NCBI GenBank assembly: GCA_012295275.1 | Contig: CM022670.1 | Location: forward strand, 6,882,001-6,946,000 | From: Chrysomallon squamiferum | Taxonomy: Eukaryota > Animalia > Mollusca | Reading direction: 5' to 3' | Length of the DNA stretch: 64,000 nt | Shown: one piece after another, positions 1 through 64,000 of the stretch | Layout of the letters: every line of letters begins with the position of its first letter | Numbering within the stretch: position 1 is the stretch's first letter | Position numbers and translations under genes: made by a program | Notes under the pieces: generated by a model | Seen by the model: only the letters and a program-made list of their open reading frames with translations | Databases searched by the model: none | Told to the model about the DNA's origin: nothing

Positions 1-1579
1 TGAAGATCAAGCTTTAGTAGTTATAAAGTTTGATAATTATTTATGTTTTAATCTTTAGGAAGAAATGTAATACAATAATAATAACAAATCATTTGTAAAA
101 CTAAACAAAGTAACTAATAAATAAAACAAGCTAATAAAGAAATGCACAACAGCATTAAAAACGAAAACTAATAATAATGAAAATAATTATGATTTATCTA
201 TTATAATTCTGTTGCATCAGTTCAAATTCAGTCTGGAAAATAAATTTAAAAATTAGAATTTTTTTTAAAAATTTGTGTTTTTATTTTTTTCCAATTCGGT
301 CTAAGACAACTTAAACAAATTGTCTCATTTTCTGAGTTCTTTCCCCGCAAGCGAATTTCTATTCAGCGGTACAAAAGAAACACAAAAACCCTTTCAGTAT
401 TTTGTAAAAGAAAACTAGAAGACGATTGTCTCTGACGAAACGAGAGACACGACTTGTTGATCTTCACATCTAGAGCAAACAACAGACTCGTCATTTTTCT
501 ACTCACAGAGAACAGCAAGTAAACAACAAGCTGTCTCCTCAATGGCGAATAAAGCTCAGAAAATACTTTCTCTTTAATTGGCAAAAATTCCAAGACCAAA
601 GCACGTTTTTAATCGCGTCTGAAATATAGGAAAGGATAACTGGATGAACCCAAATTTTCTTCTAGATTGAAAATTATTAAAAGAGCAACTTACGTGTTAG
701 TGAACTTGACCCGCTAGATATTCTAGATTTAATTTAAAATACTAACAGTGATATGCTGTGTAAATAATCTCACAATAAAACTGTACTGAATTCGTTTAAC
801 AAAATGTCCAACATAAAAGCAGCTTGCGGCCTACTGTAAGGCTGAGGAATTAAAGACATCAGGATCAGATCTTCAGAATATTTGAATATACTTTCCATTA
901 AAAACAGTGCTGTACCAGAGTCACTGCCGTAAAACTAATTAAGCTGATAATTCAAGGTCCCTAACCATTAGTCCAAATTGCTTAATAATTGTGATAGGAA
1001 TCTGAGATGTTACCTCTACGTGTGCATCGTGATCTGCGATGGGAGAACCCAGCTGATGAAAGTTTCACTGGTGAAGTGATATATAATAGCAAATGACTTG
1101 TGATGATTACACTATGACCATCATGCGACAATAATAGAGTTAAAAAGATCTATAAATAAATAAATAAATAAATAAAAAACAGACAAAAATTACTAAAATA
1201 TTTTTTTTACTACGAATGCATTATTATACATACAAGTTTATATACAAAATTTTACCACTTTTTATTAAGGATCATGATATATGGCATACATAACAAATCA
1301 GGTAAAATAAAAGAATATTTAAAAGATCAACAACATTATTATTAATTTTTTTATTAATTTTACAAATAACTTGTTTAGAGTAAACTGTAAAATATTTCTG
1401 CAAACAATTCACAGAATAGAAACACTACAATTATACAATTTGTTATCAACGACCAAAAAATGTAACAGAATGTAATCAGCAAGTAAACAGACCAAAACAA
1501 AATAAATAAATAAATAAATAAAATATCCCTGAATTAACCATTAATTTAGTATCAGTCTGACCCACAATCCAAACACACA

Positions 1580-1611
<32 letters not shown>

Positions 1612-2895
1612 CACACACACAAAGAACACAAATATATAATAATTTATTTGAATATTTTTTGGCAGTAAGTTAACTTGCAGAAGAAAAAATAGAAAATAAT
1701 TATTGTGGTTTAAAATTAAACAGATATGTAAAGATATCAGAGATAAATGAAAATAGAAAATGCTGATCCTTTGCACGTATAAATATCAGAAACCCTGCCA
1801 TAGATATACAGAAACAGATATATAACCAAACAAAACACTTTTCTTATCACAATTAATAAAATTCAAGAAGAAACTGACAATTTTCTATACATAAACAGTC
1901 GTATATTCTCATTTTGAAGGCCATTTAAAATAATAATAAAAATTAGTCTTATTTTTTAAATACTGCTTTCAAACAAAATATATTTTTTCTTCTTTTTAAA
2001 TATTATAATTATGTCAGCAATATTTTTTTTTTATCCTTTTTTATTCTATTATATTTTAAAATTTCTTTCCTTTGTTTTAACATATCTTCAAAACCCACCT
2101 TTTTTTTATTATAAATATTCTTCTTTTTGGGATATAATAAGTGATGGAGAATATCTACTATTCAGGTGTTTTGATACTACAGTATGCATTATAATTAAAC
2201 TAAATGTTGATTTGATGCCAGTCACATAAATAACAGTCCTGTTATTCTGTCTGTGGTTCACACACTTCATTGATTACAAATTCAACAATCTAAACACTAC
2301 AAAAAATATTTACAAACTACGAAACAATTACAACACACAGAGTGAAATGTCCATCCAAAAATCATTTGTTAAAATATCAATCATAAAAATCTATTTTGTT
2401 TTGTAAACAGAAACACCAGCTTGTGAGAGAAACTACACTTTCTATTTATTTATTTATTTATTTATTCATTTATTAATCATTATTTAAGTTTGTTAAATTA
2501 TTTGAGATTTGTTCAGCCAGTATGAAGAAATAAACTTTACAAGTCTGGATAATTAAGTTACTATTCAATAAGTTTACTTCAATGCTGAGAACATATCTAA
2601 TTATTTTGGCACTTTTATATTTATTTAATTATTTTTGAATATTTACAGAAATTTAAAAAACTAATTAATAATAATTTTTTTTTTTTTAAATATCAATAAA
2701 AAAATAAAAAAAAATAATAAATTCTGATGTCTTTGGCAGACACAGAAAAATAAAATGCAATAAGTCAGAGATCACACAAATGCCATTCATTAAATTAGGA
2801 AGACCAAGATCTGCCCTAAACCTTTAACTGACACAAACATTATTTTAAATTCAAATAAGAAATAGATGGAAAATTCACCCTAACAAACCCCACAA

Positions 2896-2961
2896 AGACT
2901 GGGATATCAAATTTAGGTTTCCACACGACGTGGTTTTAACCCAAATCATCATTATCAGTCT
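2896..2961 (-). promoter_or_regulatory. SECIS element (type II) in the 3' UTR of the PUB-domain gene
   Basis: Minus strand reads AGACUG-AUA-AUGAU-GAUUUGGGUU-AAAA-CCAC-GUCGU-GUGG-A-AACCUAAAUU-UGAU-AUCC-CAGUCU. Helix I AGACUG/CAGUCU; internal loop; AUGA...UGA core; 10-bp helix II (8 Watson-Crick + 2 G-U); unpaired AAA; apical mini-helix CCAC/GUGG. Confidence 0.9.
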
Positions 2962-3516
2962 CAACAAAAACACGCAAAGTTACAGTTATCTCCCCTTCAA
3001 TTCAATGACAGATTTGTCTTGTTGTGGTTACAGAAAAAGACAATTATACAAAAATGTTTATCGACTCGAAAACACCAACACAACACATCTTCCACTGATT
3101 CAAATTGTTGAAATAATGATTCTGTGACATTATAACATCAATGTTCATGGGGTTACATATACACTTAAAAATCGCTATCATTTACAAATAACATTGTGAC
3201 TCGTAATATTTTCAAAAGTTTTCAAAAATGGGGCATTATTATTCAAACATTCCACAACATTTTGATTTAGAAATAGTATATCATAATTTAACCTGAAACA
3301 TACATGACATTATTAAATTCCAGATATGTAATGACTTCAAGAAATTAAAACATGATGGATCCATGATTTTATTCAAAATAAGCACCCAAATGAAAAACAA
3401 AATGTGAAAATAAAACCAGTAAATGAGTTTGTAGAAAACACGAACAGTCTGCAGTCTGTATCTCCGAATGTCTGTCACTGAAGAGGAGGAGATTTAGGAA
3501 AAAACTGACTTGAAAC

Positions 3517-6007
3517 CTAACCTCATCCACCTCCACCCTGAAATATAAAATAAAATTTTACAACAATAATTTTGTCTATACACACTATAAAAAAAAATCA
3601 CTTGACACTTGACACATGATCATTATCAATGTTTTGCCCACTGTATACGAAGACATCCTATTCAAATTATTTAAAAGGAAATGGTAGATTGAAATGCCAG
3701 TGTTTAATTAGTAGTTGTTTGTTATTTATTTATTTATTTATTTTGTCGGTTATTTTATGACACTGTTAAAAATGCCTTGCATTAACCAGTATTACTAATA
3801 TTACTATATTTTTAAAATTGTTTTTGTCGTTAGATATATGTCACAGTTATGACTGGAATACTTACACGATTTTCAAACTTCTTGAATGTGCCAGAGTCCA
3901 ACTTCTTTGCATGCTGAAATGTGAAATACGTAAACAAAAGTTGAAATAATAAAAAAAATCAACTGTATATATTGAAAGTGAGATTTAACTTGTTTCTTCA
4001 TATGGTAAAATTTGTATGCTATTTATTATCCAAATAATCAATGGAACTAACTCATTGTTCTAATTATACTGTTATTTACCATTCAAATATTAAAATGTTA
4101 ATAAAATAAATTACTTGCATTCATTATTTTTACTGTTTATTTACTTTCAAAAAAAGAAAAAGATTATAAATAATTAAAATGAAATTAACTTTCTAAATAT
4201 TTAATAATTAATACAATTATTACAATAAATTATTTCAGTTAATTATTTCTTACTGATTCTTTGACTTCTCTGCTGTTAGCATCTTTCCGATCTGCTTCAA
4301 TCTGAAATGTTCATATGTTTAATTTTTTTATTACACTCAAGTTATACTATTGCAATAATTAAAAGATAATTTTATAAGAATCTTTCCAGATTTATGAGTG
4401 GTCATATAACTGTTAAGTGGCTGCATTACAGTCATAACAATAAAATTAGCAAAATAACATGGAAACATTAATTATTACTGCCGTTAATAAAGATTAACAC
4501 TGGTACAATTCAAAAAACAAAAAACAAACAAAAAATATAATCAAATAATGTATGTTTTTGGACATTTTGTTCCCATTGTAATGTTCAATATTTTTAAATC
4601 ATAATAATAAATATTCTCTCTATCATAATACTAAATATTCTGCAAACAATAATGAATTTTAAATAAATTATAACCAAAAAAACATATTTCTCTTATTAAC
4701 AGTTTGCCAAACAGTTATCCAGATTATAAATAATCAATGTTTTCCATCTTCTTTCTCAACAATTATTAAGAATAAAAATAATATAAACGTTTTTTTTTTT
4801 TATCTACAAGCAACCGACATAAAAATTAGTTATATTTCACTGGTCACATAAAATAATAATTTTTCATTCTAGATTAACATCAATTCATGTTTATCTAATT
4901 TTAACAAACTGGAAGTAATGTACTGACAATGTCTATATTCTTGAATACTGATTTTTACATTTATTTTTAAAAATTCACATTATTCATTTAAAGCCAGTTT
5001 ACATCTTTCAGTCAATAACCTTATAAATGGAGTTTACAGTAAAATAGATTAATCAAAATCAGCTAACATGAGTTTATCTATTTTGTCTTTCAAAACTGCT
5101 TAAAAAAACATCTTTATAAACATTTCTACTGAAATATTGGAGAATGGATTGAGTAAAAACTATTTCTTTATTAATTAATAAGTAATGTGGCAACTTGGTA
5201 AATCATTGATATTTTTTTTCTGAGGTCAAAGGGACAAATCTTTCTGGTACATTCATCAGCTTGTCTCCAATTTCAGTCAGTTTCGCATAGAAAGTTTTTC
5301 TTGTATAAATACTAATTAACTTAAATCTTATGTTTTTAGGTAATCAATGAATCAAGCAAAACAAATAACGCATGAATAATATTAATAATTTTTTCCAATG
5401 TACCTGTTTTTTAATGGCTTCTTTTTCTTTCTTAATTCTCTTTATTTCTTCCATTCTTTTCTGTTTTTCTTCTTCTATCAGTTGTTCCTTTTCCCTTAAC
5501 TAAGATAGAAACAGAAATTTAAATTAACTGAATATTTAATACTACATTTAATCTTATATTTATTATCATTATTTATCAGATTAAATAAATTAATTATACT
5601 GAATACAGTTATCAAAAAAAAGTAATGTACTTAAATGATTAGGGCAAATTATAAAAATTAAATTTTATTTTGAAAATAGACTGGTTAAGAAAGATTTTGG
5701 TTTTGATATAACAAACATTGCTATTATTTTGGATAATTGAATTTTCTTTCATTATTTTAATGGCTCTACAACAAATGAGATATTCTTAATATTACTTAAT
5801 ATTATGAAATATTAGCTTTCTTTTTATGTTGGAATTTTTAGAAAAAATGTTTTAACATTTTTGTAGTAAATACCTCTTCAGGTGTCCATGAAGATGAAAT
5901 GTCTGGAGGTGTCACGACCTTGGGTGCTGCTTGAACAGGAGGCAGAGTGCTGAAATAACAATAATGATGATGTTGATGATGATGACGATAATAATACCAG
6001 TAGTAAC

Positions 6008-6039
<32 letters not shown>

Positions 6040-8334
6040 GAGCAATACTACTACTACTACTACTACTACTAATAAAATAGTGAAAATAAAAATAAAAATA
6101 AGAATAAGAATAATGACGATAATAACAATAATCAGTAATCAGTAATAACATCTAAAGTGAAATTAGTGAAATAATTTACTCAATTTTTATTATTCCATTA
6201 TGTGTATCTTCTTTATGACTGGATGTAACACATGTCTAGGTACTGTGTATACATCTGTGTAAAGTTATATAGTGTGAACTTACTGAAGTTTTTCTTCTAT
6301 TACTTGTACCACACTGTCCACTCTCACACTAGACTCATCAAGATACATCAAGAGTTCATCCACCTGCAAAATAAACACATAAACCGCTTTTAAATAATAT
6401 ATCAGTTTAAAAAATTCTGATACACTCTATGCCAATCATGTGTTTATCTTTCTATCTCTCTTTTAAAAATAATTAATAATAGTACAATATACCCTCGCCT
6501 GTTTGGTTCCCCATTCATGCCCCCAAGATATTGAGGTTAGGCTCTTAACCCTATCGTGATCGTATGTTGGTATACCAGGCACTCATAAACTCAAATCGGT
6601 AAAGCACAAACAATATCAAATTTTTTCAATTATTATTCAATACAGAGTTCATCCATATTTTTTGTGACCTGCAAAATTAAATATTATTACTGAATTGTAT
6701 TATTATTACCTGAAATTTATCTGTCTGTCTTTTTAAATTTGTTCCACTTTCTGTCAATAATATATCAGTTTAGAAAAACTTTTACGGTACAGTAATACTG
6801 TATGGGTAACTATGCTATGTTACTGTCCTCCTGTACAACGTTTCTTTCTGATTAAAATATTGTTTCAGTACAAAATTAAAATGTGTTTACATTATCATTA
6901 CTACATTAGTGAAAGACATAACTGCATGCAATATTACTACATTATTACTGTATTAATGAGTAAGAGTGTCTTTAGAAAGTGTTTGGGAAGCATTTAGTAC
7001 CGTATATAATCTCATAATAGACGTTTTAAAACTGCATCCAATATTAAAAAAAAAAAGGGAATACTGTACTATAAAAAAATAAAAAATAAAAATAATAACA
7101 CACATGTAAAAGCAAGCAATATTCAAAATTAATGTTGCAGTTAGACAAGAGAAGTAAAGTATAATTAATAATTTCTTAAGATTTTAGTATGCTAATCAGA
7201 ACAAGATGTTCTGAAATAATCCTGTTTATACAGTATGTAACTGTGGTATTACATTTACCAACAAACCTCAGTGAATCCTATGTTGTATTTAACTGCACAC
7301 AGTATGATATTACATTTACAAACAAACCTCAGACAATCCTATACTGCATTTAACTGTAAACAGTGTTATTTTACATTTACAAACAAACCTCAGTCCAGCC
7401 AGCAGCAAGCAGAAACTCTTTGGCTCCCTCAAACTTCAACACTTTCTCTTTAACAAGCTTGTTTTCTTTTTTCAACTGTTTGTATTTTTCTTCTCCAGGA
7501 TGCTTCTGAAGATTTCTAACAACAAATGAAAAATAACATGAAAAAAAAATCAAATAAATTAATAAATAATAGTAAAATAAAATAGATATCATCACACTGT
7601 TTGGTTGTCAATTTTCATTATTAAATGTTAAAATAACAGAACAACAAAAAATTGTTTTTAAATGTTTTTAAAAAGTAATACATATATAAATGAAATGACA
7701 CAATAATAAATTATTTGTAACAATACTGTTTGGTAATCTGCTTTGCCATATTAAATTTAAGCAATTCTGTGGAAATTATTAATTTTTATATCTTGTTTCC
7801 TGTGTATTTTGAGATGATACAATTTGCAAAAGTGTAATGCAGACAAATTCAGTGTTAATATGGTTGCTAATCAAGATAAATGATAGCATGCCCTTTCATC
7901 ACTTTTTCTGCTGACATTTTTGTTCACAGCTGAGATTAAAATTAAATGTATGACTGGTTACCTTTTTATTTATATTTAATGCCTAAAGAATTACTACTTA
8001 GTTACTACGCAACAGTAAGTCATTACTTTATTTATAATTATATATTTGGGATTCCAATTTTTGTCTGATACTGTTAAAGATAAATATTCTTGAGAGAAAC
8101 CAAAATGATTTTTCTTCTGAATTCGACAGAACTGTGTTAATATAACAAAGTACTGAACTCATAAAGGACTAACAATGTGAATGTCTCATTATTTATCTGA
8201 ATGAATAACACTCACTGATGAATTTTCAACAAAACACTGAGTGTTGAGTGAAGTTCCTCTTTCTGTATCTCATCTTCAAGAAGAAGCAAACAAGTCTTCA
8301 GAGAGTCAATGTCTTCTGCAACTGCTTCTGCCAT
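3517..8334 (-). CDS. PUB-domain protein (p97/VCP cofactor family) with coiled coil and C-terminal GGGG-U-G; probable selenoprotein, 204 aa with Sec203
   Basis: Hand-spliced GT-AG exons with consistent phases: 8334-8216, 7515-7389, 6363-6284, 5949-5874, 5499-5404, 4301-4254, 3913-3866, 3537-3517 (615 nt). Translation: MAEAVAEDIDSLKTCLLLLEDEIQKEELHSTLSVLLKIHQNLQKHPGEEKYKQLKKENKLVKEKVLKFEGAKEFLLAAGWTEVDELLMYLDESSVRVDSVVQVIEEKLHTLPPVQAAPKVVTPPDISSSWTPEELREKEQLIEEEKQKRMEEIKRIKKEKEAIKKQIEADRKDANSREVKESHAKKLDSGTFKKFENRGGGG(U)G*. LLKI..N...HP.EEKY..L...N.....KV....GA.EFL.AAGW is the PUB/PUG signature. An acceptor (ttttag) lies 2 nt before the ATG, implying a non-coding first exon. Confidence 0.9.
6485..7066. 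mobile_element. Non-autonomous DNA transposon (Tc1/mariner-pogo-type MITE), degraded copy in the intron between coding exons 2 and 3 of the PUB gene
   Basis: Colinear with 52933-53638 and nearly identical over a ~230-bp internal stretch; ends TA|CAATATACCCTCG ... GGGAATACTG|TA. Confidence 0.8.
7218..7393. repeat. ~61-bp tandem repeat, ~3 copies, overlapping the donor of PUB coding exon 2
   Basis: acaaacctcag recurs at 7261, 7322 and 7383. Confidence 0.75.
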
Positions 8335-10375
8335 AACTAAAATAAAATAATTTTCTTGTTAAGAATACTAATATGAACTGATCAGAAAGCTAATATCTCC
8401 TCATTTAGACAAGCTTTCCATATTATATAACAGCTTTGGCCTATTATTAAATTTATTTATACATAATGTACTTTATATTTCAATGCATTTAGTGTTCTGT
8501 GTTAACTGTATTAATATTATCAATTATGTATTCACACTATTCACTGTATTGTATATTGAAATTTGAAAACACTAATACAAGTGATTTGAGGATAAATATA
8601 TGTAATTAATCATTCGTATATTGAATTTTATAACATCTATTAATCATCAGTTGTCGATTTAAAACATGATATAAAATGCTTTACACAAAATTGCAAATAC
8701 ATTATAATCGTTATAAGCAGAAACCTGGCGTTTCGAAATTAAGACGTGTTCGACAATATAATTCGTATTGATATAAATTATAATGCTACTAATTTCACAA
8801 TTAAATAATTTCTTCATTAAACAGTTGTAATACATTGTTAATAAACTTATAAAGTCACGCGCTGGACAAATATGGTTCATTTGTCAATTTTGTATTTTTT
8901 TTTTGCAAACCTTTTGTAGTTTAAAATGTCTGTAAACTATGCTTATCACCTGCCCGTTTTCTATGACAAAGCAAACAGAGTTATCGGTCCTGATTAGGAG
9001 TATTTTTGGTTTTAGTGGAATACTACAAAGTGTAACAAAAAACAACAAAAGAATGGATGAAAACAGGCAGTTTCTAAACAAAGTGAATGTTGAAAATAAT
9101 TATATCAACATAATCCATTAATTGAAATAAGTAAACAGAAAATAAAATATTATAAAATTCCAAAAGCTATATCATTAATAATAAACTTGTAATAAAAAAA
9201 AAAAAAAAAAATGTTTTGTCTTGCCTCTGATATACACTTGTACGTGTAGGAGTAATGAACAGTAAGACGATATACCACTCACTGGATGACCCAGTAAATG
9301 GTCTGTCCACTCTTCCAGTTATTACCAGTGATGTCACACGTCTCCCTCCCAACATGTAATGTTCTATTCTACAGTACGAATGCACAGAAATTAAAGCAAC
9401 AATAACAAAACAAACAAAAAATCATGCGGGTCTTGTTCCATCAGAGACAATGATTGCATGTTGAATAGTGGTTAAACACAAACATAATAACCGAAAGATT
9501 AATAGAATAATGTACTTTTTAAACATGTAATTAACATGTTTTCTTGAATATTAATATTATAAACCTCTTCAGAAAAAGGTGCTTGTTTGTTTGTTGTATT
9601 TTGCTATAGTATGGAGTAGGAAATGTCCGCATCTATAACCCCCCGTTCTCCTCAGTGTGCCCCAATTCTCCCCGTTTCCAGTCAACTTCAAAAACATCAG
9701 AGAAATAATAACATCGATCAAACAATGAATGTCAGTGATTGACAATGAAGATGATTGTTAATAATATGCGTTATAATAATAAAAATACTGGAAATAGGAC
9801 TGACATTTATTTTAACATGCAAGTATAACAATAATATTAAACGATACGTGACGTAATTATAAAATTATAACATTGACGTCAAAAAATAAAAATAAAATAA
9901 AATAAAAAAGTATCTCAGTTATATGTATAAATAGATAAATAAATAAATAATCAAAAATAAAAGTATTATCATAATTTAAAAAATAAGAGAAGAAGAAGAA
10001 GAAAAGAAAAGAAGAAGAAAAAAAAAGGAAACGAAAGAAAACAGACACGATAACAACAGTTCGCCATGCCTCTTCAGCCCATGCCTGAGTACGTATAATA
10101 ATTATTATTGTTGCTGTTGTTATTATTGTTGATGTCGTTGTTGTCTTGTTGTTCTATATTTATTATTTCTTTATATTTCTTTCTTTCTTAATTAATTAAT
10201 TAATTTATTTATTATTACAAAAACTATATATATTGCTTTTATTTCTTGTTGCTTGTGTACAATCGAATCAGTGGAACCGAGCATGAAATAACATGAACAA
10301 TAATAATGATACATTTATAACAGTTTGATGTGGCAATGAATAAAAATGAATTAAACTAATATTTTTAACTCGTGA

Positions 10376-10411
<36 letters not shown>

Positions 10412-10857
10412 CAATCAAGCAAACAAATAATTCAAACAAATATAACAGTCAGCAGATTCGCTTGAAATAACTAAAGAAAATCCTGAATTTCGCAAACAGA
10501 AGCAACAACGACAAATAAAACTACAGCTATAATTACAATAATAATAATAAAAAAAATAATAATAATGACCATGATGATAAAGAAGAAATAATAAATCAAA
10601 ATCAAAATACTACTACTAATAATAATAATAAGCATTAAAAAAAAAAATTAAAAAAAAAATATTTCCCATTTATACGACAAATGAGTATTAATTATTTAAT
10701 TATGCAATTAGGCGTACATAGTCTTATTTAGATTCACTGTAACGTTACAGCTTGAATGAAATACTTCCTCTAGATATAATACACGCCATACATTTTTTCA
10801 ACAGTAATTTGAATATTATTATTGTTGTTGTTGTTGTTGGTGTTGTTGTTGTTGTTG

Positions 10858-10927
<70 letters not shown>

Positions 10928-11025
10928 TCTTTCCTACAATAATTACATATTATATCAATTTGCGCCAACATAACCGAACTTTTACTTAAACAGCACGACC
11001 GAATTAGCTCGGATGGCGTATGAAT

Positions 11026-11039
11026 GTTTCCCTAGTTAC
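11026..11039. promoter_or_regulatory. Candidate RFX X-box upstream of the FAM47-like gene
   Basis: GTTTCCCTAGTTAC (reverse complement GTAACTAGGGAAAC) resembles the X-box GTNRCYNNRGNAAC; about 265 bp upstream of the ATG at 11303. Confidence 0.5.
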
Positions 11040-11302
11040 CGAACCTTTATTATCGGATTGTATTTCAGAGATATAAAGCATACTTAGAATTTTATAACTT
11101 ATAAAATTTAATTGAAATTTTAGAATTCTATTAATAAACTAGTTTCGAGAAATAGCCATTCATTTATACAGACTATGTTTGTGATCTATTTACTGCCATG
11201 TAGTGTCTTCCTGTTTCCATTGTGATTCTTACATAAACAAATGGCGGTGTAATGGTTGTTAGAAAATGAAGTAGCCACAACGTTAATAATATATTATACA
11301 TC

Positions 11303-13425
11303 ATGGCTTTGGCCGAGAGGAAATACGATCTTGCATTAGTAGCAACGGTAACTGATAAGAAAATCAGACCACAGCCTTGGTAATATGTTTTGTAATTCGT
11401 GTAGTTACTTGAAATAGATGAAGAGGGCACCTGTCGTCTGCTTATAATAATTATATTATTGGATATTCATATTACAGTAACTGATTTAATCATGCATCTT
11501 GCGTAATTTTTTTTTTTTTTAAAGATTAAAATTAAAAATGACACAGTTTTTATTTCATTTATTTGTTTTTTTAATCGATAATAAAGAAAATATGTTATTA
11601 AGTTATTTTTAAAATATTTGTTAAGGCTTTATAATTATTTGGTATTTTTTGTTTATGAGTTAAGATCATTCAAAATGCAGTATTGTCACAAATAAACTGA
11701 GTGGATTATTCAAGTACGTTTAGAAGATTATATATATTTAAAATTTCTGGAAGTAAAAGGAAAGTACCTACTAATTCATTAAAATTAACTAATTAATTGT
11801 GTACATTTATTTTTCAGGTACAAAGAGAGATTGAAAACTAAATACATAAAGTCACTGAAACCATCTGATAGGTCTAAGAATCTAATAGGAAAGAACTGGC
11901 TGTTTGTTAAAGATGGTTTGGATGACTTTCGAGATGGTGTTCCACCAACTGTGGATGGAAATATTCTTATCTCAGTATGTGTGTTTCTTCTGTAATGCAA
12001 TTCTTAACATTTGTTGTCAATATTTATAACTTACTGTAATTCTGGTGACATTTTTATTTTAAAATTAATTTTAAGTAATTGAGAATGTTATATGTTAACT
12101 ACATGATTGCTTGAAGGCTACTATGAATAGACTTTATAAAATATGCTTTAAAATTTATGTTTATAGCTGGATTTCCAAGAAATGATAAATGGATAGTATT
12201 TTGAAACTTTCTAATTATTAAAATGTGCATAAATTGCTCTTTGAAACTATTTCAGATAAAAATCTGATTTTTAAAAAAAATTTCATACTGAAATTTAAAT
12301 TTGTATCATGGACTTTATTTTGAAATAATTTTTTATAAATCAGTTTAAAAGTTAATAATATCTTGCACAAATGCATGTTGAAACTGAACTGTACTTATCT
12401 CACGCACACTTCTTTAGGATTATTTCATATACAGCTTGAAAACAAGATTCTTTTGAAATAGTTCCAACTGACACATAAAAGATTGTTTTTTGGTTTTGTT
12501 TCCTACTAGCTTTGTATCATAAATTATATTGGAAAATTTTATTTTGGCTTGCAGCCAGAAAAAGGTCCAGGACCTACCATCTCAGCTAGTGATTCAAATG
12601 TTTCTCCAGTAAAACAGCCAGCCATGACCCAGCGATTTGACAAAAATCAGATCTGTTACTCTCGAATAACGCCACAGCAACTGGAACGTCGTCAACATAT
12701 CGATGAGATTGAGCATGGTCTGCTGAGACATCCTCTTGCCCTGTATCCACATCTAGAAGAAAGTGTCCCACCAGAGGTAAACATTTTTCACTGCTCTGGC
12801 TACTCATCAATTAGCAATGTTTAGTCTTTTATAAACCTTTTCCCATATATACAAAAGCACACTGCACAAACATTACACACAGTCACCGATTGGAACACAT
12901 TTTTGGTATTTGCCAGGGTTCTGTAAATGTGTAAATCAAAGTAAAAAAATGTATGCTAATTTGAAGAAATGTTAACAATAGCCTGTATGTGCTGTGTCAG
13001 GAGCAGATCTTTTTTTTTTGTCATTATTATTGTTACTACAAGGAATGTGTAACTGGTGACTCTTGATATTAAAACAGGTTCTGGTGTACTTAAACATTAA
13101 TTAAATTTGATTTCAGCTCTTTGAGGACATTGTGGATATCTTAGATCCAGAAATGACACTGGAGTCAAGTGATGAAAGTTCTGAAGAAAGCAGTGATCAT
13201 GCTATTCATGTTGAGGATGAGTCGGAAATGAAGAAGCCAGAGAGACAGGATGAAGTAGCAAAAGAGCAGAAACCTGTACTTGGCTCAGCTCATGCGTCAC
13301 GCCTGAATCTGGATGCAGAGAAGAAAGAGGAAGAGTAGGTGTCATTAGTTATTATTGTGATGTTGTTATTACTATTACTATTACTATTACTATTACTACT
13401 ACTACTACTACTACTATTATTATTA

Positions 13426-13457
<32 letters not shown>

Positions 13458-15427
13458 TTATTATATATGAAAATGATGGTATTTATTGTAGAATATATAA
13501 ATGGAAATTATAATATGTTTATAGTAAGTAAACAGAACTCTTCTGTTTGTTGGTATCAATTATTTACAAGATTCAAGTCAATTTCCCTGTTAAATTCAGA
13601 TTATATGTTATGTAATTTATTGATTTTGTGTTCTACAAACAAGATCTGAAACAAAATTAAGTAATTTGGCAACAATCATCTGTTTTCATCAAAGATGTAT
13701 TGTAAGCCTTAGTTTGATCAATCACAAAGTACAATTATTTATTATTACTATTATTATTTTTTTAATCATTTATTTCATTTGTATTGCTGGTAGTTAAATA
13801 ATGAAGTCATGTCAATCTTTTAATCTGAAGAAAATAAAACCAGAAGATTACAATAGGTGTAGTAAATATGTTATTATGATTGTTTATTTACTTACTGGAT
13901 TTTTTTATTTTGTCATTCAGAGCAGACGAAGAGCCAATAAGAAATATGTATCGCTGGTTACCAAGGAAAGAAGAAAAGAAAGAAAAGAAGAAAACCAGTG
14001 AGAAAAGATCTCAGTCACCATCACAGGTTACCATACATAGAGATATTAACAGACTTTCAATTAGTTTACTTGCTATTTTTATGTCATTTGTTTTAAATAT
14101 TTTGTTTTATTTATGTTTATTTGTTTTTCTTTTCTTTTTTCAGTATGTCAAAGTAAGCTTATATCTATTATATATAGTCAGAAGAGAATAACTAGGAAGT
14201 GATTACAAATAATAACAATCTAAAACTAATTTCCTAGCAAAAAACCCCCTAAATCTATGAAGTAAATAAAAAAGCAACAAGTGTTTATGATTTCAGTGGA
14301 CAAAATAACAACAGCTTGTTGCATATTTGGACCAAAATAACAACCAATTTTATCAAGATTTTGAAGTGGATTGTAAGATTTAGAACTGACTAGACTTTCT
14401 GTATGCATACATACAGATATATGATTATATATAATAAGTTTGCCAACAGTTAAAGGTGTTGTTCATTCCATAGCTATGATCTAATGTTTATTAACAAATT
14501 TAGATATCAGAAAATCATATATGTTCACCTTGGATATAAAGAAAATATTTAAGTTTGTATTCTCATTTGCGTGAACTACACAAATTACAGGTGAGAAAAC
14601 GTACTTTCAGAATGGTAGTAATCTGAAGATGAAAATCTGACATGTTTATTATGTCAGATGTGTTAAACAGATTATTGTTGAACAAATATATTTAATATAT
14701 ATACATGATACATGATACTTTTTCCTTTTTTTCTATTTTCAAAACATAATTCTATCAATTAGAATAAAACCTTACCTTGGCAGTTACATTTTACAATAAA
14801 ATTTCTGTTTTAAAATACGCTACTCTGGATATAATATATTTATGATATTATAAATTTTACGTCAATTTTTTATTACAAGACTTTTTTAATTCAAGAATTT
14901 TATTACTCACTTTATTGTGGTTTGATGCAATATGTGCAAATTATTTATCGTAAATTATTATAAAAGTTAAAATGTAAATTTGAGATAATTAAGGACGTAA
15001 ACGTACCTCTGTTTTATCAGTTTCTTCTAAATGACCAGGGACCATTAATATGAAGCGAATACGTTTTAATAATTTGAATTTTTTTCCGAACGAAAAGGAG
15101 AATTTTTACAAAATTTGTGATGTACGTCGTCCATCTTTTCAATGCCTTCGTGACGTCAAACAGTTTACATAAATATTGTCGGCAGTCAGTCTCAAGTACG
15201 CTAACATTGTAAATCGAATAATTGGCTAGCATTAAGAACTAAGTAGATGATTAGATCCGTAATATATTATAATAAGTAAGTGCGAGAATAGGTACATTGC
15301 ATAACATTTATTTTCATTTTAATTTCTGTTACAAATGTTCGTCACAATATTTATTAATTAACGAGTTAGTAAATCAAATTAGCGATCGTCAGGTTTGTAA
15401 TAGGCGCGGTATTCTTGGTTCTAAACA

Positions 15428-15478
<51 letters not shown>

Positions 15479-16366
15479 TCTTTTGCAATAAAGTGGTTTT
15501 ATTGTTGCAAATGTCGCGAAACTGAAATTTCAAAATCAACATTAACGTTCGTACTCAAATCGTTAAATAAAAAAAGCGTATCTTAATTTTAATAGATGAA
15601 TAGAGTACTTTTTGATTTGTATAATTTTAAATAATTATATAATAACAGTTTGTATTAAAAACTATTTTAAAATCAGGAGAAGCACATTGAAAATGTCACA
15701 AAAGAATTCTGCGAGTGGGTTGCCGACCTAGGAGGAGAGAGTAACAATATAGAGGAGTCGACAATCACTAGTCTGTTTGCCAGCGGTTACGAAACGAAGC
15801 CTGCCCTCTCTGTTCCCATCCACGTCGTTGAACTCACCAACGTTCCCCAAGAACTCCGCATGTCAGCTACAGCACCACAGCAACAGCCTGAAACCAGCAA
15901 GAAAGAGCAGAAACATTGCCAGAAAAAAAAGCGATGGGTTTGTTCAATTTATTTTTTAAAATATTTGTTTTCTTCACATTGTTTTTGCTTTCTGTTTTAT
16001 TTATTTATTTAATTTTTAAATTTTATTTTAATTTTAATTGTTTTTCTTCATATAATAGATATTTATAGTCTGTAGTTTTGAGGATAAAAATAGTTACATT
16101 TTGTAGTAAATTAATATTACTGTTTTATTTTTGTTTTATGTGATAATATAGTTTTGAATTAGCTTTTAACTAAGACATATAATAATTTCGAAATGTAACA
16201 ATAACAGTTTGATTTAAACATTTTTAAATAGCAAAACAAAGTTCATATTAAAATTCATCATCATTTTAAAATATTTTGAAATTTAACAAATTTAAGAGAT
16301 CCATCAAGTATGCGTTACCTAAATGTTTTCTATGATTAATAAAGAGTTAATTCCCTTTAGTGAATT

Positions 16367-16407
<41 letters not shown>

Positions 16408-16943
16408 TACTAATTATAAACATAAATAATATTTACAATCAATTTCTCTTATTTCTCGTAGTTTTCATGTCAAGTTAATAATGTAGACAATATACAAAAT
16501 TTTAAGATAGTTTTCATCTTAGGTAGATCAAGTGATGATGTCAGCCCAGGAAAAAACATTTTTATACGTATGTTTGTTTTCAGTTGTGTTTTTTTTGTTT
16601 TGTATTTTTAGAGCACAGTTCCACACATTTTAAAAAATAATAATAATAATTAACACAGCACAGTATTTCGTATAAAACTTTACTTTTCAATTAAAAAAAG
16701 TTAGAGAGAAAAAAGAATGATCTATACTTGATCAGTACATGATGGTTCTAAAGCAAAGGTGTTGGGACAGTAATTGCACAATAACACTTATTAATCATTA
16801 ATGTGATACATTTTTCAGGTATTTTTTATGAATGAATGGGTAACAATAGTATTATATTATATTAAATATATATATGTCATTTATATTTGTTTTGTTCTGT
16901 TCTTTTATTTTTGTTGTTGGTTTATCATATTTTGTTGTTGTTG

Positions 16944-17009
<66 letters not shown>

Positions 17010-19353
17010 GTTTATATACCGAGACCGTGCTTGTCTAAGATGTAAAATACCTGTTTATAATTAACTTTGTTCACTATATATATACATATATATTATATAT
17101 TTAACCAAAAACAAAATCTTAATTTTTTTTTTTTTTTTTAATGATACTTCTTAGTCTGAAGAGACAATAACCAAACTAAACTATTTTCTGCACATATTTT
17201 TACAATTTTAGTGATTTTTGGAAAACAAAAAAACTAATCTATTTCTAATAACAGAAAATATTTGTTTATATTTTAACACTAAATTAAAAAGTGAAACATT
17301 TAAATAAAATATATTAGCCATATTTGGAGAAAGAGTGGTGGTCAGTAATACATCTCAAGTAATATATTTTAGTAAAACCATTTATTATTCTTCAAGTTAT
17401 TATACCACTGTAATTAGCTGTAATATTTCTGTAGTAATTATGTATCATGAGTTTCATACTTTTAATTTTACAGTATCATCTTTATTCCTCAGAATATTTC
17501 CAATAGTTTCTTATTAATATGTAATTTATTTTTAATTCCATAAGTTAAAAATTCATATTACGGCATTGATATCTATAGCTGATCATTTTATTCAGTATTT
17601 TGGTATCAAAACTGTGAAATAGACCATTTTTCATTGGGAATATTGTGGCGGTTATGGGCTAGGTAAATTGAACCATTTATGTAAATGAAATGCTTAACTT
17701 CATTCTACAGGCAGGACTTTTTTGGTCATTATGGAATGGGTAAAATTTTTAATTCAGCATCTTGATAATTTATTAACATATTGTATAGGCATATTTTGGT
17801 AATTATAGTGTGTCTAAACTATTTAATTATGTATCCAATGCAGGAATATTCTGGTAAATATGAACCAAGCTGGGTGAAATTCAAATATGGTGCCTGGTAC
17901 CTGAAACCAAAATTATGGCAGAAAAGAGATTATGATGTGCCACTGGTTGATCCAAAAGAACTGAAAAATCAGGAGATGTCCGAGACAAAGAAACGGAGTC
18001 ACAACTTGGTATTCATTACATTAAATATTCACTTAGTTTCAAAAAGTACTTTTATCAAATTTTACATTTTATATATTTGTGATTTACCTTCTTCTGCTTA
18101 AGATATTTGTAGTGATCATTGTAAATCTGAGTAAAAATCTTTGAATGAGACTGTTTTGTTTATTTCAAGAAAATTATAATCAGATCAGACAATAATATAA
18201 GAATGCCACAGTGATTTGTAGATGCTTTTTACCTTTTTGTTTCATGTATTGGGATGGAACAAAAGTTCATAGCATTTTTCAGTAGGTGGTGTTTCAGCAT
18301 GTGATTTCATTTCATGTATTATTGAAATATAAAAAAGACATACATGTTCTGAAAAGTGAACAAAATGGCACATATGTGGTCGGATAAATAACTAAATATT
18401 GTGTATGAATTTCACTTAATTAATGAACTTTTGTTCCATTCTAATATTTATAAGAAAAAGAAAACAGAATGTTTCAAATGAAGATATTTTATGTTTCAGA
18501 ATATAGAGCTTTCACAGATGCATGGCTCAAAGGCATTCATGGAATTTATAGAGAAGAAACAGACTCGAAAACCTGAAGTAAGAATTTTCACAGAACTGTT
18601 AATCACAGTTTTCTGTTTAAAATATATTTTTATAGTTTTGAAATTTAGCTTCCACATCTTTTGTTCTGTATCCATTTGAAATGACAAAGCTGTATGCTAT
18701 TGGATTGAGCATTACTCATGATGTCATTTTACATTCACCAATACAGACAGGACTTAGCTTATCACAGCTTACTGTCATCACTTCCAAATACCAAGATCAC
18801 CAACTCTGCATTTTTGAGAAGTATTTGTTAAAATAAGGGTGACAATTTTGAATTCTTTATAAAAAACAGCCCCAGGTGATGGCCAGATTATCTCCTCCTG
18901 TGTTTGAAAAATTCATTAGTGTTTCTTAATTAGATAAAGACCAATCAGTTTATATAAAACATAAATCAATAAATCATTAGATCATTATTGTTTTTTTACT
19001 TCCTAAAAAATTTAAAAGAATATAAAGAGTTTTTGGACAGCTTTGTGTATTAAATTTAGCTTCAATATTTAAAAATGAAAATATATTTAATATTAAATTT
19101 AATTATCCATTTTTAAAATGTTTAAAGTGATAGTTGAGTTATTTTTATGTAACTGAAATTTTTTTATTATTATTATTATTGACATTGTTCATTTTTAGCT
19201 TATAATTATATTTTGTTTTAGTTTTTGGAACAAGTCTCTGAGATTCAGAAACAACAGGAAGAAGAGGAACGTTTGAAACTTGAGGCTGAGATGGCTGTGA
19301 AACAGAAACGAACATCTGTCAACCAACCGTCAGCTAAAACGAAATCAAAATAA
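11303..19353 (+). CDS. FAM47E: FAM47 family protein (FAM47E-like), 471 aa, 9 coding exons
   Basis: Exons 11303-11379, 11818-11974, 12555-12776, 13117-13334, 13921-14026, 15677-15937, 17844-18008, 18500-18577, 19222-19353 (1416 nt, all GT-AG, phases consistent). Motifs recognised as FAM47-like: PWYKERL, WLFVKDGLDDFRDG.PP, HPLALYPHLEE, KEFCEWV..LGG, LFASGYETKP, KYGAWYL.P.LW. Confidence 0.88.
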
Positions 19354-22300
19354 AAATCTTTAATAATTATTGTTGTTATGTAAACACACTGCTGTGATAT
19401 TATTATTACTGCTACTATTACTATTATTATTATTGTTATTATTATTATTATTATATTTTATTTTTACAGGGATTTTATTTAGTTTTTTACGTTTTTTTAA
19501 AATTCATGCTCACATTATATTAAATCTTTGTCAGATATTTTAATAGTATTTATAAGCTGTGTATCAACTGTTACAAAGAGCTAAAATATTAATTAGTTTT
19601 GTACTTTAGTAAAACAGTACATTAAATCCTGCAGTTCACTTGAAACGTTTGTTATTTCTATTAAACTTAAAATTGTAAATTTTCGTTTATTTAATTATTA
19701 TAACATTAAATGTTTCTATCCTTCAAATGCTGTTACCAAATGTATGTTCACAATGACATTGCGTGTATTTATCACTAAATTGAAAATGAAATCTTTGATT
19801 AAAAGAAGAAAGAATATTTGCATGGCTTACAGATAAATATTGTATTGTTTTGTAATGTAAATAATGTTTATTTAAAAAAAATCTTTATTTTGATATTGTA
19901 TTTTCTACATGCTATATCTTTTAAGTAAATTCTAATATTTTGTTACAAAAGCATTGTCATAGTCTTTTTCATTTTAACAAAAAATACACATATATAAATG
20001 TATCTAATTCAATTCTGTACATCTATACATTTTATCTTAATATTTATTTATTTATTTATTTAAACATATCTATAATCAATTGTTATCACAAAAAGACTTG
20101 ACAAATAACATTATTTTAAATTTTATTGCTCACATTGAAAACTTTGTTTTATCATATATATATATATATGTACATATACATAAAATTATTTTGGGCATTT
20201 TACAATGCCAGTAAATTAAAGTATAGCTGTTCTGTACATAAAAAAAAAAAAAAAAAATTAAAAAAAAAGAAGAATGTTTTTTAAAAATAAATCTCTATTT
20301 ATATTAATTGTATTATTAAAGATGAACACACACATATATATATTATAAACTTTCACAATGTTGATAAAATTATTTACTAAAGAGAATCTGTGTTGTTGTT
20401 ATTTTGTTGTTTTAGCTGTGTATATGTAAACAAGTGAGAAGATGATATATGGTTCAAACCAGGTTCATCCCACATATTGCTATCATTGGTTAAATATGGT
20501 AATGGACAGAAAACACATTTTCGTTTTATATATCATTTTCGTTTTATTCTTCGGTCCACTGAAAGTACAAAATTACATGATTTATTCATACTGATTCACA
20601 TTTAAATTAGTTTGTGAACAGTGTGTATGTATTATTGTTACATATTGTTTATGAATTGAGCATGACGCTGAGTTATTCATACACAGACACATTTAAAAAG
20701 AGAATAAAAAAAATTATTTAAAAAATACAGAAATAATCGAGGACCGTAAGTAGCAATTATTTGGGTTCCAATCTTTAACCGCATCTCTATTTAAATTTTA
20801 AAATAAAAAGTCATTATCTATATGCGACCACCCTGTGACGTCCTATTATTAACATCAGTCACAAAGACTGGATAGCACATACCACGAGCTTTCACAAAAC
20901 AGAAATGATGCAATGAACTGAGCATCTCGTAGCGGCTAGCGTTAACTGATCCTGAAATCACATATAGACAAACTTACATGCATAGCCAGATGCAACCATA
21001 CAGCAAATATCCTATAATCATAATACTAATGTAATAACAAGGCGATAACAGAATATAATAAATAAATAAATAAAACAGGTGAGATAAAACGAGAGATTTC
21101 CCATGATCTATATTTATAATCTGTTTTTAATACACATTCCGCACAGCGTTTACAGTCAAGGCTAAGGCTAAACGACGGACTGACTACACTTGCAGAATGA
21201 CAATACCGAAGACTATTTTATCTGCACCTGACTCGGTATACCCTTTTCGGATTGATCGTATTAGGACATTCGGGGTAGCTCTAGTACATCACGAAGTAAT
21301 AATCTGTATATTATCTACTTATCATGACTGTGTCGCTCGCTCACAAAACAGTATTCAGTTACTCGCTATTCATACAGTTATAATTTATTTGGAATATTTG
21401 CCGCTCTGTTGCTGTGGGACATTAACGAGCCTTTTCTTTTTTTTTTTTTTTTTTTTCTTTTCTTTTCTTTATTCAAAAAAAAAAAAAAAAAAAAAAATAA
21501 TAATAATAACAACAACAACACGCTATATTGTTTTAAGTGCCGTATATAAACGATTATGCAAACTGAACAATAAGCGTTAATGTGCGTTAATGTGCATTAT
21601 GTATAATTTTATTTATTTATTTAATTATTATTAATATTAATATTATTATTATTATTATTATTATTTTAAATAAATAAATAATTTATATAAACGATGTAAA
21701 CTGAACTCCACTGTTTATTATTCATTTTTGGGGTGTTGGGGGGGGGAGATTATCATTATTTTCACAATGAAAGCAAGATTTCATTCAAGTGGGAAAGTGA
21801 TTACAATTTACTGAAATTAAACGCACATACTTCATTAAATTCACACATCAACAATAAATTATATTACACACTGCCTGAAACGCGTGAATATCGCAATATG
21901 AAAACTGTTCACTGCTACTCGACACTTGAAGCGCCACGTTACTTGTGGAGTAAGTGGTGGAGTCATTTGAACACTACTTTTAATTCGTTCCTGAAACACA
22001 CGGTTTAAAAGGTCATGCACCTCGAATCAAACGCCAAGCATGGCTGTTTGTTGAAAATATTGACTCAAGTAGTACGTTGACCCTTACACTCACCCCGAGG
22101 TATATTTTGAAGTTTTCATATTGTACATAGTAATGTAACAGTGGCGTTAGCTCGTCAGATTGATTTTTTTTTTATTTCTCCATTAAAATATTCTCGCTGT
22201 ATCTTAATTACATTTAGCGAAACAAAGAGTTTATTAAATGATGTGACGGTACAGAAGTGAAAATTAGAAAATAAATTAATAAAGTAAATTTTTTAAAAGT

Positions 22301-24077
22301 AAAGAAACAAAAAGAGATGAGTTTAAGAAGAAGAAAAATAAGACAACAAAAATAAATAATAAAAGGTAATAATAATAATAAATGTAAGAAATGTACTTTC
22401 GTACTGAAGTTCGCATTATTGTAATGGCTGAAATCAAATCAAGGTTAAAAAAGTAATAATTTAAAATAAAAAAAAATCTTTTAATTCAAAATAAAAGTGA
22501 ACTCACGTTTTGGGTACATCAAACCTTTTCTGTGTTATTTATTTTCCAACACTTTTTCTGTATACATGTTTCTGTAAATTACGATTTTTTCTTTCTTGAA
22601 TGCAAGTTAATAGACAGGTGTGTACGTGTTTGGGCGTGTGTCTGTGTGTGTGTCTGTAGTAGAAGGTGTCTATCGAGAACTATATGCTTTTTAAATATTT
22701 CCTCCTGAAAATACTTTATATTTATTTATTTATTTATTTCGTCTTATTTTTATTTTTGGCCGACATTTACTGTTCCACTGTTTTCTTATTCTTTCCCACG
22801 CTTCATTCAGCTGAAAAGTTCTGCCTTATAATTAAAGGAATTTTGTGTTGTGAACTAAAGGTCTGGAAACTAACGTACATTAAATGTATTACACCAATTT
22901 ATTTAGTTACAACAGTTACATGCACTGCAGACAGCTCTTTAATAAACCTTCCCACTGTCGATTGAGCGAAAATTAATGCAGTCGATCAAAACAAGCCATG
23001 CAAGCTTTTAAATTGCGCTTGCCGAAACATACAGTACATTCTCATAAAGAAAAATAACTTACGAATATCGTTTAAAGTGTTAAGAAGTTAAGGACAGTTT
23101 CTGAAAGGAATATAGCTTGTGGACAGTTTCTCTAGATGTAATAAAGCTTTATTTCTTGTGTTCATTAATCACAAAGAGTGGTTTTAGTGTTGGTGTCAAA
23201 GGAACCTCGAATGACGCCACTGGTGGAAATACGTTTGAGCGTGTTACACTTTGATATTGTTTTTATTGTCGGAGTTCAGTTTTCAAATGTCGTCTGCTTG
23301 GCTGATTTGCGGGAAGTTTTTAAGAGGCTAGTCAGATCAAGATTCTGTCTCAGTCTGAATTAAATACAGTTTGGTTTCCAAATTAGAATCAATTGTGTTT
23401 TGCTCTTTCACTTACTAAATTGTGATTTTGATATGAATAGTTTACCTAGGTGCATTCTCCGAACCTATTGACAATAACATTGCTATTGGCAATTTAACGA
23501 ATTCAGTTTGACAAGACAGAGTCAGAAAATAGAGACAAGCATTCAGTCACACAGAGAGATAGCGAGCTAGACATTTGTGTGTGTGTGTGTGTGTGTGTGT
23601 ATAGAGAGAGAGAGAGAGAGAGAGAGAGAATTAAGTACAGTGTATACATGAAGTTGACAGTCGACATATAGATCCATATAAACAAACATTATTTACGAGG
23701 AAAACATAAACACATGTTCAGTCATGTAATAATGAATAACAAAAAAAAAAATGTCAAGAAAAAAAGAAAGAAAAGAAAAAAGAGCGAAAAACAGCTCAGA
23801 GTTTAATAAAATAAAAATCTCGCACTAAATACAGAAATTTTCGTTTGCTGTTTCCACAACAAATGATAAACGTTAAATGCATTTCTTATATTGAAGTAAT
23901 AACGATAAATGAAGGGATATGTGTTGTATACGTACAGAAAACTAGTAAGATATATGTCAAAAACTCCTGCCTACAGAGATGAACAGTCTGTAGACTGGAG
24001 CTTGGTAGGTCGCGTGGTCGAGTTTTCTCGATGCCTTTACTTAAGTGTTTGTTTTTGACGTTCTGTAATCAAATCAT

Positions 24078-24155
24078 TGGAATGTGCTGTCCTGCCTGAA
24101 TAAAAGATTCCTTGCTGTTAATAATGCGAATAGCCCTAAAGAAGCAGCAGCGATT
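24078..24155 (+). mobile_element. Possible degenerate SINE fragment
   Basis: ggaatgtgctgtcctgcctg..aaaagattccttgctgttaat..atagccc resembles a gastropod SINE body as I recall it (not database-checked); a related reverse-oriented fragment (ggatagcacataccac) lies near 20870-20885. Confidence 0.3.
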
Positions 24156-27100
24156 TAAAAAAAAAAAAAAAAATGTTATTATCATCACGTCAGAACAGTG
24201 TAGTTAATACTGAAATGTTTCAGTAAATATTAGGTTACGTTAAAAAAAAATATCTTGTCTAAGAACTTATTGGCATCTACTTGACACATGGAAACTGTCA
24301 TTTTCGTTTTTACGTTTACAGCATTGGAATATAGAAATATAATTTGATTGTCATGTTTTATTATTACGAAATACTTGTATGTAGATACGAATAGAATTCG
24401 GTGAGTCTGAAAAAAAAATACCTGAATAAATAACTGACGTTTTTCACAATAACGAAATAAAAAAATATATAACAAAATACATAAATATAAAAAAGACCCT
24501 TTGAAACACACACACATACACATACACATATACACACTCATACACACACACATTCAACAAAAGACATATAGAAACACAAAACGAAATTAAGAAGCTGCAA
24601 TCACAATATTTTAATTTTTTTGTTATCCATGAGAAATACGAAACACGTAACTGATCAAGCGATTAAGAATTTTATTTATTCCTCTTTTTTTTTTCTTCAG
24701 TATATAATTTTACCTTCAAACTTTTTTACATTCCAAGGTGATCTTTTACACTGCATCTGCGGCCATATTGGAAATAAAAATGGCTGCCGCAGACAGCATT
24801 CCTGTATAACGATTATAATGAGAGTATAAAACATGGCAGACTATTAAATCACTGTTTTGTTCTCACATTTAACAGCACAGAAAATGCACACAGAGGTTAA
24901 GGCTGTAAAAGAAACCAAGAGTTATTCTGGTATCGGTTTATGGGGAAATGTCGAGCCTTAAAATGCAGTTAATTATCTGAGTGGTAAACAGAACACGAGC
25001 TTTTGTTGTTAGTGTCATTAAAAGTACAGATGTAACTAGATACGTTTTGTTTCTTCTCACTGTTTTACTTAAAACGTTTTCTGCTTATAAAGTTTGACCA
25101 TAAAACGTGACAACTGTAGTTAATGGTGACTGCAATTTTTGTGCTATGTGATATTACGTCATATATTATTTTTATTAAAGAAATCTTATTGAACTAAGCA
25201 CAGTGGTCATCTTTACAGTGAAATCGTGTCCACAGAACAGGAAATACACTAAACCAGAGCTGGATAAACTGACTAATCATTGACAATACATGCTCAGATG
25301 AAACTAGAACAAAACAATAAATGAAAATGTAACCAAAGAGAAAACGGAACACGTATATATATATATATTTACAGTATTATTATTCTTTCTATATCGATTT
25401 AACAAACAACAATGGGTCCACCCACATCACTTTCTACAATTGGGAAATATAATTTGAAATTTATATTATACATAAACAACTGACCACAATGTATGTATAT
25501 ATTTATTTAAACTGATGCAATTACAGCTTTCTGTATGAAATTACAATAATGAATTAAATTAGGTGCTGTTAGGTAAAACACCAAAAGTTTGTGTTTATAA
25601 ATCCAAAGCAGTGTGTGAATTAAGACTTTTAAAACAAAAATTATAAAAAAGTAAAACACAAGAAACTGTAATTAAGAAACTCAAAAGAACGTTAATCAGA
25701 TTAAATAACTGGTAAAATATGCTAAATATAACAAGACGTGAAAAGAAACACTTCAAAACAGGAAGTAAACACTAACACAATGAAGTCTCGTTTTAATTTC
25801 GAATTCTGCGAATTCAGTTACGTCAGAACAGTTTTTGGATCCATTTGAACAGTGATGTTGTTTTTGTATTTACATTTGGGCCAGGCCCAGATTAAAACAA
25901 ATACAACAATAACAACAGAAAAAAACACAAAAAACACAAAAAAAAACACCCCCCAAAAACGGAGCAAGACGTTACTGGTTAAAAAGCACTGTCAGTAGAG
26001 GACAAATTAAACTGTTACACAATCGTATTGTTTCATTACAATAATAAACACAATATCTTCAATTTTCTAAAATTTCACTTCAGTTGTCATATTGAACTAA
26101 TCAGTAATAGATCAATAGGATGTCTACACATTTTTCTGAATGTTAGAGTTTCAGTATATCTTGTGTTAGATTTAAAATCGTTTGTGCGATTTTCCACAGT
26201 ATTTCAAAATCCATGACTTAAATAAATACTATGTTGAAGGCAAGATTTTCAGTATCCGTAATTCTAAGAGTAAATTTCATGAAATACATTTTTACCGAAA
26301 TCTCGTCTGTCATAAAGAATGTGTGAAAATGTTCTCAGTATTTATCACTTGCACGTCGAAGAAGACTTGAAGACATTATTGTCACGCGTTTAATATTCTT
26401 TAACACTTCGTTTCAGATAGTTTTCGTTTTCGTTTAACATTATTATAGCCAGAATGATTTTCAGTGCGATTCACTCTTAGAAGTCAGAAACGGACGTTTA
26501 TTTTTCCTTCATCCTTCAGTGTTACTCATCAGTTTTTCCTTCAATTAACAATGCTGATATAGAGTAGTTCGTGATATAACTTGTTTATCAAAGTGTATCA
26601 TTAAAATAAAAACTGGGTTTTTAACATTAAGTAATTATTTTCATTTCTTTCTTAACAATATCTGAATAAACATAAAGTTTTGTAATAAATGTTTAACATT
26701 GGATAGATTGCGAATTTCAAGAAGAGTTTTCACCAAGACGTGTTATTTATGTGATTGATATTCAGTAGTTGATAACTCACTTTAATTGTCTCTCGTATCA
26801 ACTTTCATAGAATACTAACTGAATTGCTCACTTCACAGCTTTCACAAAGAAACAAGTTTTATTGGGAAGATGATTGATGATTTCGATGACGTAAAAGTTA
26901 CTGTTGTTATACAGATAGCAAATTGTTCAGGCGATACATCAAATAATAATTAATAGATTGAGATCACCTTTCTTTTCTCAGTCTGCTTCTCTTTCAGTCA
27001 TTTGAATAAAGACTGTTAATTTACTGGCAAGAAATCTGATATTCATTTGAACAGATATCGAAGGTTTCTGTTTTGTTTGTGAAACTGACGTCAAACTGAA

Positions 27101-27204
27101 GTTACATTTCAGTATTATTTGACTGTAATCACTTAAAGATGAGTTATTTTACGTAGTTTTCTTCGTCAACTGTGAACAGACGGCAAAGTTTATCTCACAC
27201 CAGT

Positions 27205-28209
27205 TTAAGTCTTAATGTTGAATTCTTTACACCACACCGTGGCCCACGAGTTATAGTCCGTGATAGGAGTTATCTCCCTTGTTTTCTGAACGACTCTTGG
27301 CGAGAGAGGAACTTGGCCGTTTTTGTGTCGGATCGTGTCTAGGATGTCCATTGCACTCTCCAGTCTGTACGTCAACACGAGGCGTCGGTCGTGTGGAATG
27401 GTCTGCAACGACTGCGTCCTTTTCAGACTCCGCGGCGACAGATTCAAAGACGATATCGTCTGCGACGACGGCAAGCTGGGTCTACGTGACAGAAGTTTTC
27501 CCTGCGAGTCTTTCTGCTCAGCGACACTGTGCCACATGACGTCGCTCTGCTCGTCCGCGTCCTGCGGCTCCTGGTCCTCCTCGCACGACGACTTCTCGCT
27601 CTTCGTCTCCGACGTCGTCTCCAAGCCGCTGACGCTTTTCGTCTTCTTCCGTATCCCGATGGGATTCATCGGCGTCTTGTTACGGACGAGAAACGTGTTG
27701 CACTCGGGGTGGCTCTGCACGAGCTGGCTGTGCAGAACGTCCTCGTAACCCTTCATCAGCGAGTACTGAGCCTCCGGGGAGAGAAACGACGAGAATCGAG
27801 CCGCTGTTGGCATTTTGTGGATCACCTCCATCGTGTTCGCTCTCTCGACCGCGCCGCCGCTCACCTTGTTTTTCATCTGGAACGCCAGCCTGCATTTAAC
27901 CAAGCTCTTCACTTTGTTTCCCAGAGCCAGGAACCGCGGCTTTCCGCCGGGATTCGTGTAGTGCATTGGCGTGAACGAGTTCATCGTCGCTCTTCGCTGC
28001 AGACATTTTGCACCTGTCGTCTTCTCCACCTCCGTCACTGGCGGTTTAGAACTCAGCTCGTTGGATCCTAAGCAGTTAGTGGAATATCTTTTCACGACTC
28101 GTTTGTCCGGTCTCGTGGTAGGTTTACTAACCACCCGTTTCTCACCTGTTAGCGTTTCTTTGGGTCTTTCAGTCGTTTTAGAACTTTGCGATGTGGTTGA
28201 ATTTGGCAT
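27205..28209 (-). CDS. Uncharacterised 334-aa protein, single coding exon, basic and Ser/Thr-rich, probably largely disordered
   Basis: Longest ORF in the window, with a GC/CpG-rich coding-like composition against an AT-rich background. A candidate acceptor (catag, ~28223) just upstream of the ATG suggests a 5' UTR intron. No domain recognised. Confidence 0.75.
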   Translation of the reverse strand: MPNSTTSQSSKTTERPKETLTGEKRVVSKPTTRPDKRVVKRYSTNCLGSNELSSKPPVTEVEKTTGAKCLQRRATMNSFTPMHYTNPGGKPRFLALGNKVKSLVKCRLAFQMKNKVSGGAVERANTMEVIHKMPTAARFSSFLSPEAQYSLMKGYEDVLHSQLVQSHPECNTFLVRNKTPMNPIGIRKKTKSVSGLETTSETKSEKSSCEEDQEPQDADEQSDVMWHSVAEQKDSQGKLLSRRPSLPSSQTISSLNLSPRSLKRTQSLQTIPHDRRLVLTYRLESAMDILDTIRHKNGQVPLSPRVVQKTREITPITDYNSWATVWCKEFNIKT

Positions 28210-30084
28210 TGTTACACAGAACCTATGTTGCAGTTATTATCTTTTTTTTTTAATTCTTATCTAATTTATAAATATATCTTGTAAGTCTTTCGTTGCACAA
28301 AATAATAAACTCCTTATTTCATTTCTATAATTCCAAGAATACAAGAAAAACAAAAACAACAACAACAAGAAAAATCCAATTGAAAATTGTATCGTTTCAC
28401 CAGATTAATTTTCCAAAAATGTTTGCCCTTGTTATTTTGTTTTAGAAACAGCAACAACAACAAACAACCAAAACAATCATTTAAGATTCACGTACGGTGA
28501 AAGTGCAAGAACGAATCCGTATCATGATCCCTACTTCACAATAACGTCTGCTGGAAAATCTCTCCGATTTTAATAACTGGTTTAATACAGTGAGCGACAG
28601 CTGTTTGTACAACATTAAGCCACGCCTTCTGCTTTTGCAAAGTCAGTTTTCATTAGTTGTTAGTGACATTGTTTCTTCACGTTTGTTGTGATCTACGCCG
28701 CAGTTGTCACTGTGCCAAGAGAAAGCGTGTCTAGTCAATAGCTGGCTGGCTTTACGTGGTCCAGTACATACTAACGTATTGTGTAATACGCTCTTGAAAT
28801 CGCAGATTAATGATGTTGTAAACACACTCTCAGATTTAACCCCAGACCGAATATTCGTGCCTAAAGCTACAAACATTTTAAAATAATACACTAATGACCT
28901 TGTATCCTTAGTCATATGATATTAATTTTGTTTATTTCTAACAGAATTAAAAAGGACATGTACAACAGTTTTAGAAATTAAATAAGCGATTTATCATTAA
29001 AGATACAAACTTGTTGTTGTTTTTTTGGACGTTTTTGAACAGCAGCTATGTAGAAACATTTTTTTAAAATATCTTGCTTTGTTAGGAATAGGAGGATTGC
29101 CACTATTTTCAGGATGTTATTGGGAATGAACATTTGCTACCGCGATCTTTGTATGAGTCATTCATTCATTCTTCTACACCATAATTCAGAACTTAGTGCT
29201 TTCATCTGCTTAAACTTTAATCCATTATTCATTTATTCATTGACTCCTTTATTTGCTAAGCTAGTTACAGACAAGCTGATAGACAGACATTCAGACTTTT
29301 AGATAGATGAATGGATTAACAGATACGACAGATAAAGAAGATAGACATAGACATACAGACTGACAGAGAGACAAACAGAAGGACTGACACACAGAGAAAG
29401 AAATCGATGAAAAAGTTACCTTATTAAAAGTTAATTTGCAAAATGTGCTATTATTGTGTGTTGGTTAATTTTCATATTCATTTATTTTTTTTTTTTTTTT
29501 TTTTTTTGTTGTAAGCAAACAAAAAAAAAAAAAAATAAAAAAAATATATATATATAATTTAAATAAAATCAACATAATAAATACATAAAAGATCTGATAT
29601 CATATTATAGTCATGATATTCAGTTCTTACATTCTTTTTCAATGAGAAGTATGATATTGTTCACGGTTCGCTCATGTAGACAAAACATGTTTTCGTTATT
29701 TACCTGATATCGACTCAGACGACCACTGGCTAATAATTAGCTGTTTAAAAAAAAATCATTAACACGGACCATGCGGTTAGCTTTCCGTGTCAGTTATACA
29801 GACAACAATGTGCGTTAATATATGACTGATTTTCCAGCGGAAGTCTCTCTTCGTCATCGACCAGTCGAACAAATCGTTAACGTCCTCGACGTGTTCAGCA
29901 TTCCGCGACGATCACAACAACAGCAGTCGTTTGTGAGACTGTACCTGTGATGATGCGGACGTGTAGCGTATTACTGATGTTTCTAAGGAATTGTTTTATA
30001 TTAATTTTTTTATATATATTTTTTTTTATTATCATTTATATAAGTGTTGTTTGATACGTGTCAGTAATAATAATAATAATACCT

Positions 30085-30139
<55 letters not shown>

Positions 30140-30553
30140 CAACAACAATAATAATAATAATAATAATAAAATCCCTCTCCTGCTCATTTTTCTTTTCTGA
30201 AAAAATACAACCCAAGTAGTTGCCCGCTGTGAATATGAAATCAGAATTGTCTAACAGACTTTTAAAAAGCGAGCAATAACTGAAGCAATAACAACAACAA
30301 ATACAATTAAAATATTTTTCTTGTTACTGTTGGAATATTGGGTTTTTGGGGGGGGGTTTTTTTTCGAACAATATCGAATAAAAGTATTGCACGTAAACAT
30401 ACAGTTTTTATAATGAACTCATTCAGAATAAAAATTAAAAAAAATATAAAAAAACGAAACAAATAAACAAAATCGATTACAAATGATTTCTATTAATGTT
30501 GATGTATCACTTTTTTGAAGACATTTCATTATGATTATTTTTAACATTAATAC

Positions 30554-30609
<56 letters not shown>

Positions 30610-31491
30610 AATAAATAAATAAATAAAGAAAGAAAGAATAAGAATAAGAATAAGAATAATAAATAAATAAACAAATAAAATAAAATAAAATAATAAAATA
30701 AATAATTTATTATAAATATGAATGCCTAACAAAAGTATTTCTTCAAATAGAATATATTTATATAAAATGTTTGTCAAAGACTGATAGTTAATACTGTGTC
30801 GAGTTTCCTTTCGCTCAGATGACGTCATTATGAAGTCACATGCGACAAAATAATTCTTTGTGCTGAAAAGATTAACTTTGGTGGCAATATTCTTTTCTCA
30901 CATTTAAAATAAGTTAACTTTTAGACTGATATTTGCAAAATATATTTAAAAAAAAAAATCTTTTTATTATTATTATTATTATAAATTTAAATTCTTCTTT
31001 GGATTCTTTCTTTATTTGACCAACTTTGATCAGAACTGATAGTTTCACAAGCTTTTGAAAACATAAATTAAGAACCTCACTGTTGTGTTTGGACTTGTTT
31101 GAAATAACTGTCTTTTATTGTAGTCGTTGAATTTAAAACCGACGTCAGCATTTAAGTGCTCTATACATTTTTTTTTTTTTTTTTTTTTTTTGATTTACTG
31201 TTCTGGGTTAAAAAAAAGAAGAAAAAAAAAAAAGGATTTGGTGAATTAAATATTTCGGTAAATGAATAGACTTTTATATATATTTTTTTCTTAATACTTT
31301 TTTTCTTCATTTTTATTTTCTGTCAAATATTAAGTTTTTATAGTGTAAAAATTAATGTATTTTTTTTCTCCTCTGAATTAAATTAAAATATTTCCTTTAG
31401 TATTTGATGCCGTTTATAAATGTCAAAACGACTTTTTTCTTCTAAATTTTCTTTAATATGTTTTTTGACCTTGTTTATTTATTTTCTATTT

Positions 31492-31526
<35 letters not shown>

Positions 31527-32026
31527 TTTTCTTTTTATCTGTTTTATTTATTTTTGTTTTTGTTGTTATTTGGAGGGTTTGTTTCTGGAGTGGAGTTTAT
31601 GATTTTCTTTCTTTTTTAAAAAAGACTTCATAGCATCAGATAACATTATGAAAACAAACATATTATAGTTCAAAACAAAATAAATAAATAGATAAATAAA
31701 TAAATAAATAAACAAACAAACAAAGACAAATAAATTAAGAAAACAAAAACAAATAATAGAAAAAGTAACGAAAACAAATAAGAAAACATATAAGTGAACG
31801 CATTTAAGGAAATGCGTTAAGAATAATAACCAATACTTAGCTTTAATCGATGCTACTGCGAATAAAAAAGAATATTTTTATACGTACCAACAAATGTGAA
31901 GAAAAAAAACAAACAATTAAACTTTTGAGAAAATTAAACACAACAACTTTGTCAATAACAGGCTCAATGTTATAACAGTGAACTAATCATTAGCATGCTC
32001 GTTGTAGCTATAGGTCTGTTAGATTT

Positions 32027-32066
<40 letters not shown>

Positions 32067-32232
32067 GTAGAAGTAGTAGTAGTAGTAATAGTAGATGTAA
32101 TAGTAGGAATAGTAGTAGTTGTAATAATAATAATAGTAGTAGTAATAGTAATAGTAGTAGTAGTAGTAGTAGTAATAATAATAATAGTAATAGTAGTAGT
32201 AGCAGTAGTAATACTACTAATAATAACCATAA

Positions 32233-32267
<35 letters not shown>

Positions 32268-32276
32268 AACTAAATG

Positions 32277-32309
<33 letters not shown>

Positions 32310-33176
32310 GAACAAAAAAACGAACAAAAACACAAAAATACTTCAATGTAAAATATTTATCTTGCGGATTATTTGAGAAGTATTAAAAGCATTCATTGTG
32401 AAATGGAGCAAATACGTGGACAAACAAACACAGCGGAGTACTGTAAGGTAACATCTCCGTGTTGTTACGGTTTGAAACGTTTCTGCTCTTTGTGTTCACA
32501 AGCTTACATTGCTTATTTTGAGTCCCGTTTCGGGTTTTCTCCGAGTACAGAGAGTTTTTTTGTTTACTTTGAGAATTGTTTCAGCTTGTATGTTTCATTT
32601 TTTCATGGTCGATCAAACATTCGACTAAACCAACCGTGAAATAAAATATACGGAATAGTTTTAATAGCCCGGCTCCTAGGATCAAACCTCATCTGTGGGT
32701 TGGTTGTCTATAACTACCTTACCAAAGAGTAGTCTTTTGTGTTTAAGTTAACTATAAACATAATGAAAGCGTTAACACGTCTACTCTGTAGGACCTTTTA
32801 TTCATTTCGCTGTCAGTCGGAGATGACAAAATCTAGTTTTTTCTTATCAAGTTGTTTTGTAGTAATCTAGTCAAATCTGACATTATTCGTGACGTCATTG
32901 CCTATCCAGACATTACCAATGGAAACATACTAAAATGATTTTTTTTTTTTTTTTTTTTTTTGCGTAGGAAAAATGTTTCTGGGTGAGCATAGTCAGTTGT
33001 TGTTGTTTTTTTTTTTTTCCCGTTCCAGCAAGTCTATAGCATACGTTTTCCAATCTAGTGTTGTGTATGTAAAACACTGTGAATTGCTCATCGGAAAAAA
33101 ACAAAACATGTAACTTTTCTTTCATATCATTCTTGCAGAAAAACACAAAAATAAATAAACAAGCAAATAAATAAAA

Positions 33177-33269
<93 letters not shown>

Positions 33270-34552
33270 TCAGTTAATCCAGTGACCTCAACAGACATTT
33301 TTTAAATTTTAATTATTATATATATATTTATTTCTTCACAGGGAATCGATCTTTGACCTTTAGCACTGTTAACTGCGCAGAAGAATTTTGAGATATCAGT
33401 ATTTGACACCAAATAAATATTAATTGTATGCCTTTTTTTGAAAAGATAAATTTCGTTTCTTTTTAAGTGTCATAAAAAAAAATTTATTCTTTTATTATAT
33501 TTTTTTTAAACTTCGTTATTTCATTTATTTATTTAATTCATTTATTTATTTGTTTATTTATTTATTTATTTGTTTTTATTGTTTTTATTTTATATATATA
33601 CTTTTTATTTTTTTTTTCATTTTGTTTTGTGGTGGTATCAGTTACGTACACTTAACACCATACTTTACATTACAGTATTTATTTTCAGCCCTTCTTGAAC
33701 TAGCTCAGAACGGTCATTTTACATGAATCATTCATAACCTATAAGCTGTTTCACTACGGAAAAAAAAAAAAGAACGAAAAGAAAAGATAATAATTCATAA
33801 TTCATAGAATGAAGGTGTTATCATAAGCTAAAAAAATAAATAAATAAAAGACAAAGAAACAATAAATAAAGAAAGAAAAAGAAAAAAAAAAAAGAAAGAA
33901 TAAAATCATATATAACGTGGTGACAAAAGAAAACAATGGTCGATTATGTCGAGAATTAATGACCAGACCTTGTTCATTTTTCATTTCCGAAACTTAACAA
34001 ATGATTAATCTTATCCGAGATTAACACCATAAACAAAACGAACAGGTTTTACCCGCCTGATTAAAATGTGATTAGAAACGCAACCTGATAGTCATGGTGT
34101 TATCTTCATTTGATACACGGCTGTTTTCAAGAAGCGTGAAAAACGTGCAGAGATCATGACAAGAGTTATTTTTCATTGTGAGAACGAAATTTATTAACAA
34201 AACATTCCAGCGGTTATGTCTTTCTGCTGATGTCGTTGATAACTGTCCATGAAATACAAAGATACCTGCACACACACAAACACACATTTAAACACATATG
34301 CAACACGCGTATATAAATATGTGCGTATGTGTGTGCATGTATGTATGTATGTATGTGTGTATGTATATATAAGCTGATATATGCATGTATGTATGTATGT
34401 ATATATAAGCTGATATAAAATATATATATTATGTTTGCCTTGTTCGATAGTTATGAAAACAATAACAACATTTCTTTAATTGTTACTGTCTAATATATAC
34501 AGGAAAGAAAGAAAACTGGAAACCTTTATACTACTACTTCTACTACTAATAT

Positions 34553-34608
<56 letters not shown>

Positions 34609-34935
34609 ATAAAAAATAATAATAATATAATAATAATAATAAAAACTATAATAATAAAGATTAACTAGTCATTGATACTTAATATGTTTTAGCTGTTTCT
34701 TAACGTCAGTTTCCTTTAAGAATACGTATGTGGTGTATAATAAATGAAGAGATGATTATTAGATGCAGTCTTTTTTTTTGCCATATTAGTGCTTTTTATG
34801 AAATAGTGTCTTAGCAAAAAAACAATATTAAAAAAATGTGAAAAGCAGTAAGAAGATAATGCTGAAAAAAAAAACAAGAAAAGAAAAAAAAAAAAACACA
34901 CTAATAAAACGATCAAAATTATGGAAGGTTTTTAA

Positions 34936-34976
<41 letters not shown>

Positions 34977-35109
34977 TATAACATTGTTTTATGCTTATAA
35001 TTCCAGTTTAAATGTCCTTTCAACCTTTGTTAGCTTGTCATAAAATACATTTTTCAAATAAAACTAAATGATTTAATACAAGGAAAGTAAACAACAACAA
35101 GCAGACACA

Positions 35110-35880
35110 TCAGAACATGTCTGTATATATATGTCATGTAGCTGTCTAGAAACATGACAAAAATATGTCTTGATAGATACAAAAAAATGTCTAGATACAT
35201 ACAAAAAAATGTCTAGATACATACAAAAAAATGTCCAGATAGATGTCAAAAACATGTTTAGATATTAATTCAAAAATATGTTTAAAACAGATCTTGACAC
35301 GTCAAAACCCCCCCAAAAAAACAACCACAAAACAAAATATATATAAAATAAAAAATAAAAAATTTAAAATAAAATGTAAAAATTAATAGAGAATAATCTC
35401 TACTCGCTTTGCAGAAAAAAAAAAAAAACAACAACAAACCCCCCCCCAAAAAAATAACAAGCAAACAAAAACAGACACAAACTGATAGGTAAAAGAAACA
35501 CATTCCAGATATTTGTAATAACACAAGGTCTAGATGCATGTAAAACAGACATGTCTATCTACATACATTTAAAACAGACATGTCTGTCTACATACATTTA
35601 AAATCAAAGCTAGATACATATCCATAATCTGTCTAGATGTATTAAAAAAAAAAAAAACAACAAAACAAAACAAACGCCCATAAATGTCTAGATGTATGTC
35701 AAAAAACATATAGAGATAAATATAAAAAAAAGACATCAGAAAACAGCAAAGTAAAACTAAATATATTTAGATACATGTTAAAAAGAACAACACGATCAAG
35801 ATACATGTTAAACAACATGTTTAGATATGTTATTAAAAACATGTCGAGATACACGTTACATGTAAAAAACAAACAACATG
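35110..35880. repeat. Degenerate repeat array with core atgtctagatacat
   Basis: Variants of (c)atgtctagatac recur many times, separated by A-rich spacers. Confidence 0.6.
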
Positions 35881-37361
35881 TTTGGGAATATTAAAAAAAA
35901 AAAAAAATAGAAGTGAAAAAACCTGAAAAAACTCTTGATTAAACGAATGACATAAAGCACTTCATGATACGTCAAGTATGTGTGTATATCTGTGTGTGTC
36001 CACGTACGTGTGTATATATATATGTGTGTGTATGTGTATATATCTGATCTGTGTATGTGTGTGGCTGTTTATGTGTGTATATATCTGTGTATATGGGTGT
36101 ATGTGGCTGTGTATGTGTGTGTATGTGTGCATGTGTGTGTTTGTGTATGTGTGTGACTGTGTATGTGTGTATATGTATCTGCTTATGTGTATGTGTGTGT
36201 GACTGTGTATGTGTGTGTGTATGGGTGTGTGTCTGTGTATGTGGTTGCCTGTGTATGTGTATGTGTCTGTGTATGTGTGTATATATCTGTGTTTGTAAAG
36301 AAATAAATAAAAAGCAAAAACAGACTAACGTCTGGGTCAAAATAACCTGCCAGTGTTGTCAACTGAATATTAATTTAATAAAAAACCTGATTTATAATTT
36401 ACAGACCAACTTAATTATACCAAAATATTTATGTTATTATTTTTCGTTTTTATTGTTTTGATTTATGCGTGATACGTACCTAGGTAAAGTTATAAACCTG
36501 ATTTGTTTTCTTTAGTAGTACTACATAAAAAATAGCATTTAGAATCATATAAAAATTGCATTTCTATTATTTTGCATATATAAAACTATTATTTACAAAC
36601 ACATACTTTCATACATATATATACACATGCATGCCTATATACATATATAATACATACATACCTTCATACGTAGCTAGATTCATATATAATTAAAAACATA
36701 TAACATGTATACAAATAAATAACATATATATAAACATTCATATATACACATACATATATAAATACATACATACATACATACATACAAATGTACTCACACA
36801 TACTTACATACTTACACACATACTTACATACATACATACACACATGTTCCAGGGCGTTCCCGAATATTATTAACTTGCAGAGACTGTTCAGATGTTACAT
36901 AAGACAACAAAATATTACTATTAAATAAACATTATTAATCATGCACACACACACACACACGCACACACACACAGCCACACATAAAAGCAGTATATACAGG
37001 TATATATAAAACTAGCTCTTTTCTCATTAATCTTCATACGTAGATCATTTCAGACGATACTGACACCGACAGAAAATGTTTGTCTTTGTTTCTTCCTTCA
37101 AGAAATCGGAGACAGGAGTTCCCACCTAGAAAAAGACGATGCCATATTTCAAGGCAAGCTCAGACACATTCTGCTTTCAAACTGACAAGTCGATAACCTT
37201 GTTTAAATTCTGATCCAAAGTCTGAGGAAAAGAAAAAAAACAACAACACGACAACACTACAACAAACAAAAACAATAATAAAACAACAACAACAAACAAA
37301 CAAACAGAGAAGAAAAAACATAAATAAATAAATAAAATTAAAAATTAAAAACAAGAGAAAG

Positions 37362-37392
<31 letters not shown>

Positions 37393-37604
37393 ATAATGAA
37401 ATAAAATAAAACAAACAACAAACAAACAAAAACAGCTATCGGTAATAACATTACAATAAGGCAAAACGACTTTTAACCACAGGGTACATTAACTGCTCCG
37501 TAACTGAATGAATGTCAAATATATTCGATATTCTAATTGTGGTGTTGTTTGCTGTTTCTTTTTTCTTTTGTATTTGTTTATTTGTTTATATAGCTATACA
37601 TAAA

Positions 37605-37641
<37 letters not shown>

Positions 37642-38361
37642 CTATAACAAACAAGAAGACGTTGAAAACTGGATGTTTTAATGTAGAATTAAAACAGTCA
37701 TTACATTGTTGTCGGTGTTGGTGGCATTACCGTTGTTACTTTATCTAGAACTGATGCTGGAATGTCCACTAATTAAACTACTCTATCAGTAGCCAGTACG
37801 TCACATTTCTAACTCCGGACGTTATCCGTATCAACTTAAATACAAAATACCTAATAAATAAAAGTGATTTAAACAAAGCTGAAGGGAAATAACTCTTGTT
37901 ACTATGCAATACTGTTAAAATTATCGATATTAATGCCTAGAAGCTTAGCAGTTAGATTTTTCGCATGTTTAAAAGTACACTATAGCACGTAGATTATTTG
38001 TTTAAATATCAGTTTTAAACTTCTAGCTAATAGGACTTATTTTTATATTTTTTTTTTTTTTTTTAGGAGGTTTTTTTATATGTTGTTTTATACAGAAAAA
38101 TTTTTCTTATATATTCACGTTGCCGATATTAGCGATCAGTAAAATTACAGTAAACTGTCACATGATACCGGTATGGACGACACAAACTAGCAGATTTTAG
38201 CGATCAGTAAAAATTGTCGTTTTATATTTTTTCTAAATAAAATAAAATAAATAGATAATATAAACGAACAGACAAAACAAACAAATAAATAAATATTTTT
38301 AAAAAAATGACAGAAACAAAATGGTTTATTTGATGAATAATTTATTACACAAAGAGTTATT

Positions 38362-40994
38362 TTACTTTGTTATTGGAGCCGCAGTCGCTTTTAGAGCGTT
38401 CACTTTGTCTTGCACTGATGGCGGAATGTTCACTTTAGCAAGTTTGTGAACTACTCCGTTTGTCGCAGATATATCTTTTGTCAGAATCTGAGAGCTACCC
38501 GCGTCGTAACCAACTGTGAAAACATCACAACATCAGTATTAATTAATTATATATTAAAAATATAGCATTAACAATGTCTGACCGTCAAAATAACACAACA
38601 TCAGTATTAATAACGTATTTAAATTATAGCATTAACAATGTCTGACCATCAAAATAACACAACATCAGTATTAATTAATTATATATTTAAAATATAGCAT
38701 TAACAATGTCTGAGCGTCAAAATAACACTACATCAGTATTCATAACGTATTTAAATTATAACATTAACAATGTCTGGCCGTCAAAATAACACAACATCAA
38801 TATTAATAACGTATTTAAATTATAACATTAACAATGTCTGACCGTCAAAATAACACATCGGTATTAATAACGTATTTAAATTATAACATTAACAATGTCT
38901 GACCGTCAAAATAACACAACATTAGTATTATTAATAACATATTTTAAAGAGAGCATTATTAATATAATCGATTTTCAGAATAAGGAAATATCAAATGTAA
39001 TAGCGTATTTAAAATAGATCAATGCTAACACCATAAGAATAAATTAATAAAGTACTATTAATGGTGTCACTTCTTTTTCAAAATAACAAAATTTCATACC
39101 TAATTAACCTATAACCACTACTGTTATAGAAACTAAAATTACTGATGCAATCTTCAAGATAATATGTGGCGGAAGAATAAATGTCAAATTTAACGTAATT
39201 CATAATTAGGGCTTTTTATTTGGCGTTTTTGCTCATGAAATAAGAATAATAATCAAACACAGATACATGATCAAAAAGAGTAAGATGACGACACAAAAGA
39301 GTTTAAAATTTTTCTGCAGCTACAAAGTCCTACAAATATAGAAATGTTAATCAAAAACCCATTACTTATCGAGACATTATAAGATGAAGTAAACACAGCT
39401 GAGAGTTGGTCTGTGTCACGGACTCTGATACTCACAGAAGAGAAATTTGTGGAGTCTCAGTCTGTCAGCTTCGTCAAACGTCTCCAGTCTCTGCTCGTGG
39501 AAGTCATCGCTCCACAGACTTCCTGGTACCACGTGATATTTAATAATAGCTGTAGAGATAAAATTGTTAGTGTAAATTCATTGTATAGATTTATAATATA
39601 TAAATTTTAAAAAATAATAATAATAAAATAAAATAAAATAAAAACAATAAATAAAAATTATAAAAATAAAAAGAAAGAAGCACGTGGACATCACATGACA
39701 AAGTCTCATGTATAACTGAAACGTGACATGCAGATAAACCGTGATATTTCACGTGAAAAGTAAAACAAAATTTACAGCATAATGAGACGTGTTTTTATTT
39801 AATTTATTATTATTATTGTTATTATTATTACTATTATTATTATTATGATATATAAATTTTAAATAACACTAAGAAAGATTGTTTGTACCTAATACTAAAA
39901 CAGGCAGGCTGTCTGTATTTATTACTAAGAAGAGAAGGTTTCTACTTACTGGTAAGGAGGGCAGGCTGTCTGTATTTATTACTAAGAAGAGAAGGTCTTC
40001 TTACTGGGGCAGGGGGCTGTCTGTATTTATTACTAAGAAGAGATAATTGTTTGTACTTAATACTGGTACAGGAAGGCTGTCTGTATTTATTACTAAGAAG
40101 AGAAGGTTGTCTTCTTACTGGTAAGGAGGGCAGGCTGTCTGTATTTATTACTAAGAAGAGAAGGTTGTCTTCTTACTGGTAAGGAGGGCAGGCTGTCTGT
40201 ATTTATTACTAAGAAGAGAAGGTTGTCTTCTTACTGGTAAGGAGGGCAGGCTGTCTGTATTTATTACTAAGAAGAGAAGGTTGTCTTCTTACTGGTAAGG
40301 AGGGCAGGCTGTCTGTATTTATTACTAAGAAGAGAAGGTTGACTACTTACTGGTAAGGAGGGCAGGCTGTCTGTATTTATTACTAAGAAGAGAAGGTTGT
40401 CTTCTTACTGGTAAGGAGGGCAGGCTGTCTGTATTTATTACTAAGAAGAGAAGGTTGTCTTCTTACTGGTAAGGAGGGCAGGCTGTCTGTATTTATTACT
40501 AAGAAGAGAAGGTTGTCTTCTTACTGGTAAGGAGGGCAGGCTGTCTGTATTGGAGGAGGGCAGGCTGTCTGTATTTATTATTTAACTAAGAAGAGAAGGT
40601 TGTCTTCTTACTGGTAAGGAGGGCAGGCTGTCTGTATTTATTACTAAGAAGAGAAGGTTGTCTTCTTACTGGTAAGGAGGGCAGGCTGTCTGTATTTATT
40701 ACTAAGAAGAGAAGGTTGTCTTCTTACTGGTAAGGAGGGCAGGCTGTCTGTATTTATTACTAAGAAATGAAGGTTGTCTTCTTACTGGTAAGGAGGGCAG
40801 GCTGTCTGTATTTGTTACTAAGAAATGAAGGTTTCTACTTACTGGTAAGGAGGGAAGGCTGCTGAACCAAGCCTTGAACGACAGAATCTCCGAGAGCTTT
40901 GAATGCATCGTTTGTTGGTGCAAACATTGTGATTGGATCTTGTTCTGTAACAAAAAATAACAGCAACATCAACAGCACTAATAATAATAGCAAA

Positions 40995-41047
<53 letters not shown>

Positions 41048-42979
41048 TGATGATGATGATGATGACTATGATAATGACTACAATAACAACAACAATACTA
41101 CTAATAATATATATTGATAATGATGGTATTAATGATAATGACGTCGATAACAATGAAAATAATGTTTGCTATAAAGAAATCGATGATGAAGATGACAAAT
41201 AAAAGGTCGAAGACTGGTTACCTTGTAAGAATGTTGTCAGACCGGCGCTTTCCACCATCTGTTTCAGCGTGCTGAATTGGGGGTCGTTGGCGAGGACGTC
41301 GATGACGCTGCCGACTGGAGGAATCATGACGTCATTTAACTCGTGCACGATGCCGTTATCTGCCTTGAGTCCTGCGTGGAAGATTTTCACCCCTTCTACA
41401 GCAATGTGCTACAATAAATAAATTTAAAATATACAAAATATCAACACACAGTCACAACAGGTTTCAGCTTTTTTTTTATAACAGTAATGATGGACAATTT
41501 TTTTTTTCGTCTCTTAAGCAGAAAATAGGAAACCATTGTTTCTTACAGGCCTCTGACTGTAGAAAGAAACAGTCCATTTAAAGTAACAAACTGAACTGTT
41601 CTAGCGATCAAATAAAATCAATACCCGAGCTTCGTTCCTCCCTGTTTTGTTGTGGTTTCGATAATAAACACTGCTGTCATTATATCATGTCGAAATATTT
41701 TAACTTAATGAAGTGAAGAATTATCTACATCTATATTTATAATGTAAAACACGTAGAATGTATACAAATCTGTAATAACCAATGAATACTGTCTGGACAT
41801 GTTATCTCTCTACCAGTCTGTGCCTATCACCTACAACCTATCAACGACTTAATTACCCACTGTTCAGTTCTTATTTCATCCATTCAACCATCTAGATATC
41901 AATTTTTTCATCCACTCATCCGTCTATCCATTCATCTGTCCATCTGTCTGTTTGTTTACAGTGTCTCTAACTTACATTGTTGAACAAATAGTGGTTGATT
42001 CTGATGTCGTGTCCTTCCATGGACTTTATCTTCTTCTCGTTAACTTTCAGATCGCTGGTCTGGATGATGCTGCCGTTCACGATGTGGTACTTGACGACGG
42101 CCGCCAGCACTGCCGTATCGTTTTTCAGTCTTTGCGCTGTGTCGGAGTCCATACGTCTGAAGGCGTGGTTCGTTGGAGCGAAAACAGTGAACGGTCCTTC
42201 GAAAAGTTAGAAATGTTGATTTGTTTAACAGCGCAGCCTGAGATTATTCATTATTTGTATGCCTGGATTTTATTGATAGTCAAATTCAGACATTGATATT
42301 TCAGAAAAAAAAGATAGCTGCATTCATCCTTTATTAGCAAGGAGTCTTTTGAACAACCTTACAAGAAAATAATATGACTGTTTGTGGTTGTAGTTGTTGC
42401 ATGCTGATGAAGATGTGAAATTAATCAAGAAACTACATTTAGACATCTACGCCTGACAGTTTTCCATAATTTTATCAGATAATAATAATAATAAGAAGAA
42501 GAAGAAGAAGGAGAAGAAGAAGAAGAAGAAAAAGAAGAACAAGAACAAGAACAACAACAACAACATCTACAAGAATAAGACAAGGACAGGACGACAACAA
42601 GAACATGAAAAACAAAAGCAAAAAAAAAAAAAAAAAACAAAAAAACAACTGAAATACAATACAAAGAAGTTCGAAAAAAGATGAAACACAAGGAGAAGAA
42701 GAAGAAAATAAATCTTTCACCATTCCATCATCTGAACTTGATAGATCGATAACATTGAAAATAAATAACTATATATGTTTACGCTAACACTGAGAATATT
42801 CATAAAACTAAAACAAAATAATATAAAAAAATACCTGTTCCTCTCAACACATCGGATAAGCCGGCGTTGTTAATGTCGTTAATAAAGGTCGTCATTCTGT
42901 GGTACTGTAACACGTCGATCACTGTCCCGTGCTGTCCCAGGACACACCCCACCCCCAGCAGTAGCAAGAAAACCTTCAT
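38362..42979 (-). CDS. Secreted fasciclin (two FAS1 domains; periostin/TGFBI-like), 306 aa
   Basis: Exons 42979-42835, 42196-41976, 41408-41222, 40944-40843, 39549-39436, 38513-38362 (921 nt). Signal-peptide-like start MKVFLLLLGVGCVLG. FAS1 motifs GPFTVFAPTNHAF, KYHIV, ADNGIVHELNDVMIPP; then ITMFAPTNDAF, KYHVVPG, ATNGVVHKLAKVNIPP. AATAAA at 38341-38346 (-). Confidence 0.92.
38526..38960. repeat. ~64-bp minisatellite, ~6 copies, next to the acceptor of the last fasciclin exon
   Basis: Unit aacatcagtattaataacgtatttaaattatagcattaacaatgtctgaccgtcaaaataacac. Confidence 0.85.
39880..40865. repeat. 58-bp minisatellite, ~16-17 copies, containing the exon-4 end and splice donor of the minus-strand fasciclin
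   Basis: Unit ggtaaggagggcaggctgtctgtatttattactaagaagagaaggttgtcttcttact; the last copy merges into exon sequence near 40843-40865. Confidence 0.92.
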
Positions 42980-43173
42980 GGTTGCTGGAACAGAAAGACA
43001 AACTGTCTGTTGAGTTAGAAAACAGAAATCAACAGTTTACCGAGGTAAGACGTGAGAACACGTCCATCTGTTAAACACACGTCTCCTGGTATCTCTGAGT
43101 TCTTTTGACTTTAGACATTTTTTTAATTTTATGTCAAGGTGTATGTGTCATTTAGTCCGTCGACAATCAGTCA

Positions 43174-43276
<103 letters not shown>

Positions 43277-43690
43277 TGTATCTGGGTGTATGTATGTATG
43301 TGTGCGTGTATCTATGTATCTAAGTACATACGTACATTTGTATGTATGTATGTATGTATGCATGCACATATGTATTATAAGTGTGTAAGTATGTATGTAT
43401 TATGTATGTATTTATGTATGTACGTGTGTATGTTCGTTTGTATGTATTTATGTATGTATTTGTGTATGTTCGTTTGTATGTATTTATGTATGTCTTTGTG
43501 TTTGTTCGTTTGTATGTATGTATGTATGTCTTTGTGTATGTTCGTTTGTATGTATTTATGTATGTATTTGTGTATGTTCGTTTGTATGTATTTGTGTGAG
43601 TATTTATGTTTTGATGAAAGGATGGACGGATGATGGTTATGCATATTATTGTTAGTATTATTGTTATTATTATTGTTATTATTATTGTTA

Positions 43691-43760
<70 letters not shown>

Positions 43761-44057
43761 TTTCATACCTGTTTTAATTTCACTACCGAATGTGACCTTA
43801 TTCTACACTTTGTGTTTTATCGTTTGTTAGGTTGTTTTACTCTTTCTTTATCCTAATCTTCAGAAGACAAACATCTGCCGAGTTTACCCGGAGTCTCACG
43901 ATAGCATGGTTATTTTCACGTATTTACTCTCAGTAGAAACGTACATTCACATAGTGTTATAATGTTTGGTATATATTTTGTGTCTGTATCCATAAATATC
44001 TCCACAGCTGTTGGAACAAAAAAGCAACTCAGAAATCAGTCTGTTGAATTAGGGGAC

Positions 44058-44137
44058 AGAAGACTTAACAGTTTGTTTTATAAATAAATATATATATAGT
44101 TATTTATTTATTTATAAAACAAACTGTTAAGTCTTCT
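44058..44137. repeat. Perfect 33-bp inverted repeat with 14-nt spacer
   Basis: agaagacttaacagtttgttttataaataaata (44058-44090) is the exact reverse complement of 44105-44137; followed by (TA)n. Confidence 0.85.
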
Positions 44138-44543
44138 TATATATATATATATATATATATGTTAAATTATATGATGTGATTCTGTGGTGACTGAAACATA
44201 AAAGTAGAGATATAAAGTAGTATATTATAAAATAAAAACTTAGTAATATTTTTATCTATGTTTAGATTTTGACTGGAATACATTGTTTAAATGGTTCTGT
44301 TGTTTGTATATCAGTCAGATATATTTATTTACCATCACCATTTTTACACACTAAGGCAGTGTTATGTTATAATATTTGAATATTAGAGAATATTACTGTA
44401 TAACCAAAACAAGACAATATCAGATTGGCATTTTTTAAGGTTAATTAGAGAATAGTTTGAAAGAAACTACTGTTATATAAATACTGTTAGGAAATCTTCT
44501 TTCCAAAGAATAAATGTAGACAACTTGCCCTGATCTTTACAAA

Positions 44544-44643
<100 letters not shown>

Positions 44644-44800
44644 ATATATATATATAAATAAGCCGATGCCAGGAAACGATCTCATATTCCTACCATTATT
44701 AAGGTCATTAACAAGTGTTACTTTACTAACCACGTGACGTCTTATCAGCCAGGACTTGGACAGCGAGACCTCAGTCTGCTTCTGCTCTACAACAGTCGCC

Positions 44801-45139
44801 ATGTTCTCTGTCGTTCTTGTTACAATATGTTTGGGTACGCTGGTTCAAGCCATGCCCAACCTGGTAGAACTGGCTACAAGTCTCAACGCCACCCGCTTTG
44901 TCACTCTCGTGCAGCAGGCCGGACTTACTGACCACCTGAAAACTGCAGGTACAGCTCTGATAGATATACAGTTTTATAGCGATTTTTAAATTTTTAAAAA
45001 AAAATTGTTTTTTTAAATGTTTAATGTTTAAGTATCTTGTTCTTGTTCTTCTTCGTCTTCTTCTTTGTTGTGTTTTTCGTCTTCGTCTTCGTCTATTTCG
45101 TCATTTTCTTTTTCTTCTTTTCTTCTTCTTCTTCTTCTT

Positions 45140-45170
<31 letters not shown>

Positions 45171-45960
45171 TTATTATTATTATTATTATTATTATTTTAT
45201 TTTGTATCTAAAATAATGCTTATATATTTATTTGTTTCTTTATTATCTATTTATCTATCTATATATGTGAGTGTGTATGTATGTGTGTATATATATGTCC
45301 ATCTCACTATCTTTCTCTCTTTCTGTCTATCTTTCTTTCTGCCTATCTATCTATCTATCTATATGTAAATAGATATAGATATATCATTCTTTCTTTCTGT
45401 CTCTGTGCATGATTATTTGAATGTCAATCAGTCTTTTTATTTCATTATTAAAAATGTCAGTCTTCAAGTCCTACTACATCAAAACGAAAGTATAAACAAA
45501 TTAAACTAACATTTCCAGGACCCTACACACTCATTATTCCCACTGACGCGGCCTTCGCTGCGGTCCCCCAGGCTGACATGGACAAGATAGTGAGCAACTC
45601 GGCATCGCTCAAAGACCTCATTCAGTACCACACTCTGATCGGCGAAGTGTTCGGCTGGGATCTCACCTACGGCGGAAGAATAACTCCGACAGCCAATGGT
45701 CACTCGGTGAGAGTGTCTGAGAACCAGAACGTACGCATTTCCTTGTATCCAAACTGTACAGGATGCGTTTTGTTCTGTCTTTGTGTACAAAGTCATGTTT
45801 TATATTTTAGGGATACTTTTGTTTTGATTGTTTGTTTTATTTTATTTTATTTTATTTGTTTTTTCGTTCGTTCGTTCGTTCGTTCGTTCGTTCGTTTGTT
45901 TCAATTCATTTCATTTTATTTTATTTCATTTCATTTTATTTTATTTTATTTTATTTTATT

Positions 45961-46007
<47 letters not shown>

Positions 46008-47244
46008 TTTTATTTTACTGTATTTTTATTTTATTTTTTTTTATTTTATTTTATTTCATTTCTTTTCATTTATTTATTTATGTATTTATGTATTTATGTA
46101 TTTACTTATTTATTACTGAAGATGATAAAGCATATTACTTAGACATGCATAACGAGACTAAGAAGTTTCAGAAATTCATGTAAATGTATGTTAATTTCTT
46201 TATCCATCTAATCTCACTGTAATTATTATTTTAAAAATGTATTGCAAAATCATCCCTAATTTAAAATATGTATAGCTATCATTTATTCATTTATGCATTT
46301 ATTCATGACTCTATTCTTCATATTATGTTGCATCCAATCGTAAAATGACGGTGTGATGCATTTTAACATCGTACACCAGTTCAACCCAACGTTAATATGA
46401 ATTTTCAAGTGCAGCGTAATCCTTAATTATACCGAAATACAAGCAAAAAAATTTACTCTTTATCACATCGCAGTAATTTAAATATTACTTTTAATGCAAT
46501 ACTGTCAGGATCGGATATAAGACTTTGTTAAGACCGTGTTTATATAACAGGTGAAATGAAATTATTACAGTCTCTAAGCCAGAGTCTCAAACACGGGGCC
46601 CGCGGGCCGCATGCCGCTCATAGACTAATTATATATTTATGGCCCACGACTGTCCCTTTGTCCCACGCATGTAAATCTGCTCTGTCATTGCCACAGGCTT
46701 GCCGTATTCCAGAAAATAAGATCTAATATTCAATAAAATATTTGATATATTACATTTATTTATTTATTTATCAGCTTTGCTGTGCATCTCCTGAAAATTA
46801 TAACTCTTTCACCTCCCCCATTCCAAACCCTTTATTCTTGGCACGTTGGATCTCTTCTCGAGTATATAATGACCCTTTTCTTTCCTTGAGTTTGAAACCC
46901 CTGCTCTAATCTTTAATTTTTTTTTTTTTTTTTTACGATAATGCGATTTCGGGTGTTGATATTGCTGTACGAATTGTTGAGAAATGTTTTTCAGACTGTG
47001 TTTTTCAACAACGCTAAGGTGCTGAAGATAGAAACCGAGGCTTCTAACGGACTCGTGTATCTGATCGACACAGTGCTAGACGTTCCTGAGGGAACAGTTC
47101 TCAGCGTGCTTGAGAAGTACAACCTGACAACCTTCGTACAGGCCGTCCACAAAATACGTTACGCCGTCACGTTAAACCATACGTCAGGTATACGTTTGTC
47201 TGTTCGTTTATTTATTTATTATTATTTTTTATTATTATTATTAC

Positions 47245-47310
<66 letters not shown>

Positions 47311-48932
47311 TTATTATTATTATTTATTTTTTTTTTTTTTTTTTTTTTTTCAGTCTATCGGCACTTCACGGTTTTTGCTCCAGATGACGCTGCATTCCAG
47401 AAACTGGACAAAGCCCAACGAGATCACATTCTAGGCAGTACAACCTATGCATCAGGTATAAATACGTTCTAGACAGTACTACCTATGCATCAGGTATAAA
47501 TACGTTCTAGGCAGTACTACCTATGCATCAGGTATAAATACGTTCTAGGCAGTACTACCTATGCATCAGGTATAAATACGTTCTAGACAGTACTACCTAT
47601 GCATCAGGTATAAATACGTTCTAGGCAGTACAACCTATGCATCAGGTATAAATACGTTCTAGGCAGTACTATCTATCCTTCTATTATTAAATATATTGTG
47701 ATATTATGCAACTGATTATTTGTTGCCCAATATTTGTTTCGTATAAAATAGTGGTACATGCTAATCCACCCCAACGGTCATTCATACTGATTATGGGTAA
47801 TGGATTTTACTATCTTTAGTTTCACTTTAACTGTGGTCTTTCGAAGATCAGCCATGAACCATAATGTTGAATGTAGAGTAAAAAGGAGAGAGGGAGAATT
47901 GAACCTATAACCTGACGCATCTCCTGCCAGTGACCTCACAGTTGAAAACAGACAGCTAGCTACCTTATTAAATCACATCATAAAATTATTATTTTTTTAA
48001 ATTGTATTACGTTTAAAATTTTATTACATCAGTCTATTTATCTGTGATTGTCTGTCTGTCTTTCTAGAAATCTGTGTAGCTGTCTGTCTGTTTTTCTGGA
48101 AATCCGGGTTTGTCTCATTGTTAATTTCATTATTTTCACAGAACTAGTTCGTTACCACATCCACGACGGATATTTGCACATCAAAAGTCTTGACCACAAC
48201 GGCAATATCGGCACTTTGCTCGGTGGTCACGTGATCGGCGTTGACATTAGCAGTAAGAAGCATTTAATTCAGTCAGATACAATATTTAAATTATGAGTCT
48301 GATAAAATATTTATCAATTTGATAAAATATTTAAATTATCTGCTATGATAAAAAGTTTAAATAAACTAATTTTATCTGTACAATATTATAATTAAATTAT
48401 CAACTTATCATTGTGATAAGATGTAAACAAATTAAAATAATGAAAAAAAAGAAGAAAAAAAACATTAAAAAAACCCTTTATTTATTGATGTCATTGGCTC
48501 AGCCACAAAAGGCATGCTTGAATACTTCTATTATTAAGTACGTAATTCTCTACTATCGCCCACATCCCAAGTCTGTTTATTATGTAAAACAGGTCTGAAG
48601 CACTCTTACATTATTAGTACACTAACATACACACACACACACACATCGACAGACATACATTCATATGCACACCTAATTTTGTTTTACTTTGTAAAGTTAT
48701 TTTTTTTTCCATTACTACTACTACTACTACTACTACTTCTACTACTACTAGTAGTATACTACTACTACTTCTACTACTACTACTAGTATACTACTACTAC
48801 TTCTATTACTACTGCTACTACTACTACTATTATGATTATTACTATTATTTTTATGTTTATTATAAAATAATAGTAATAATCATAATAGCAATAGTAGTAG
48901 CAGTAGTAAAGGTAGTAGTAGTAGTAGCAATA

Positions 48933-48973
<41 letters not shown>

Positions 48974-49116
48974 GATTTTATTTTACAGATAATGATATTC
49001 GATTGAACAGGGTGGCTCGACTAAAACAGAGCGACATTGAATGTGATAACGGTGTTGTCCATATTATCGATCACGTCTTAATACCGAGTACACTTGGTGG
49101 TCAGATTATTGGCTAA
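44801..49116 (+). CDS. Secreted fasciclin (two FAS1 domains; periostin/TGFBI-like), 297 aa
   Basis: Exons 44801-44948, 45519-45730, 46995-47187, 47354-47455, 48142-48252, 48989-49116 (894 nt). Signal-peptide-like start MFSVVLVTICLGTLVQA. FAS1 motifs GPYTLIIPTDAAF, QYH, ASNGLVYLIDTVL; then FTVFAPDDAAF, RYHI, CDNGVVHIIDHVLIP; ends GGQIIG*. AATAAA shortly downstream. Confidence 0.92.
46580..46903. mobile_element. hAT (Charlie-like) MITE in intron 2 of the plus-strand fasciclin
   Basis: Imperfect TIRs CAGAGTCTCAAAC ... GTTTGAAACCCCTG; subterminal GGCCCGCGGGCCGCAT motif typical of Charlie-type hATs; 8-bp TSD ctctaagc / ctctaatc (7 of 8 match). Confidence 0.7.
47429..47671. repeat. 38-bp minisatellite, ~6 copies, made of the exon-4 end and splice donor of the plus-strand fasciclin
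   Basis: Unit ttctaggcagtac(a/t)acctatgcatcaG|GTataaatacg; the first copy begins inside exon 4. Confidence 0.92.
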
Positions 49117-49270
49117 AACACCGGAGAAATAAACACACAAAATATTCGTCCGGATAATACAGTGATTTGTAGTTACAAGAAAATTAAACTCTTGAAATAA
49201 AGATTTACTTTTTTTTTTTCTTTTTTTTTTTTTTTCCCCTAACAAAATATTAATGTGAACTATTTGGGAG

Positions 49271-49352
<82 letters not shown>

Positions 49353-50111
49353 TTCACGGTAACTAAAAACTTCTGTGAATTGCTAAAGCAATCTCATTTT
49401 TCAGTCTATATGACTATATTTACCTTGTTAATGGGTTTACATTCAAGTGTTACAGAACATTAAAAAAAAAACTTTACATTTTACCATTTTGATGCGGGAT
49501 CGAAATGGCCTACCTCCCAAAGGGTAACAATCCTGCGACGATTACCACTTCAGTAAATTATAATCTTTATAATTTGATATAAATTATTTTGATACATCTG
49601 AAGTGTTTATTGCTTGTCACCTGGGATTTGTAAAACGACGATTCGTTTTTTGTGTTGTGTTTATTCTAAGTTATAGCACAATTGTTTATCTCCGTCGTTT
49701 CGCGTTACCGCAAACCTTTACCAATCTAGACCGCGTCCGTACGCTTTTGATCGATTTGACAAGACTGTGTGAATAATCGAGACTAGTAACCCATCCGTGT
49801 CGGTCTGTTTCCAAACGACTAATCCCAATTAAACAACCCACTGCATGTGTCAGTCATTTTTCAAAAGCGATAATTTATTAATGGCGTTATGAAAAGACGT
49901 TAATATTACTCTGTGACAAAGGGATTTAAGGTATTACCTTTATCTATAGTCATCTCGTTGTGAATTACCTTTTTACAAGCTTTTTATACATTGATATTCT
50001 GTCTGTTAGACGCGTGTATATATCATAGTAAGAAGTATTAGTGCAAAGGTATACAGAAAAAAAAAAATAATAATAAATATGAGAGAGAGAAACTGAGAGA
50101 GACAAAGAGAA

Positions 50112-50256
<145 letters not shown>

Positions 50257-50791
50257 AAGAAAGAGAGAGAAAGAAAGAGATATAGAGAGTTTATTTCAGT
50301 ATTTGTAATGTTCTCCTTTTCCTTTCTTCTTTATTTATTTTTATTTTTATTCATTTATTTACTCGTTCACCTAGTCATCGTCCTTCTCCTATTATTACTG
50401 CTGCTTCTGCTGCTGATATTACCACTACTACTGCTATAACAGCAACTACTACTACTACTCATCGTTCTTACAAATAGTCTGCTAACGTACATAGGCTAGA
50501 TTCATACTGTTGCTAAAGATGATTGAAAAAGTAATAAACTTTGCTAGGCTAAGATAAACCAGATTACTTTTCATCAGTCTGTTTTAAAATGTTATTTTTT
50601 TTTTTATCCTGTCCTACATTTAACATGCACATCATTCTTTAATCCTCTACAAAACTAAGTTGTTAAAAATGTAGAAATAATCGTTATGAAATTTTCATTT
50701 TCGTCTCGAGATGATATGGCCTTTATTTATTTATATAATTTTTTTTTTTTTTTTTTTTTATCGTTATTTTTTTTATTTATTTATTTATTTT

Positions 50792-50846
<55 letters not shown>

Positions 50847-52932
50847 TTTAGGTGTTTCCAAATTTGCTTCTTCGTGTCGCGCCCAATCTTTTGTTTTCAC
50901 GATTCCCTGTCTGGTGAAGCAGAAGACGAAACAGGCCAGATAATGTAGAACCGAGTTTTCTTTCAAACGTAGCTTCGTATCATTCACACAACACTTCACA
51001 TTGTTAACTCATCTTAATCCGTGTGTCACCGCCTATATCTCATTTTAACACACTCATCCAGAAATAAGACACGAAAAAAACTTTATTGTTACAACTACAG
51101 CAGTCTCAACAAGAATTTCAACCAGTACTACTACTACTGCTGCTACTGCTGCTACTACTACTACTATTAACACTGTTACTACTACATCGACTACTGCTAT
51201 TACTACAACAATAACAACAATATCTACTACTATTAATGCTGTTGCTGCTGCTGCTACTACTATTATTATTACTACTACAGTAGCTACAGCAGCAACAACT
51301 ACTACTAATGCTACTATTCAACTACTATTCTACTACAGCAATAACAACAACATCTACTACTATTAATGCTGTTGCTGCTGCTGCTGCTACTACTATTATT
51401 ATTACTACAACAGTAGCTACAGCAGCAACAACTACTACTACTGCTAATATTCAACTACTATTCTACTGCAGAAACTGCTCCTCATATTACTGCAACTATT
51501 CTTATCGTTGCTAACATTCCTATTACAACTACTACTACTACTACTACTACAATCACTACCACTACCACTGCTGCCACTATGTTAATTGCCACAATAACTG
51601 CCATACTCCTACCATTATTACCACTACCACAACTACCACTACTACTATTACTACTACTACAACTACTTCTACTACTACTAGTACTACTGTTGCTACTACT
51701 ACTACTACAACTAACACTACTATTACTACTCTTACTATTATTGTCACTACTACTATTACTACTAATACTACTACAGCTATTAGTAGTTTTATTTCATTTA
51801 GCTGTGTTTAACAATTACACTTTTTTTGTCTTATATCCTGAGGGAAAATTACATTGATCATTTGAGACAACACTAAAAATACATTAAAACTGTGCATGTC
51901 AACGAAATACCTTACCAAAGCAACAAAATAAACGTCAATACAATAACTATGCTGTGAAAAATGATATAAAATTTTGTTGCTGTTGTTGTTGATGTTTATT
52001 TGTTTAGTTTTATTTCAACGATTTTTGAAGCTTCAGTAGTTTTAAATCGTTATTAATTTGAGATTATCTAAGGGTCCGGTAAGAATTAAATTTACTTATA
52101 TATTTATTTATATATTTTTTGTTTATTATTATATTTCAGTCGTCCATTAATTAATTAATTCATTTATTCATCGCCGTCTTTTTATTTATTGTTACCGTTT
52201 AATATTTATTTATTTATTTGTTAGTGTGTTTGTTTGTGTGTTTGTTTATTTATTTATTTATTTACTTACTTACTTATTTATTTGCTTGTTTGTTTGGTTA
52301 TCTATTTATTTTAAAAGAGCTTTTGTTTTTATGTTTGGCTGATTTGTTTTTTAAAATATTTACACATTTTTTTATTTTCCATTGTAGCTTATAATGGCCT
52401 TTGTGTAAGTTCAAAAAAATATAAAAATCTGTCTATATTGACCTCTGACCTGCTCTTTTCTACCTCCAGTTGAGTGGTAATCGAATTATGCACACACACA
52501 CAGTGATGGAATGTTGAGGTGCAGCGGACAGTTTGACACGAAGCCAGTTAATTTTCATTGACTTTAATGCACTGAATTCATTCACAGTGAACTAGCGGTG
52601 AAGACTCGTAGGTTCTAGGATCGTTTACCGCTATCTGCTTCCGCTGAAATCTCTCAGCGGAGAGGACATGCAAGTACAATTTACATCTACTACCTCTACC
52701 GTTATTACTATTTCTGCTACTACCACTACTTTTACTATTACCACTACTATCATTGCTACTGATACTACTACTACTAGTACGACTACTACTATTTCTACTA
52801 CTGCAATTACTACTACTTCTACTTCTACTGCCACTACAACTACTACAACTACTACTATTACTGATGCTACTACAACTGCAAGTTCTAATGCTGATAATGT
52901 TATGATATTCTAATAAACTATTTTTACAAATA

Positions 52933-53638
52933 CAGTATACCCTCACCTATTCGCGGTTCCCCATTCGCGGCCCCGCATATTCGCGGGTTAGGCTCTTAAC
53001 CATATCGCATCGTATGCTGGTATACCAGGCTAGCGTCATAACGTCATAAAAACAAATGCTCGGTAAACCGCACAAACAATATCAAATTTTTTCAATTATT
53101 ATTGCAATACAGTACGTATTTTTTTTATAAATGCATACACTGTATATACAGTGCATATTTTTTGTGACCGTGTATTAATAATGTTTTTAATTGCATATTA
53201 TTACCTGAACTGTGCGTACTGTATTTATCTGTCTGTTTTGCCTTTAAATTTGTTCCACTTTCTGTCAATTCTAATACATATGTTGTACGCATAGAAAATG
53301 ACTTTACGGTGCAGTAATACTGTATGGGTAACTATGCTATGCGGTGTTACTGTCCTCCTGTACTTACGTTTCTTTCTGATTAAAATATTGTTTCAGTACA
53401 AAATTAAAATGTGTTTACATTATCATTACTACATTAGTGAAATACATAACTGCATGCAATATTACTACATTATTACTGTATTAATGAGTAAGAGTGTCTT
53501 TAGAAAGTGTTTGGGAAGCATTTAGTACCGTATATAATCTCATAATAGACGTTTTAAAACTGCATCCAATATTCGCGGTTTTTCGCTATTCGCGGGGGGG
53601 TAAAGAACGTAACCCCCGCGAATAGCGAGGGAATACTG
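52933..53638. mobile_element. Non-autonomous DNA transposon (Tc1/mariner-pogo/Tigger-like MITE), near-intact
   Basis: TA|CAGTATACCCTCACCTATTCGCGG ... CCGCGAATAGCGAGGGAATACTG|TA: imperfect ~24-bp TIRs, TA target site, repeated subterminal ATTCGCGG motifs, no transposase ORF; second copy at 6485-7066. Confidence 0.85.
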
Positions 53639-56600
53639 TATTCTTTTTTCTTCTACTTCTTCTTCTTCATCGTCATGATCACCATCATCATCATCATCAT
53701 TTTTATTATTATTATTTTAGTAGTAGAGTAGTAGTAGTAGTAGTATTGTCATCATCATCGTCGTTGTCGTTGTCGTTGTCACATCAAAGATTAGATCGTT
53801 AGCCTTTTAATTATTGCATCCATTAAAAACTAAAATATGCAAATTAACCTTCTTTTTTTTTAATTAAGCAGTAATAAACAGTTTATGTATTAGAAAAATG
53901 ATAGTAATAATATAAAATATACTGCTGCATAAAATCAGAGCCATTTACGATAAAAACTAGCAGAAATGTTTTATTTCATACTGATCAAAGCTGCATAGCA
54001 TCAAACATTTGGCGTTTTTCTATTTGAAATGTAAAATGTTATTTTTTTCTATTTTATTAAGGCATCTCATAATAATAAGAATAATAATAATAATATTAAT
54101 AATAATAATCATCATCATCATCATCATAATCATAATACTAAATTAATAAAACAACAGCAAAGACAACAACAGTAATAATAATAACAATAATAATAATAAT
54201 ATCAATAAAATAAATAAATAAATAAATAAATAAATAAACAAACAAACAAAAAAACCCCAAAACAAACAAAACCCTGAATAACAATCGAAAATGTTAAAAT
54301 ATTTCGAGGCATTGTAATTGTTTATCTATTTTCTAATTGAGTTAAAAGCTGATCACCTCAGTCTCATACTCAATACAGAACACAACCTAAATGTAGACTA
54401 AAACGAGATGTTATCCTCGAAGATTTGGCATTATCAGTTCAGACGTACGGGAGAGTTAACAGAAATCCGAAAAAAATCAAAAGCAGAAAGAAAGATGATT
54501 CGATAACCTTTATAAATTTCTGCGAAACGTAAGCTTGATTTGTCAGAAAATAAAATATTTTTAAAAAATTAAAAAAAAATGAAAAAATGAAAACGAAAAG
54601 AATAAATTATTGATCTAGTGATATTTAAATTAATATTAACACAACACTTGAAGATAAATGGAACCAGTGTTGGATTGCAGAACTGAAAAAAACTAATTAT
54701 CTCTACAACAGGATGAGCCATTTTCACTATAAAATCCATTTATACAATACATTATCCTTATTGATCACATCAAAAACATATTGTCTAATAAAAGCGAATA
54801 ATTATAAGAATTTTTTTCTTCTTCAAAAATGGACCAAAGTGACCTTTTTAATAATTTCACACTGTTAATGGGAAAGATATTTTTGATTATTTTAGAGAAA
54901 AGTATTAAAATATTTGGTGTCAAACGGGACAGAAATTAATACAGACCACTAAGTACCATTGGACAAGTTGATGACATTGCAATCATTTGTAAAAAATATT
55001 TAAATTTTGTTTATATATATATATATATATAAATAATATTTTTATTTAAATTTATTAATCGATTCAACAACTGGTTTATTCCTTCACTTTGAAAAATGGA
55101 AAAATCGTGTCGCAAAGCCAGTTTTGACTAATTTTCGGAATCAGTAATCAATTTCTGTAAGATTCGAGGAACCAAAAGAGGAATAAACATTATTAGGAAG
55201 TTTGTTTCCTCTAATTCATTATTCATGTAGATAGAAAGATAGATAGATGAACATATAGACAGATAGAACATTTTGTTGTTGTTGTTGTTATTATTATTGT
55301 TGTTATTGTTATTATTAATCAAATTAATCTTGAATTTTTCATTTTTGTTTTTAATATTTGCACCGAGACTCGAACTGAAACTTCTTATAAATTTGCGATG
55401 CCTCTGTGAATATACCGTTGAAAACTTTGCGAGAAGAATACGTTGAAATGTTGAAACACCCATTAGAGCTCTGTGTAAACGGTTCCTATTTGAGAGATAA
55501 TTAAAAAGATGGCAGCGTTTATCTTAAAATCACGATACTATTGAGAAAACACTGTTGCAAAAAACTGTTGCGAGAAACGATACGAAACGTGACATTGCCG
55601 CATACGATCTCGAGAAAATTACAAATAGCGGCCCCTGGATGTTAACATCACTGATAATACTTGTTGAGTTAATAAATCATCCAGCCCCCGGGCGTCCGAA
55701 AACGAGATTTGTACAAATTCGAATTTTATTTTATTATTATAAAAAAAAAAAAAAAAAAAATGTTAATAACGAATCGTCTCTCTCAAACCTAATACTGATC
55801 CGTTCAGTCAAAGCCTGGCTCGCCCGTGGAGCGCGTGTTTTGACCACACACAATTTAAATACTTTAATTAACCAATTATTTCAGACTTAAATACGTTTGC
55901 TTTGGGCTGACTGTTCTATCATCACGTTGAAACCAATCCGCGGGCAGCTGAGCGCTGCTGAAGAGGGGGAACAAGCCGCAAAAGAAGGCGGGACTTTGGG
56001 AAACGAAAAGCAGACGACACTAGGTGGCAATTAAATAATCGCGCAAGTAAGGAGAGTGACGTTTGACAAGAGCAGACGACACGGATACCAAGAATTTGCT
56101 TCCTGGGCACACACCTACAGACTACCCGATATCAGATAGGTGTACTCAATTATACGCTTCAACTCCTCGCTATAATCTATCGTGAAATTTGTAAAAAGAC
56201 ACTGGAGAGATTAATTTGAAACTCTGGATCAAGGAAAGGATAGAAATTAAACAAAGAAATACATGTGAATAGAATTTTAATATTCTGGATCAGTGAAACC
56301 ATGCAGGCTTTGAAATAAAGTTGTTTTTTTTTTTTTTTATAAAAGAAGAAGACTTACTTTTTATAAAGTCTGAGCCAACGTAAGGATAAAATCGTCTAAC
56401 TCCTTAGTCACACAAAATTTGTGGTCTTGAAAAATCTTCTCTGCGAAACTCGCAGAAACAAAAGAAAGAAATCACTTGTTTCTTTTTTTGTTGAGAATGT
56501 CGTGTAAAGACATTTAAATATTTCGAGCCAGACATTTCAACTGTTTTATTTTTCAGACTCGAAGACTGTATATTTGTATCCACTTCGAGAGACGCATTTC

Positions 56601-56673
56601 CGTAGCAGTTTATATGAAGGACACGTGCTGGAAATGAAAGTTTAACATTAGCAAAAACAAGCACAGAAACCTG

Positions 56674-57244
56674 ATGCTTAAAATGAGACAAATACATAAC
56701 ACGAGAAAACATCAACGATGTCTTCAGAGAACGCTGATGATGTTGTCGTTCTTACTGCTGCAGACTATTATTATCATCCTGGTTATGTTTCGACAACCGC
56801 CATCGTTGTCCTGTCAGAAAGGTGAGCAAGTTACATGTCTGTCTGTCTGTCTGCATGCATTTATACATATATCTATCTGTTTATATCTCTTTATTTCTGT
56901 GTGTGAATGTGTGTGTATGCATGTATTTATGTATGTATTTATTTAAATTTGTATGTGTGTTTTATTACTATCATCAATACTGAAGATGGTCGTGGTATTT
57001 TCGTATACTAGATTTTCTGAATGAGTTGAATTTATCCAACTCAAACTTTAGATAAATATATTTACTGACTTTGATTAAGCTTTCTTGGTATGCAAAAATA
57101 TTTCTCTAAAAGAAGGGAAAGGTAAATTTATGACTGATTTTGGCTTACAAACAAGTGTGATTTTCTAAATGATTAGTTTCCGTTGAAATTTAATTATAGT
57201 GTCTATTTTCTATATTGTCAGGTAATTTCTTTTTTATTTATTTT

Positions 57245-57275
<31 letters not shown>

Positions 57276-57496
57276 TTTTATTTTATTTTATTTATTTACT
57301 TATTTTTTTTTTTTTTTTTAAATTTATTATTATTATTATTACTATTATTATTATTATTATTATTATTTTAATGATTATTACTACTATTATTATTATATTG
57401 ATATTATTATTATTATTTTATTATTATTACTACTACTGTTATAATTATATTGATATTATATTATTATTATTATTGTTATTATTATTATTATTATTA

Positions 57497-57554
<58 letters not shown>

Positions 57555-57898
57555 TTATTGCCAAACTAGGCTGGTGCTAACAAAATGAAAAATAAAATAA
57601 TATAAAATAAAATAAATTCTTCAGTTTTGCCAGCAAAGCACTGAAATATATACCCCGATCTCATTTTAATGTGCATTCATGTCATTATGTCTTATTCACA
57701 AATAAAAACAAAAAACAATGTAAAAGTTAGATTAACAAATGAGAAAAATAATATTTTATGTTCTTACGTTTTATTATCAGGAAAGAATACTGATTTTGTT
57801 AGAAATAAAACTGTTATTTGGAGCTTCACACTTTTTGTTAATATTACATAGGTACTCTTTTAAAATCGATAGATATATATATAGATAGATAGATAGAT

Positions 57899-57938
<40 letters not shown>

Positions 57939-58143
57939 GCAGATAGATAGATATATATACAGACAGATAGATAGATATACTATGTATATCTATCTATTTT
58001 AAAAGAGTACTATATATATATATATATATATAATAGTAAATATAAAGATATCATTATATTTTCTGACTCACCGGGAATGCCATTTTTATTAATGTTTAGT
58101 AAGATTATTTATTGTTATCATTAATGTCTAAACCATAATAAAT

Positions 58144-58181
<38 letters not shown>

Positions 58182-60932
58182 TTTTCTTCTTCTTACTGTT
58201 ATTATTTTTGTTTTTGTTGTTGTAGTTGTTACTTGTAATACTGATGTATTTAAATTTTGTGTTAATACATATTGAGAAACTTTAAAAATGTAACAAATGA
58301 AAGTAATATCTTTAAAATTTATTTTAGTACATCCTGATAAATGTTTAAATTTTATGTTAGTACATACTGATAAATGTTTAAATTTTATGTTAGTACATAC
58401 TGATAAATGTTTACATTTTATGTTAGTACATACTGATAAATGTTTAAATTTTATGTTAGTACATACTGATAAATGTTTTATTTTATGTTAGTACATAATG
58501 ATAAATGTTTAAATTTTATGTTAGTACATACTGATAAATGTTTAAATTTTATGTTAATACATAATGATAAATGTTTTATTTTATGTTAGTACATACTGAT
58601 AAATGTTTAAATTTTATGTTAATACATAATGATAAATGTTTAAATTTTATGTTAGTACATACTGATAAATAATTAAACATTTTATGTTAGTTATCATAAA
58701 CTGATAAAATGTTTTAAAAAATTGTTTTTTATTTATTTATTAACATAATTATTTATTTATTTATTTTTTTTTTAAATTTTTTATGTTATTTATTTATTAT
58801 TTATTTATTTAAATTTATTTTTTTTTTTGTTTTTTTGTTTTTTATTTACTCATTTAAAAGATAAGAAAGTAAATAAAATAATTACACAGAAATAATATAT
58901 AAAATGCGTTTATTTTTTTTTGTCAGACCATTGCATTATTATTTAATGAAAATGTCTTTTTCTTTTTGGACTTTAAAACCATATTTAACTTATTTATTCA
59001 CATCTTGCCAGAAATTTTAGATCACTTTTACAACACATACAGGTGTGCTTTAGATCATGTTCAGTACACATAGGTTGGTTTTAGACCAGTTTTACTACAA
59101 ATAGGTGGGGTTAAGACCACTTTTACTACAAACAGGTGGGATTTAGACCAGTTTTACTCCACATGGGTGGATTTTAGACCACTTTTATTAAAACGGATGG
59201 GTTTTAGACCACGTTCACTACACGTAGGTGGATTTAGACTACTTTTACTTGTTAAAGCAAACGACTCCTACGAATAGAAAGATCGCGACCTGTTCTATTT
59301 TTAAATCTCTTTTTTTTTTTTTTTTTTGCCAACCTACCTGTCGCTTTCTATAACTCACTTTCAACGTGTGCTAAGAACAACAATTAGCTCAAAGAAATCA
59401 CGTGACCTCGCTTAATGATGTGAGGTTGCATCTCTGACTGTTCAGTACTTTGTTAGGTAAATCGCTGCAATCTCTCGGATATTTATAATATTATATTTCA
59501 AGTGACTGGTATCACGTTGCGTTTAAAAAGGCGTCGGAGATGCGCCTTTATCGCTACACAAAATCATTTTTGAATATTGCCTTATCACCTCGAGGCAAAC
59601 CTAGTGTAATTAGACGGCTGTATGCATCTTTTGAATTCAGATAAGCAGGAAAAAAAAAAAAAAAAAAAAAAAACTATTAGGCATACCCAACGTAATACGA
59701 TGGCTAGATGCACCTTTTGAATTTGTAGGAAGAATTATTTATATTTAAAAAAAAGAAAAAGAAAAAGAAAAGTAAAACCGAAAAGAAAATTGAAGATTAA
59801 ACAGACTTAACAAGGTGAAAGCAAAAGTTAATAAAAAGGATTATAGCTGTATAGAATTATTATAGATATTTGCATGTTTGTTCATTTGTAGACTAGTATG
59901 TTACATGATTGCGTAGACTGGTATGTTTGATGTCTAGACTGGTACGTTTGTTGATTTTGTTGATATTTAATTATTTTATGACTAGAAAATGTAGATGATT
60001 GTGATGATGATATCAAATCTGTGTGATAAACTTCATTATTATTATTTTTTTTTTTTGCATGCATTTACATCATTTTTTATATCTTTATTATATAATATAA
60101 ATCTCTATACATTAAATGCACAGATACTCATGCTTATATTCAGTAACTATGTGAAATTACATAAACACAAAGTATCCTTGCATTCAAGCATTTTCAACAT
60201 TTATAAAATGTTTTAGACAACAAAAAATAATAAAACAAAAAAAAAAAAAAAATTAATTACGTAAAAAAAGAGTTTTGTAATAGTATGTAGCCAATGCTTA
60301 ACCATGTATTTCCGACTGATAAAAAAAAAAAAAAAAAATAATAACAATTTATCAAAGCAACTGTAATCAACGTTAACCGTCAAAATGTTTTTACTTTAGC
60401 ACCATCTATTAAAAACAGTAACAGAAAAGGTCTTACTGTTTAACAAATCGGTTTTGGTTAAAAACTTTAATATTGGATCGTTTTTTTCAAGATCAAGTTA
60501 CCAGATCAGCGTCCGCTTCGGACGACTGCAACGTATTCTTTTTTCCCCCATTTTGTCACATCCCTCGTTTAACACGAAAAACAACAAAACAAGAGAGGAG
60601 CAATGCTCCATTCTTCGCAGCCGTATTTCATCGTCACACGTTGTCCACGTTGTCCCGCGTGTTCCAGCGATGAACTGAAAGAACGAGGAGAGGTTATTGT
60701 TACGTGGCATTGATGGTCATCATCCGTAGAAGATCGTGTGTGGGCCATAGGTGTGTAAACATTGTCAAAAGTCATACACGTCCCGAGGCGGAAAATTGAA
60801 AGAAATAAGTCATTACGTATAGATTAGACAGCTATTCCGAAGTCCATTGAAGACGTTTGAATACACCTGATAAAGCAATGTGACTTCACTAATCCTGTAT
60901 TAAATCCATATATTTTTGTCTTTTTGTGTATT

Positions 60933-60972
<40 letters not shown>

Positions 60973-61236
60973 TCTGAAGTATCAGGGATTAAATGTAAAA
61001 CATATTTTGTATTGGTGCTATATACAGTGAAAAAAAAACCCAATAGTGAGCACTTAGTAAGATCATTGATATAATATAATACTGTAGGTTAGAAGGTGTG
61101 AAGTGATATGTTGGTTTCTTTGGCGTTTGTTTGTTTTTTCATAATATGAAGACAGCTCAGGAAACCAGTTGTATATATGGATTAATCGCTCGATCAAATG
61201 AAAGACACTTGTTTAACGCGTCCGAAAACATAACGA

Positions 61237-61323
<87 letters not shown>

Positions 61324-61499
61324 CTGGAAAACTGGATTTTTCTTATCGATTAGCAACAAGGAACATTTTATATGCAAGTTCCCATTGTCAGAAAGAAACA
61401 AAACATGTGATAAGCTAATCGTGCGGTGTTTATAAGAAAGGGAACTAACGAATTAAAGATAATTAATCTTGCGATAGTATATCCAAATATCGTATTGGC

Positions 61500-61541
<42 letters not shown>

Positions 61542-62355
61542 TAAACAGTAATAGAAGTAATAATAATAATCATGAATGGTAATTGTGATGGTTGTAATAA
61601 TAGTAATAATCGAAAGCCAAAAAGTACAGCAGCAGCAGCAGTAGTGGTAACAGTAATAGTAGCAGAGCTGTAGTAGTTATAAATAACAGCAGTAGTATTA
61701 TTAGAAGTAACAGTAGTAGTAGTAGCAGTGGTGTGGTGGTGGTGGTAGTGTAATAGTAATAGCAGTAGTAGTATAAAAATATTGTTATTCTTTCCCGTTT
61801 ACGCTTGTAAACAAGGTGTTATTTCTTTATTTTCAGAACCGTACGGTTTCGTTCCAACTATGCTGTTTCAGAATTCCAGTTCACCAACAAAGGACACAGA
61901 CTGTTTCGACATCTTGGAGAACTCTGCCAACGTCACGAGAACAAACTACGTCATCTACTGCGATAACAACTCTTCTCACGTCACCGACATAAAGGTTGAC
62001 AAAGATGCGCCTCCTTTCTCCATCCACTTCAAAGATCCCTGCCTCCGTCTTTTCATTAAGCAGCACTGCTACGACGGCCTCCGCGTACCCAACGTTGTGC
62101 ACTACATCTGGTTTTCCAAACACATGATGGACATCTACGGTTTTCTGAGCATGCTCAGTGCGAAGAGGTTTTTGCAACCGTGCGCTGTCTTACTTCACGC
62201 CGACGTTTTGCCGTACGGAATATTCTGGAGTCACGTGCTTCGTCTAGTACCGAACATAGTGCACGTGCAGCGTCGTGCTCCGGACAATATTTTCGGCAGA
62301 CCGTTTGGTTTCATACAACACAAGTCTGACATTGCCAGAATAGAAGCGTTAATGG
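56674..62355 (+). CDS. Type II membrane glycosyltransferase, GT32 family (alpha-1,4-GlcNAc/Gal-transferase-like), 5' part only
   Basis: Exon 56674-56821 (short basic tail, TM segment LMMLSFLLLQTIIIILVMF, donor G|GTGAG, phase 1) joins in frame to 61837-62355 (VPNVVHYIWF ... HKSDIARIEAL, donor G|GTAAG). The expected downstream GG.Y.D.D exon was not found in the window. Linking the two exons is inferred from phase and topology. Confidence 0.78.
58313..58710. repeat. 33-bp minisatellite, ~12 copies
   Basis: Unit ttttatgttagtacatactgataaatgtttaaa. Confidence 0.9.
59030..59250. repeat. Degenerate ~39-40-bp tandem repeat, ~5 copies
   Basis: Recurring aggtgg..ttttagaccacttttact motif. Confidence 0.7.
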
Positions 62356-64000
62356 GTAAGATAATAATATAAATAAATGCAGTATAAGCTTCGACATATT
62401 TAGATATCTGGGCCCGAAACCCTTGGCTTCTTATATATATATTTTTTTTTTTGCTATACTTTACTTTTACAGACTTGATCTCTGACTGGCAGCTAAAATG
62501 CATTTAGGTTATGTGTCGACATCACCACAGGAACATTTAATTAGCACACGCAGCTTACAAAAGAGATAATACCGGTATCATATTTTGCCTGGTGACTCGA
62601 TCATTAGTGCTTTGAAACATTTAGCGAGTTATGTTGTGTATGATAATAACCGTTTTGGTGTTTGTTTACCTGTAATCCCATTTGGTTTGTATGTTTTTAA
62701 AAAGCCATAAAAAGTTATTTTATATGCAAAGCAGCAAAGGGCAAGAAACGATGCGTGTAACGAAAGGATTATCGGGTATTACCGAAGAGCTTTCATCTCG
62801 GCCACATTAGCAGTGCCACTGGCAGTCATTTCGTAACGTTATAGGACGTCACACGCAGCAGTTACTCAAGCAAAGAAGAGCAAATCGCCACAAGTGATAA
62901 AAGAACGACAAAGACGTAGACCGTAACTCGAAGCGCGTCCCCTTTAAACGCCGAGTATCAGTTACAACCTCAATGACTGGTACTTTTCTTGTCAGCTCAA
63001 TTGTGTATGTCAGTCTAGTTCATGATGATAACATTATGTCGTCTTGGCATTTCTTTTTGAAAGGATAAAAAAAAAGAGAGAAAAGGAAGCCTTTAATTTA
63101 TCTCCTCTGAACGCTGTGGGTAAATAATTGGTAGATTCGTGATGAGTGTAGACCTGTTTTGAATTTTAAAATAAAAACTTGTAAAGATCCGCTGTCAATG
63201 GCGGTGTGGTGGTTGGTCCGGTGTCGTGGTGTGAAGAGTATCAAACATGAGAGGTTCCATTATGGCCGTTTCACACCGCCTGGCCACAGGGAAGTTTGTT
63301 CCGCACACAGTCCGACATCTGAAGGTCCACGTGTTACTTCTCTTTGACGATTCCAGTCCACCGTAAAGTTATCAAAACCTGACCAAAATTACGATTAAAA
63401 AAAGACTTCTTTGAAGAGTAGCTTCCACTGTTTGCTTTTCAAACTAGGTTTTACGTCGGTTTCCAGCCTTGTTGTCCAGAAATCCTTGAACGTTGAGGCC
63501 TACGTGCTCTCTTCGTCGTAAGGCGACAGAATCAATCAAAATATCTGTCTCTGTCCTGTAACCAGTGGCCATCACATTTTACCGATGCTGACGTTTCGCA
63601 ACAATGGAATTCACTAAACAAACAATGACAGACACTTTTTTTTCTTTAACTTATAGAGATTTGTGGAATTAAAGTACAGTCCAATTAGCGTGAACAGAGA
63701 ATGGTGAACGTATGATATAAAGAGCACTGATCTTTTTAAACATACGGTGTTTCTTTCTTTCTTTCTTTTTTTTTCTTTTAAAAAAAAAAAAAAACAAAAC
63801 AAAAACCCGAAGAGAAACGTTTGTGGTAGACATGTAATAGAGTCAGGATATTATTCATACTAATTAATTTTAATCAAGTTTTTATATTTCTATTTATTAA
63901 AGTTTTTTTCACCAGGGTCATGACATCCATGCTTTTGAATTTCTGCATTTGACCATCGTGGTTTTGTCCTGCTTACATTATTTTATTTTACTCTTGCTCT

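What the first reader, a model, noticed from the sequence alone, without database searches (positions are those of the whole stretch)
2896..8334. Candidate novel selenoprotein: soluble PUB-domain protein ending GGGG-Sec-G, with a canonical SECIS
Seen in sequence: the spliced PUB gene's last coding exon reads GGT GGA GGT GGA TGA GGT TAG (TGA at 3523-3525, TAG at 3517-3519), and a type II SECIS lies on the same strand about 560 nt downstream (2896-2961). Established: a Gly-rich tail with Sec at or near the penultimate position is the hallmark of SELENOS (ends GGUG) and SELENOK; these are ER membrane proteins linked to p97/VCP and ERAD. PUB domains bind the C-terminal tail of p97. Inference: this protein has no TM segment or signal peptide and joins a PUB domain and coiled coil to a SelS-like Sec tail, so it may be a cytosolic p97-associated selenoprotein. 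I do not recognise it among the standard metazoan selenoprotein families. Automatic annotation would stop at the TGA and miss it.
Basis: partly seen in the sequence, partly recalled or inferred. Interest (0 to 1): 0.96.

Follow-up and report, generated by a model that had tools for sequence, protein, structure and literature searches.

The report
Hidden PUB-domain selenoprotein family in animals
This mollusc-type gene has a stop-like UGA codon and a selenium-insertion hairpin in the same spliced RNA, a pairing also seen in coral-like and protist-like relatives, so it likely encodes an overlooked selenium protein, predicted to act as a redox helper of the p97 protein-unfolding machine.

Summary
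Observation confirmed. Spliced RNA contigs from 3 of 4 runs (one study) fix eight coding exons ending GGGG-TGA-G-TAG and run on through the SECIS (Rfam SECIS_1, 40.6 bits, the only hit at threshold in 64 kb). The gene is no orphan. It belongs to a wide family (PUB domain, long helix, Gly-ending tail) with named members in gastropods, bivalves, a chiton, an annelid and Porites corals, whose database proteins stop at the Gly run. In 13 of 13 confirmed metagenome homologues the stop after the glycines is TGA, with a second stop 0-1 codon later; 7 of 10 with enough UTR have SECIS-like hairpins (controls 3 of 64). Sec call about 0.96. It is not SELENOS/K (no membrane helix, no nearby resolving Cys). 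A p97-docked redox role is inferred; thioredoxin fusions and swaps support it, but one pocket tyrosine is replaced. Novelty is partial: a 2020 algal survey lists a 'PUB domain-containing' selenoprotein family by name (sequences not readable here), probably this one, but not among animal families. The 2025 metazoan review was not available. The scan's index held no earlier finding on it.

The parts
8911..8982 (-). 5' UTR exon (upstream limit approximate)
   Evidence: RNA joint 8336/8911, CT..AC, sides 51-72 nt in X1-X3
8216..8336 (-). Coding exon 1; ATG at 8334-8332; first helices of the PUB fold; the only Cys (Cys15); Ile38 at the place of PNGase Tyr38
7389..7515 (-). Coding exon 2; PUB core with Asn41, Lys50, Tyr51, Lys55, Asn58, Lys64
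   Evidence: Pfam PF09409 48.6 bits; RNA joints; residues
6284..6363 (-). Coding exon 3; end of PUB domain
5874..5949 (-). Coding exon 4; Pro-rich linker
5404..5499 (-). Coding exon 5; charged long helix (predicted coiled-coil-like arm)
   Evidence: helix 130-173 in the model of homologue P0008
4254..4301 (-). Coding exon 6; end of helix with the conserved I-x-x-D-R motif
3866..3913 (-). Coding exon 7; conserved tail, predicted flexible; shortened in this gastropod branch (lacks the DIGVDL stretch of most members)
3517..3537 (-). Coding part of last exon: Gly4-TGA-Gly-TAG
3523..3525 (-). In-frame TGA, inferred Sec203 (penultimate residue)
   Evidence: frame fixed by RNA; TGA at this place in 13 of 13 homologous loci
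2897..2960 (-). [quoted passage not shown]
   Evidence: Rfam RF00031 40.6 bits; inside the spliced RNA contigs
2450..3516 (-). 3' UTR (3' end not mapped; AATAAA cluster at 2474-2450; further RNA contigs lie at 1639-2433)

Best explanation
The gene makes a spliced RNA with an in-frame UGA two codons from the end and a SECIS in its 3' UTR, and likely encodes a soluble 204-residue selenoprotein that is predicted to dock on the tail of the p97/Cdc48 unfoldase and would act there as a redox helper. Steps. (1) Shown: exon structure, frame, SECIS in the same RNA, PUB domain, no membrane helix. (2) Strongly inferred (about 0.96): UGA is read as Sec, giving the end Gly4-Sec-Gly. (3) Inferred from known PUB biology (about 0.7): the PUB pocket binds the C-terminal PIM peptide of p97, next to the pore from which unfolded clients leave. 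(4) Inferred (about 0.65): the long helix is a spacer arm and the flexible tail carries the selenol to emerging clients or partner cofactors, where it breaks disulfides or reduces oxidised thiols. With no Cys near the Sec, the mixed selenenylsulfide would be resolved by a thioredoxin or glutathione system in trans, or by the distant Cys15 in the lophotrochozoan branch. It works like a soluble counterpart of SELENOS, built from different parts, and is a member of a wide eukaryotic family that gene callers cut at the UGA.
For: Frame and SECIS in RNA contigs of 3 of 4 runs laid; Rfam SECIS_1 above threshold, sole hit in the window. Homologue DNA: a pattern that did not include the stop codon gave 82 loci; 13 were confirmed by the family profile; first stop TGA in 13 of 13 and a second stop 0-1 codon later in 13 of 13, against TGA first in 22 of 58 and a close second stop in 3 of 58 chance loci. 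The 13 are about 9 independent groups. SECIS-like hairpins in 7 of 10 loci with at least 200 nt of UTR, 0 of 14 reverse complements, 3 of 64 control loci (Fisher p 7e-6); Rfam also finds sub-threshold SECIS_1 in the two coral-like loci (26.7 and 23.3 bits). Proteins: 55 of 150 best hits match the tail profile and 51 of the 55 end in Gly. Pocket: Asn41 33 of 35, Tyr/Phe51 35 of 35, Asn58 34 of 35, Lys/Arg55 28 of 35, the residues that bind the p97 PIM in PNGase and UBXD1 (PMC6995525, passages). Model of homologue P0008: PUB fold, 44-residue helix, low-confidence tail; best fold matches are p97-binding PUB domains. Redox link: P0052, P0130, P0140 have PUB + helix + Gly/Ser linker + WCGPC thioredoxin in place of the Sec tail, and L014 has a WCGPC thioredoxin fused in front of PUB + helix + TGA tail. 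SELENOS precedent: penultimate Sec, reductase in vitro, p97 partner (PMC3628699, PMC13524514, passages).
Against: No experiment shows selenium in the protein. No Cys-for-Sec homologue was seen among the 55 tail-bearing hits, so the usual Sec/Cys pair test is unmet. The first Tyr of the 'essential' YxxN(x)9Y pocket motif is Ile here and Tyr in only 3 of 35 members; SPATA2, which has Val there, does not bind PIM peptides. No resolving Cys near the Sec: Cys in the last 20 residues in 3 of 35, no Cys at all in 5 of 35, Cys15 in 11 of 35. The thioredoxin-swap proteins form one clade, so count as one event. My SECIS scan was written after I had looked at the UTRs, so it is not blind; 3 of 10 loci failed it (L014 and L043 pass only relaxed rules, L033 is weak), and only 2 of 13 loci gave any Rfam SECIS match, both under threshold. 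RNA support is contigs from one study. For named animal homologues only protein ends were seen, not DNA.
Confidence: 0.6

Rival explanations
1. It is a selenoprotein, but its PUB domain binds something other than p97 (another PIM-bearing protein, a deubiquitinase as with SPATA2-CYLD, or its own acidic tail), so the redox tail works elsewhere in the ubiquitin system.
For: First pocket Tyr replaced by an aliphatic residue in 27 of 35 members; SPATA2 precedent. The family tail motif D-I-G-V-D-L-N is acidic and loosely PIM-like (my inference).
Against: The other pocket residues, including the K/RxxN motif that holds the free p97 carboxylate, are kept; nearest solved relatives by sequence and fold are PNGase and UBXD1 PUB domains. 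The tail has low confidence in the model, with no sign of a fixed fold-back.
Confidence: 0.2
2. The Sec tail is a switch rather than a catalyst: selenium supply or redox state decides between the full end (Sec-Gly) and a truncated di-glycine end that is destroyed or binds differently, which tunes the amount of a p97 adaptor.
For: Termination at the UGA would leave a Gly-Gly end in most members. That di-Gly ends of truncated SELENOK/SELENOS are degrons for CRL2-KLHDC2 is recalled, not read here. No resolving Cys. SELENOS has regulated Sec-less forms.
Against: Thioredoxin fusions and swaps point to catalysis. A degron for failed products is quality control that fits a catalytic Sec equally well.
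Confidence: 0.15
3. TGA is an ordinary stop; the protein ends in four glycines and the hairpin is chance or a relic.
For: All database proteins end there; no Cys homologue; folding z-score only -1.5.
Against: TGA in 13 of 13 homologues across GC 0.20-0.61, a conserved second stop, usually after Gly, SECIS-like hairpins far above controls, and an Rfam hit above threshold in this very mRNA. Truncation at C-terminal Sec is the known main annotation error (PMC12822975, passages).
Confidence: 0.04

Closest known systems
'PUB domain-containing protein' selenoprotein family of algae (Jiang et al. 2020, PMC7539508)
   Same: A PUB domain in a predicted selenoprotein; listed as one of the least widespread algal families. 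Protist-like members of the family found here carry the same TGA tail, so identity is likely (about 0.7).
   Different: The main text gives only the name: no architecture, Sec position or function. It is not among the 19 families said to occur in animals too, nor among the paper's 3 new families. The supplement could not be read, so identity is untested.
SELENOS (SelS/VIMP)
   Same: Penultimate Sec after glycines, long helix then disordered tail, link to p97.
   Different: SELENOS is a single-pass ER membrane protein with a resolving Cys174 14 residues before Sec. This protein has no membrane helix, no Cys near Sec, no SelS Pfam match among those shown, and would bind p97 at the C-terminal tail through PUB.
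SELENOK (SelK/SelG)
   Same: Gly-rich disordered end with Sec near the C-terminus and no resolving Cys (recalled).
   Different: Membrane-anchored and without a folded domain (recalled); no SelK_SelG Pfam match among those shown.
UBXN6/UBXD1 and PNGase (NGLY1) PUB domains
   Same: Same PUB fold and most pocket residues; NCBI names the orthologues 'UBX domain-containing protein 6-like'.
   Different: No UBX or transglutaminase domain in a 204-residue protein; first pocket Tyr replaced; Sec tail absent from those proteins.

Membership tests
Eukaryotic selenoprotein gene | In-frame UGA in the spliced mRNA | tested here: met
   RNA joint 3866/3537 and whole-CDS arithmetic
Eukaryotic selenoprotein gene | SECIS in the 3' UTR of the same transcript | tested here: met
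   Rfam RF00031 40.6 bits, inside the same contigs
Eukaryotic selenoprotein gene | UGA and SECIS conserved in homologues | tested here: met
   TGA 13 of 13; hairpins 7 of 10 against 3 of 64
Eukaryotic selenoprotein gene | Homologues with Cys at the Sec position | tested here: inconclusive
   None among 55 tail-bearing hits of the best 150; 1192 hits exist at E 0.001 and only 150 were seen
Eukaryotic selenoprotein gene | Selenium shown in the protein; Sec machinery in the host genome | not testable with these tools
   No experiment possible; no genome held
SELENOS | Single transmembrane helix | tested here: not met
   Max 19-residue hydropathy 0.95; 1 of 35 homologues reaches 1.6
SELENOS | Penultimate Sec after glycines | tested here: met
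SELENOS | Resolving Cys about 14 residues before Sec | tested here: not met
   Only Cys is residue 15; 3 of 35 have Cys in the last 20 residues
SELENOS / SELENOK | Match to the SelS or SelK_SelG Pfam profile | tested here: not met
   Not among the 25 families shown of 72 for 35 members, nor for 13 further proteins; the 47 weakest families were not shown
p97-binding PUB cofactors | PUB domain | tested here: met
   Pfam 48.6 bits on exon 2; 35 of 35 members; fold matches
p97-binding PUB cofactors | YxxN(x)9Y pocket motif | tested here: not met
   Ile38, Asn41, Tyr51: first Tyr replaced
p97-binding PUB cofactors | K/RxxN motif for the p97 terminal carboxylate | tested here: met
   Lys55, Asn58
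p97-binding PUB cofactors | Measured or modelled binding to p97 | not tested
UBXN6 | C-terminal UBX domain | tested here: not met
   No UBX family among those shown
Algal 'PUB' selenoprotein family (Jiang 2020) | Sequence homology and same Sec position | not testable with these tools
   Supplement too large to be read; family named from a conserved domain or best hit (Methods)

The most novel reading that the evidence does not exclude
An ancient selenoprotein family, so far uncatalogued in animals, persists in molluscs, annelids and corals as well as many protists: a soluble PUB-helix-Sec protein that holds a selenol at the exit of the p97 pore and serves as the cytosolic disulfide reductase of the unfoldase, with a thioredoxin domain standing in for the Sec tail in one lineage.
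Probability: 0.45. Interest if true: 0.87.

Novelty: new variant of a known kind. Interest (0 to 1): 0.74.

Why it matters
The animal selenoprotein list is treated as nearly closed (21 families in six invertebrates in 2012; 19 in vertebrates in 2026, found by homology to known families only). A family present in molluscs, an annelid and corals but cut at its UGA in every record seen here would add to that list and show that homology-only searches miss C-terminal Sec families. It would also be a third selenoprotein design tied to p97, the first soluble one, and it gives a direct test of an open question: what reduces disulfides and oxidised thiols on clients as p97 unfolds them. The protein is small and soluble, so binding and redox assays are simple.

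Tried and rejected
Alternative splice donor 2 nt earlier (would remove the TGA frame): rejected by RNA joints. First exon-2 boundary guess (7513) was wrong and corrected to 7515. Run X4 showed no contig over the CDS or SECIS; a hole in contigs proves nothing. Folding z-score of the SECIS was not significant. The search for related loci could not use the 35-sequence alignment. The third word-based protein search gave only 5 hits and no taxonomy. Locus L076 matched the profile weakly (E 0.004, motif only), has no stop after the glycines and was counted as a chance match among the controls. The 4-sequence structure model was poor (pLDDT 55) and was not used. The PUB tree (66 rows, 103 columns, quick method) is mostly unresolved: it neither shows nor rules out one origin of the tailed family. 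A VIM-type motif (consensus recalled) was found in 0 of 35 members and not in this protein; the helix-motif count in the same script used wrong columns and was ignored. No complex prediction was made. Papers not held: Gobler 2013 and 2011 on Aureococcus, the 2025 metazoan selenoproteome review, Baclaocos 2019 and one recalled degron paper. A search for the recalled name 'PUBSP' gave only unrelated papers in the 10 listed of 38. The scan's own index gave nothing relevant.
Full report
1. Observation. The minus strand holds a gene of eight coding exons from ATG 8334 to TAG 3517, 615 nt, with GT-AG introns. The last exon reads four Gly codons, TGA (3525-3523), GGT, TAG. The frame hinged on the donor of exon 7. 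Five runs hold the stretch; I laid all five. Contigs of three RNA runs of one study (X1-X3) join 3866 to 3537 and show five more coding joints and a 5' UTR intron; the remaining joint follows from contig lengths, 154 of 154 and 97 of 97 letters. The fourth RNA run had no contig over the gene body. The same contigs run unspliced through the SECIS. Rfam scores SECIS_1 at 2960-2897 with 40.6 bits, above the gathering score of 35; it is the only hit at that level in 64 kb. It has the AUGA/UGAU core, AAAA bulge and apical mini-helix of type II and starts 556 nt after the stop. Exon 2 matches Pfam PUB. Hydropathy peaks at 0.95.

2. What it is. The exon-2 search found a Gigantopelta aegis protein, 73% identical over the whole length, so the host is likely a related gastropod. 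NCBI records of it and of three Haliotis orthologues end at or just before the Gly run. A profile search of 1.84 billion representatives gave 1192 hits at E 0.001, of which 150 were returned. Of these 150, 55 match a profile of the tail (partly by construction) and 51 of the 55 end in Gly; none shows Cys at the Sec place. The ESM Atlas has PUB clusters of this size with Mollusca and Basidiomycota as commonest labels, a lead only. The shared anatomy is PUB domain, linker, long charged helix and a tail F-x-D-I-G-V-D-L-N-x-G-G-G; the gastropod branch of this window has lost the middle of that tail. An AlphaFold model of the chiton member (35-row alignment, mean pLDDT 86) shows the PUB fold, a helix at 130-173 and a low-confidence tail; its best structural matches are UBXD1 and PNGase PUB domains.

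3. Is the TGA Sec? I scanned metagenome contigs with a tail pattern that ends within the glycines and does not include the stop: 82 loci. Thirteen matched the family profile clearly; one weak match (L076) went to the controls with the 68 chance loci. In 13 of 13 the first stop after the glycines is TGA; a second stop follows at once in 2 and after one codon in 11 (Gly in 9, Ser and Arg once each). In chance loci the first stop was TGA in 22 of 58 and a close second stop occurred in 3 of 58. The 13 are not independent: L006 and L081 are one gene, L010 and L031 are 81-82% identical to the Porites cluster, L021, L033 and L052 are related; about nine groups remain. A SECIS-type scan of my own, written after I had seen the UTRs, found hairpins in 7 of the 10 loci with at least 200 nt of UTR, none in the 3 short ones, none on 14 reverse strands, in 0-4 of 40 shuffles each, and in 3 of 64 control loci (p 7e-6). 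L014 and L043 have good hairpins under relaxed rules, L033 only a weak one. Rfam itself found SECIS_1 only in the two coral-like loci, below threshold. Together this is the standard signature of a C-terminal Sec, the class most often cut by annotation (PMC12822975, passages). I put the Sec call at about 0.96. It remains a prediction.

4. How it likely works. PUB domains of PNGase and UBXD1 bind the last residues of p97 through YxxN(x)9Y and K/RxxN motifs (PMC6995525, passages). This protein aligns without gaps to the PNGase stretch and keeps Asn41, Lys50, Tyr51, Lys55, Asn58 and Lys64; position 38 is Ile, and is Tyr in only 3 of 35 members. SPATA2, with Val there, binds no PIM, so p97 binding is likely, not certain. 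For the tail, two fusions argue for thiol-disulfide chemistry: three complete proteins and one fragment have PUB, helix, the start of the tail and then a thioredoxin domain where the Sec end would be (one clade), and L014 carries a WCGPC thioredoxin in front of a full TGA-ending member. SELENOS gives the precedent of a disordered, penultimate-Sec tail that is a reductase in vitro and partners p97 (PMC3628699 and PMC13524514, passages). Unlike SELENOS there is no Cys near the Sec; Cys15 is kept in 11 of 35 members, including the named mollusc and annelid ones, and 5 of 35 have no Cys. I therefore commit to a p97-docked reductase arm, recycled in trans, at about 0.6 overall. Rivals: another PUB partner (0.2), a selenium- or redox-dependent switch (0.15), plain stop (0.04).

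5. Comparison with what is known. It is not SELENOS, SELENOK or UBXN6 by the features tested. Jiang et al. 2020 (PMC7539508; I read the abstract, sections 5, 14 and 31 and passages) list 'PUB domain-containing protein' among 42 algal families, as rare, not as one of their three new families and not among the 19 shared with animals. Its supplement could not be read and may hold the sequences that decide identity; the earlier source of the name was not found. The 2012 table of six invertebrates, with a gastropod, an annelid and a cnidarian, has 21 families and no PUB (PMC3473315, passages). The 2026 vertebrate survey covers 19 families and searched known families only (PMC13134290, passages). 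PMC6627142 has no 'PUB' in its main text; PMC7409322 passages added nothing. Searches for a report in animals: (3 papers, only the algal one relevant by listing); none showed one in listings or abstracts. The library lacks most subscription papers, including the 2025 metazoan review and the Aureococcus papers, so absence from print is not shown.

6. Verdict. A real, transcribed, very probably Sec-encoding gene of a wide and mostly unannotated eukaryotic family, likely named once for algae and apparently not yet for animals. New variant of a known kind; interest 0.74.

Noticed in passing
L021, L033, L052 (and P0171): A branch with an EF-hand pair fused in front of PUB + helix + TGA tail, suggesting calcium control of the family in some protists.
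   Followed up: partly
L014:218-1279 (-): Thioredoxin (WCGPC) + PUB + helix + Gly-Gly-TGA-TAA, with a GUGA-core SECIS-like hairpin 114 nt after the TGA; Sec would be the last residue.
   Followed up: partly
L043, around 1501-1545 (+): AT-rich locus that reads as a PUB protein under NCBI table 6; ends Gly-Gly-TGA-TGA and has a SECIS-like hairpin with an unusual AGGA core.
   Followed up: partly
P0124; P0110: P0124 ends Cys-Trp-Gly, which would give a CxxU motif if a TGA follows; P0110 has a partial thioredoxin-like domain and a weak UIM match before PUB.
   Followed up: no
ESM Atlas clusters: Two PUB clusters of about 185 aa labelled mostly Basidiomycota; if real, they are the place to look for Cys forms or for fungal Sec use.
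   Followed up: no
window 7255-7397 (-): The end of exon 2 with its splice donor recurs three times at about 61 nt spacing in the intron; the RNA contigs use the first donor.
   Followed up: no
window about 6500-7050: High-copy repeat inside intron 2-3 (contig depth about 27,000 in the presumed DNA run X5), also present in RNA runs with its own variants.
   Followed up: no
window 45452-45901 and 46917-47384 (+): Fasciclin-domain exons (Pfam PF02469).
   Followed up: partly
window 27205-28233 (-), 15671-16012 (+), 17769-18101 (+), 61749-62372 (+): Exon-like open frames without a Pfam match at E 0.001; the last has a DxD-glycosyltransferase look (my impression, untested).
   Followed up: partly

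What the first reader, a model, noticed from the sequence alone, without database searches (positions are those of the whole stretch)
2896..2961. SECIS with every canonical element present
The hairpin has helix I (6 bp), an internal loop, the AUGA/UGA core with tandem G.A pairs, a 10-bp helix II, the AAA motif at the expected spacing (11 nt after AUGA) and an apical mini-helix (type II). Finding this on the correct strand, within a typical UTR distance of an in-frame UGA, is unlikely by chance.
Basis: partly seen in the sequence, partly recalled or inferred. Interest (0 to 1): 0.85.

Follow-up and report, generated by a model that had tools for sequence, protein, structure and literature searches.

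The report
Overlooked animal PUB-domain selenoprotein family
The hairpin is a textbook selenocysteine-insertion signal at the tail of a spliced, transcribed snail-type gene whose apparent stop codon is likely read as selenocysteine, and it points to a likely selenoprotein family, predicted to help the p97 protein-unfolding machine, whose relatives in sponges, corals, worms and molluscs are cut short at that codon in public databases.

Summary
Confirmed, on the minus strand. It lies in the 3' UTR of an eight-coding-exon gene (8334 to 3517) for a 204-codon protein: PUB domain, long helix, flexible tail. The last exon reads GGT GGA GGT GGA TGA GGT TAG. RNA contigs from 3 runs of one study carry the exons, the UGA and the SECIS on one record. 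Relatives in molluscs, an annelid, cnidarians, a sponge and a ciliate are annotated as PUB/UBXN6-like; 56 of 64 end on Gly just before the UGA column. A motif scan that did not contain TGA returned 8 loci; 7 (6 distinct genes) read GGG-TGA-Gly/Ser-stop, and 4 of those genes have a canonical SECIS-like hairpin downstream. Best reading: a soluble, SELENOS-like selenoprotein, likely a p97 helper. One algal survey names a rare PUB selenoprotein family; ten paper searches found no report in animals, and a published 21-family invertebrate list omits it although two of its six species encode members. Selenium incorporation and p97 binding are untested.

The parts
2896..2961 (-). [quoted passage not shown]
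   Evidence: Rfam SECIS_1 40.6 bits, cut-off 35; pairs; fold z -3.95; on RNA contigs
2948..2952 (-). AUGA and 5' side of the non-Watson-Crick core (G.A/A.G tandem with 2909-2906)
2910..2947 (-). Helix II (10 bp), AAAA at 2937-2934, apical 4-bp mini-helix
2483..3516 (-). 3' UTR, unspliced on RNA contigs down to at least 2483; 3' end not determined
   Evidence: table 8 (X2 record 4: 2483-3536)
3517..3537 (-). Last coding exon, 7 codons: Gly-Gly-Gly-Gly-UGA-Gly-TAG
   Evidence: splice joint 3536/3865 in 3 RNA runs
3523..3525 (-). In-frame UGA, codon 203 of 204, likely selenocysteine
   Evidence: no variant letter listed in 4 runs; same position in relatives
3866..3913 (-). Coding exon 7 (48 nt), conserved tail motif
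4254..4301 (-). Coding exon 6 (48 nt), end of the long helix, conserved I-x-A-D-R motif
5404..5499 (-). Coding exon 5 (96 nt), long charged helix
5874..5949 (-). Coding exon 4 (76 nt), Pro-rich linker
6284..6363 (-). Coding exon 3 (80 nt), end of the PUB domain
7389..7515 (-). Coding exon 2 (127 nt), core of the PUB domain
   Evidence: Pfam PF09409 E 8e-13, 48.6 bits, cut-off 34.3
8216..8334 (-). Coding exon 1 from the ATG (119 nt)
   Evidence: homologs start at the same place
8911..8982 (-). Non-coding 5' exon (limits approximate)
   Evidence: loose end at 8338 in 3 RNA runs matched by eye to the sequence

Best explanation
The hairpin is a type II SECIS in the 3' UTR of a spliced PUB-domain gene, and it likely makes the ribosome read the penultimate UGA as selenocysteine, giving a predicted soluble 204-residue selenoprotein that likely docks on the p97/VCP unfoldase and would carry a redox-active Sec on a flexible tail. 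Shown: SECIS structure and score, exon structure, UGA and SECIS on one transcript contig, PUB domain, no membrane-spanning segment, the UGA-Gly/Ser-stop ending and SECIS-like hairpins in relatives. Inferred at about 0.93: Sec is inserted through SBP2/eEFSec, as established for eukaryotic SECIS elements. Inferred at about 0.55: the PUB domain binds the C-terminal Leu-Tyr-Gly motif of p97 or a similar motif. Inferred at about 0.5: the helix of about 45 residues spaces the exposed Gly-Gly-Sec-Gly tail from the docking site, where the selenol reduces disulfides or peroxides on or near p97 substrates and is re-reduced from outside, since the protein has one Cys only (position 15). Inferred at about 0.5: when selenium is short, termination at UGA leaves a Gly-Gly end that is a KLHDC2-type degron, as for SELENOS and SELENOK. 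The confidence given is for the selenoprotein reading with a role in the p97/ubiquitin system.
For: SECIS. One transcript: six of seven coding introns are listed as joints in X1, X2 and X3 and none in X5; the seventh (5949/6284) is bridged by contiguous record positions in X1 record 1, which also holds 2724-3536. Family: 568 proteins at E up to 0.001, 25 at 1e-10; named members in Gigantopelta (73.5% identical to the window protein), Haliotis x3, Patella, Lottia, Liolophura, Solemya, Potamilus, Owenia, Porites, Orbicella, Pocillopora, Acropora, Nematostella, Halichondria and the ciliate Protocruzia. Of 191 proteins held, 64 carry both the helix and tail motifs; 56 end on Gly without Cys or Trp, 2 end Trp-Gly, 1 ends Cys-Cys, 5 otherwise. 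DNA test with a pattern lacking TGA: 7 of 8 loci read GGG-TGA-Gly/Ser then TAA or TAG; L001 and L008 are one gene, so 6 genes plus the window. L006 encodes a protein 98.8% identical to database protein P0058, which ends GGG: a direct case of truncation at TGA. Canonical AUGA/AA/GA hairpins 59-302 nt behind the stop in L002, L003, L005, L006, each with shuffle probability 0.013 or less and none on the opposite strand; helix II keeps 9-10 of 10 pairs with different sequences. Fold: PUB domain, helix 137-181, low-confidence tail; best matches UBXD1 and PNGase PUB. Pocket residues equivalent to PNGase N41, K50, Y51, R55, N58 are N, K, Y, K, N in the window protein. The same body is fused to a thioredoxin domain in P0062. 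SELENOS has penultimate Sec and ends GGUG (PMC6844570 passages); truncated SelK and SelS end in a di-Gly degron (PMC10767929 passages).
Against: No selenium labelling, mass spectrometry or ribosome profiling. The RNA support is assembled contigs from 3 runs of a single study. The relatives' hairpins score below Rfam's cut-off (L002 26.7 bits, L003 23.3) or not at all at E up to 10 (L005, L006). The L001/L008 gene has no canonical hairpin in 1490 nt, only one without the apical AA, found after relaxing the search; L004 has 79 nt of 3' sequence, too little to test. L007 matches the motif but has no TGA (only a 15-residue match, 175 nt upstream held). For the named animals only proteins were seen, not their DNA. 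The PUB pocket lacks the first Tyr of the YxxN(x)9Y motif called essential for p97-tail binding (Ile38 here; Leu/Ile/Val in 39 of 48, Tyr in 4, Phe in 3), and SPATA2, which has Val there, binds no such motif (PMC6995525 passages). No VIM-like motif in 0 of 48 members (the pattern is recalled). No resolving Cys near the Sec. The 64-protein tally is redundant (12 from one coral cluster) and partly made of the sequences that built the motifs.
Confidence: 0.8

Rival explanations
1. The protein is a selenoprotein, but its PUB domain binds a partner other than the p97 tail (as SPATA2 binds CYLD), so the Sec tail serves another ubiquitin-system complex such as a deubiquitinase or ligase with an oxidation-sensitive Cys.
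For: First pocket Tyr replaced by an aliphatic residue in 39 of 48 members; SPATA2 precedent (PMC6995525); no VIM-like motif.
Against: The other five pocket positions are kept and the closest structures are the p97-binding PUB domains of PNGase and UBXD1, ahead of SPATA2 and HOIP.
Confidence: 0.3
2. The Sec tail is mainly a selenium-sensing switch, not a catalyst: readthrough hides a Gly-Gly degron, termination exposes it, so the level of a p97 adaptor follows selenium supply.
For: 35 of 48 truncated forms end Gly-Gly and 43 of 48 end on Gly; no resolving Cys; SelK/SelS precedent (PMC10767929); an AATAAA at 3373 between stop and SECIS could give a SECIS-less mRNA.
Against: The full-length form also ends on Gly. 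A thioredoxin domain takes the place of the tail in P0062, which points to redox chemistry. The KLHDC proteins are described as vertebrate in the passage read. The two roles can coexist.
Confidence: 0.2
3. UGA is the ordinary stop of a 202-residue PUB protein, the second stop is a back-up, and the hairpin is a chance or leftover structure.
For: Databases annotate all relatives this way; looser SECIS patterns occur by chance in 30 of 50 simulated windows; no protein-level proof.
Against: TGA, never TAA or TAG, at this codon in 7 of 7 distinct family genes with DNA (window plus 6), always followed by one small residue and then TAA or TAG; SECIS above Rfam cut-off here and canonical hairpins in 4 relatives from 36% to 61% G+C.
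Confidence: 0.04
4. The SECIS belongs to another transcript or gene, and its place behind this gene is incidental.
For: Contigs cannot show strand or single molecules.
Against: One record runs from exon 1 through the UGA to the SECIS in each of 3 runs; introns are GT-AG on the SECIS strand; no other coding candidate in 1-3500 stood out among the ORFs.
Confidence: 0.02

Closest known systems
Eukaryotic SECIS, Rfam RF00031 (type II)
   Same: All elements present; 40.6 bits against a cut-off of 35.
   Different: Nothing notable in the window's copy. Relatives score lower, and one gene's candidate lacks the apical AA.
Algal 'PUB domain-containing' selenoprotein family (Jiang et al. 2020, PMC7539508; passages, section 5 and first part of section 12 read; supplement unreadable)
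   Same: A PUB domain in a Sec-containing protein; listed among 42 algal families as one of the least widespread.
   Different: Not among the 19 families that paper says were also reported in animals. Its sequences and Sec position could not be seen, so identity with this family is probable but untested; no function was described in the text read.
SELENOS (VIMP) and SELENOK
   Same: Penultimate Sec in a Gly-Gly-Sec-Gly end, long helix, p97 link, Gly-Gly end on premature termination (PMC6844570, PMC10641518, PMC10767929; passages).
   Different: No membrane segment (hydropathy maximum 0.95), no VIM-like motif, a PUB domain instead; no Pfam SelS or SelK match at E up to 10 for 6 of 6 members tested. 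It likely works like SELENOS but is not a member.
UBXN6/UBXD1 and PNGase (NGLY1) PUB domains
   Same: Same fold and most pocket residues; databases name the orthologs after them.
   Different: No UBX or glycanase domain; first pocket Tyr missing; a likely Sec tail that these proteins are not known to have.

Membership tests
Eukaryotic SECIS (RF00031) | AUGA and GA core with tandem G.A pairs | tested here: met
Eukaryotic SECIS (RF00031) | Helix I, internal loop, helix II of about 10 bp, unpaired AA 11-13 nt after AUGA | tested here: met
Eukaryotic SECIS (RF00031) | Score at or above the family's gathering threshold | tested here: met
   40.6 against 35 bits
Eukaryotic SECIS (RF00031) | In the 3' UTR of an mRNA with an in-frame UGA | tested here: met
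   (contigs of 3 runs, one study)
Eukaryotic SECIS (RF00031) | Binds SBP2 and drives UGA recoding | not testable with these tools
   needs binding or reporter assay
Selenoprotein | UGA conserved at the same position in relatives, with the frame going on to a later stop | tested here: met
   6 distinct genes in 7 of 8 loci, plus the window
Selenoprotein | SECIS behind relatives' genes | tested here: met
   canonical pattern in 4 of 6 genes, non-canonical in 1, untestable in 1; none reaches Rfam's cut-off
Selenoprotein | Cys-containing homologs at the Sec position | tested here: inconclusive
   1 of 64 ends Cys-Cys (P0110), 2 end Trp-Gly; their DNA was not seen
Selenoprotein | Selenium in the protein; Sec machinery in the genome | not testable with these tools
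   no genome is held for this window; needs labelling
Algal PUB selenoprotein family (PMC7539508) | PUB domain | tested here: met
   (31 of 31 members)
Algal PUB selenoprotein family (PMC7539508) | Same Sec position and whole-length homology | not testable with these tools
   supplement could not be read
SELENOS | Penultimate Sec in GGUG | tested here: met
SELENOS | Membrane-spanning helix | tested here: not met
   hydropathy maximum 0.95 over 19 residues
SELENOS | VIM motif or Pfam Selenoprotein S match | tested here: not met
UBXN6/UBXD1 | UBX domain besides the PUB domain | tested here: not met
   only PUB passes its cut-off in 6 of 6 members
p97-tail-binding PUB domains | YxxN(x)9Y and K/RxxN pocket motifs | tested here: inconclusive
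   K/RxxN, N and second Y kept; first Y is Ile

The most novel reading that the evidence does not exclude
This is an ancient, almost Sec-only selenoprotein family of animals, present from sponges and cnidarians to annelids and molluscs and shared with protists, that published animal surveys missed because the Sec is penultimate, sits on a tiny last exon and has almost no Cys homologs; it is a soluble third selenoprotein arm of the p97 system, docking at the p97 exit face and supplying redox chemistry to unfolded substrates, with a built-in Gly-Gly degron as selenium sensor.
Probability: 0.45. Interest if true: 0.85.

Novelty: new variant of a known kind. Interest (0 to 1): 0.72.

Why it matters
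The set of animal selenoprotein families is treated as nearly closed: 21 in a six-invertebrate survey (PMC3473315) and 19 in vertebrates (PMC13134290), and current surveys search mainly by homology to known families. A further family across sponge, cnidarians, annelid and molluscs would change those counts and correct many database entries now cut two residues short. It would be another selenoprotein tied to p97 beside SELENOS and SELENOK, but soluble and with a folded docking domain, which makes it an easier model for the open question of what the C-terminal Sec of SELENOS does (its cellular substrate is called unknown in PMC6844570). The SECIS itself is ordinary; its value is that it exposes the gene.

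Tried and rejected
First guess SELENOS or SELENOK from the GGUG end: rejected (PUB domain, no membrane segment, no Pfam match). Database names UBXN6-like and PNGase-like: rejected as membership. Plus-strand reading of the hairpin: no Rfam hit and weaker fold. Idea that the conserved F-x-D-Ile tail motif is the Shp1 D1-binding motif: the passages read give no sequence and call it weakly conserved in p47, so it was dropped (PMC11362554). A stable hairpin around the UGA (3430-3540): z 0.16, no support. Viral contigs: 0 matches to the tail pattern. A locus search with the 31-sequence alignment could not run because no stretch was conserved enough. MAFFT could not align the five SECIS elements in register, so no formal covariation count was made; pairs were listed by anchoring on the core. 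ESM Atlas: PUB clusters only; the C-terminal part scored under 0.9, a lead at most. Earlier findings of this scan: none bore on this gene. Papers not held: the oyster selenoproteome paper, two Aureococcus papers, the PNGase-p97 structure paper and two degron papers. No whole genome is held. The mRNA 3' end and use of the AATAAA at 3373 stay open.

Full report
1. Observation. The region 2896-2961 holds a type II eukaryotic SECIS on the minus strand. Rfam SECIS_1 matches 2960-2897 at 40.6 bits (cut-off 35, E 9.5e-05), the only gathering-level hit in the window. Helix I has 6 bp, the core is UGAU/UGAU with tandem G.A pairs, helix II has 10 of 10 pairs, AAAA begins 11 nt after AUGA, and a 4-bp apical helix follows. 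The element alone folds better than 200 of 200 shuffles (z -3.95); with flanks the z-score is only -1.30. A strict pattern (10 pairs) hit 0 of 50 simulated windows, a looser one (9 pairs) 30 of 50, so the claim rests on the full score and the context, not on the motif letters.

2. Host gene. Reading the minus strand gives eight coding exons, 8334-8216, 7515-7389, 6363-6284, 5949-5874, 5499-5404, 4301-4254, 3913-3866 and 3537-3517, all introns GT-AG, 204 codons with TGA at codon 203, then Gly, then TAG. The UGA is 561 nt upstream of the SECIS. Five public runs hold the 3' UTR; four were laid. In the three RNA runs laid (one study), six of the seven coding introns appear as joints and none appears in X5, which covers the region unspliced. 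The seventh joint is bridged by contiguous positions in X1 record 1, a 1642-nt contig that runs from exon 1 through the UGA and the SECIS. No variant letter is listed at the UGA or in the SECIS. These are contigs, so they show neither level nor ends. A non-coding first exon near 8911-8982 explains the loose end at 8338 (matched by eye).

3. Protein. Exon 2 is a PUB domain (Pfam PF09409, E 8e-13). The nearest relative is from the gastropod Gigantopelta aegis, 73.5% identical over 200 residues. In a tree of 55 rows the window protein groups with Gigantopelta (100/99), then with Haliotis and Patella (99/93), inside a 23-row clade (99/96) that holds all named animal rows of that tree (Lottia and Nematostella were found later and are not in it). 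The organism is therefore likely a gastropod. A model of the Haliotis ortholog (mean pLDDT 84.6, pTM 0.57) shows the PUB domain, a loose linker, a helix at 137-181 and an extended tail of lower confidence; the best structural matches are UBXD1 and PNGase PUB domains. There is no membrane segment and one Cys only.

4. Family. A search of 1.84 billion representatives found 568 proteins at E up to 0.001, the best 150 listed. Many are 190-210 residues with the same helix and a tail of consensus KFGANVKTFKDIGVDLNKGGG. I looked up names for 21 proteins and read others from two searches: Gigantopelta, three Haliotis, Patella, Lottia, Liolophura, Solemya, Potamilus, Owenia, Porites, Orbicella, Pocillopora, Acropora, Nematostella, Halichondria and the ciliate Protocruzia. 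No named full-length member was a vertebrate, arthropod or nematode, but absence was not tested. Of 191 proteins held, 64 have both motifs: 56 end on Gly, 2 on Trp-Gly, 1 on Cys-Cys, 5 otherwise. The set is redundant and partly self-defined. Three of the five 'other' ends (Porites P0159 and P0160, Patella P0155) diverge where the window has its last intron, which suggests the tiny Sec exon is shared among animals; this is inference from protein ends.

5. Direct DNA test. A degenerate pattern for the tail that stops before the UGA column gave 8 loci in metagenome contigs and none in viral contigs. Seven read GGG-TGA-Gly or Ser, then TAA or TAG. L001 and L008 are identical over 681 nt, so these are 6 genes. 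L007 has no TGA, matches only 15 residues and is likely chance, though only 175 nt upstream are held. L002 and L003 are about 80% identical to members of the Porites cluster; L006 is 98.8% identical to database protein P0058, which ends GGG. Canonical AUGA/AA/GA hairpins lie behind the stop in L002, L003, L005 and L006, with probabilities 0.003, 0.013, 0.001 and 0 of 1000 in shuffles of the same 3' regions and no hit on the opposite strand. Their helix II arms differ in sequence yet keep 9-10 of 10 pairs; between L002 and L003, position 4 changes on both sides (U-A to A-U) and three positions change on one side (read). Against this: Rfam gives L002 26.7 and L003 23.3 bits, below 35, and nothing for L005 and L006; L008 shows only a hairpin with the core but no apical AA, found after relaxing the search; L004 has too little 3' sequence. 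TGA in 7 of 7 family genes, each with a second, different stop two codons on, is hard to explain as an ordinary stop.

6. How it likely works. Recoding through SBP2 and eEFSec follows from established SECIS biology (about 0.93). PUB domains bind the C-terminal Leu-Tyr-Gly of p97 and sit at its D2 face (PMC10641518, passages). The window protein keeps the equivalents of PNGase N41, K50, Y51, R55 (as Lys) and N58 but has Ile for Y38, as do most members (Leu/Ile/Val in 39 of 48); that Tyr is called essential and is Val in the non-binding SPATA2 domain (PMC6995525, passages). p97 docking is thus about 0.55. The layout (docking module, long helix, flexible Gly-Gly-Sec-Gly end) parallels SELENOS, whose Sec is penultimate and gives peroxidase activity in vitro (PMC6844570, passages). 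P0062 has the same PUB and helix body followed by a thioredoxin domain with a CGPC site (Pfam E 5e-23; helix motif E 4e-05), which supports a redox job for the tail (about 0.5). Termination at the UGA would leave Gly-Gly, the degron described for truncated SelK and SelS (PMC10767929, passages). None of this was tested at the bench.

7. What is known. The SECIS is a plain member of RF00031. The protein works like SELENOS in outline but fails membership (no membrane helix, no VIM-like motif, no Pfam match), and it is not UBXN6 (no UBX). Jiang et al. 2020 (PMC7539508; passages, section 5 and part 1 of section 12) list 'PUB' among 42 algal selenoprotein families, as rare, and not among the 19 also reported in animals; the supplement could not be read, so whether it is this family is open, and the name may go back to an earlier algal paper that is not held. 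Jiang et al. 2012 (PMC3473315; passages and section 5) list 21 families for six invertebrates with no PUB entry, yet Lottia and Nematostella encode members ending on Gly. The Seblastian paper says new families are found through Cys homologs (PMC3753652, passages), which this family almost lacks; 2 of its 3 supplementary files were searched, with no PUB, UBX or PUG hit. PMC6627142 has no whole-word PUB; the passages shown from PMC13134290 name no PUB family. Ten library searches, of which 15, 27, 55, 83 and 101 paired PUB or PUG with selenoprotein terms, showed no report of an animal PUB selenoprotein; most hits were seen only as listings. The library lacks most subscription papers, including the oyster selenoproteome study, and unseen supplements may hold a mention.

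8. Verdict. Observation confirmed and interpretation supported. The SECIS marks a likely selenoprotein of a family that appears unreported in animals and uncharacterised anywhere. Novelty: new variant of a known kind. Interest 0.72.

Noticed in passing
P0062, P0039, P0094 (stored proteins): The same PUB and helix body is followed by a thioredoxin domain (CGPC site in P0062; apparent partial models in the other two) in place of the Sec tail; they form their own clade with P0061.
   Followed up: partly
window 3368-3373 (-): AATAAA between the stop codon and the SECIS; if used, it would give an mRNA without SECIS, as reported for a SELENOS variant. Other signals at 2629 and 2474-2450.
   Followed up: no
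L008 1324 to about 1277 (-): SECIS-like hairpin with AUGA/GA core and a bulged helix II but no apical AA, 166 nt behind the stop: possibly a non-canonical SECIS.
   Followed up: partly
P0029, P0045, P0110 (stored proteins): Two members end Trp-Gly (one Gly-Cys-Trp-Gly), which may be TGA read as Trp by the gene caller; one ends Cys-Cys, a possible Cys form.
   Followed up: no
P0125 (stored protein): A longer PUB protein (298 aa) with another Gly-Gly end after a similar hydrophobic-x-x-Asp-Leu motif; could be a second truncated selenoprotein type.
   Followed up: no
window about 6600-7050: High-copy repeat in intron 2 (contig depth about 20,000 in X5 against about 50 elsewhere; also in RNA contigs).
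   Followed up: no
window 7241-7400: Three degenerate copies of a 61-base unit that begins at the exon 2 donor site (motif at 7393, 7332, 7271).
   Followed up: no
window 12510-12821, 13111-13335, 15671-16009 (+): Exons of a neighbouring plus-strand gene; the first matches Pfam FAM47 (E 3.2e-06).
   Followed up: partly
window 27208-28233 (-): Open frame of 342 residues at 53% G+C with no significant Pfam match.
   Followed up: partly
window about 38300-47200: Fasciclin-domain exons on the minus strand (41970-42206 E 1.8e-17; 41172-41408) and a similar-looking secreted-protein start on the plus strand near 44738-44986 without a Pfam match.
   Followed up: partly
window 61749-62369 (+): Frame of 207 residues that looks by eye like a glycosyltransferase exon; no Pfam match at E up to 0.1.
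   Followed up: partly
L004: Family member with an N-terminal extension of about 100 residues ahead of the PUB domain, ending GGG-TGA-Gly-TAA.
   Followed up: no
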